Source of the DNA: Paraspadella gotoi
Lineage: Eukaryota > Animalia > Chaetognatha
Assembly: GCA_051294375.1 (NCBI GenBank)
Contig: CM119270.1
Location: forward strand, 21,411,391 to 21,475,390
Length of the DNA: 64,000 bases
Direction of reading: 5' to 3'
Numbering within the stretch: position 1 is the first letter of the stretch; every line of letters begins with the position of its first letter. Below the pieces are notes generated by a model. The model was not told where the DNA came from and searched no databases. It worked only from the letters and a program-made list of their open reading frames with translations. The translations under genes and the position numbers were made by a program. Of this stretch, positions 1 to 64,000 are shown in pieces.

Positions 1-996
1 TTCTGCGTGAAATACTTCATTATCATGTATTAATTTTTAATTTATTAATAATATACATATTCTATCCACTCAGTTGACCTCGTCAACCAGATAAGCTGAG
101 GAACAATCTCCTAGTACTCACGGGGCAAACTGAGTGTGGGTATATCCTTACCGTCTGAGGGTCAGGGTGACCCCCTCTCCATTCGTTCCAACTTCATAAA
201 ATAAAATACCGGAAATAATATTAAAAAAATAAATTAATAAATAGCTATGATAAAGCCTCGTCAACGTTTATGAAATTTTTTTTTCCTTTCAACGATTCGT
301 TTCGTTTTCAATCAGCAGCAGGCAGCAGCAGCATCAGGAATCTAAACATTCCGTTTTCCCTATTCGCCCAATTTTATCACATTTTTAGATTTGTTGTTTG
401 GGTTTTTTTTTTGTTTTTTTTATCGAAATTTTTTATTTGTTTTCGCCGATTTTTATTGCGACAGCGAAAGTTGATTCGTGAATCCGCGACTCAAAATCCG
501 TCAAAATTATTCCTCACATATTTTTTTTTCGATTCCTCGACACGAACCGTCATATTCGATTCAATTTTCTATCTTATAAAATTGACCTGTAAGGTGTTAT
601 ATCATAGTTAAGAATAATGTATATAATAACAAGACCAAGACAAAACAAGGTATCTGTGTCAATTTTATAATTGTTCGTAAAAATTCTATCTGTTGATCAC
701 TTAATTAGTTTAACTTATCTCTTTTAATGTAAATTTAAACTAAACAGTCAAATCTTTAAAGCCAGATGGACACATTAGAAGTTGAAAGATTTACAGTGAT
801 TGTTTTTTTTTCACTGTTTTCCTTTCAACAGTTCAACAGTTCTACTATATCAGTGTTAACCGACTTTCACCGATTTTCGGAAGCACAATCTTTTAAAAAT
901 TCTCTGCAGCTGTGAAACTGTTAAAACAGTAAAACTACCGCGAAACCCGTTTTAACCATAAATATTTTTGACGCGCGCATTCTGTTGAGAGAGAGA

Positions 997-1056
<60 letters not shown>

Positions 1057-1163
1057 AGAATGAGAAGAGAGAGAGAGAAAGAAAGAGAGAGAAGAAGAGA
1101 GAAGAGAGAGAGAGAGAGAAGAGGAGAAGAGAGAGAGAGAAGAAGAGAGAGAGGAGAGAGAGA

Positions 1164-1195
<32 letters not shown>

Positions 1196-2807
1196 AGATA
1201 TTCTGGTCAAAGGTTCGTCTCTCTTTCGTTTTCATTAACGATCTGTGAAAGGCTGAAGTGAAGACTTGAAACGAGATCCTCATTCGTTCGAATCTTGTGA
1301 ATCTCACTGACCCCAAATCAGCGGTCAGTCTATCCGCCAACGATAATAAAAAAATAATCTCGTCATCATAAGGAAAAAGTATAAAAAACAGAAAAAACCA
1401 AAACAAATTTGAAAAAAAACAAAACAAAACAAAACAAAACCAAGAAACTGATGAGTTTGGTCAGTCAAAGGGGAAACAATTTCGATTTGGTCTCTGGTCA
1501 CGTGACCTCGGTTGTGATCACGTTGATCTTCGATGACCGCGGGGTGAGATTCACCGTCGGGATTAGGAAAGGAGGAAAGAGGAGAGGAGGAAGATTATCC
1601 TCCTCCTCTTCTGGGAGGTCGATGAGAGAAGGTCAAGGGTCAAAGTGGATGGGAGTCCTCCGTGGGACAAGATGGGTCAACGATGAAGGGGTCATAGGGT
1701 TTAAGAGTTCGAGCGCGATTCTTTTTCTTTTATTCCTTTTCTTTTTTTTCCTTTTTTTTAATTCCTTTTCTTTTATTCCTTTTTTTTCTTATTGTTTATT
1801 TCCTTTTTTTTTAAAATTATAAATCGTAAATCTAGTTCTTTCGTGACTATTTTTTTTTTTCTTGATATTTGAATAATTATTGATAACTTTTTAATTAATT
1901 TCGGATTATCAAAACTTAGGTACTAGAGGTGTAGAATAATCTTGTCCGATATTGGAATGTCGGTGATCATCGTTGTCGTAGTTGTCGTTATGCGATCATC
2001 GTCGTTGTCTCTAAATCACTTCGTCAAATCGCGTATTATGACCGGTCGAAGAATTTTCAGTTGTTATCGGTCCATATTTAGAGACCGATTGACGAAATAA
2101 ACCAAGACGTAACGAAACTTGCCGCGTGAGCGCAAACATTTCAGGACACAGATTAAATTCATCCACCCATCACTTAACCCGTGCACAAAACTCTTATTAA
2201 ATACCCTAAAATAAATAAAATAAAAAAACGTATAAATTACAAATAATTACTAAAATATCAAGAAAACAGATAGTCCCAGCGCGAAAGACACTAATTAAAC
2301 GATCTATAAAGTATCTAAAAGGACAGAAAAAAAAAAAAAAATAAAAAGCGAAACTAAGTGCCGCTAAATTCAAAAGCTACTACTTGAAAAAAAGAAAACT
2401 AAAACTCTAAAGTCAAAACCAGTAAAAAAAGATAAAATTAGGCACAGATTATACAGGAGTAGAGTAATAGGATATATTAGTATTAAATTAAGGAATCTGT
2501 GGTTCGTGATTCTCCATGATAGCCAGCGCCGTACGGTCTGCTCTTTGCATCTGTCATGGTACCTGCATACTCTTTGTCCAGTCTTTCACCTTTGGTGATT
2601 GGTATCCCTCTCTTCATAATTATTCTTACATCACTTATGTTACCTCCTTCTCATCGTATCACCTTCGCCAGAAGTAGCGAAGGAGGGATAAAATTTAACT
2701 CCCTGTACCCTCTTTTCCTTCCTCATTTTTTCCTTTCTTTTCCTTTCCCTTTCCTTTTCTTCCCTGAATCCTTTTTATCTTCGTCATTCCCCAACGGAAA
2801 ACGAATC
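1..2807 (+). repeat. Noisy direct copy of ~11926-14390
   Basis: Starts ttctgcgtgaaatacttcattatcatg as at ~11926 and is colinear to ttttatcttcgtc...aacggaaa..cgaatc (~14390), with many 1-nt indels; degrades strongly after ~1900. Confidence 0.9.
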
Positions 2808-2809
2808 CC

Positions 2810-5012
2810 TTCTCTATTTGATAATCCCGACGGTGAATCTCACCTCCTTCCAGCGGTCATCGAAGATCACGTGAAATCACAAACGGCGAGGTCACGTGAC
2901 CAGAGACGCAAATCGAAAATTGGTTTCCCTTGACATGGACAAACTCATTCAGTTTTCTTGTATTTTTGTTTGTTTTGTTTGTTTTTTCTTTGTTTTGGGG
3001 TTTTCTGTTTTTGTATACTTTTCTTAATGATGACGAAGATTATTTTTTTTTCATTATCGTGGGGATAGACCTGCCGGACTGAATTTGAGGTCAGTGAGAT
3101 TCACCAAAGATTCGAACGAAATGAGATCTCGTTTCAAGTCTTCACTTCAGCCTTCACAGATCGTTAATGAAACGAAAGAAGAACGACCTTGACCTAGAAT
3201 ATCTCTCTCTCTCTCTTCTCTCTTCTCTCTCTCTCTTCTCTCATTTCTCTGCTCTCTACTATCTCTCTCTTCCCTCTCTCTCTCTCTCATCTCTCTCTCT
3301 TCTCTTTCCTCTCTTTCTTTCTCTCTTCCTCTCTCCTTCTCTCTCTCTCTTCTCTCTTCTCCTCTCTCTCTCTCTCTCTTCCTCTCTCTCTCTCTCTTCT
3401 CTCTCTCTCTCAACAGAAATGCGGGTCAAAATATTTAGGTTAAAACGGAGGTTAACGGTAGTTTACTGGTTTTAAAGACCAGATCTTGGCCACAGCTCAG
3501 AGAATTTTAAAAGATTGTTGCTTCGCGAATGGTGTGTCACTGAATATGTAAGCTGTGAACTGTGAGAAAGGGAAAACGTGAAAAAAACAATCAACTGGTA
3601 AATTTTCAACTTCTAATGCGATTCTACTGCTTAAAGATTTGTGCGTTTGGACTCGCTCATTAGTTAATTTACAGTAGAGATGCATAGAGAATACAGTTAA
3701 AGTACTAAATTTGATGCAACAGTAGATTTACAAGCATTAAAATTGACACAGATCCTTGTTTTGTTCTTTGGTCCTTGTATTATATACATAATTCTCTTAA
3801 CTATGATTAACCACCTTACAGGTCAATTTTATAAAGAGAAAATTGATTCGAATTTACGTTCGTTGTACGGAGAATCGAAAAAAAATATGTTGACGGAATA
3901 ATTTTTGCGGGTTTTGAGTCGAAGGAATTCACGAATCACTTCGCTGTCGGCAATAAAAATCGGAAAACAAATAAAAAAATCGGAAAATAAAACTAAAAAA
4001 ACAATAAACAAATAAAAAATGTGATAAATTGGGCGAAAGGAAAACGGAAGTTTGATTCCTGATGCTGCTTGCTGCTGCTGCTGATTGAAAACGAAAACGA
4101 ATCGTTGAAAGGAAAAAAAATTTCATAAAACGTTGACGAGGTTTATTAATTAGCTATTTATTAACATTATTTTTTAATAATTATTCCGGGTATTTATTTT
4201 ATTGAAGTGGACGAATGGCAGAAGGGGGTCACGCCTGACCCTCAGAACGGTAGGATATGACCCCAACACTCAGTTTGCCCGTGAGTCTAGGAGAATGTGT
4301 TACCATCAGTTATCTGGTTGACCGAGGTCAACTTGAGTGGATAGATAAGTGGGTATATTATAATAAATTATAAAAATTAATACATGATATGAAGTATTAT
4401 CACCGCAGGAATCTGTAATTTTTTAAACTTGTTTTCGTTTTTGTTTTTAATTTTAATTTTTGTTTTTTGTAAAATAATTTAAAATTCAAAGAAACAATAA
4501 AAAATGGCGAATGTCCAGGATAAAAGAAAATAATCGTTTCACGCTGGAAGGAGAAAAATCTTTTGGGACAACGATGAACAGTTTGACAACGCGACGACGA
4601 CGACGACGATAACTGATTATGACGAAAATACACACAGCACACCGACAACCTGGATTTATAACCTGAATGAGTAATCAACGGAGGAAAAGAGAAGCTAGAA
4701 GAGAGAGAGAGAGAGAGAAGAGGAAGAGAGAGAGAGAGAGAGAGAGATTGTTTTTCAGTAGTAGATAACGAGAAAAAGACGAAGAAGATCAGTTGTTTTC
4801 GTACGTAGAATTTAGGCACCCACGAGTATCTCTCTCTCTCTCTCTCTCATCTCTCTCTTCTCTCTTCTCTTCTCTCTCTCTCTCTTACACGAAAAACTGA
4901 ATCGAACAGCAAACAATTTTTTTCTCTAAAAAAAAAAATCGATCGAATTAATTTATGCGACTTCAACCGGAAAAAAACCGGGAAAATCCGGCGGCTGAAA
5001 AAAATATTTGGC
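2810..5012 (-). repeat. Noisy inverted copy of ~11270-13500
   Basis: ataatcccgacggtgaatctcacc (~2821) is the reverse complement of ggtgagattcaccgtcgggatta (~13474); colinearity continues to ccggcggctgaaaaaaa (~4990 = ~11290 reversed). Confidence 0.9.
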
Positions 5013-5016
5013 CCAA

Positions 5017-5319
5017 GCCTTCTCATTTCCTCGTTGATTACTCATTCAGGTTAAAATCCAGGGTGTGTGTGTGTGTGTATTTCGTATAATTCAGTTATCG
5101 TCGTCGTCGTCGTCGTCGTCGTCATAACTGTCATCGTTGTCAAAAGATTTTTCTCTCCAGCGGTGAAACGTTATTTTCTTTTATCTGCGACATTCGCCAT
5201 TTTTTTATTGTTTCTTTTGATTTTTAAATTATTTTACAAAAACAAAAATTAAAATAAAACAAAAACGAAAACAAGTTTTAAAAAATTACAGATTCTGCGT
5301 GAAATACTTCATTATCATG
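5017..5319 (+). repeat. Near-exact direct copy of ~11649-11952
   Basis: agccttctcatttcctcgttgattactcattcagg ... ttcattatcatg matches the 11649-11952 segment; ORF track gives the same 61-aa ORF at 5067 and 11700. Confidence 0.9.
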
Positions 5320-5324
5320 AAAAA

Positions 5325-8300
5325 AGAGAGAAGATCTCCTCCTCCCGATCGAAGACGAGTCTGCATCTCCGGCGTGAACATCGCCCTCTCTCAGCGCTCC
5401 TTCCACTCGACGAGCGCTTTGGCCGAAAGAACTCGTTATTGAGCGGTGGCGGAGTTGAGGCGGGGGGGTAGGGCTCGAAGGGGGTGGAGGGTTGGAGGAG
5501 AAGAAGAGGAGGAGAGGGGGAAGAGACAGAGTCGCATTCGGGAAGTGAATTTTAAGAGTTTTTGGTTGATAGGAAAATTAGGGAGGCTGTTGAAAGGGGA
5601 AATATTGATAAATATTATTAAAAAAAAAAATTAATTAAAGAATAAAAGTAATCTACACTCTTAATTACTTTTTTTTCTTTTTCTGAAAAAAAAATATCGT
5701 AACATTGATTAACAGAATAAGAAGATAAAAAGTAATTAACTAATTATTAAAATGAATTCAATTTTCACTCCATTGTAAGTTAATTCTAATGTCAGTTATA
5801 ATAAAATAGCCATCACTTAAAAACTAGACCCCTCCATGAATAAATAAACATATTATACAATAAAACAATCAGCCAATCAACGGAAGCAATCAATCAAAAA
5901 CGGACCTAGCAAAGGTGTGCTTGTTGATCAACGTCCTCAAATTCGTCTTGACGAGGATCGAGTCTTGACTCTCGACGTCGACGAACCCCGCCCGCGTCTG
6001 CCGTCAAACTGCTCCGCCGACGATAGACCGCTTCGAGCCACGCCCCACTTTTGGCGTTGCGTAAATGATGAGCGCCGAGACGCGGGCGGCGCCACCGACG
6101 CCGACCGGGAGGGCGTTGGCGAGAATGTCGCGGAGGAAAGCGCGCTGTTGCGAGGGCGATGGGGAGCGCTCTTGCGAGGCGGCGCGATCCGGAGTGGACG
6201 AGGCGGTGGAAGGGGTGTGGTGGAATGGGATCGAGTCGAGGCGGGCCACGGCGGCGGAGGTCGAGGAGGAGCCGGACTTGGAGGCGGCGGAAGCGGCGGC
6301 GACGGCGGCCGCGGCTTCGGCAGCCGGCCGCTTTGGCGGCGGCAGCGGCTGCCGCGGCCGCCGCTGCGGCGATACGGCCGCTGCAGCGGGTGGTGGGTTG
6401 AACGCCTGTTTTATAAGATAACCAAAAGGAACTTAGTAAAAATAAAACTAATGTACAAACTAAAACACACTTACAATTACAATCATCGTTTCCTTAACTT
6501 TCTCTACTTCTCTCGAAACTTACCTTTCTCCTCCTCCGCCTTCTTCTCCCGCTCCTCCTCCTCTTCCTCATTCATTCCTCTTCCTTCTTTTCACTTGTTG
6601 TCTCATCGCTTCTTTCACCGCGCGTTTGCAATGAGACGAATTCAAGACGGAGGGGCGCCGGTCGACGAGACGCCGTTCGCTTATTGGCGCCCTCGGTGCG
6701 ATCTAGCCTCGCCGGCGCCGGCGCGAGTTCGTTTTTGGCGCCGGAGAGGACGAGGAGGCGCTGGAAACGGGCGCCGGTGCCGCCTTCCGTTGACACCGCC
6801 GTGTGAATGGTGACGTCGGGATCGAGACCCGAAGTCACTAGTTCCACGATGCGGCGCCCGTTGTTGTTGTTGTTGTTGTTGTGATTTCTGTTGTTGTTGT
6901 TCGACGGAGAATCATGAGCGCCGTTGGTCGAAAAGGCGCCGGAGTTGACGCCGTTAGAATTAACGGCGTCGGTTTTAATTTTGTGAAGTCGAACTGGGGT
7001 AGAACCGATTGTCGAACTGGCGGTCGAAAAGTCGAACTGGCGGTCGGAGTTTCGAATTGACGGTCGAGTTTGGTGTCGTATTCGCAGTCGAGTTTGGCAG
7101 TGAGAGGCAACGGACGATTCACAGTTAGAGATGGCGGCGTCGGCGGCGTCATTTTCGGCGTCAACGGACGACCCCGATTCCCACCTCTGCATCAGTTGTT
7201 TAGTTTGTGGTGGAATCGACGGGCTTGTAGTCTGATATGAAGTTGGTAATGGTATATATAATATAAAATTATCCATACCATTTAATAAGTTGCTATCTTG
7301 CCTCTGACTTTAGACAATCGACGAGAGTTTAAGGGCCTCAATTTAATTTACAAGATAATGACAATGAGGAACCGTACAAGCTTTCAAACAAGACTCAAAT
7401 CTAGTTTAATTGTTTTATTATTTTATTATTTATTTATTCTTTTATTCCGCAGAACATGCTTCCATTTCAATGAAGTGGTTTTAAAAAAAAATGACTCATT
7501 TGTGACAAAACGAGGCTTCCCATTGAGGGAATACTTTTATCGTACTCGCACTAGTATCAAAATCAAGGAGCTAATCGTAATGAAATTATCCAATTAGTTC
7601 AATTTAACATTTTAATTTTTAAACAACAATCCACAACTAAAAAAAAAAAAATCTCTAACCTTTGGTTTCTTTCTCTCCGAGCTCGTCTCCTTTTCTCGCT
7701 TCCTTCCTTTCCTCTTTCCTTTCTTCTCTCCTTTCCTCCCTTCTCCTTCTTCCTCTCTTCTCCCATCGCTTCCCTCCTCCTCTTCCTCCCCCTCCTCATC
7801 CCCTTCGGAGAATTGTCTCCCTCGGTGAGGCAGGCGGAGGAAATGTGGGAGATGCCCGATTCGGAGGCTGTAATTGGGGGGAGGGGGAGAGGAGGGGGGG
7901 GAGGGGGAGAGAGATGGGGGGAGGGGGGGAGAGATGGGAGAAGAGAGGAAGGGAAAGAGGAGAGAAGAAAAGTGAAAAAAAAAAGAGAAAAATAGGAATG
8001 AAAAGAGCGGAAAAGAGCGGGAAAGAGAGAATGGGAGAATGGGAGAATGAGAGAATGGGAGAATGGGAGAAAATAAATAATCGCGATGAGAAAATCGCGT
8101 TTTGAGCGCAAAAGGCGATACTGTGGACGCAACAAGTTTCAGAGAAGGAATGATAAGAAAAGATAAGAAAGATAATAACATATCTTCGTTGTCATAGAAA
8201 CGCAAAGATGAAGCCAATAATAAATATTTTTTTCTCATAATTTTTTTAAAGATTAATCATGAAAAAAAGAGGGAACAGTAAATTTATTGACGATGATATT

Positions 8301-9892
8301 TTTATATATATGTTTAGAATATAATAGCATATTAGAATACGCGACACAATAGTACCAAGTACATATATTACAAAATAAATATGTAAATGGAATCCCTTCG
8401 CTCACCCGCGTCGCCGATCGACGACGACGACGACGACGACGACGACAGCCACAGATGATCCGACTCTTCCGTCGGTGACCGTCGTCGCGTCCGCCGCCCA
8501 GCATATGCCGCCAATCCGCCCGCCGCCCAGCAGGTGCCGCTCGCCCAGCAGGTGCGAGGAGATGTCGCATTTGAGGCCGTAGATGCCCATTCGGCCGGAG
8601 AACTTTGTAGAAGACGCCGTCGTCGCCTCGAGTTGGCGTGAAGGGCCGAGTTGAGAAACGGGAGGGGGCTCGTGCCGCTGGAGTTGAAGTGGGGTGTTAA
8701 AGGGGTGGAGAGGGGGTTGAAAGGGTGTTGATGGGATGGAGAGGGGTGTAGAAGGGGTGGAGGGGAGGTTGAAGGGGTGGAGGTGGGTGTTGAAAGGGAT
8801 GGAGAGGGATGTGGAAGGGGTGGAGGGGGAAGTTAAAGGGGTTAGGAGGGGTGTTGAAGGGGTGGAGGTGGGTGTTGAAGGGGTGTTGATGGGATGGAGA
8901 GGGTGTGTAGAAGGGGTAGAGGATGATGTTAAAGGGGTGAGGGCGGTGAAGATGGGTGATATTTGTGGAAGTGGTGATGGAGATGGGGTGGACATGAAAG
9001 TGGAGGAAGGAAAATTAAGTAAGAAAATAATGTTAAAAATATATTTTTATGCTTAAATTGTGAATGAAAGTTCTATTATCACAAATCAAGAATAAAGGTT
9101 TTATTCTGTCTCTCATGGATACGAAAAATACTTTACGTTTCTCTAGATTTTTAGAAAAGTCAGTGAGTTAAACGTTCAACGAAAAAAACAAAAAAACTAT
9201 TGTTAATTTTTTTAGCATCAGGATTAATTTTCGTTGTTTCTTGAGAAATTTTTGCCACAATCCAACAAATTAGGTTTTACTACTTTAAAAATAACAACAT
9301 CAAAAGAGCTATTCTAAAAGCCCACAATCATAGCGTCAACAACATCAATTAAATCTTTTTCCACATCATCTTTACAACATCAGTCTTTACTTACTTGAGC
9401 TCCTTTGAGATTTTCCCTTTGAATGATCTTTCATGATTTCTTTGTAGCTCATTGGCTGCTTGGGATACATCTCCAGCACCTTAAAAGAAGAGAGACGTTA
9501 AATCCAATTGGCTAAGTAATAAAATGTGTTAATTTTGATTAGGGAAATCATCCACTTTTTTCTGACACACAAATTAAATGACTATAGACTAAAGAGACCG
9601 TTTATTGAGTAATAATGACGATTATAATGACATATTAAAGCAACTATTTCAAATCAGCTTTTGTAGTCTATAAAATTGGACAATTTTAAAATAAACCGAG
9701 CCAATATCAATCAAATCACAATCAAAAGCAAGCTCAACAAGCCAATCTTTCAACGAAATCAATCAATAATCAAAATAAATCCTCCATCTTGGCCGCTTCC
9801 ACCCACGACCTTCCTTTCTTCCTCCTGTGCAATTTTTCCCTGACTGCCCGTTCTGCATTTTTCGCCCGGATATTCGGCGTCGAGGGAATCAT
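5325..9892 (-). CDS. ASXL: Additional sex combs-like protein (HARE-HTH + DEUBAD/ASXH domains), multi-exon, 3' end missing, several apparent indel errors
   Basis: Manual translation allowing 1-nt indels: [19 protein letters not shown] (~9892-9785) | [26 protein letters not shown] (~9479-9396) | [34 protein letters not shown] (from ~8679) closely resembles the ASXL2 N-terminus (RRKKGRTWAEAAK...GTSPLACLNAMLH...FYKVPGRMGVY). [24 protein letters not shown] (~5985-5907) and [28 protein letters not shown] (~5450-5345) match the DEUBAD domain. Further GC-rich exons at ~7868-7660, ~7186-6524, ~6405-5907. Confidence 0.92.
7238..7590 (+). mobile_element. Diverged copy of the ~300 bp MITE family (see 17047-17346)
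   Basis: tatgaagttggta...aaaattatccat...gctatcttgcctctgactttagaca...caagataatgaca...aagctttcaa..aagactc matches the 17047 copy. Confidence 0.75.
8690..8990. repeat. Purine-rich degenerate intronic minisatellite (gaaggggtggaggg-like units)
   Basis: Repeated aaggggtggag / gtgttgaagggg units in an ASXL intron; source of the spurious STP-rich and GVE-rich ORFs. Confidence 0.8.
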
Positions 9893-10279
9893 TCAGCGAC
9901 GAATTTACGATGGCGCAATGAATTTTCGTTCATCCTTCGTTCGTCGACCCTCGAATTCGTTCATTCTTTCCCGTTTCGTTCGTCAAGGCAGTCGCCATTT
10001 TGTTTCTTGACCTAATCATTCGTTTTCCTTCTTTCTCTTCGTCCGCAAATATTTTCTTGAATATTCGTCTTTGGATTTTTTTTTTCTCTTGTTCTGTTCC
10101 TTTTTTTGTTCGCAAAGGATTTCGTTCGTACCTTCTTTCATCGGTCATTAAAAAAAAAAATTCAGTTGTCAGATTCTCTTCGCTGAACGCGAAAGCGTTT
10201 CTGTTTTAATTCGAGCCACAGATTTTTGTCTGTTGCAGAGGGACCCATATTTCGTTTTTAATGGATCAATGGAGAGGCG

Positions 10280-10405
10280 GACGCTGATTGGTCGGGCAGA
10301 ATAAAAGACGAGCGTTCATTGGGAGAGGAATGAGTTAGAGGCGTCGATTGGTTGATTCGGATGATCGACCGTCGCTGATTGGACGAGAGCGACGACGACG
10401 AGAAG

Positions 10406-10410
<5 letters not shown>
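10280..10410. promoter_or_regulatory. Putative bidirectional promoter with four phased CCAAT (NF-Y) boxes and a YY1-like AAGATGGCG
   Basis: ATTGG at 10287, 10318, 10347 and 10378 (31/29/31 bp spacing) in a CpG-rich island, between ASXL (minus) and AAGATGGCG with ATG at 10406 (plus). Confidence 0.65.
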
Positions 10411-15765
<5,355 letters not shown>

Positions 15766-17046
15766 TGGTCTCGAGTCGGTGAACAGATTTCACAAACAAA
15801 ATATCATTTTTCTCTCACTGAAAAACGCGGTTATAGAGATTTCTTACAACCAAAATATCATTTTTCACTTTCACCGATTAAAAAACTATTTGTTTTTCTT
15901 CTTCTCTTTTCTTTTCTTTTCTTTTCTTTTCTTTTCTTTTCTTTTCTTTTCTTTTCTTTTCTTTTCTTTTCTTTTCTTTTCTTTTCTTTTCTTTTCTTTT
16001 TTCTCAATTAACTCATTGACAAAATAAAAAAAAACCAATCATTGGCATTAAATTTTATTATTACCATAATTTGCAAAGATTTAAAAACAATTTTTCAAAC
16101 CGTTATTTTATGGCAGTATCGTAAAACTCCTTCGCTATAACCTTTGTGCCTTAATGTCGAATTGGTACCATTCGCCAACTCGTTCGCCATTGACCCCGGG
16201 TCGCTTCTCGCTTACATGCACGTAATGCAATGATGACAATTCTGATCCGCCTTCTGTGACGATGGTGTGATACCCCTTGCTACTCGTAACAAAGGCTGTC
16301 CTACTCTAGTCGATACCGTAATGTAATTTACACAAATCTATTTTACTATTCTGCGCAATAATTGGTTCTCCTTTTTCTCCTGCAAACCCTTATTTATTTA
16401 GTTTTAGTTATTGACAAAAATCGATTCGAAATTAATCATTTAAAACTGAGACCAACAAGAGACAGGATTTTGATAAAACAAATGATATGAATTTAATAAT
16501 ATTAATTTAAAAATCGCCGAAATACTCTTTTCCTAAACTTTGACTGACTGACCATTTTCGTTAGTGTCATATTTATATCCATAGCAATTATATTAAAAAA
16601 ATATAATTTAAAATATAAAAAATATATTATTTAAAAAAAAATTAATTACTAATAATAAGATACAGTTAACAATGTATTAATTCATTGTTATCTTACAGTT
16701 GTATTTATTGTTTTCATTCATGGAGAAATGAATTTTTTGTTCCGGTTGAAAGAAAATCCGGTTTCTTCGACGTAAAAGTCAAGGGGCCACAGATTTGACC
16801 TAATTTTCGGGGCAAAAAGTTGCGCCAGGAATTTTCTCTGTCGGACAACATTGCCCGAAATTTACCAACCGTGTCGGTTGACGACGACGACGACGAATAT
16901 CTTTGTTATCTTCTTTATATCGTCATTGTTTTCGGTTTTGGAACGCCCACGATGATGACGATAGAGATGACATCAACGAAATTGGAATAGCGATGACGAC
17001 GACGGTCTATTTTCGTATCTGAATCACATGACTTCACCAACATATA

Positions 17047-17346
17047 TGAAATTGGTACAACCAATATAAAAATTATCCATTCATTTAATAGATAAGCTAT
17101 CTTGCCCCTGACTTTGGACAGGCTTTGGTGGTTTAAGGCCTCCATCACTCTTACAAGATAATGAGATAGCAGGTCCCTGCAAGCTTTCAATCAAGACTCT
17201 CTCACAGTCTCGTTTATTCACTCCCAGAGTACCTGGCTTCCCTATCAATGAAGTGGTATAATATTTCAAAGAATGTTTCAATTGTATGAAAAGACCACTC
17301 CCTTAAGTATTAGATCGGTTGTATTATATTGGTTGTACTAATTTCA
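17047..17346. mobile_element. MITE / non-autonomous DNA transposon, ~300 bp with 22-bp TIRs
   Basis: Left tgaaattggtacaaccaatata; right tatattggttgtactaatttca (1 mismatch to reverse complement). Other copies at ~7238, ~27011, ~29420 (reverse) and a lone TIR at ~38615. No clear TSD. Confidence 0.8.
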
Positions 17347-17401
17347 CTTTCAAATTTTTGGAAACATACTTTTCGCTGAGAAACTTTTTCCCAAAGGTCT
17401 A

Positions 17402-17467
<66 letters not shown>

Positions 17468-17501
17468 CTTTTTTTCCCTCTCTCTCTCTCTTCCTCTCTC
17501 T

Positions 17502-17613
<112 letters not shown>

Positions 17614-17727
17614 CTCCTCTCTCTTTGTAACTCAGCGAAATTTCCTTTCCCATTCTCGTATCTCGGGACTGAGGGTTTTTCGGGGCGAGCGATGGCGCCT
17701 TTCCAAGAAAGCGGGTGGGTTTCGCGC

Positions 17728-17777
<50 letters not shown>

Positions 17778-18133
17778 GGGAGAGAGAGAGAGAGAGGTTT
17801 TTTATTTCCGCCAAATTAAGTTTCGTCACTTTACACTAATTTGATGAGTAAAAAAATCACAGCCAACAATTTTTTTCTCAATCCTTTTTTTTTATTCTTG
17901 ATATTATTAAGTTAGACTTTTTTCTTTTAAATTTAAAATTGTTTAATTTTTTGTCTTTTATTCTATGCGTGTTCATTTAATTTGAGCGGTGCCTTAAATA
18001 TTAAACATTGAACCATGATTTTGTATCTGAATTAAACTTGATTTTTTCATTTTTATAATAAATTTAATCATTAATTAACTAAATTCCCTTTTGTTTTATT
18101 CATTTCAGTTACTTTGCTCTTTTGTCTCCCAAG

Positions 18134-18837
18134 ATGGCGAGACTCACGACGCAGCAGCGGCTCGAATTAGAATTAGGATTGAGACGTGACGTGGACGGGG
18201 ATCCGCCCACAGTCGCGAACACGGCCACCCCACCGCCATCTGTGGTAAGTCTCGTCTGTGGGAAGTAAGTGAAATGTATGGTAAGGATTTGCCATCTGGG
18301 ATAAAGAACGTCTTGTGTGGTAACTGGTAAAAAAACTTATATTTATGGTAAAGGAGGCAATTAAAATAATTGTAGTGCATACTTCGTGCATACTTTGCGT
18401 ATAGTTTGTCGACAGACGATTTACCATGAGCGTCTCTATGTTTTATGGCCCCACAGTTTAATGCTTGTGTGGTAACGTAAAAATATACACTAGGATACGG
18501 TTAATCATGACTTTTAGTCTCGTTTTTTAATATAACAATGGATATATAAATGAGCTTTGTTGAAAAGGTTTTAAACAAATTGACCATGAATGATCAAATA
18601 TGTGGAGTTGATCTACCAAATTTCTAAACGTCAATAAACCAAAAATTAAATAAAAAAAAATTTATATTACATTAATCTTTAAACACTTAACTTAACCACT
18701 CCCGTTTCGCGCCTTCCGTTCAAATTCCTTTTTTTTTTTATTAAAAAAATTGAAAGGAAATTGTTTGTGAAATTCGACCCGACCCTTCAAATGGTGTGCG
18801 TCCAAACTTGGCCCAAGTTTCTTTCAAATGACGCAAA

Positions 18838-18900
<63 letters not shown>

Positions 18901-21900
18901 AGTCATCTCCCGTTATTTGGTTATAAATCTAATTTAAGGCGAAAGAACGTATTTGAACCAATAAATAAGTAAAATTAAAATTAAAGTTTTTTCAATTAAT
19001 TCTTTTTAGAAAAAGATATTAGTTTTGCTTTTTTTTGGTTTATTTATTTTTTGTGTCTTTTGTTGCAAGACTTTTTTAATATATATTTATAGATACAGGC
19101 ATTTTATGCATTGCGAAAAAAAATTTTTGATGAAGATTTAAAAGAATCTGTTGAACTCGGAATGCACGTTTAGTCTGGTGATTTACAGCTGAGACTAGTT
19201 CGTTACTAGTTTCGTGACAGATAATGTAAATTAGTTTAATTCTCATGTAATCATAAGTTTTATTCAACGACGTTAAATTAACCAATCTACTGCCTAATTT
19301 TAATTGTATAAGTATGCCTCAAAATTATCCAAAGAATGAAAACAATTTATACCGACAAAAGATTTATATAAGCTAAAGGTCAGCGAATCGGATTTGAGAA
19401 AAACATACAAGACATTTTTACAAACAAGAGCAACTTAAAAAAAAAAGAAAGAGAGCGGCCGCCGAAAAGCAACAAATCGTAAAAAATAAAGAATTTAAAA
19501 AAAAGGGAAAAAAATAAATAAAGAAAAAATCTCAAGAAAAAATGAAGTTAAATAAAAATAAAAATGCGTTGATCTTCGCTGCAGATTTTTTTTTTTTAAA
19601 TACGAAAAAAAATTTTTCTTACGTTTTGAATTTCCTAATCATTTGTGAAAGTCGTTTTTACTTTTTATCATTTTTTATTGCTAATTGTTAAATATTGATT
19701 TCTTATATTATTAATTTTCTTACTGAAAAAAGTTATATTTTTAGAAAAGAAAGTTAAAAAGCAAATTTAGATTGAAACTTGAGAATTAAGATCATCACTC
19801 AAGGACTGTAACAGTGGACATTCCTCGCCCCCCCCCCGACTCTTCCCCCCCTCCCCTCTTTCTCCCTCCTCAGCCCTTCTTCAATTTTTACAACCGAAGT
19901 TTTTTTTTTAAAAATCATTTCTTCTTTTTTTTTCTTTCGTTCTTTCTTTTTAATTCGAGGGGAAAAAAAAGTTAAGCTCTGTTTTTCTCCCAAGAGGCAT
20001 TTTAAGTCTAAACATTCGAAAAAACGGAATGAGTTGAAAAATAGGAAGGTGGAGAGGGAGGGGGAGAAATGTGGGCAAGGGTGGGGGGAAATGTGGCAAA
20101 AGGTTTGGGAAAATGTGATCAAAAGTTGGGGAAATGTGGTTATAGGTGGAGGAAACTGGGGTCAAAATTTGGGCAAAATGTGGTCAATATTTGGGGGAAA
20201 CTGCATTCAAAATTTGGTGGAAATGTGGTCAAAATTTGGGGAAAATGTGGTTATAAGTTGGGGAAGTGAGATAAAAAATTAAGGAAATGTGGAGAAATTG
20301 TGATGACGGGTTGAAGAAAATAGGCAAAGAGTGAAGTGAACTGAAGACGGAGTTATATAAAATCGTGAAAGATTAAATGGAGATAATTAAAATAATAGTG
20401 TTAAGAGAGATATTAAGAAAAATACTTAAACAATAATGAAAATAGCATTAAATAGCTTCAAATTAGGATCAAATTAGTAGTTTCGAAATTGCCTTTGATT
20501 TAAAAATGGAAGGGAAAAATATAAGGGAGAAGGTAGGAAAAGGGAAAAGGGAGGAAAATGGATGTAGTCAAAGGGAAAGAGGAGGAAAAGGGATGATGTC
20601 AAAAGGAAAGAGGAGGAAAAGGAACCAAGTCAAAGTGAAAAGGGAGGATGGGAGGAAAAGGGATAAGAGGAGAGGAAGATGCAATGAGGAAAACGTGAAA
20701 GAAAGACGGAAAACATCTCATCGTAAAATCTTTCTTTTATAAAAGAAAGAATGTTTCAGTTATCACCACGAGTTTTAAAGAGGAAAAATGTTTCAGTTTT
20801 CGTCACTCAAGATTAAACATCGAGCTTAAGCTTAAGAGATCACGTGATTAAAAGGGAATGACAAGATTGGGATGTTGCATCAACATCACGTGTGAGAACA
20901 TAAATCTGAAATAGATAATGCTTGTATTACAATTTAAAAGAATTAAATAATAAATTCAAAATTAAATCAGTATATTTCATGAAAGTTTAAAACGATTATC
21001 AAAAATATCTATTCAGTCTACTTATATATAAGGTATATATAAGCTATAAATAAGATATCTATATATATAATAAGTTGATCAATTAAATAATTATGATAAA
21101 TATACATTTAGTAAACAATCTTTCCTATTTCAGTTATCTCCACCAAACGGTGTCGCCATCTCTAGTCGAGTCGGCGTCAATTCTCATTTAGCGCCGACGA
21201 CGACGACGACGCCGACCAATATCGGCGCCGGAAAGAAAGCGGCGCCACCGACAGCGCCGAAGCCGGGAGGCGGACGATCGCCGGGAGTGTCGCCTGGAGT
21301 GTCGCCGACTCAATTTAGAAAATGTTAGAGTGAAATGAGATCTCGTGACTTTTCGTCTTTTTTCACATTCACACTTCACCTTTCACCGCAAATAAACCAC
21401 TTTTTCCACCACTACTTCCACCACCATATTCACCACCTCCCTTTTCACAACTCTTGCCCTTTCAACCAATTTTCCACATCAACTCTTACTACTCTTTCCA
21501 CAATACTTACGCCAAATTTTCCACAACCCATTCCACCCTTTCACTACTCTTTCACCTTTTCCACAACCCATTCCACCCTTTTCACTACTCTTCGACCTTT
21601 TCCCAACTCATTCCCCCCTTTCCACTACTCTTCAACCTTTTCCACAAACCCATTTCCACCCTTTCCATCACTCTTCCAACCTTTTCCAACCCAATTCCAC
21701 CCTTTTCACTACTCTTCCACCTTTTCCACAACCCATTCCACCATTTTAACCACCACTTTTCCACCAACCCCCCTTCCAGCCGACGCTGGCATCCAAGGCT
21801 ACCGTCCCGTTCGCTTCGATCCCGTCAATCCTCACCCGACGCCCAACTTCGCCGCCTCCGCCGCCGCCTCCACCGCCCCGCCCTCCAACGCCGATTTGCC

Positions 21901-24900
21901 GCTACCGCCGCCGCCGCCGCCCTCAGACTTTCCGCCGCCACCGCCGCCGACGTCCGCCGCCGGATTCCGGATGAACGAAGAGTTTCCTCCGCCGCCGGGC
22001 GCCGATGAACTCTTTCCGCCTCCTCCTCCGCCGATCGCCCAAGGTAAAGAAAGCAAAAATCTCATTTGCATATTGTAGTAATCAGTTGTTAACTTTATTT
22101 TTCGCTATCGTTTGATCGTTGAAACTCCCGTGGCATAAAATGATTCTTTATAAAATATCTTCCTTTTATATTTTAAACGAGTAAAGAAAAAGTTATATTT
22201 TTTTAAGCCATGATGCGTTTATTTAATCAAGTATGAAGTGAAAAAACGAAAAATTGTGAATAAGGATCAGAACTTTTGTCGAAATCCATAGCTGAAAATC
22301 GGTACCTCAAAACCAAAAGTGTCATTGTATTTGTGTTGTTAATAAAGAAAACCAACCATAAAAAACGGCAAGTGTACACTGTGTACACTTATACATGTTG
22401 TACAAATCTTTTACACTCTTACTTAAAAAAAAAAAAAAAAAACCGTCATCTAACAGCATTCGATGGTCGAGCATCTTTGAAGAAAATTACAAACATGAAT
22501 CGGAATTTTGTTTTGTTTATTTGAATATTCTTTTTTTAATATTTTGTTCAAATTAAACGAACATAAAAAATGAAGCAAAAATACAGAAAAGGAAAGAAAG
22601 AAAGAAAGAAAGAAAGAAAGAAAAGAAGGAAAAAAGAAAGGAAAAACAAAAAAAAAGGGAAAAAAATAAGAAAACAAACATTAAAAAGTAAAGCGGGTTA
22701 AAATTTATTACATTATTATCATTAAAACTTCTGTAATATAAAATATTTTACTATTTTACTATTTAACTTAAAAAACGATATAGAAATGTATATATATGAA
22801 AAAATTTTTTTTAAATTATTTTAACATATACTTTAAAAGTACAATCGCAAATTAAGGGTGGCCCTATAAAACTTTCCCCAGTATGTATCCCTATCAGAAC
22901 ATACAATTTTATGTAGTCTTATATATATATAAAAGTAATCATACTATATAACCTCAATCCCGAAATCTCGTCTGGAAAGAGTATTGTCTCTTCGTGACTG
23001 GCTGTTACTGTTAGATACATATTGATAGTTTTGGCTAAAAAGGCTGTTTCTTGAAAGAAAAAAAAAAACAAAACAAAAAACGGTTGCGTAAAACGTCATA
23101 AGAATTTTTTTGTTTTTTATTTTGGGAATACATGTAATTTCAAAATTCAAATGAAATTAATTATGACAAAAGTATTAAAACGAAAATAATGAAATTTTGT
23201 ATTAATTAACAGAAACCCACGACATTCCTTCGTCCGCCACGTCTTTCGGCCACAGTTTTCCCAAGAACAACTCCATCAACAACCCCGTCAACCACCCCGT
23301 CAACAACCCCATCAACAGCCTCAACGTCAAAAACAACAACAGCATCAACAGCAACAACAACAACAACAACAACAACAATGTCCTCGCGGGATCCAAGTCA
23401 CGTCAATATCAGTCACCGACTTTTCACGGAAAACTTCACGACGAAAGTGAGAAAATTCGGCGCTGTCGTTGTTGTTGTCGTTGTTGTTGTTGTTATGATT
23501 ATCGTTTTATTTAATGACTTTTGCTGTCTTTTCTGTCTTTGCTGTTTTTGCTGTCTTTGTTGTCTTTTCTGTCTTTTTCTGTGTTTTCCGTCTTTTCTGT
23601 CTTTTCAGTCTCTTTTGTCTCTTATGTCTTTTTTGTTTTTTCTGTATTTTCTCTTTTCTGTCTTTTCGGTTTTCTTTACATTTTGTGCCTTTACTGTATT
23701 TTCAATGACTTTTCTGTCTTTTCTTCCTTTTCTATCTCTTAGTTTTATTTTAAAATCAGTGAAATTGGGAATGTGATGATCGTGACAAGAGATATCATGT
23801 AAAGTCATGTCATGTCATGTCACCCAGTCAACTGGGAATGTGATCGTGTTAAGAGATAGACAGGAGATTTCTTCACATTAGTTTTCATCTCATCATCATC
23901 GTCATCATCATCGTCATCATCTTCATCTCATGTGATCGTGACAAGAAATATCACTAAATTTCTTCACATTAGTTTTCATCTCGTGTCAATCAGTCATATA
24001 GACTCTAAATATCTGATGACGACGACGATGACGACGACGATGACAACGACGACGACGATAACGAAGATCTCGAATATTTGTTTTTTGGCCTCCTTCTTTG
24101 TCCTTGCAATCACATGCGATCATGATGTGAGTCCGTGCGATCACACGCGACCGCATGCGCTCTCATGCGATCACACTGAAAGATAAGGATTCGCTCAGTT
24201 GTTTCGAAAACATTTAATGTTTTGTTTCTTGTATTTTTTTTGCGTGTGTTTTTTTTTTACGATGTCGTCTGTTGCTCGTATTTCCCAAATTAAGAAAAAA
24301 AAAAAAAAAAAGAATAAAAAAACTAAAGGAAAAATATTTAAAATAAAAAATCAAATTCCTTCACGAAGTTTTTCCTTTTTTGATCTTGACTTTTTTTTCA
24401 CTTGAGTCAATCAATACTGAACTTACTGCTGTACAGTTCAGCTATCATTTAAATCAATCAATACAGAGGCTATCCCTTATGTCAAACAGTAGGTGTAACT
24501 TTTCTGACAACAACATCATCATATCTCACGATATCACAACTTTACTGACAGAAACGATTCCATTGGCGGCGATTCTGACGAAGTCTCTTCGAAACGACGA
24601 CGTCGAGCTTCACGCCGGCGGCGCCGCCAATTCCTCGCCCGGCGCCGCCAATCCCTCGCCCGGCGCTGTTAATCCCTCACCCAGCGCCGCTCGTCCTCTA
24701 AATTCTTACGGAGTCAAGTCTCCGCAAGGAGGCGCTGCGTCTTCCGGAGTTAAAACTTCGCACGGCGCCGGATCCGCGCCTCTGACGACGACGAAAGCGA
24801 CGCCGTTTAACGGCGGCGTCAAGGAGACGCCGCAGAGCGGAAGCAGCGGCGGCGCAGCAGCAAATTTTAACAGCAGCAGTAGCAGCAGCATGAATCGTTT

Positions 24901-27900
24901 GGCGCCGAATCAGAGCAGCGGCAGTAGCAGCGCGATGAACGTATGTAGGATAATTTCTTTTTCTTTCATGAATTTATTTTTGTTTATTATTATTATTATT
25001 TATCATTCTCGCATTTTGTTGAACATTTGCTCTCAAACATTTCGATGATCATTTGTTTCCATCCTCTCCTCAGTCACGCTCTCCGTCGAACCTCTACTCC
25101 CCTCCAACGAGTCTTCAGGATATTCGCGGACGGCCCACTCCCGCCTCTACAGGTCGGTCTCATTTTAAAAGAGATTTAAAAAATGTAAAGAGATTTAAAG
25201 AGAGATTTATGACCTCTCTCTCTCTCTCTCTTCTTCTTAAATTTAAATGTTTATTTATCGCTTTACCTTTTTTTAAAATCTTTATATTCTGAAATTATAT
25301 TCTAAATCTCACCAGACGCATTAGATCAGTTGCTGATTCTTTTCGAAGGTAGTAACTTCCGGCACAGTGTTTTTAGTCTCGAACGACTTGACACAGCGAT
25401 TTTCTTCTTTTCAGATCAGATAGAAATAATCACAATTGCCATTTTAAACTCCCTTCATATCAACTTGCTTCCGGGACTTCATATTAATTTATTTATTTTA
25501 TTTATTTATAAGTTTAGTTTGTGAATAAAAGTCCTTAACTTACATTAATTTTATAATATAAAATATATATATAATATTAGATAATACCTGCGATAGGTAT
25601 TCAAAAACTTGTTAGGTCTATCAAGTCCGTCTATAGGTCGGTTAAATCGCGGACCCTGAACAATATATAAACTTTGTTTATAAAACATTATGAATTTATC
25701 ATCAAATGTTCTTTTGGATTTTCGAGTCCCGGAAATGAGGCGAACATTTTGCTGTGTAGTTTTTTTTTCTTAAATTCTTCATTTTCTCTTTCCTTTTGAT
25801 TATTTACGACGCTTGGAATCTACCGCACTCAATCACCCATCACCAAATCTTTACTGCAATATGCAAATTAGATTATTGATGTTTAATGGAAAATCCTACT
25901 GAAGTTTCTTTAATCAACAAGCAAACAGCAAGCAAAACTCCTGGACAACTTTACCATTCAGTCATACTTTTCATACCAAATAGATCGAGTAAATTTATCC
26001 ATACAAAGCAAAAGACGACATAAATTAACCAATCAAACGACGCAAGAAAATTAAATTAACAACGAACATCAATATCGCGCGAAACCCGTTTACTTCTTTG
26101 CAGAGGATTATTTCCCCTTGAAACTTTAGTAGTTAGTAGATTTGAGGGAGTTTGAGCGGTTAAAGCGAAATACCTGGTGGAGAATATTCACAACGAGAAA
26201 TACAATAAATTATAAGTCCATGAATAATATTGATTTAAAGTTATCATATAAGCGAGTTTTGTACATAGTCGTGAATTTTAACATCTTTTTTGGAGAAAAA
26301 TGCATATTTTTTCGGTTAATTTTGCTCAACCATAATTCAATTGCATTTCAGTGGTAGTTCATTCCTGTACTTTTCCTACTGAAATGCAAATGAATTGTGG
26401 TTAATCAAAATTAACCGAAATATATTGCTCTTTCTCAAAAAATATGCGTTTTCCTCATAATAAGCTGTTCAACTGCAGGACTATGAATATTATGTAATAT
26501 ATTATATATTATCCTTTTTGTCCACTTCGACCTCCCAAATATCAAATATTTTACAGCGTGATCTCTAAAAAAATCTCGTTGTGATCGAACTCCCCTGTAT
26601 TGGAATCCTCTTCCTCTTCCTCCTCCAATTCATCGTCAAATTTCCATCACAGAATCCCAGACATTCGCTGGACGCGGCGTCGGGCAGCCCTCTATCGGCA
26701 AGTCACCCCTCTCTGGCGCCGGGACGCCCTCTTCCGGCCTCGGGCAATCCCCGGCGTCGGGCGTCGGCCAATCCCTTTCCGTCGGCCAATCCCCGTCGGC
26801 CGGCGGAGTGAAGCCGCCGATTTCTCCGGCGTCGACCCAAAGGACTTCGTCCGGATCGAGCGGCTCAGGTTGAACGAGATGTCATTCTATTCTAATCTAT
26901 TCTATTCGATTCTAATCTATACTATTCTAATCTAATATTTTCTATTCTATTTTAATATAATCTTTTTTTATTCTTTTCTAATATATTCTAATATATTCTA
27001 TAATCTATTATGAAATTGGTACAACCAATATAAAAATTATCCATTCATTTAATAAATAAGCTATCTTGCCCCTGACTTTGGACAGGCTTTGGTGGTTTAA
27101 GGCCTCCATCACTCTTACAAGATAATGACATAGCAGTTCCCTGAAAGCTTTCAATCAAGACTCTTTCACAGTCTCGTTTATTCTTTTCTTTTCTTTTCTT
27201 TTCTTTTCTATTTTATTCTATCCTATTCTAATCTATTCTGTTCTATTCTATTCATTCTATCATATTCTATTCTTTTCTAATCCATTTTATTTTATTCTAA
27301 TCTAATCTATTTTGTTTTATTCTTTTTTATTCTATCATATTCCATTCTATTCTATTTTATTCCATTCTGTTCTAAATTCTTATATTCTATTCTATATAGA
27401 CAAATAGATTCAACGTTCAAATCACGCAATTCTTATCTTAAACAACTGGTGTTGTTGTTGTTGCCGTCGTCGTCCTCTTTACAGTCCGCGCAAAAAAGGA
27501 TCTCATTATTAGGCCTATCACTATCAGTCATATCAGTATCTCTATCACAATCTCAGTCACACATACTTTGCTAAATCGTGATTTTAAAATGAAAAAAAAA
27601 GTTTGAGAAATCGTTTCTGTAATTTCGCAGTCGATGTTCAGGATCTTTTCTCCTTCATCGAAGGTAGATTTGGAATCGAGATTAATATTTGTCGTGCTAG
27701 AAGTTTTAAGTACATTCAATTACATTAGAATTTTTATTAAATACGCTATTAACCCCGACGCATACACCTAGAGACAATACTTTAGTAAATAAAAAAAAAA
27801 GTGTGTTGGAGCGTTGGTGACATATCGGTAGATTTAATTACGGTAGGAGTTGCGGTTGAATAACTGATTAATATTATGAAACAGCGTCGTCCTCGTACAA

Positions 27901-30667
27901 AAAAAACTGGGCCTTATTTTCCCAGAATGCCCATTTTTGTCTCAAAATTAAAATTAAATTGCAGGAAAGAAATTAAAAAGTGGGGACTCTTGGAAAAGAG
28001 AGCCCAAAAAAGGGGTACACTTAGAAAAGTAAGCCTGAAAAAAAGGGCACTCTTGCAAAATTAAGCCCAAAAAAGGGCACTCTAGGAAAAGAGAGCCCAA
28101 AAAGGGATCACTCTTGGAAAAGAGAGCTCCCACCGAAACTGAAAAAAAACTTTTTCTTTCTTTCGGTGACAGATTTTACTCACGAAGCGGAAGTGGACAA
28201 GTTGACGGACCAATTGCTCAAAGGACTTAGGGCCACCAAAGACCCCAACTTTTTCGGTCGGTTAATGAAGATTAATTAATCAATTAATTTATTTATTTAT
28301 TGGTGGCTTGAAATTTCTGAATAAAAAAATGAATGAGAGAATGAATTAACTAATGAACGNNNNNNNNNNACTTTTTCGGTCGGTTAATGAAGATTAATTA
28401 AACAATTTATTTATTTATTGGTGGTTTGAATTTCTGAATAAAAAAATGAATTAAAGCCAATAACTTGGAAGAATGAATGAATGAGAGAATGAATTAACTA
28501 ATGAACGAAAGCCTAAAAGAATGATTGATCTGATGAATGAATTGATCCTTTCTCTCTCTTCCATCCAGGCATGTGCGCAAAGTGCGGCGGTGAAGTCTTA
28601 GGCGAATCCACCGGTTGCCAAGCGATGGACAACATTTATCACATCAAATGCTTCACCTGTAACGTTTGTTGTGAGTCACAGATTATTCATTTATTTATTA
28701 TTCTTTTTTTAATTTTTTTAAAAATCTATTTATTCATTATTGTAGATAATTAGGCGATTAATTATCGTAGCTAAATATTGTATTTGTTGTAATTTGGTCG
28801 CCAGCGTCGCAACTGAAAGGAAAACCTTTTTACGCGATGGAAGGAAAACCGTTTTGCGAAGATTGTTATCTCAACACATTGGAAAAGTGTTCAGTCTGCT
28901 CCAAGCCCATCACGGATAGGGTGAGAAATAAACATAAATAAATAAAAAAATAATAAATAGATTTCAATAAAAAAAATGACCTAAAGAAATAAGGGAAAAC
29001 TGAAGAAAGAAAAAAAATGAACTAAAAAAAAAACGAAGTAAAGAAATATTAAGAATGAATGAACTAACCTTAAACTTTCCTTTCCCCAAAATCCTTACCC
29101 AACAGATTCTTCGCGCGACAGGAAAACCTTACCATCCTTCTTGTTTCATCTGCGTCGTTTGTGGCAAAAGTTTAGACGGAATTCCTTTCACGGTCGACGC
29201 CACAAATCAAATTCACTGCATCGAAGATTTTCACAACAAATTCGCGCCCAAGTAAAATCTCTTCCGTTTAAACAATCGATCGGATAATTTTAAAAAGTTA
29301 ATTTATTATATGAGATTTGTACAATATACAAAATTATCGATTCATTTTAATATTCAAGTTACCAATACGAAATCATTCATTTATTTAATAAATAAACAAC
29401 CAATTCTTCTTACTGGACATTTATCATATGATTGAAAGCTTGCATGGACCTGCTATGACATTGTCTTGTAGGAGTGATTGTGGCTTTAAACCACCAAAGC
29501 CTGTCCAAAGTCAGAGGCAATATAGCTTATTTATTAAATGAATGGATAATTTGTATATTAGTTGTATCAATTTCATGTTGGAAAGGAGGACCGCTCCCTT
29601 AAGGTTGTAAAAACCCAGGTTCCTCTTAAGATGAATCCGTTTCGCTTTCCCTTACCCCTTACTCTTTACCCCTTACCCTTTCCCAGGTGTCACGTGTGCG
29701 GTGAAGGCATCGTACCCGAACCTGGAGAGACTGAAACTGTGAGAATCGTTGCACTCGATCGAAGTTTTCATGTCGCTTGCTACAAGTGTGAGGTGAGAAG
29801 CAAAGAAGCAAGCGTTGATGTAAGCATTGTGTAGAGGAGATGCAAGCATTGAGTAGAGATGCAAGCATTGAGTATCATTAGTGCCAAAAAAATGTTCTTG
29901 TCACGATAAAAATCTAAAACGAGCCTGAGAGAATTTTCAACCGAATGCAGCGTTTGTTAATGAATAAAATTAACATTTAAAATAAATTTAACTAAAGTAA
30001 ATAGTAAACGTCCCGCATGACCTCCTGCTTTTATCTTTCGACGCTTTTCCCTTTTTTTTTGCTTCCACCAAAACAAAAAACAAAAACAACAAAAAAACAA
30101 CAAAAAAACCAAAAAAATCCGCCCTTTTTTGTGAAATTTCAATTCAGTTTTAATTTCCCCCAGAGAGATTATGTGATAGAGTGAATCTTAAAAGTGACAT
30201 CACGTGCTGTGACATTTTTTGCCGTCGATCCACTCATGTTGAGATAAATCACCCCTTTTTATTTGATCACCCTGTACGATTGAAAGGATGTGAACTGAAA
30301 TTATAAACTGCTCCCATCAATTACAAACATCTTCTGAGTTGAATGTTTATTTTTATTTTTTTTTTTTTGTGGATATTTTTCGCCTCTTTGTTATAAATAC
30401 ATACATATATATTTTTTGACACTTGATTGAATCGGTCAAAACGAATTTACTGAAAAAACCCGTTATATCCTATTTGCTTCTTTTTTTTTTCATTTCGCTC
30501 ATTTTAATTCTTATTTTCTCCGCCAGGATTGTGGCATGCTTTTAGGAACGGTCAACGGCGAACAACGTCCCAACTACCCGCTAGATGGTCACATTCTGTG
30601 CCAACAGTGCAACGCCAACAGAATTCGCGCCATCACGGTCGCCGCCCCAAAAATTACCGATCTGTGA
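18134..30667 (+). CDS. LPP: Lipoma-preferred partner / zyxin-family LIM protein, 13 exons
   Basis: GT-AG exons in continuous phase: 18134-18244, 21134-21323, 21780-22043, 23213-23446, 24552-24940, 25074-25152, 26653-26868, 28173-28256, 28569-28670, 28805-28920, 29106-29251, 29687-29792, 30527-30667. Motifs: [11 protein letters not shown] (LPP KKFAPVVAPKP), ActA-type FPPPP EVH1 ligands, NES-like [13 protein letters not shown], three C-terminal LIM domains, C-terminal PDZ ligand KITDL* (human LPP ends STDL). First exon is less certain than the rest. Confidence 0.93.
20060..20270. repeat. Degenerate ~21-bp intronic minisatellite (gggaaatgtggtcaaaatttg)
   Basis: Repeated aaatgtggtcaaaatttggg-like units in LPP intron 1. 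Confidence 0.8.
21390..21775. repeat. Pyrimidine-rich ~40-bp intronic minisatellite
   Basis: Recurrent ccttttccacaacccattccacccttttcactactctt units filling LPP intron 2. Confidence 0.8.
26311..26419. repeat. Imperfect inverted repeat (~42-bp arms), probably centre of a palindromic MITE
   Basis: ttcggttaattttgctcaaccataattcaattgcatttcagt ... actgaaatgcaaatgaattgtggttaatcaaaattaaccgaa; weaker symmetry extends to ~26260-26490. Confidence 0.75.
27011..27183 (+). mobile_element. 5' half of the MITE family
   Basis: Near-identical to 17047-17219, then breaks into (ttttc)n. Confidence 0.85.
27980..28130. repeat. ~30-bp tandem repeat, ~5 copies
   Basis: ggg(c/t)actcttggaaaagagagcccaaaaa units. Confidence 0.8.
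29420..29577 (-). mobile_element. Reverse-oriented partial MITE family copy
   Basis: ttgaaagcttgca...ttaaaccaccaaagcctgtccaaagtcagaggcaa...aatgaatggataat...gttgtatcaatttca is the reverse complement of the 17047 copy. Confidence 0.8.
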
Positions 30668-31233
30668 TTATTTAGTTAATTGATTATTGATAAGAAATCA
30701 GAAATAATTCCGTGAAAGATAATAATAAATATTTTTTTTTTAAATATTAAAAATATTGTCTTCTGCTTCCATTATTTCGGGAGGAAAAACAACTTTTCGT
30801 AAAAAAAAAAAAGCTTGGGAAAACTTTAAAAGACAATACATTTACGCAATTAGCTTAGTCCAGTTTGTTTAGACGTTATGATTTAATTGATATAATTTTA
30901 TAAAAATTCGAACCGAAAAAAAAAAAATCGTTCCAATTCCACCCAACTTGTTAACTTGTTACTGTGATCATTTTTTAAAAAATGTACAAGTAGGAAAATG
31001 AGCATTAATTAATTATCTTTTGACTTTTCTTTTTTCTCTCTTTGTGTTCGCCTTCTCTCTCTTCCGCTGTTTCAAATCGAAGAGGCGATGTATTCAAAAC
31101 TACTGTGCCACTTTGCCACTGTGCCTTGATTGTTGCTGCCATCGCGATTGCTAATTTGGTGAACGGGAGTGTAAATAATAATAATAATAATATATCTGGC
31201 GAAAATAGAGCTAAATGTCTTTGTTTCGAATCA

Positions 31234-31321
31234 AATAAAACATTTAATTTTTATGAGTTTTATGAATCAAGAGCATTAGTTCTGTTCAATTAGACAGTTT
31301 TATTACAGACAAAATTTTATT
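31234..31321. terminator. Convergent candidate poly(A) signals of LPP (+) and SREBP (-)
   Basis: AATAAA at 31234-31239 (+); TTTATT at 31299-31304 and 31316-31321 (AATAAA on minus). An earlier + AATAAA lies at 30724. AT-rich background makes these tentative. Confidence 0.45.
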
Positions 31322-31524
31322 GATACATATGCAGTGCAAGATTCCTCTTTTTTTTGCATAATGAAATTCACAATGAAATGAAATGAAAATGAAAATTCCA
31401 AATGAAAATTCATTCATTCATGAAATAAAAAGATGACGAACTCGTAAATTCAATAAATCGTTCACAAACTCACAAAAAAAGTGAATAAAACAGTCAAATG
31501 TCTTTTGTTTCCCCCAGGCTTTTT

Positions 31525-34500
31525 CTACGCCGATCCAGGCGCCCCGAGCGTAAACATGGCGGTAGAGGGCGCGGCTCCGCTCTGCGCCATTAATTTCTGG
31601 CATTCCTGCAGATGTCCTTTGTCACCGAGGCGCTCGAACGTCGACGCTGCTGACGAGAGTAAGATGGCGCGTCGTTCGTCGCTTGCGTTTAACACGAGCG
31701 CCGGTAGATGTTTGCAAGCCTGAGGGAGAGAAAAGAAAAGAACATCGAAATTAGGGATAAAATATTAATTAAAAAAAAAAAATAAATAATTGTCAAAAAA
31801 GTAATGTGTGGCTTATTACGGATAAATTAGTCGAGTTTTAATAACTTAAAGATGTTGATAATTGAAGGAGATTATGCAGATAAAATCATTGTTTATATTT
31901 AATATTAATTTTTTACTTTTATTAAAAAGAAAAGGTTGTTTACAAAAAACGCAACGAAAAGAAAGTCTTAACAAAATGTCTCTAAATTATTATTTGATAT
32001 CATCGAGTAATTTATAATATTAATTCTACCATGAGATAGCAAAGCGCCGACGTGGATTCGTTGATAATCGAGACGCCATCTTCCTCCGCTTCCTGGTCGC
32101 CACGCCCCCTTCGCGTCGTCATCGGTCCGAAGAACGTCGCCGTAACGCCGGCGTCATCGGCGCCGCCGCCTCTGCAGCGACCCCGAAGCAGCAGGGCCTC
32201 CGTGCGGAGCGGCGAGGCGCCGCACATGAGGCGGTAGGCGGCTTCGTGGAGGAGGAGTTTGGGGAGGGCGGCGGAGCGGACGAGGGGGAAGGTGGAGATT
32301 TGGCGGAGGAAGCTGGGAGGGGGGGGAGATGGAAGAGAAGTAAAAATACTGTTAAATAAATACTAATTTCTGTTTAATCAATACTAAGTCAAAATTTTTA
32401 TAACGTAAATCCAGTTTATTGAATCCTAAATTTAGTTGAAAATAACCTAAATCGTGTTAAATAAATCCTAATTCAAGTTTTATTAAATACCAAATCAAAA
32501 ATAATACACACTAAATACAATTTGTTGAATCCTAAATTCAATTAATATAAATTAAATTTAGTCAAATAAATCTTAAATCAAGTTAAACAAATCCCAAGTT
32601 CAGTTTAACAAATCCCGGATCCAGTTTAAAAATTCCTGAATCTAGTTTAACAAATCCTGAAACCAGTTAATACTGACCCCAATTCCTGTTGATAAACTCC
32701 AATGTCGTCGACTTCGAAATCTGAACCAGATTCCATTCCGTCTTCCCACAAGTTGGTCCTTTAATCAAATTAATTTAATAAATATTAAATATGTAACATA
32801 TTTTGTTTGTTGGTCGTTGATTAATTCGCTTCTCGGCTTTGTGTTCACCTCGCTTCACACTTCCTTTACTCACCTTGCAGTCAGAAGCCAATCAGCGGCC
32901 ATCAACTTTACTCACCTTGCAGTCAGAACCCAATCAGCGGCCATCAACTGCAGAATCTCCACCATGTTTCTTTCCTCTTCCTCATCATCTTTGGACCCGG
33001 ATGCAAATTTGTCGTGGGACCGGATGTTCAGCGAAGAGCGGAGTCGAGATCCGGCGTCGTTGCAGGCGGCGATGACGGCGTCGGTTCGTCTGAGAATATT
33101 GTCATTTGAAAATAATAAAGAAAGAGAAAATGATAAAAAAAAGAAAAAATGAATAGAAAGAAAAAAAATAGATGAAGAGATAAAGAAAGAGAAATAGTGA
33201 GAGATAGAGAAAGAGAAATGGAGCGAAAGAAAAAGAAAGAAAAAAAGAAAGAATAAAAGAAATAAAGAAAGAAAGAAAGTAAGAAAAAAACAAAACAAAA
33301 CAAAGGAAGGAAGGAAAGAAAAAAAGAGAGATAATGAGAGGGCAAATCCGGATTCCGGCGGATTCTACCAGAATCACGGATCCGATTCTATTTTCGGATC
33401 TGATTCCATCTGCGATGAGATGAAGAAATTTCTCTTTCAAAAGAGAAACGGAGCGGAAAAAATAGAGAAAGAAAGAGAGAAATAAAAGAAAAAGAAATAA
33501 AAAGAAAGAAAGAAAAATAGAGAAAGAGAAAGGGGGAGAAAAAAAAATTAAAGAATAAAAATTAAAGGAATAAAAAAAATAAATAAAAAAAAAAGAAAAG
33601 ACGACTCCTCACCCATTCCTTCCTTCGGCCTTCAACTTCAAGGACAGGAAGTGTGCCCTGAAGGCGTGGAAAAGGGCGTGAGGGAGCGGATCGTCCGAAT
33701 CCGCGAGATACTTTGGAAAGTTAAGAATCGCGGGGACGAAGGGTGAAGCATCTTCTTCGTTGCCGACGGACAAATTGACGGAGGCCGCGATCAGAGAAGA
33801 CCACCATCTGGGGGAGAAGGAAAATGTAATGTCAGTAATGAAACAATTTACAGTTTACAATGCGTCATATAACAATTTTGTTTTGAAAAAGAAACGGAGA
33901 TTGTTTTTTTTGTTTGATACAACATTAAGCGATTAGTGAAAACGTATTGTAAGATATAGTAAGAGAGAGAGAGAGATAGAGACAGAGAATTAGAAAGAGA
34001 GAGACAAATGATGACCTGGCCAACTCGTCTCCTTGATCGCTCGACGTCAACTGCAGATCGTTGAATGGCAAACGCGACATCTGAATCTTCGACATCTCCA
34101 GCACCAACTGCACCTTGGAGACGACTTCCGCCAGCACCCCCAACGCCTCGTCGCCGGCCGCGCCCATCGCGCGTCGTCCGGCGCCACGAGAGGGCGTCAC
34201 CAGTGCCCGAAGGCAGGATCGCAGCAGCGCCCGTTTGTAGTCGCGGGCGACGAAGCTGAGAGGATTGGCGGCACTGGAAGCCGCGGAAAAAAGGGGCGCC
34301 GTTCGGTGACCGGCGCCGGCGACGCCGTCTGAGGTGGAACAATGGGTTGCGCTCCAGGCGCCGCCGAGGAGGAATCTGGTAGTGGGGGGGAGGAAATATT
34401 TGATATACACTCATGTGCAAAAAAAAAACGCCACTTAATAACTTTTAATTCCAGATGCTCCATAACAATTTTTATAAAAATTATGTAAATAATTTTTTTT

Positions 34501-37500
34501 AAAAAATGTATCAATGTGTAAAAATTGTATAAAAATCGGTCAAGCGGTTCAAGAGATACAGTGTGTCCCAATCGTACTGTCTCTTTAGAAAAGCTTACTG
34601 CTCCTATACCAGATCAAAAAAACTTGAATTCATTATAATGACTATGTGCACAAGTATGGAACATTTTATAGGATTTATTGATATCAATACTTATTTTATA
34701 CAAATTAAAATTTAAATAATTTTTATCTATTTAAAATATTTTTATAATAATATCCTTATGAAATAATACATTTTCAAAATAACCTTTTTTTAAATTTTTA
34801 TTCATAAAAAGTTAGATCGAAAATATAAAATATGTTATTAAAAATTGTAATCTCTTCAGCATCAAAAATAGAAAAAAAGGTAAAAATTCTCCACTTTTTT
34901 ATGCTCTATAATAGAAACTATTATATGATGAAACGTTTTAGTCATTTTTCGCATATTTAACCTAAAAATATCATGATACATATTTTATATTTTACAAAAG
35001 TTTTTCCGTTTTTTCCGGCGAATCCGAAACTATTCTTAAAATTAAAAAAAATATGATTTTGAAATTTTATGATTTTATAAATTTATTACTTTAAGGAAAC
35101 GAATAATTTAATTGCAACAACAACAATTTTTATTGTTAGACGAACATGTTTCGGCTCACAGTTTGAGCCTTCATCAGCGTCTAACAATATAAATTGTTGT
35201 TGTTGCAATTAAATTATTCGTCTCCTTAAACCAAAACACAACAAAAAAGAAAGGATTTACACACAAATTTATTACTATAAAGAAAATTCCATTAATGAAA
35301 CTGCTATGCAAAATTCCATTTGAAAAAGGGCTTAATTATTTTATATTACATATACAAAGGCAGCGTCGCCGAATCTTTTCATCACTCCACCCTAATGAGC
35401 GTCCTAATCAAGCCACCTGTGTCCTTCCCTCGTGCAGAGCAACTGATGCAGGTGCGGTGTGAGTGGACTCCGCGCTCGGTTGGCGAAACGTCGAGCTTTT
35501 GACAGAAGGTAGCGACCGAGGGAGGAAAACCAGCGAGGAGTCAAAGCCTGATCGAGACAGAGAGAGAGAGATGGAGAGGGATATTCAGTGAGAAATATAC
35601 AGAAAGATAATACTGTAAGATCTCCATTCCCTCAGTTGCCTTTCCACTTTCAATCTTACAGTACCGATTACAAGGTGTCTAAAATCAATTTATTCTATCT
35701 AGGCAAGATGGCTAAATTTTTGTTTAAATGGATGACTTTGTACAATTGATTGTATTAATTTAATACATTTTTACCCATGTGACATGACATAACATTGTAT
35801 ATTTTTTACCTTGACCCTCACTGCCGCCAACAAGTAAATTTCCACCATCACTTCAGTGTCCATCGCGTGACTCGCGGCTTCGCCCATGTTGACGGCGGAG
35901 AGGGCGAGATTGAGCGCCGCCATCTTGGATCGCGAGGGGGCGTGACCGGTTAGTTGGAGCTGATGGAGTTGGTGATAAGCGTAGGCGCCATCTCTGGGGG
36001 AACGAAGAGAGAATGGAAATCAGTAAAATGATCATTTATATTCCAGTATTATCACTTCCAACCCCAATCACTTCTATCATTTATATTACAGTTTTATCAC
36101 TTCTAACCTAATCATTTCTATCATTTATATTCTAGTATTATCACTTCCCACCCAATCACTTCTATCATTTATATTCTAGTATTATCACTTCCAATCCAAC
36201 CACTTCTATCATTTATATTCCAGTATTATCACTTTCAACCCAATCACTTCCATCTATTCCAGTATTATCACTTCAAACCCAATCACTTCTATCACTCCCA
36301 AAAATCACCTGAAGCAACTCCTGGCATCTGGATCGCGCAGGTGCGTCCTTCCCGTCAGCCACCTGCCGACGTAGACGCGATGCAGCAGTTGGCGGAAGGC
36401 CTGCCACAGCAGAGACAGGAAAAGATCTAGGCTGGAGACGGGCAGCGGACGCCCCAGCGAGGAGAGGCAGCCCGACAGCTGAGCCCAGGCTTCCGTGTAT
36501 CGACCTTCGGACCAATGAGCGTCCGCTTGTTTTCTGTTTTGTTTTTTTTTTAAATCGCGGGGAGAAAGAAATACTTAATTGCGATATTCAATAATTTATT
36601 CTATTCAGTGCCAAAATGCCATTTAGCCCTGCTCATTAGGTATTTCAAAAAACAAAACAGGACTACTATCAATTAAGTATTTAGAAGGCAGGACTAATTG
36701 AATAAACTATGGCGGCCCTTACCATTAAGACTCATTCCTTACCCGCTCGCCCCCCCTCACTGAGATCTCCCTCACCTGTGCCTCCAGTATTGAACCTTCG
36801 ACTCCGATTTCGCGTTGGTGATTGGTTCTCCGTAAACAAGCAGCTTGGTCAGACACAGCACCACCACCACAGTGTTGAAGGCCCACAACAGGAAGCGTTC
36901 GTTAAAGCCCCAAATGGTGCCGCTGTTGTCGCCGTTGCTGCTGCCGCCGCTGCGGCTTTCTCCCGCTAACCACAGCATCATCCTTCCTCCAGCGTGAAGA
37001 TTCCCGTAGTCGTTGGCGTCGACGCCGGAGGTGGACTGTAATGAGGGGGGATGTGGAAAAAATGGAGGGGAAGTGGAAAAGTTGAAAAGGAAATGGAAAA
37101 TGAAAATGGAGTCATCAAAATGGAAAATGGCCAAATGAAAAAGGAAAATAAAAAAAAATGAAAAAGGAATAAATGGAGGGAATGAGAAAAAGAAAAATAA
37201 AAAGAGAGAAATTAAAAATAGAAAAATCATCTTTCTTTCTCTTTCTTTCTCACCCCAGCGCCTCCATTCTTCGCCAGAGACAAGAAACTCCCGAAAGGAT
37301 TAAAAGCGATGACGGCGAACATGAAGATACAGAGGGCGACACGTGATCGATCCGGCATTCCGGCCGGATTCCTCGTCGGCAAGTTGTTGTTGTTGTTATG
37401 ATGGAAAGCGAGGTGTGATTTGGCGGCGCCGAGAGTCTCAACTCCGTCTTCGTTGCCAGGAGACGAGGGAGCAGAGCTTGAGGAAGTGGGGCTGCTCGGC

Positions 37501-40081
37501 TGAGAGTCGTCAGAGGAAATGACATGGCAGCTGAAGAGTCAAATATATTAAATAAAAATAGATAAACTTAATATTTCAAAATATTATTACTTACTTCACA
37601 CTCGTTTCGGCTTAAGTTAGTAAATATATCCTTAACAGAGACAAACATTTTACTCACAAATTCGACTTATTAAAAATAGACTCTTACTTCCCATCAACTA
37701 GTGCCACCAATCCCCGCTCTCCACTAGCCACACCTATCTCTCCACTACCCCCCTCTCTCCTCTACCCCCCTCTTTCCTCTACCCCTCTCTCTCCACTACC
37801 CCCCTCTCTCCTCTACCCCCTCTCTCTCCACCCACCCACCCACTCACCTACGACGACTCTCCATGAGGTCCAACACTCCGTCATCCTCCACTACGGTGTG
37901 AATCTTTCCGAAAAGATGCGCGATGCCGTTCTCGTTGACGACCTGTTTGTAGGCGTGGTTCTCGGCTCGAAGTTTTCCGTTCTCTCGTTGCAGATGACGA
38001 ATGTAGTCGACGGCCTTGCGGAGGACGGCCGACTTGTTGGTCTTGGCTTCGTCGACGGCGACGAGGTTCTTCAGTTCCACGATTTTGTCGTTGATGGAGC
38101 ATCTGATGGATAGAGAGATGAGTTTTGATGGAGAAATTGATGAGGAAAGATGAACGATTAATTGGACCAATCAATTTTCATCGAAAGTCAATGTCAATAA
38201 AAAATTAGAATCTGACAAAAAAAAATTACATAATAACTGACATAAATTGACGCAACATGACTTAATTGACATAAAACAATTTTCGAGAGCGAGGTACATG
38301 ACATTGAGGTATCCACCTCAAGTCGGGAGAAATTTCGTCAGTTTATTGAATCAATGAATAATTAGTTGCGCAGGGATTACTCGAGGAGCAAATCAATAAG
38401 TCGGTCGGTACATCTCACGTTAAAAATACTCATAACTTGGGTAATACTTAATTTAGTTTATACTTTTTGTTCGTCCACAGTACCATATAAAACCTTTAAT
38501 GTGCATATCCGTGAATGATTCTTGTGCATATCACGTGACCACACAGAACTACGATCAGGTGATTACAAAATAAATGAGGCATATTTCATATAATATTTGG
38601 TTATAGTTAAAACATATATTGGTTGTACCAATTTCATAATAATGTATTCATGTAATTATGTAATTATGATCTCTCAAAAATACACATGAAAATAAAGTCA
38701 TTGCGGCGAAACACACTGAAAGAACCAAACATGAGCAGTAATCTTTCCATTTCAATATCAATTGAGGTAGGAGTAACGAATACGTACAAATTCCAAAAAA
38801 GACAACAACGACAAGGACAACTACCTGTATCTCTTTTCGATGGCGTTGTGAGAATATCTCTTCCCTCCTTTTCCTTTCGACTGAAGTCTCTCGATCGCCA
38901 CTTTTTCTCCGCCGTCGACGACAACGCCGCAGGGCGCCGCCGCGGAGCTGGGCGAGGCGGCCTGCAGCTGCGCGGCCAACGTGGGGGCGCTGGCCACGAT
39001 GGGGGAGAGGGGCAGGCAGGAGGGCGGCGACGACGACGACGAAGACGACGACGAAGACGGCGAGGCTGCGGCGGCGACCGCTGCGACGGCGGACGGAGAC
39101 GGCGTCACCAGGATCGGATGCATCGTCGCGACTCGCTGCGGAGACGAGTGAGCGGCGCGAACGACTTGCTCTTGAGTCAGAATGCGTTGCGGCAGAGTCT
39201 GCAGCGCGGGTTGCGGCAGGAATTGTTGCTGCAGGGGAGCGACGTTTTGCTGCGGAGTTGAGGAAAATTGCGACGACGACGACGACACTGTCAGTAATTG
39301 TTGGATCCGGCGATTCGAAGCGACGGGGGATTGGGTCGGTAAAGGTGCCGACGCGACGCCTGATTGGGTCTGCAAAGGATTGGACATCGGCGCCTCTTGA
39401 TTCAGCTGTGCCTGTGAATTCAGCTGTGCCTGTGGATTCAGCAGTGCCTGTGGATTCAGCTGTGCCTGTGGATTCAGCTGTGCCTGTGGATTCAGCTGCG
39501 CCTGATTATTCAGCTGGGTCTGTGGATTCAGCTGTGGCACTGCGGTCAGCAAGTGCTTGAGAAGGTTCTGGCTCTGCTGATATTCGCGCTGCTGCCGGTC
39601 CTGCTGATCCTGGATTTGCTTTAAAAGATTTTGCAGATTTTCCATTTGGTTGGAGGGAATTGGAGGTTGAGACGGAGGAGGAGCGGCTGAGGGGGAGATT
39701 AAGTTTATTAAGTTAATGAAGAGAAAGTAATTATTGTTATGTGTTAGTGACAGAACCGTTCAATATAAGCAGTCCCTGAGCTTCGGATCAGGCTGTAACA
39801 CCATGTTACAGGCGGTTTAAGCGCCCCGTCCCTCTTAACTGCTAGGCGACCACCGGGCTAGAACCCCGGACCATTGGGTTGGGAGGAAAATGACTTGCCT
39901 CCGGCACCAATGGCCGCTGATGAACGGTTAGTGGATTTTAGTCCAACATATTAATTAATTTTATTAAGAATTAATCTAAATTAGACTTTATTATGATTTA
40001 ATTAACCATGAAGGCTTTATGAGGCTGGACCAACAATCCAATTGTACACCAAGTTCATAAGTTGATGGTCCCATTCTCCCT

Positions 40082-40126
<45 letters not shown>

Positions 40127-40895
40127 AAAAAAAACCCGGATTTCTTTCACATAAATCAACCATAGACTGACCGACAATTCCTTCCTCTCCGACTCACCCG
40201 GCGCCTTTTTCTCACTCACCCGCTCCTTCGACTTCTTCCTTCTTCACCACGAACGGCGACACGGACGCCATCGCCGGCGCCTTTCCCGTCCGCTGCTGCG
40301 GATGTTGCTGCAGAAGCTGCTGCTGAGACGTCGCTCCAGCGACGGCCTGCAGCTGCAGATGATGCTGCGACTGAGACCGGTGACGTCTATTGACCGGCGC
40401 AGGCACGGCGCCTGCCGGAACGGGAACGCCCAAACCCGGCGACATCTTGCCGACGACCAGAGCGGCGCTAACGGGTGGCCAAATTACATTCGGGGAGGAA
40501 TCGTGATTCCAAACAACATCCGGGTGGGCGTGGCCAGATGTTGTAGGGGAGATCGGAATGGAACCTTGAAAAGGTTTGAATCTCGTCGCTGTTACCATGG
40601 TGATGTTATTGTTATTATTATTACTATTATTTTTGTTGTTTACCTTCGGCTTCCGTGATGATAATTGATCGATCTTCATCCTGAGTCATTTGATGATCGA
40701 AAAGGCGATCGTCGAACAAATCTGTCGGGTTATAAATAATTTAATATCAACAATAAATTCTTAATTAAATAATTAAATGTCATTTCTGTTTTACAAAGGC
40801 CGTCCGCCTTTACCGTGCATGAACTGGTCTCCTTCGCCGGTCCCGTGAGCGATGAAGCTAAGTAGTTCCTCGTCAAGATTCAGTTGTGGCTCCAT
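31525..40895 (-). CDS. SREBF: Sterol regulatory element-binding protein, 16 exons
   Basis: In-phase GT-AG exons: 40895-40814, 40721-40644, 40564-40220, 39686-38825, 38102-37848, 37530-37254, 37035-36776, 36533-36309, 35993-35810, 35547-35417, 34375-34016, 33807-33613, 33089-32916, 32758-32678, 32312-32030, 31719-31525. Acidic N-terminus; bHLH-Zip [20 protein letters not shown] with the SREBP-diagnostic Tyr; DRSR + TM1 with NP (S2P motif); luminal RMML (S1P RxxL); TM2 ..[17 protein letters not shown]; C-terminal [17 protein letters not shown] and ACKHLP...[14 protein letters not shown]. Confidence 0.97.
35090..35230 (-). ncRNA. Minimal type I hammerhead ribozyme with 53-bp stem I, in SREBP intron 10 (sense)
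   Basis: Minus strand 35177-35143: CUGAUGA-A-GGCUCA-aacug-UGAGCC-GAAAC-AU-GUU, flanked by 53-nt inverted arms (35178-35230 / 35090-35142) with one G-U wobble and one mismatch on this strand. Confidence 0.8.
36031..36297. repeat. ~42-bp tandem repeat, ~6 copies, SREBP intron 8
   Basis: atcatttatattccagtattatcacttccaacccaatcacttct units. Confidence 0.9.
39846..39918 (-). mobile_element. tRNA-derived SINE head (degenerate tRNA-like) in SREBP intron 3
   Basis: Minus strand GCGGCCATTGGTGCCGGAGG...TCCCAACCCAATGGTCCGGGGTTCTAGCCCGGTGGTCGC has A-box- and B-box-like motifs and an acceptor-like stem; related copy at ~62345-62420. Confidence 0.55.
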
Positions 40896-40990
40896 GGCGG
40901 ATTTAAGGGCGGATTTAAGGCCAGATTAAAGTCCAACGCCAGGCCGATTTAAGGCCAGATTAAAGTCCAACGCCAGGCCGATTCTAGGCC
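40896..40990. repeat. Short tandem duplications directly upstream of the SREBP ATG
   Basis: ggcggatttaag x2 and ggccagattaaagtccaacgccaggccgatt x2. Confidence 0.8.
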
Positions 40991-41239
40991 GCCTTTGGCC
41001 GATGATCAACAGTAATTTTTTACACGTTTGAAAAACCGGGACGAAATTACGGTGTGAAAACAAGAACAAATATTTATTTTTCGTTACGTTGTTTTCTGTA
41101 AATTAACAGGACGATACGTTAAAAGAATGAGTAAATGATGTCATTATGCGTCAAAATTCTCCACGTAACCAAAACACATTTCATTTTTCTTGCATCTTTT
41201 TTTTTTTGTTCTGCCTAAAAGTCAGATTTGTTCTCGTCT

Positions 41240-41305
41240 CTGATTGGTCGATTCGTGTTGTGGTTCGATATGACGTCATCTGGTTCGAGAATTTGGACCA
41301 ATCAG
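41240..41305. promoter_or_regulatory. Symmetric CCAAT-CRE-CCAAT promoter core between SREBP (-) and miR-33 (+)
   Basis: ATTGG 41243-41247, palindromic TGACGTCA 41271-41278, CCAAT 41298-41302; the CCAAT boxes are oppositely oriented on either side of the CRE. Confidence 0.65.
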
Positions 41306-41711
41306 CGATCAGAGTTTCTCGGTGGCCTGATTATCTCCTCTTGGGCCGTCGAACTTGACTCAGGAAAAAAAAACCAGCGTTCCTACTATTTTCTGTTCCA
41401 ACTTCAGACAAAAGGGTACAGTGCATTTTATATTGCTATAAAACTTAACCAACTATTTAACACAAAAATTTCCGTTATTGTATTTTAAAGCGAATAATGA
41501 AAGTATAAGTTTATTTATTCTATAAGCTTTTCATTATCAAACAAAACTCAGACCATAGTGTACGGAACGTCGGGTTTTTTCGATAGAAATAGGATAAGAA
41601 CCCCAGTTCCTTCGCACTCAACTTCTGAATTGCAAAACAAATCTTCGCATCAAAAGTTTTTTTGCCTAATTCGATGAAAACTACAACTACAACTAGTATC
41701 AGCTTCGATTG

Positions 41712-41796
41712 CCTCACAGATGGTGCATTGTAGTTGCATTGCAAGTCACTAATGATACTCCTTGCAATGTTTCCGCAATGCAAGCATTGTAAGAGG
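41712..41796 (+). ncRNA. mir-33: pre/pri-miR-33 hairpin
   Basis: 41723-41743 GTGCATTGTAGTTGCATTGCA is identical to mature miR-33(a)-5p; 3p arm CAATGTTTCCGCAATGCA (from 41765) resembles miR-33a-3p; basal stem cctcacagatg/cattgtaagagg; CNNC (CAAC) at 41803, ~17 nt past the 3' cut. Confidence 0.95.
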
Positions 41797-43406
41797 ATTT
41801 TGCAACAATCAAAAATGACTCGTCGTTTATAAAGACCAGTGTTTGTTGATAATAAAAGGAGAGACTAAAGTAACGATATTTTGTTAGGAAAACAAAACAA
41901 TTTTGAAGCCGACATTTATATTTAAACAGATTCCAGCGCATAAATAATAAGTAAACATCACGGAAAATTACGATAACTTACAACAATCACCTGAATGTCT
42001 ATTGTGAAAATACTAACAAATGCACCCAAAGATAACGAAAACAGCAGGGTCGAAGATAGCATAGACGACTAATTGATTAAAGTATGCAAGTCATTGTAAG
42101 ACAATGTAATGAACTTTATACACGAGTTGTTAACATTTAGAAAATGTGATGTGAAAACGTGAGGGAGCCAAATGAATGAGAATTTGCATTTCGCGATCGT
42201 ACCATTGATTTATTTCGTTTTAAATAAAATAACGTTTTAAGAGTTATAAACAATACAGAGAAAAAGAAAATTATTTTAAAGCTAATCTCGAGAATAGGCG
42301 AGATAAAAATTTAGAAATATTATGATTATAGAAACGGATTTTTAGCCGAAAATATTTGAGTTTTTAACAACGAATTTAATTAAGCCGAAACATGTCCGTT
42401 AATGAAATAAATTTAATTCGTTGTTTAAAACTCAAATCTTTTCCGCTAAACATTATTACAACGAAAACGAATGGATTACACAAAGAAAAGGATTTTAAAA
42501 AAATCTTTAGACTGCCGACATTATAACTCATGCGGTAAAGCTTAATAAACGACACTTTTATTTCTGATTTATGCCTTTCAACAGTCAATATATAAGTGAG
42601 GGAAAAAGGATTTTTGGTGTCGAGAAAGATAGAGAGAGAAAGAGAGGGATCAAGGGAGAAGAGAGAAAAAAAAAGAAAAAAAGAAAAAAAGAAAAAAAGG
42701 AAAGAAAGAAAAAAAGAAAAAAAGAAAAAAAGAAAAAAAGAAAAAAAGAAAGAAAAAAAGAAAGAAAAAAAGAAAGAAAGAAAGAAAGAAAGAGAGAAAG
42801 AAAGAAAGAAAGAAATAACAAAAAGTTAAAAAAGCAAGCGTTGCTTGCCAAACATGCTTGAGTGGACGCAACAAGTTTCACAGTAAGAATGATTTATTCT
42901 TCAACAAGGTTATAAACGATAACAATAACAGGCTCAGATGCTAAGTCTACAACAATGGATATTTACACTGTCAAAGTTGACCATAAAGAGAAATGAGGAA
43001 AAACAATTGAGGGTAAGATTGGTAAGTTCAGTTTTTGACCGAGGTTGCGTGTTGTTGTTGTTGTTGTTGCTCCACACTTGGTTCTTTCCTGGTTCTTGCT
43101 TGGTTCTCGGTGCTTCAGAACCGAGATTCCCCCTTCGTTTTAATTTTTTCAAAATTTCAAAAAAAAAAGTGGGTGAAATCTTTAAACCGATGATATTTAT
43201 AATTAAATTTAACAAAGGATAAAAACTAATACAAGTTTCGAAATCTTTAAACCGATGATATTTATAATCCAATTTAACTTTGGACAAGAGATTGAATTCA
43301 ACCTTTGGAGTTGAACGTGAAAGTTTTGTTTCTCCAATCAATCAAACGAGTTTTGTCGTTCACCTCATTTCACAAGATGTTCACGTTTCTCACAACCCTT
43401 TTCATT

Positions 43407-43468
<62 letters not shown>

Positions 43469-46289
43469 CAATATTGATTCTTATCAAAACGTTTTTAGAA
43501 TTTTCCTTTTCATTTAACGGTTAATGACCCAAAGACACGTGGAAGCAAGTGTAAGAGTTTCAGAGATATAAAAATAGTTTTATTGAGGTATATAAGGAGA
43601 AGCATTGAAAAGTATACCGCCGACACAGATGAATATAAAGATGTATCGAATTTACTTAAAGATTTATGTAATTTAGAAATATTTATATTGATTGCATTAT
43701 TTTAGACGAAACGGAATACATTTATTACTATTTTTTATCTCTCGGCTTTAAATATTTTTCTTTCTATACCGAAATGTTCCAATTTTAAAAAAAAATATTA
43801 ATCTTTTGTTGAACTCTCTATTGAACTATTGAACTAATAAGTTAGAATGACTAATTACGATTTTTTTTTGAGTCGTCGCCACATAATTCCAAATTCCATT
43901 GACAGTTATTTAAATTTATAATTAAAATATTTCATTTAAACTTCACTAGTTCAATTAACATGAAGATCGACGCAATTATTCTCTGCGTCGTCTTCGTGCG
44001 CCGCATTCAGTCAATCAGTTAATAAGTCTGTTAATCTATTAGTTAACAAATCTGTTCAACAATCGATGGATCAGTCAGTCAGTCAATCAGTAAATCATTT
44101 TATCAATTAATGAGGCAGCCTTTCCTGCTATGTTTCGTTTTACACAAACAATCTCATCACTTAGTCACTTTATTAATTCCACGAAATATCGCGGTTCTGC
44201 GAGTAGAGGTTGAAAGTTTTGAGTCCAGACAACAAATTTGTTCTCCTCAAATAAAATTTAAAAAATGATGAATTTGTTCTTTGGTGTCGCATCCGACAAA
44301 ATGACATCTTTCCCTGGACCACTGGACCGAAAACCACTAACCGAGGAGACCACCCAACCACCATCCCACTCCACCTCCCAACAAAAAAGATTAATGCGAC
44401 GGAAAAAAAAGGAATGACGTTGACAACGAAAACTGTGCAAACTGTGCAAACTGTGATAACCTGTGCAAACTAAAAAAAAAAACTGTTGAAAGCCGCGAAA
44501 AATTGTGAATTATTCAAATCTGAGGTCAAATTTGCTTTTGGATCCAAAAATGGCGAAGGTTGTGATATCTAGTGATGAGGGGAAAAAACGAGTTCAGTTT
44601 GGAAAAAAAGTTGCAGTGGTATATGATAATAAAGACACTTTTCATGTACATTTTTATTGAACTTTTTCTGACGATAAGTGATCACAAGTTAAGTTACAAA
44701 CCGGTTTATAAAAAAATAATATGCAAATGAGGACGGAAGTGAGGCTTATAGAAAACAAATGATCGGAAGTTATTACTTCTAACAACGGGAAAAACACTTG
44801 TTAATATTTGCTACAACACTTGAATAATATTTAAACGAGCCTTATAAAAGCGCTTTTTCGAATGCAACATGGTTGATTCGGTACAATCATCAATAACATA
44901 CAAAACACAAAACACAAAACACTTTTCTTTCACTTAAAATTTTTTTTCGTCAGAACGTTAGGAGTCAACTCTCTCTTTCTCCTCTCTTCCTCATTCATTA
45001 TTAATTTTTCTTTCCTTTCCTTTCATTTATTTAATTTTTTCAAAATGTATCTATATTTTTTTTCAGCATTTTTCTCCTTATCTTCTGCAGAAATTAAGGA
45101 ATCGCTCCCCAAGCGAAGAACCGATTGTCCTTTATGCATTTGTCGTCGTCGTCGTCGTTGTTTTGAGTTCCGGTTATGCGTTCAAACTCTGGAATCATCA
45201 AATCGAATTTTATTGAAAAATCCGTTTTGCTCCAGAATGCTGACGGCAAAATGCAGAGACTGGGAGAGAGAGATAGAGAGCAAGTGGGTTAAGTCATCCA
45301 TCAGAGTTACGGCATCCGAACAATATCTAAAGAACCTCATCTGATCGACAGCATTTAGTATATACGGCATTCGCTTTTATGCCGAATGTAGAGCAAAATG
45401 AAAAATTCCGAGGGAAAAAAAAGATTAATTAATATTAGTTGTTAATTAATCCTAACTTTCTCAGCATACCTTACTTTACCTTACCTTACTTTACTTACTC
45501 AGCATACCTTACTTTACCTTACCTTAATATACCATACCTTACTTTACTTACTCAGCATACTTGACTTTTTCTCATCCCTTTTCTCTTTCTCTCTTTNNNN
45601 NNNNNNNNNNNNNNNNNNNNNCGAGCACACGGCAAGTGTTCGTACAGTAAAAGGCAGAATTTAGTCTCCTCTGGCCTAAGCATCTATTCATTGTGAAAAG
45701 AGAGATGTAGAGTCATTGACCATATTTAGAATACAGAAGTTGAGATAGAAATTTGTATTTGAGTATAATTTTCATACGTATAATATTAAACCTATTTTCT
45801 CCCTTTTTTGCATGGTCTTGCCACGATGGCAATCGCCCGACTACGGGCCGCTCAGAATGAAGCAGATGGAATCGGTCCAGACAGTGCCGAACAGCTCGAA
45901 TGTCTCCGGCACACATTTCAGGCCTTTTCAACAGGGCCGTTGAGACGGAACGTCAGCGGATCGTACGTCTGCAACAGTATTGAGAGAGGCGCTGCGAAAT
46001 TAAGAGGCAAGAGGCGATGCTTCTCGCGGCGAGAACATAGGCTTGAGAAATACGCATGTGTTATCCACGAGGAATTGATCGGGTAAGAGACGCTTTGCGC
46101 GAAAATCCAAAAATTTCCGCCGCATTTGGCGGTTTCGAACGATGATACTATTATTGCTGGATCCTGCCTCCGGCCCTAGCTCTCGGGCTGGATCCCCGTA
46201 TCTCCTCCCCCCCGACCCTACAATGCCGGTCGTAGGGAGAGGAAGGAAGCAGGTGGACGCTCGACGATGACCGTGGGAGGGCGGCGAAC

Positions 46290-49200
46290 GACGTCGACGG
46301 ATGATCAGGTTCCGATTGCCGTCGCTTGAGGCCCGGTACGGCACCTCCCCTATCCAGACTGCCTTCATGACTCCTCCCACGTCCGATCTAATTGAAGCGG
46401 TCGCCGCGACGCGGGACCATATACGAGCGCTTTTGCGCCGGTCCCTGCCCATGAACCCAACTTCCGGGGCGAACGACCGCACCGATGGTGAGAACGATGG
46501 CTACTAGTGCGACGGCGACCGATTCTGGTCACTCCAACATAACACCTCGCACAAACCGACCACTTCTACCTCCGTCCAGCTTTGCTGACGAGCAGCAACG
46601 CGTTGCTTGAAGAGGCAGTGCAGAGGGCAGTTAACGATAAAACTAGAGCCGGCACGCACCGAAGAAGAATTCTAGAGAGAGAAAATGATGATGTTGCAGG
46701 AGGAAAAATGATCGATTGCGACCAAGCTGCCGAGAGGCAGTCAGCTCGAACGACGTGCTTCGCAGCCTGCCAGGAAACTGTCAGCTGATCGATTAGCGGA
46801 GAGACACGTTTACGACGAGTTCCGAACGTTCACATGCGCCGGCGGTCATCTCTGCGGACGGCGCCGAACCTTTCCCTGTGTGCCGGCGCCCTATCTCGAT
46901 TTCCGCTGAGGTTGCTGCATGCGAACGCCGCGTTCTCGGCCGAGAGGTACTGCGTCGAAACTAGCAACGGGTTTGAGCGCTTTGCCTGCGGAGGGAGCCG
47001 GACCTTCAGCTGATAACAGCCCATCGGCGGCGAATCTGACGACTTTGACGAGAGATTATCTGCGATAGAGAAATCGTCGCTCAACAACAAGTCGCAGTCA
47101 TGAGATTCGAACGAGAGCAGTTGGAGACGTCGAAAGGGAGAATCTTCAGAGGAACTTCGAGGCCACGGTGATTGAGAATGGTTACGATGATTTCTGGGTT
47201 CGCCCAGGCGTGAGAACGCACCCCCACGGATACAAACGCCGCCTTCGCCACCCCGGGCACCGCTCCCTCGGACTCCTTCTCATCAGCCCCGCGCTTCGCC
47301 TCTCCACGATCCTTACCTCAAAGAAACAATTCTCAGAGAGATCCAGCGATCGACGCACAACAAGCGCCAAATAGCTCAACTTTCAGAACAATGCGACAGT
47401 TACAGGAGAGTGTGAGCGCCTTTCAGCACACGAGAAACGGTGGGGGCGGCTTCCGGGAGGCGGCCCCGCCTCCTGAGGCTCCCCCACGCCGGAGAAACGA
47501 TCGATTACAACAGTATTTACACTCCCAATCGATAGAGTCGACGATCCGCATGCTCAAAGACTTACGCCCTGAAGAAATGTTTAGAAACGAAGGTGCGAAA
47601 AAACAAAGTAGTCTTCGAAATTCACATTGAGACAATGGGAGGCGGCGATGACTCAACCTGTGTTCACCGCCCAAATGCGTCATCAGGAACTACGCCACTG
47701 GTTCGGTGGTCTTGCGCGGGTTGAAACTCCAAAAGTATTTTCATCGGACTGATTATTCGGCGGCGTAGATGAAGCCGTCGCAATGCTTCATCAGGAATTT
47801 GGACGACCCGACGCCTCGCCTCACGAAATGCTAAAAGATTGTTTAGCCGGTGGTAAGGCAACGGAAGCGACGAGATCGATGAGACGATTACGCATCTAGA
47901 GAATATCGCCGCATCGCGGAGGCAAAGGGCCGAATCGCGCGATTTGAACCGGACACGGTTATCTCAGAGATTCTCGACGCAAAGTTTCCTCAATGGAAAG
48001 ACAAATTGCAGAGGAAAATTCGCAATCGGGTCTTTAGAAATGGACGAAAACTTACGCTTTACGAATTTATTGAATTTTTGAAAATTCACCTTGTTGCGGT
48101 GAAATCGGTCTATGGCAAAAGGAAAAAAGATAGCGACGACGGGCTGCGGTGGCGGCGGTTGCGGCAAACGGCTGGCACGCTGCCCCGTCGACAAACGTGG
48201 GGGCATCGAGGATCAGCAAAGGGAAACGAGTGCCACAGACTCGTTCGATTCGTCTGACGCAGCCGATTCCCGCCCAACCGGAGTTGCAAAAGAAAAAGAA
48301 AAAGAAGCGAAGAAAGACGAGCATAACTGAAGCGAAGCCCACGCTCCTCTCCCAGAAGCCGATTGTGCTTACATAAAAGCCCAATGGCCGACTTATCCGG
48401 CCATTCCAGCCGGTGCAGCCGCCGATTCAACAGGCGGCGGCTACACCTGCTCCCCAGATCCAGATGGTGACGAATACGCAGGAGTCCGATGTATACCTCG
48501 ACGCCGACTCGCCCATCAACTCCGCATTGCTACTTTTGTGGACAAGACCATATGATCTGGGAGTGTACAGGCTATCAGGCCACTCGGCGTCCAGGCGAGA
48601 GCCGACTTAGCGGCAGGCCGACGATTATGTTTTAAATGTTTAACTCCTAACCATTTAGCAATTAGATGTAGATCTAGTGTACCATGTAATCAGTGCAGGG
48701 GAAATCATCATCCCATGCTTGCACGGCGCGGCGCCGGTGCCCCGACAGATGCCGGTTAATCAGGTGGCACAATATCAGCCACAACTGGTCTATGTTCAAA
48801 CTCCTGCTCCCGCCCATGCCTACACCCACCTTTTTTCAATCCACTCCCTCCTCCTATGCTGTTTTTTCTCCTTCCCAGCCCCTTCAGGACCCTGGGACGG
48901 CGAACGCTGCGGCGACGCGCAGGGAGGACTGGCTGATTCAGATCAAACGAGACCAACGACGACGGTTCCCGTGGCTCCGGCAGCAGCAGCGACCACCAGC
49001 AGCGATGCCCACTCCGCAAGCCGGGAACAATCAAACAGTTGACTAGCAGTTGCGTCCGCTCCTGGCCGAGGCGACCTTTCGTCCTTCGTGCCAGTCGTCG
49101 TCGAGATGAACGGACGCAAACGCACGACTTATGCAATGATGATAGCGGCTGTAATCGCGCTGCGTATGAAAGAAAACATTGCCAACGATCTAAGTATAAC

Positions 49201-49600
49201 TTGCAATGATGTAAAAATGAGAATCGAACTTTAGATAGTGATGTTATTGTAGACAAGAAAGTTGCTGATTTTAATATTGAACCACTTAATGGAACTTTTT
49301 CTCTTTCTATTAGGAAAGCGATTGTGGGACATTTGCTTACATCGAGGACGATCTCCCCCGTGCGATGCAGATGTGGGTCGACAAGCCTCATCTCAAGGGG
49401 GTAACGTTCCCCAACCTCCCTGACAAGGAGGTTGGCGTGCTCCTCCCGGCAAACTACGCCTACACTTGGATTGATGGAGAGGTTCGACGAGGTTCGCGAG
49501 ACCAGCCGTAGCCATCAATACAATGTTCGGCTGGACTTTGATCGGACCCAGAGATGGGAAATGCGGCGATGAGTGGATTGCGCACGCATGACCGCCGAGT
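46290..49600 (+). pseudogene. Decayed BEL/Pao gag-protease
   Basis: Three Zn knuckles CYFCGQDHMIWEC / CFKCLTPNHLAIRC / CNQCRGNHHPML (~48525-48720); TYAM.DSGC protease site (~49125-49150); HLKGVTFPNLPDKEVGVLLG and AINTMFGWTLIGP (~49390-49550), typical of Pao peptidase; many frameshifts. Start boundary approximate. Confidence 0.85.
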
Positions 49601-50632
49601 TTGTTGAGATTTACCAATTGTATATAAATATATCGTTGACTTACTCGACTTTCGTTTAGTACAGTCGATGCAAAAGATAGTGAAAGATTATCGGTTTGCG
49701 ACTTCCGTTAAAACGAAAAATAGTGAAATGTTGCAAGTCTCAAACAACATGCGCAACAGCTTTGTCGACAACTCTGGCGCCAACCGACGACAAATCCTTT
49801 CTTTGGTCACCGAAACCCTTGCCTCAGCTCCTTCCTTCCCCTCGATGCCGGAGATCATTCCGGCGGGGGATAACCATTTTCAGCAAAGATGAGAACCAAC
49901 CCACGATCTCGAGGGAGACGAGGCGCCGAAGTCGCGCCCCCGCCGACTTACGGCGGGCCAGACGCGGCTTGGCGCTCGTCAGAAAGAACATTGAAGCGAT
50001 TCTGTCGCGACATCGCAGCCAAAAACCGGAAATTATCCATGGACGCTATCACATTATAGACTCGTTTTTAAAGTTTTATCCTTTCTCGCTTTTATCTATT
50101 AGCTTGTCGTTACCATCACTTTTGGTCTTTGTCAGATCACACAAACGTTCGATTTTACCATTTTTTTTTATTTGCTCAACTGATCGTTCTGTTAAGAAAT
50201 TCGACGCGCACGCTCAAAAGAAAATTTTATTTCGACGATCTCGTGACATGGTTAAATTTCATTGTGTAATTCATGCGAAAAAAAGAATAATTTATTTACT
50301 TTGATATTGTGACATTCAAACGTTAGAGAATTCAATCACATAAAATTAAAAGAAAAGCGGTTTTCTGACAGGCCATAAATTGACAATAATGAAAAATATT
50401 TTCTTCCTTTTCCCTTTCTTATTTTGTTTTCATTTATTTCGACACTTTATTTATTTTTCTTCTTCCCTTGATCTTATTCCTCTTCTTTCCATCTATCTTG
50501 ATCCTTTCTCTTCTTCTTTCCTGATCTTTTCTCTTCCTCTTAGGCCATGGACTTTGCACTGCCCTTCCAGAATCAGAGTGGTTTTCGTTGGAGTTTTTCC
50601 ACGCTCTGATGGAGAAGCGCTGGAGGTGGGGG

Positions 50633-51196
50633 TGTAAGATATGTACCCCCTTTTCCCCCATTTATTTTGTTTACCTTTGTTATTCACCGTTTCTGCCGAT
50701 AGATGTCTTTTTCCTCTTTCTTTAAGGAGATTACACTCCTCTTTCCTTTCTTACCAGATATTCTAGCCTTAGACACTTAGGACTTTTCCGCCCGTCACCA
50801 AACTGCCTTTTACGAGGGCTTTAGACCTTCACGTCACGTCAAGTCACCCTTTTGTACCGCTTCACAGACAGAGTCATTGTGCCATAGAGCCACTGCCTGA
50901 GGACCCACATTCGAGGACTTGTGGACGCGTTCGGTTGGTTCAGACTTTCACCCGTCATAGACTCGTGACGACTTGTAGGTCCCCACCCTCGACCACGCTT
51001 GGTGACGACAAACCTCGCCGATTTAACCCATCCCGGCGAGCCGACGTTTCTGGCGCAGCGCAACGGCGCCAGACGCGACCACGCCCTCTTTCGGAGCGTC
51101 AGCGGGGGACGTGGAGGACGACGGATCCTCCGTAGCGGCCGCGACGGCGGAAGAAAGCAGAGGCGGCTACACGAGCACACGGCAAGTGTTCGTACA
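50633..51196 (+). repeat. 3' LTR (564 bp), TGTA...TACA
   Basis: Begins tgtaag immediately after the PPT; ends cgtaca; terminal 25 nt identical to the 5' LTR remnant. Confidence 0.85.
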
Positions 51197-51402
51197 GTTA
51201 TAGTGTAGTATAGTTAAATAAAAAGTATTAAACAAAGTTTCCAGATGACCAGTAATAAACTTTAAAACAGAGTTGAGAGAACGAGAAAACTAAGGTGAAC
51301 ATCACAGCCTGTGAGACACAAGTGGATGGAGACTCGAATTGTGAAAGGTGAAACTTTCGGAACGAAATTTTATGTCCTCATCAAACTAGACACGTTTAAT
51401 TT

Positions 51403-51454
<52 letters not shown>

Positions 51455-52395
51455 CATCTTTTCATTAGTTCATTAATTATTTTATTCAGCCATTGTTTCA
51501 TCATTAGATTCATTGATTCATTCCTTCATTCATTCCTTCAAACATTAATTCATTAATTCAATGTATCACTCATTCATTCATTTATTTAATCATACATTTT
51601 TTATTCAACCATTCTTACGTTCATTCATTCATTTTTTGTTTCTTTAATCATTTATGCATGCATTCATTTATTCATTTAATAATTTATTTCTTCATTGCTT
51701 TATTCATTCATTCTTTCATTTATTCATTCGTTAATTCATTTATTTATTCATTTATATTCATTCTTCCATTCATTTATTTCCTCATTATTTCATTGATAAA
51801 ATCATTTAGTAATTTTTCATTAATTACTTTATTTATGGATTAATTCTTTCCTTCTTGAATTCATTCATCCATCCTTTCATTCATTTATTCATTCCTTCAT
51901 TCATTAATTCATTCATTCATTTATTTTCTCTCCCAGCCACGCATTCCTCGACATGTTAAATACTTCGTACGCACGAAATTCGTCCGGACATTTCGGACGT
52001 CGGATCGATTTACGCGGACACATTCACGTCCGGGCATTTCCGCCATTAATCAGACTTGGAGTCGTGAAACGTTGGCCGTGAATGAGAAGGAAAATCGATC
52101 AACGATGACGCGAATCACAAAGTTGTGGAGCAGTGAATTGTGCGATGCGTGAATTACTGGGAAACGTGTGAAGTGAAGTGAAGTGAAGTGAAGTGAAGTG
52201 TCACAGATGGGGTCATTGAAAAGCGTCAAGTCCAGTGAAAGATGCTGCTCTTGTGATCATCCTCTTCTGTTGACATTTCTTTCTTTTTTTTTTTTTGCCC
52301 AAAAAATTCGCGACCAAAGTCATCCGTTAAGTTCAGTTGCGGAACAGTGGGGAAAGTGAAAGGAGGCGAGAGAGAGAGAGAGAAGACGAGATGAA

Positions 52396-52426
<31 letters not shown>

Positions 52427-52732
52427 TTTTTGGAGATCAGTCTGTGAAATGACGCGTGAACAGGAAAACTCCAATTATTCATCAATTGGAAGAAAACAAA
52501 AGAGTGAAAAAAAAAGAAAAGAAAGAAATAAAACAAAAAAAAAAATATCACAAAAATTAATTGAGAATTTCTCAACATCTCCGTTCGACCCCCAGTCACC
52601 CCCTTAAACAGTGACCGCGAAATATTCACGCCCAGTGAACGATGATCCTCGAGTAAAAATTCACTGTGAAAACTCGTAGTAGGGAAAAACCCAGAACGTC
52701 GAAGCAAAAGTCTCCAGTGTGATTAGATTATT

Positions 52733-52773
<41 letters not shown>

Positions 52774-52933
52774 GATCAATGTCAACTCCTCGCTGGCCTC
52801 GGGATCCTGGACTTTGCTCGTCGGCGGTGGCGACAACGTCTATAATGGCAAATGCCAGCGTCGATGGTGGCGTTGGTATCTTTTGAAATACCGTTCCTGA
52901 TATTGTTATTGTTATTGCCGTCCCTGACGCCGC

Positions 52934-52965
<32 letters not shown>

Positions 52966-55199
52966 CTGCCGCTGCCACCGCCGCCCCCCCTCCCTTCTCT
53001 TCCCCCTCTTTATTTTTACGCGCGGAAACGACAGACATTTTTCGGAACATTTTCCGCCATCGTTGAGTCGGAGCGGGAGAGGGGGAGAGGGAGGGAGANN
53101 NNNNNNNNNNNNNNNNNNNNNNNNNNNNNNNNNNNNNNNNNNNNNNNNNNNNNNNNNNNNNNNNNNNNNNNNNNNNNNNNNNNNNNNNNNNNNNNNNNNN
53201 NNNNNNNNNNNNNNNNNNNNNNNNNNNNNNNNNNNNNNNNNNNNNNNNNNNNNNNNNNNNNNNNNNNNNNNNNNNNNNNNNNNNNNNNNNNNNNNNNNNN
53301 NNNNNNNNNNNNNNNNNAGGAGGAGGAGGAGGAGGAGGAGGAAGGGGGTGAAGGAGATTGGCAGTGAACTCACAGTGCGGGTGAAAGACTGAAAGGGAGA
53401 TTCGGGTAGAGAAAAGGGAAAGCGAGAATCGTAATCTTTACGCGCGGTTTATACAATTTTATAATTTATAGTTACATACATTATACTTTATTGCAGTTTT
53501 AATTTAGTGTTACTTCTGTCTCGAAATCGGCCAGTTGATTTGGACAACAACAACAACAATTAGTCTGCGATCATCGTCGCTGTTGATCTCGACTCTGTGT
53601 CATTTGGAAACGCAAAATGGCGGATAGATTATTTGCGATTTAAAAATGCGGAGAAAATCTCAATACTTTTTAGTNNNNNNNNNNAAAATAAAATAAGGAA
53701 AGCATAAAGTCAAACATTGATCCGACAATTGTCGGTGAAAGTCGAAAAAAAGCCGTCGTTTGTCTTTTGTTTCCGGTGAAAATTTTTTAGATTTTTTTTA
53801 TTTTTGCGACTAAAAATAATTTTTTCGGGATTCGAGCAAAAAATATTTTCCTCTTCCTCATTTTTTTTTAGTCTTCTTCCTTTTTTCCTTCTCTCCTCCC
53901 TTTTCTTTCCCCCACCTTCATCTATTTCCATTTCCTCCAACTTCCCACTCCTTTCCTTCTTCCTCCCTTTTCTTTCCCCTACCTTCATCTCTTTTCCTTT
54001 CCTCCCTCCTTCAACTCCTTTCCTTCTTCCTCCCTTTTCATCCCCCATCTTCATCTCTTTTCATTTCCTCCCTCCTTCCACTCCTTTCCTTCTTCTTTCC
54101 TTTTCTTTCCCCCACCTTCATCTCTTTCCTTTTCCTCCCTCCTCCCACTCCTTTTCTTCTTACTATCTTTTCTTTCTTCTCCTTTTTCTTTTTCCTTTTC
54201 CTCCCACCTCCAACTCCTTTCCTTCTTCCTCCCTTTTCTTTCTTCTCCTTCATCTCTTTCCTTTACCTCCCTCCTCCCACTTATTAGCTCCTTCCTCCCT
54301 TTTCTTTCTTCCCCTTCATCTCTTTCCTTTCCTTCTTCCTCCCTTTCCTTCTTCCTCCTTTTTCTTTTCTCCACCTTCTTTCCTTTCCTTTCCTTCTTCC
54401 TCCCTTTCCTCCACCTTCCTCTCTTTCCTTTCCTTTCCTTCTTNNNNNNNNNNNNNNNNNNNNNNNNNNNNNNNNNNNNNNNNNNNNNNNNNNNNNNNNN
54501 NNNNNNNNNNNNNNNNNNNNNNNNNNNNNNNNNNNNNNNNNNNNNNNNNNNNNNNNNNNNNNNNNNNNNNNNNNNNNNNNNNNNNNNNNNNNNNNNNNNN
54601 NNNNNNNNNNNNNNNNNNNNNNNNNNNNNNNNNNNNNNNNNNNNNNNNNNNNNNNNNNNNNNNNNNNNNNNNNNNNNNNNNNNNNNNCCTTCTTTTCCTC
54701 TTCCTTCTTTCCTTTACTTTCCTCCTTCCTCCCTTTCCTCCACCTTTCTCCCTTTCCTTTCCTCCCTCCATCTTCCCTGACCGTAGTTATACGGAGAGAG
54801 AGGAGAGAGAGAAGAGGAGGAGAGGGAGTAGAGGGGTTCGGACACGCCATAATCCGGAGGGGTGAAAAGAGAAGAAGAGGAAGACTAGGAGGGCGGGCGT
54901 GCTGTCCAAAGGGTCTTGCTGGCCGTTAGATACGTCGACCAACTAGCTGCTTGGCTGCCACCTCGAATCTTCCCTGAAGGTCAATCCGGATCTGGCATCC
55001 TCCGAGATCTTCGGAAATCCGGATCCAGTGGGCCTGCTCTTCGCCATCTGCTCGAAGTCGACTTCGTAGCTGGTGAGCGAGTGCAATGACCGCTTGAGCT
55101 ACTTCTAAATCGATCTGGTTTATATTCCCGCTCCAAGTGGGTCGTCGCTCGCGTTTATCAACGGCGCTGTCGTTGAAGTTTTACCTTCCCTCGGTCGAT

Positions 55200-56340
55200 T
55201 TGCGGGCGTTGTTGCTGCAGATGAACAGAATGTTTGGGGCGAAGACAGGGCGTCGCTACGAGCGTTAGCTTTACGCCTTTAGGTATCTAATGTCAGTTGT
55301 GAACTCTGCAATTTACGGATAACTTGGTACGATTGCCCTCAATTGTTTTGTGGTTCCGTTTTTTTGCGAATTGCTTGTCATAGACTCCTGGTGGTCTGTG
55401 TACAGTGGTGAAAGATCGACCTTCTACCGTACGAAAATGCCTCACTTGCTCTAAAGGCTCCGAAAAGTTCTCTGTCAACACGGTGGCCACAGTTTTCTGG
55501 TTCTTAGGCAAGCTTTGCCGAGAAAAAGGCAGTGGCTTCCCAGCCCCTTTGGCCCTCGGCTGCCTATCGCAGAACTGCACCGGTACGGCGTGGTCGGACG
55601 CATCTGTAGTAATACAGAGTTTGGGCTCCGGTTGCGAGGGTGGTGAGTAGGCGTCCGCTGAAAGATCAAGGCCCCTTCCTTGATCGTATTCGAAAGCATT
55701 CTCGCAGTTCGCTCGTATACCACTCTAATGTCTTTGGCTTTCCCACTGAGCGCCTCATAGAGGGGAGCACAATCGGTGGGCGACCTTGGTATGAATCTCC
55801 AGGTAGTTAATTTATCATACGCGCAAGAATCGTTGGAGCTTCCTTGATGGATGTAGTCGTGTGGTTTGCTTTCAGGGTTTGAACTCGGCCTGGTAGGGAC
55901 GAACGCCGTTCCTGTCCACGATGAAAATCCAAGGAACTCTATTGACTTCCTGTCCCCAGCAGGACATTTTGGTATTTACAAACCAAATCCGTTCGCCATC
56001 GAGTGCCTTGAAACGGCTTCTCTCAGATCCCTCTGAGATGCTCCTCAGGGGAGGATGAATGCACGAAGTATTATCGTCCATAGACGAAAGTATGGGGAAA
56101 TATCCCCAAGATATTTCGTATCCATTAAACGCTGAAAGTCTGCCGGCGTTTTTCAAGGCCAAATGGGCATCGAGGAAAACATACAAGCCAAAGCGGTGTG
56201 ATTACCGCGCGTCTTCTTGACGTCAGTTGGGGTCCACCGGAATCTGGGGTAACCCTTAAAAGATCTATTCTTGGAAAATATTGTTTTTCCTCCAGCTGGG
56301 CATTGAGTCTGTTAGCAGTTTCAGCCTGGGTACTTGTCAT
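55200..56340 (-). pseudogene. Decayed Ty3/Gypsy pol fragment (RT + RNase H)
   Basis: Across frameshifts: YF.RIDLL, AVITP.GLY, PFGLKNAG, FVY.DD (~56085-56070), GVRP, TTDASD (~55610), PL.FS, YTDH (~55400). Confidence 0.8.
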
Positions 56341-56774
56341 NNNNNNNNNNNNNNNNNNNNNNNNNCTCTCTCGCTCTCTCCATGTCGACTCTATCACTTC
56401 AGTCGTTCGTTCCATTCACGGTCGGGACTCTCTCTCTCTCTGTCTGTATCTCTCTCTCTGTCGTCCACTAAAAAAAAAGCGAATTCGAATAAATTATCAA
56501 AAAAAAACTCTTCTTCTTTTACTTCAAAAGCTTTGGATGTTTTAGGCTTTTGGAGGAAAAAAAAACCACCGCGAATGTCGTTTTGTTTTTTAATTATTAT
56601 TTCGCTTTCGTTGTCTACGTCCAAATAAAAAAAAACAAAAAGACAAAACAAAACAACAAAGGAAAAACAAAAACCTCAAGATTGACTCTGTCTCCCTCTG
56701 CCTTTTCCCCCCTTTTTAACTTCCCTCTGGAGATTCTGTGGCGAGGAGCGAGGAAGAGAGAGATAGAGACGCTA

Positions 56775-56840
56775 AGCGGAAGCGTCGTGGCGCCTTTGAC
56801 TAAAAAGTCTCATATAAAAAGAGGGCGTGGCCGGAAGTGA
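56775..56840 (+). promoter_or_regulatory. Candidate promoter (TATA-like, GC box, ETS sites)
   Basis: gcggaagcg, catataaaaa, gggcgtgg and ccggaagtg clustered; possible non-coding exon ending at gtgagt ~57258. Target gene not established. Confidence 0.4.
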
Positions 56841-58036
56841 AATTAAAAACAAAAGACTCGAATCGCGAAGATCGAAGATCGAAAGTCTGGATTCGTCGTC
56901 GATTTAAAGAAGAAGAGGAATAAATTAACGAGACAGAGACGCTTGGAACCGACGTCGTGGGGAGAGAAGAAAAAAGGAGAACGACAGAGAGAGAGAGAGA
57001 GTGAAAACGAAAAAAAACGGGAGGGAGAGAGAGTCAAAGCGGGAGGGAGGGACAAAGAAAAAAGAAACACAAACTCCTTTTTTTTTTGTTTCGATTTTCA
57101 ACGAATCAAAATTGATTTATTTTCCTCATTTCGTTCCGGAATAATTAAAAAAAAATAATAAAAAATAATAAAAAGCAAAACAAAGAATAAAGAAGAAAAA
57201 AGAAGAAAAAAGAAATAAAAAAAAGAAAAGAAGAAAAAAGGAAACAACGACTAACAAGTGAGTAAAAAAAAATGTTACGTTAGTTAAAACTTGTCATTAT
57301 ATATTACGGAAAAATGGATTGACTTTTAAATTTTAATTTAGGTAGTTTTGTAGCATTTTACTTTTGACTGTTTTTGAAAGATAGATGGGCATGCTTTTAA
57401 ATATGTTTCATATTTTTATTATTAAAAAAAATCAAGAAAACTTTTAAAATGTTGTATTGTAATCCGAAGTAATGTATTTTATTGTATCATAATTTAACAA
57501 TTAAAAATATCATTATCTTTCGAGAGGGAGGCTTCCAAGAAACATAGCCTTTAAGCAGACGTCCGAAAAAATCATAAAGAAACAATTTTACTTTTTTTCA
57601 AGATCTCATTCGCAATTTAAACTCCTTCAACTTAACAGGTTAATAAAATTAACCTGTTTAATTGTCACCAGGATTTATTTTCCCAGAAAAACGACAATCG
57701 TTCTCAAAAGTGTAATTTTTTTCGGTTGAACTATTTTTTTTCCGTTAGTATTAACCGATGCTAAATTGTTTTTGAGTAGACTAAAGTTTAACTCGTAAAG
57801 TGCTTATAATCTCATTTTTATATATAAAGCTAAATACTTCGTTCAGCAAGGACTCACCAAAAAACGAACCAACAAAGACATTTTTTTTAAACTTTAGAAC
57901 TTTAGAAAAAAAGCTAAAAAAGAAAGTTAATATTCCCGTTACTATCCCTTAAAACGTTATTTCTCTTGTTCAAAATTCTGGAATTTCCCATAATTTTTAT
58001 GGACCACCCCTTAAAAAGCGCTCCCTTACCGGCTTA

Positions 58037-58089
58037 CCCGTTGGATTCAGGGTCGTCGCACGGCGGTCTCGCGTTCGACTCCCAACGGG
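58037..58089 (+). other. Truncated tRNA-like stem-loop (SINE/tRNA relic)
   Basis: cccgttgg...ccaacggg terminal stem with GTTCGACTC T-loop/B-box; only 53 nt, too short for a tRNA. Confidence 0.4.
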
Positions 58090-59977
58090 CTTCTAATTTT
58101 TCTCATTTGTGAATTAAAATCAGCGGGAATGCGCGTTTGTTTAATTTACTAAAAGGTTCAAGTTTTATCACAAACTTTTTCACTTCTTCACGCGTCGGTT
58201 AATGTTTAAAATGCAATTCGCAATTTTCTGACAAAAAAAATGTTTAACTGAAGAGAAACTGATCCTATTTTCGCACATATTTGGTTTTGAAATATTTTTC
58301 CTAAAAACAGATTAACAGTATTTATAATCTAATCGCGTCAGGTTACGTTAAACTAAGTACAAGTAATTAACTGAAATTGTGATGCTCGTGGAATTTTTTA
58401 ATTTTTTCAATTTTTTTAAAATTGTTAATTTAATTTAATTTCTTTGATTTGCAAGAACAACTAATAGGAATTCTTGTTTCAATATATCAACTCGACCTTG
58501 ACACAATCTTTATGTGACCACGTTGCAATCCGGGCCCCAAAGCAGTGCCGTCGCAACATAAATCCGTTTACAATATTATAATCCAACCCAGGATATTTCC
58601 ATCTAAATATAATTTTATCTCAGCTTAAATTCAATTGTCTCTTGGTCTGTCCAGTGTCCAGTTTACAGTGTCCACATCCCTGTTCGAATCAAGCGTAATT
58701 AAAGAATGTGCTATGTGAAACCAATCTTAGTTTAAGCTTAGTACATTCTAGCTCTGACACAGATTGGTCATAGCTTTAACTTGCCAAAAGCATTGCTTGA
58801 CCCAGGTTTCAACCCGAATCAACTCTAGGCTTTTTGCCATTTCCACCCTGACAAGATCTTGGCTGAATCATGGCAAAACTTTATAATGTTCAGTTAAGGT
58901 GATGTTTATAAAAATTGTTCTATTCCAGGCTAACCTTGGATACATTATGATACATGTCAGGCCCCCATTGCAATCCCTACCAATGCAATCCATTACAATC
59001 CGTACCATTGCAATTCATTGCAATCCGTACCATTGCAATCCATTGCAATCCCCAGGCTCTCCTAAAAGCCTAGCTCATACCACCCCTGTACAATTAATTT
59101 AACCAAAATAAGGTTTGGGTGCTTTTTAAAATCACTCAGTTATCACATAATTTATGTTTGTAATTGAAGATTTCCTACTGGTACAAAAATATTTTACGAA
59201 ATTGAAAGCTATGATTTCTCTTATATTTTTTTCATATACATGTATTTCTAGTCAATTGAGTTTTTCCCGCCCTTTCCCTCCCCTTAAGAACCCTGGCCTC
59301 TTTGCTTTTTTAAACGCCCCCGTCCGCCGGACCCGACCCTCGCGTGACCTTCCTTCAAGGTCATCCCGACTTCCCCCTCTCTCTCTCTCGACGGTATCGT
59401 TCAACCTGGACTCAGGTCGGGACATCTGAATCTGAACCTGAAAGTGAACCTGGATCTGAATCTGAATCTGTAGCCGGTTTTAACCTTTCGATCTCTCGCG
59501 ACGAAATTCGATTAGACGACAAACGAGGAACGACGACGACGACGACGACGACCATATGTACTTTTCAAATTATTTTTTAATGTTTTTCTTATTCGTTTTT
59601 TATATCTGTATTAAAATAAAAGAGAGAGAAAAAAAGAGCCTCCCCCTTCCATCCCCCCACACTCGCTCCCTCTTCCATACCCCCAGCGGCCGAAGATTCG
59701 TAAAAACTATTCGTCGATGTTTTCTTGCACTCGTAATTAGTTGTTCCCTCTTCAATATTCCCCCCTTGAGTTCCCCCCCCCCAAGGACTTCCACCCCAGG
59801 TCTTCCTTCCCATCAGAGTCCCCCCAAAAAGGTCTTCCCCCTCAGAGTCTTCTCCCCTGTCTTTCTCACTCCCTTCTTTCAGAAAAAAAAAGTAAGAAGA
59901 AGAAGAATAAAAGGAGAAATTCAAATGTTTTTTAAAAACGCGTTTAATTCGTTGCTGAGGAGAGGAGAGAGATGAGG

Positions 59978-60021
<44 letters not shown>

Positions 60022-61662
60022 GAGGAAGAAGAGGAGGAGAGAGAGAGAGAGAAAGACAAAGATCGTTAATCTTGCTTCGTCTTCAGAGATGGGTACCGCT
60101 TTGGGCATTGAGATACAGTGGGATCCTCGGAGATAAGAATGGTTTCGAACATAGATAATTTTGCAATAAGTAAATCTAAAAAAACATGTAATCAGCTATT
60201 CACTGAATCTAATGGATAAAGTAGGTGATGTTCTTTTTTAAAAATCTTCCCGTGAGTCTATGAAAAGATCACAGCCTCTCACTGATGAAGAGAATCTGTG
60301 AATAAATGAAAAGTGACAAGAGACGTGGGGCAATGGCCCAATTAATTTCTATCCTTTTTGTTAATATTTGACGCATTTGACAAGTGAAACACTCGTTACT
60401 AAATTGTTCATCTTTGTAATCCCTCACCATTTTTGTTTAAAATAATAATTTCAGAATATTTAAAACTATATAATGAATTTTAAAACGTAATTTTGAGTAG
60501 TTTTATAAATAATCATAGGAGTGTTAGTAAAACAATTACCTTCTCACGAAGGATCAAATTGTAAATTTAAATTTCAAGAACGCCCCAGATGGAGAACCCG
60601 CATTTGAGAGAGAGACAACTGTAAAATGTAAATTCAAATTCGAATCAATTATATTTAATCTTGGAAAATTACGAGGCCATAAACTTAACGCAATTAGATC
60701 TCTTTCCCATGTTAGCTAAAAAATCTTCTTAATTAAAAACAATGTTTTTTTCCCTTTCTTAAGGAAAAGATAAAAGGAGCAGAATGTATCTTCCTTATTT
60801 TTTAAAAACTGTCGCGAATATAATTCAATTTGGATATCGAAGCTTCTTTTCTTTTCGTCTCTCGAAGCCACAGACGTTTAACAATTAATTTCCAATTTTT
60901 ACTTAAAAAAAAAAAAAAAATTATTCCTGACCTGATGCCCGGAGATACGAAACGGTACCTCAGTTTTAAAACTGAAATAAAGAAAGAAAAAAAAACTCCG
61001 TAAAGTTTTTTTTTTCTTTTTACCTTTTTACTTCCAGTATTAAAAAAACGAGGGGAAAAACAATAAATATATATATTGGCTCTCTTTTCCGAGAGTGCCC
61101 CATTTCTGTTCCTTTATATCTTTTCTAAGAATACTTTATTTCTATTGATTAATCCTATAATTTAATTTTAACCATAATAATTAACCCAAATATATGTATA
61201 AACTTTTTAACCTTAATACCTAACCTATTCTTAAAAACTTATCATTAATTTTTAAATATTAATTTTAATACCAGACCCTAACCTAAATCCCTAACCGAAA
61301 TCCCTAACCTTAATTGCAAACTCGTCCCTCACAAGCTAACCTTAGTCCTTAACCTAATATCAAACTTTTAACTTAATATTTGTATTAAAAACTAATTTAA
61401 TTCCAAATTTAAAATAAAATGAAGCATTCTGGAAAAATAAGATAAAATGGGGCATTCTGGGAAAATAAGGCCTCAAACCACTTAAATTGTTTTTTTTTTT
61501 CTTTCCCTCCCATTTTTGTTGCGCCACTCGTTATATATATCGCCCCTCTGCCCCTACTACTCCCCCCCGCTCTCCCAACCCGCCCCTCCAGGAAACGCGG
61601 CCCCGGCCGTGTGTTAATGCCATTCTCTTCGTCTCCAAAAACCAAAAGCGGGAAAAGGATCA

Positions 61663-61803
61663 ATGGCCGCCGCCGCCGCCGCCGCCGCAGCCGCTCCGCT
61701 AACCGCCGCATTATCCTCGCTATTCTCGTCGCTTCTCGCGTACGCAACGTTCGGCCACGATTACGATTATCCCTTCGTTCACGAGTGGAAACAATTTGCG
61801 TGA
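61663..61803 (+). CDS. Candidate 46-aa small ORF (or alternative first exon) upstream of DEG/ENaC gene
   Basis: [46 protein letters not shown] in a GC island downstream of tatatata (~61532); Kozak-like caATGG. Confidence 0.3.
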   Translation: MAAAAAAAAAAPLTAALSSLFSSLLAYATFGHDYDYPFVHEWKQFA

Positions 61804-62133
61804 AAGAAAAACGAAAAAAAAAAATTATATATATCACGAAATTCGTAGGCGAAGTGACGCTTTTTAATTTTGTTTGGCCTTACTAATCGTTACTAAAAAA
61901 AACGTTACTAAAAAAAACGTTACTAATACGAGGTGGAAAAGTAAATCTACGAAAGACGTCGAAACATCCTGGATTTGTAGCAAAATTGTACGTCATCGTA
62001 CGACATATTCCGACATTTTCCGACATTGTCCGATATTATTCGACATTGTACGACATATTCCGACATTGTACGACATTTCACGAACATTGTGCGTCGTATT
62101 ACGACGTTAAAATCTTTCTTCCTCCGATAAACA

Positions 62134-63072
62134 ATGGGAGGCGAAGACGACGATGCCGGTAGTGATTACGTTCACAGGAGTTGGGGTGACTCCTGGGAAG
62201 ACTTCACACAGAACACGACCATGCACGGGTTCAGATACATCTTTGACCCAACCCCATTTAAGATCAGAAGGTAAGTATTGAGTAGGCTAAGACTTAAGAG
62301 GGTAAGGTTATTAAAGAATGTTATTAGCTGGAACTAGGATTATCAGTGAGGTAATATCGATGACAAAAGTTTTCTTCTAAACCCAAGGGTCCCGGGTTCT
62401 AGTCCTGAGTAACCTTACGGTTGCCTTGCCGCCGGATCCAATTATCCGTAATGCTATATCGGCCGCGAGGGGATAAATTTCTCTGAATATACTACATTGG
62501 AAATCCTCTCAACATTACTGTTTAAAAAAACTAAACTAAGTTAAAAGATTAATTCATAAAAATGTTTGTCAGTGGCTTTGGTTTAGGTCCAGATAAATTT
62601 CCCTGACCAATGAATTAAAATCGCCTATCCAAAGTCACGAGACGGATAGCTTGAATGTCTAATTTTCTATTTCTTATACAAATTTCATAAATAAATTTGT
62701 CGGTTTTCAAGAATTTTAAAAAGTTACGATGAGGTAATCGAAAATGCTTCTTCGATTGAATGAATTATTCATTGTTGGTGATCGACATTTACTGCTTGCC
62801 AGTAAAGTTCAAGCATTTACTGCTTGCCAGCAAAGTTCAAGCGTCGGAAAGGTTGACAAGATGTGATCGTTCACAGTGTGATGTGCTGATTCACCACTTG
62901 TGATTTTATTCTTTAATTATATCGACCTACTTGTGATAGAACAAACAGTTGGGAATTAAATTAAAATAAAGAAAATAAAAAAGTGTTAAGAGATCCTTAT
63001 GTGATAAAGAAGTTGAGTATTTACTTTTCATTTGATAATTTTTATGTTCTCATGCTGACAGAGAGATAATGA

Positions 63073-63108
<36 letters not shown>

Positions 63109-63644
63109 ATTTATTTGAAAATTTGTTGTAATGATTGATGTCATCATTATTATAATTATCACTATTACATCAACATTATCATTAATATTATATAATTTGT
63201 AAAAAAATGAATGAATATGTTATAAAACATCTACACGAAGGAATAATATTTTGTAAACATTATACGTACTACCATGATAGAAAAAAACTTGTCATGGTTT
63301 GTAAAAATTATTACATTTCATTCTCAAATACTTTTTTTGGAAGATATCGTGATCTCCAAAAAATAGTTTGGATGTTGTCTTCACGACATTAAATACCATT
63401 CGATATTCATTTGACAATAAATTGTAAGGCTGCATATTTTCCTATACACAACTATCTAGGATATTATTGTTTTCAGATTATTATGGATTCTTGTGGTGAT
63501 CGGTTGTTTCATGGCCGCAACGAGCCAAATCATTATGCAAGTGATGTATCTCCTGTCGGACCCTGAGGCGGCGAACATCAAGGTGGTCTACAAAGACATG
63601 CTCCCTTTCCCGGCCATCACCATCTGCAATCAAAATCAGTTCAG
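62134..63644 (+). CDS. DEG/ENaC (ASIC-like) sodium channel subunit, first two coding exons; continues beyond the window
   Basis: 62134-62270 MGGEDD...WEDFTQNTTMHGFRYIF..KIRR (pre-TM1 HG motif); 63477-63644 LLWILVVIGCFMAA (TM1)...LPFPAITICNQNQFR (FPAxTxCN signature); window ends on a likely acceptor (ttccatag). Confidence 0.93.
62345..62420 (+). mobile_element. Degenerate second copy of the tRNA-derived SINE-like family
   Basis: ttttcttctaaacccaagggtcccgggttctagtcc aligns with ttttcctcccaacccaatggtccggggttctagccc of the 39846-39918 copy. Confidence 0.5.
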
Positions 63645-64000
63645 GTACATCGGACCTTTGAGGATTAACGGCTCGAGTACGCGCTGGTGGTTACGATGTT
63701 TCCCTCTACAAAAATTACAATACTTCGAAACGGTACTTTAAGAAAACGGCCCATCTCAGCTTTTTTTTTTTTCGCCATGCCGTGCCATGCTGTTCAGGAT
63801 TGTGTTGGAAAAATTCAAAGCTCCTATTTCATACTGACTTCATAGTATAGTCATAGTCATAGTAGTAAATAAACATAGAATTGGGGGTTGGAGTGGGAGA
63901 GACGCGAAAGAAAAACGAAAAGATTTGAAGAGAAAAAAAGACTAGGAATTTTTTAAATTTTAGATTTCTGGCATTGCATCGGGACTTGCCTGTTCCATAG

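What the first reader, a model, noticed from the sequence alone, without database searches (positions are those of the whole stretch)
40896..41810. miR-33 outside SREBP: head-to-head on the opposite strand across a shared promoter
Seen: exact mature miR-33-5p (41723-41743) in a full hairpin with basal stem and downstream CNNC, all on plus; SREBP starts at 40895 on minus. I found no miR-33 in any SREBP intron by eye. Between them lies an ATTGG-TGACGTCA-CCAAT core, and G-U pairs favour the plus-strand fold. Known: miR-33 is intronic and co-transcribed in sense within SREBP genes in mammals and Drosophila, coupling sterol-driven transcription to repression of efflux and beta-oxidation genes. Inference: this lineage keeps the linkage by different wiring, divergent transcription from a bidirectional promoter, either by relocation after host-intron loss or as an ancestral state. 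I do not know of a description of this arrangement.
Basis: partly seen in the sequence, partly recalled or inferred. Interest (0 to 1): 0.88.

Follow-up and report, generated by a model that had tools for sequence, protein, structure and literature searches.

The report
miR-33 head-to-head with intron-remodelled SREBP
In this animal the microRNA miR-33, which in most animals sits inside an intron of the lipid-control gene SREBP, lies 0.8 kb in front of that gene on the opposite strand, its usual host intron is gone, and the two genes likely share a two-way promoter that would keep them switched on together.

Summary
The layout is real. A mir-33 hairpin lies on the plus strand (41717-41789; Rfam 59.1 bits plus, 32.3 minus), 828 bp from the start codon of a complete 16-exon SREBP on the minus strand. 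No SREBP intron holds a miR-33 remnant. Contigs from two studies tile the interval in this order.

New here: in 20 of 22 SREBP-linked mir-33 loci from other animals the hairpin lies sense at one conserved intron position, which this gene lacks. All five well-placed shared introns are gone, and 11 of 12 testable introns of this gene are at new sites. The layout is therefore most likely derived: relocation during wholesale intron turnover.

Two NF-Y boxes, each facing its own gene around a CRE palindrome, point to a shared bidirectional promoter. Start sites, mature miRNA and co-induction were not shown. One contig from another sample has a broken right-hand CCAAT box, no SRE consensus was found, and a second copy elsewhere in the genome is untested. 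miR-33 also lies away from SREBP in some other animals' contigs. Ten literature searches found no report of this layout. New variant of a known kind.

The parts
31525..40895 (-). SREBP coding region, 16 exons (40895-40814, 40721-40644, 40564-40220, 39686-38825, 38102-37848, 37530-37254, 37035-36776, 36533-36309, 35993-35810, 35547-35417, 34375-34016, 33807-33613, 33089-32916, 32758-32678, 32312-32030, 31719-31525), 1328 aa
   Evidence: open frame, all introns GT-AG; HLH PF00010; nearest named proteins are SREBPs; spliced contig in X9
32956..32957 (-). Site of the lost miR-33 host intron (between codons E1129 and I1130, inside exon 13); no intron here
   Evidence: phase-0 acceptor read in 17 other loci; mapped to window aa 1130 in L003, L015, L026, L031, L035; base position counted from the exon list
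40908..40975 (-). 34-bp direct tandem repeat upstream of the SREBP ATG, in the likely 5' UTR; the only contig break between ATG and hairpin in X1, X3, X4
   Evidence: X9 contigs run to 40975
41240..41249 (-). NF-Y-type CCAAT box reading towards SREBP
   Evidence: perfect 10-bp inverted copy of the right-hand box; 18-nt arms 83% complementary
41270..41279 (.). CRE palindrome (ATGACGTCAT), 380 bp from the ATG and 449 bp from mature miR-33
   Evidence: one of 2 TGACGTCA in the window
41296..41305 (+). NF-Y-type CCAAT box reading towards miR-33; changed at 41299 in the X8 contig
41437..41443 (+). TATA-like TATAAAA, candidate core element for the pri-miRNA (weak: 29 such matches on plus in the window)
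41717..41789 (+). mir-33 hairpin; mature 5p 41723-41743, predicted 3p arm 41765-41785
41803..41806 (+). CNNC Microprocessor motif at +18 from the predicted 3p end
41851..41856 (+). AATAAA, candidate polyadenylation signal of the pri-miRNA; the X9 hairpin contig ends at 41858

Best explanation
This animal's SREBP gene lacks the intron that hosts miR-33 in most other animals, and miR-33 sits 828 bp upstream of the SREBP start codon on the opposite strand, where it is likely transcribed divergently from the same NF-Y/CRE promoter core and so would stay co-regulated with SREBP. Shown: the two genes, their orientation, the missing host intron, the near-complete replacement of the gene's intron set, and the symmetric motif core. 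Inferred: (1) the layout is derived, a copy of the hairpin having been kept next to the promoter while the old introns were erased (by in-place loss or by replacement with a processed copy; the data do not tell which); (2) NF-Y and a CREB/ATF-type factor at 41240-41305 drive a minus-strand start near 41000 and a plus-strand start between about 41350 and 41500; (3) a short pri-miRNA ending near the AATAAA at 41851 is cut by Drosha and Dicer to miR-33-5p; (4) its targets are lipid-export and fatty-acid-oxidation mRNAs as in vertebrates (from established knowledge, untested here).
For: Host position: 22 of 38 mir-33 loci have SREBP exons, all in sense; 20 at the same intron position, 2 in the bHLH intron (19 non-redundant hairpins). 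That intron is phase 0 at window aa 1130 and absent here. Shared introns 477/0, 730/0, 811/1, 1130/0, 1189/0 (each in 2 or more loci) are all absent; 11 of 12 window introns in aa 456-1265 are spanned by an unbroken exon in at least one of 5 other loci, 9 of 12 in at least two. Core: two NF-Y consensus boxes, each pointing at its own gene, round a CRE; 0 of 5000 shuffles. CCAAT boxes are about twice as frequent in bidirectional as in other promoters (12.9% vs 6.9%, passages of PMC4730256). In the RNA-like run X9 the only non-exonic, non-repeat contig shown lies on the hairpin (41703-41858, depth 4; about 7% chance for a stray contig). Contigs over the interval are 2.4- to 32-fold deeper than the SREBP-side flank in 4 of 4 runs of study P2 but 0.95- to 1.33-fold in the 3 S1 runs laid, and the deepest (X7, 41197-41372) is centred on the core: a weak hint of one open-chromatin region, library type not on record.
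Against: No start site, small-RNA read or co-expression datum was obtainable. The X8 contig carries C>T at 41299, inside the CCAAT box that faces miR-33. No SRE or E-box consensus lies in the interval, so sterol feedback through this promoter is not evident. A TATA-like element at 41437 could serve miR-33 alone. The X9 hairpin contig is shallow, unstranded and could be DNA. At least 4 groups of other animals' loci hold a miR-33 hairpin beside unrelated genes with no SREBP exon found, so linkage is not obligatory. In oyster the intronic miR-33 correlates only weakly with its host (r = 0.58, passage of PMC4138081). The motif test is post hoc.
Confidence: 0.62

Rival explanations
1. miR-33 is expressed from its own nearby promoter; closeness to SREBP is a leftover of a local rearrangement and the two are not co-regulated.
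For: TATA-like element at 41437 and no SRE consensus; right-hand CCAAT changed in X8; miR-33 hairpins lie away from SREBP in other animals' contigs; E2f1 binds sites about 2 kb upstream of intronic miR-33 in fly and human cells (passages of PMC12866572).
Against: Mirror-image NF-Y boxes round a palindromic CRE midway between the genes; the deepest P2 contig is a single stretch over that core.
Confidence: 0.2
2. This hairpin is a spare or silent copy; the working miR-33 lies elsewhere, for example in an intron of a second SREBP.
For: No whole genome was held, so other copies are untested. Some sets of records with one accession prefix hold both an intronic and a non-SREBP copy (L032 and L038, L035 and L009).
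Against: The 21-nt mature arm is identical to that of 38 other loci, the stem and CNNC are intact, which a silent copy in a long-branch lineage would be unlikely to keep; X9 contig on the hairpin.
Confidence: 0.08
3. SREBP transcription starts further upstream and reads the hairpin on the minus strand, inside a 5' intron or trans-spliced outron; the antisense hairpin would give a miRNA with the same seed.
For: The antisense 5' arm carries the miR-33 seed TGCATTG, seen in only 1 of the 35 other loci that could be folded; both strands fold about equally.
Against: Rfam 32.3 bits minus vs 59.1 plus; no CNNC or basal UG on minus; the plus arm, unpaired bases included, is the conserved one; no joint links exon 1 to sequence beyond 40975 in X9.
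Confidence: 0.05
4. The head-to-head layout is the ancestral state and the intronic position arose later.
For: The lineage could not be placed in the SREBP tree.
Against: One intron position is shared by 20 of 22 linked loci from distant animals; this gene has replaced its introns and sits on a long branch.
Confidence: 0.03
5. The orientation is an assembly artefact (inversion or chimeric join).
For: No single contig spans from the SREBP coding region to the hairpin; all break at the 34-bp repeat.
Against: The break is a direct, not inverted, repeat with about two-fold depth; contigs 40160-40941, 40920-40975 and 40954-42454 tile in order with no joints; samples of a second study tile to 41884 (X6) and, from 40920, to 41839 (X8).
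Confidence: 0.02

Closest known systems
Intronic miR-33a/b in SREBF2 intron 16 and SREBF1 intron 17; miR-33 in the SREBP intron of rabbitfish, oyster and Drosophila
   Same: Same miRNA family and seed, same partner gene, tight physical linkage (passages of PMC5027541, PMC4138081, PMC12866572).
   Different: Here the hairpin is outside the gene, on the opposite strand, upstream of the start codon, and the host intron does not exist.
NF-Y-driven head-to-head gene pairs (for example PRR11-SKA2)
   Same: Divergent units under 1 kb apart with CCAAT boxes between them (search listing; passages of PMC4730256).
   Different: The partner is a miRNA that was formerly intronic in the other gene; bidirectional activity is not measured here.
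miR-33 copies in another SREBP intron (L013, L025) or beside unrelated genes (L038, L011, L009, L021 group)
   Same: Show that the hairpin can move or duplicate.
   Different: Those are sense-intronic or unlinked within the contig; none of the 38 loci shows SREBP exons on the opposite strand.

Membership tests
mir-33 (RF00667) | Covariance-model score above the family cut-off | tested here: met
   59.1 bits vs 50
mir-33 (RF00667) | Mature 5p arm with seed UGCAUUG in a hairpin with Microprocessor marks | tested here: met
   21-mer identical to 38 loci; seed as printed in PMC5027541; stem and CNNC at +18; TG at -13/-12, one base off the usual place (usual place recalled)
mir-33 (RF00667) | Processed mature and star reads | not testable with these tools
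   only contigs were offered
SREBP | bHLH-Zip with tyrosine in the basic region | tested here: met
   PF00010; AIEKRYR at aa 450; the tyrosine criterion is recalled
SREBP | Membrane hairpin with protease motifs and C-terminal regulatory domain | tested here: met
   DRSR 601, NP 618, RMML 651 (motif roles recalled, membrane spans read by eye); 29-33% identity over about 1000 columns to most named SREBPs, 25% to one mite protein
SREBP-hosted intronic miR-33 | Hairpin in sense inside an SREBP intron | tested here: not met
   no remnant in 15 introns; host intron absent
SREBP-hosted intronic miR-33 | Co-expression with SREBP | not testable with these tools
   no expression series
Bidirectional promoter | Two divergent start sites within 1 kb | tested here: inconclusive
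   SREBP contigs end at 40975, hairpin contig begins at 41703; contigs give no start or strand
Bidirectional promoter | Shared elements such as NF-Y boxes | tested here: met
   one box changed in X8
Sterol-autoregulated SREBP promoter | SRE next to NF-Y | tested here: not met
   no TCACNCCAC or CACGTG in 40896-41716 (simple recalled consensus only)

The most novel reading that the evidence does not exclude
A miRNA-host pairing kept across bilaterians survived the loss of the host gene's ancestral introns by moving the miRNA onto the back of the host's own promoter, showing that what selection keeps is co-transcription of miR-33 with SREBP, not the intron.
Probability: 0.5. Interest if true: 0.8.

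Novelty: new variant of a known kind. Interest (0 to 1): 0.66.

Why it matters
miR-33 in SREBP is the textbook case of a host gene and its intronic miRNA acting in one pathway. Whether such pairs persist because co-expression is needed or only because introns are rarely lost is open (discussed in passages of PMC2817437). Here the intron is gone and the miRNA stayed within 1 kb, beside a symmetric promoter core. If the core drives both, this is a natural experiment in favour of selected co-regulation, and the two outputs can be uncoupled by small promoter edits. It also predicts a general escape route for intronic RNAs in lineages with heavy intron turnover.

Tried and rejected
No whole genome is held for the window, so further mir-33 or SREBP copies were not searched. 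Folding energy and G-U pairs do not tell the strand. An inverted duplication of SREBP as the origin found no support: no SREBP remnant outside the gene by tblastn or HMM, and blastn gave one 39-nt hit that falls at microsatellite edges; no long inverted repeat in the interval. No second miRNA in 40800-46000. No genomic locus of a close relative was found: the miR-33 pattern gave 0 hits in genome contigs and viral contigs, and P0002 none. No RNA holder on record was listed; X9 is only guessed to be RNA; gaps in its cover are not used as evidence. The SREBP tree (28 rows; quick method, careful search unfinished; no tunicate, flatworm, rotifer, acoel or named annelid rows) left the lineage unplaced. 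The bacterial promoter scan is irrelevant here. My first gene model had two wrong boundaries and missed exon 14; corrected. Several automatic junction calls are unreliable; only positions repeated in 2 or more loci were used. Three look-ups of earlier findings returned nothing.

Full report
Observation. Rfam finds one RNA family in the 64-kb window: mir-33 at 41717-41789 on plus, 59.1 bits against a cut-off of 50; the same stretch scores 32.3 on minus. The first 19 nt of the mature arm (41723-41743) match once, with 0 of 100 shuffles matching. Plus is fixed by the conserved arm and a CNNC at +18 that the minus strand lacks.

The SREBP gene. On minus, from ATG 40895 to the stop at 31525, 16 exons give an open frame of 1328 aa with 15 GT-AG introns (correcting). 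It has the HLH domain, the basic-region tyrosine and the protease motifs (roles recalled), and its named relatives are SREBPs. Run X9, guessed to be RNA, has a contig that joins exons 1, 2 and 3 and runs on into exon 4, and SREBP-side contigs end at 40975. No intron has a miR-33 remnant: the best match in 15 introns has 7 mismatches of 21.

Assembly. In X1, X3 and X4 (one sample; X1 may be the source of the window) depth is flat up to about 42370 apart from a two-fold rise at a 34-bp direct repeat, no joints are listed, and in X3 and X4 contigs 40160-40941, 40920-40975 and 40954-42454 tile in order. In a second study X6 tiles 40160 to 41884 and X8 tiles 40920 to 41839. No single contig crosses the repeat, but a direct repeat cannot flip orientation. 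Eight of the 9 listed runs were laid.

Comparison with other animals. An exact scan of metagenome contigs gave 38 loci with the same 21-mer. A profile search found SREBP exons in 22 of 38, all in sense to the miRNA; 16 had none. Of the 22 (19 non-redundant hairpins), 20 place the hairpin at one position. A phase-0 acceptor was read there in 17 of 18 examined and maps to window aa 1130. Two loci (L013, L025) have the hairpin in the bHLH intron instead. The window's gene is continuous at both sites. Published cases agree with the intronic rule: human introns 16 and 17, rabbitfish intron 16 and fly (passages of PMC5027541, and PMC12866572), oyster (passages of PMC4138081).

Intron turnover. Five intron positions seen in two or more of 12 loci (aa 477/0, 730/0, 811/1, 1130/0, 1189/0) are all missing from the window's gene. 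Conversely 11 of its 12 introns in aa 456-1265 are spanned by an unbroken exon in at least one of 5 loci and 9 in at least two; the three 5' introns could not be tested. Nine of 15 introns are phase 2. The gene has thus replaced its intron set, which explains why miR-33 could not stay where it was and marks the layout as derived (inference). No relic of an inverted SREBP duplicate was found.

Promoter. Between the genes lie two NF-Y consensus boxes that are perfect 10-bp inverted copies (41240-41249, 41296-41305), each reading CCAAT towards its own gene, around a CRE palindrome at 41270-41279, 380 bp from the ATG and 449 bp from the miRNA. The composite occurs once in the window and in 0 of 5000 shuffles, a post hoc test. 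A review gives CCAAT boxes in 12.9% of bidirectional against 6.9% of other promoters (passages of PMC4730256). Two weak hints follow. Contigs over the interval are 2.4- to 32-fold deeper than the SREBP-side flank in X5-X8 but not in X1, X3, X4, and the deepest is centred on the core (library types are not on record and contig depth is a poor measure). X9 has a depth-4 contig at 41703-41858 covering the hairpin and ending beside an AATAAA (about 7% by chance; unstranded, may be DNA). Against: X8 has C>T at 41299 in the miR-33-facing box, there is no SRE consensus, and a TATA-like element at 41437 could act alone.

Limits on the claim. Of the 16 loci without SREBP exons (9 non-redundant), several are too short or may lie in long introns. 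But L038, L011, L009 and the L001/L021 group lie beside a mitochondrial carrier, Kelch and inscuteable, DUF885 and a ubiquitin hydrolase gene respectively (99 of 146 candidate frames scanned). They fold as hairpins, though below the Rfam cut-off, as are the intronic L020, L032 and L035. So miR-33 outside SREBP is not unique; the head-to-head position was seen in none of the 38. The antisense hairpin here carries the same seed, as in 1 of 35 other foldable loci, which leaves a small chance of a minus-strand product.

Lineage. The window's SREBP groups with three unnamed proteins (54-59% identity) on a long branch with no named neighbour (quick tree). An arrow worm is my guess, from recall and unproven. 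If so, trans-splicing of about half the genes (PMC12460157, section 10) would bear on where SREBP starts; that paper's main text has no hit for miRNA or SREBP (supplements not seen).

Novelty. Ten full-text searches (listings only, six papers read as passages or one section) showed no description of miR-33 head-to-head with SREBP. The library lacks most subscription papers and MirGeneDB was not available. Both genes are known, and so are NF-Y bidirectional promoters; the rewiring appears to be new. Verdict: real, new variant of a known kind, shared-promoter mechanism likely (0.62) but unproven; interest 0.66.

Noticed in passing
L013:3643 and L025:2221: miR-33 lies in the phase-0 intron inside the SREBP bHLH region instead of the usual 3' intron; L029, with the same accession prefix as L025, has it in the usual intron.
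   Followed up: partly
L038, L011, L009, L001/L002/L021/L023/L024: miR-33 hairpins beside unrelated genes (mitochondrial carrier; Kelch and inscuteable; DUF885; ubiquitin hydrolase) with no SREBP exon in up to 6 kb upstream or 10 kb downstream.
   Followed up: partly
L001, L009, L020, L021, L023, L024, L032, L035, L016: miR-33 hairpins with unusually long loops (about 42-66 nt); those scanned fall below the Rfam cut-off.
   Followed up: partly
window 41762-41783 minus: The antisense arm of the hairpin carries the same seed as miR-33, rare among the other loci.
   Followed up: partly
window 31525-40895: SREBP introns are at new positions and 9 of 15 are phase 2; whether the turnover is genome-wide is unknown.
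   Followed up: partly
window 45622-51203: GC-rich 5.6-kb stretch flanked by 32-nt direct repeats next to an N gap, with short broken frames; looks like a decayed LTR-type element. Three frames tested had no Pfam hit.
   Followed up: partly
window about 28000-30660 plus: LIM-domain exons resembling zyxin/LPP (family name recalled), convergent with the SREBP 3' end.
   Followed up: no
window 63460-63738 plus: Start of a DEG/ENaC channel gene (PF00858).
   Followed up: no
window 39380-39560: Tandem repeat inside SREBP exon 4 encoding repeated AQLNPQ units.
   Followed up: no
window 42380-42500: Short multi-copy genomic repeat 600 bp downstream of the hairpin (high depth, many loose ends).
   Followed up: no
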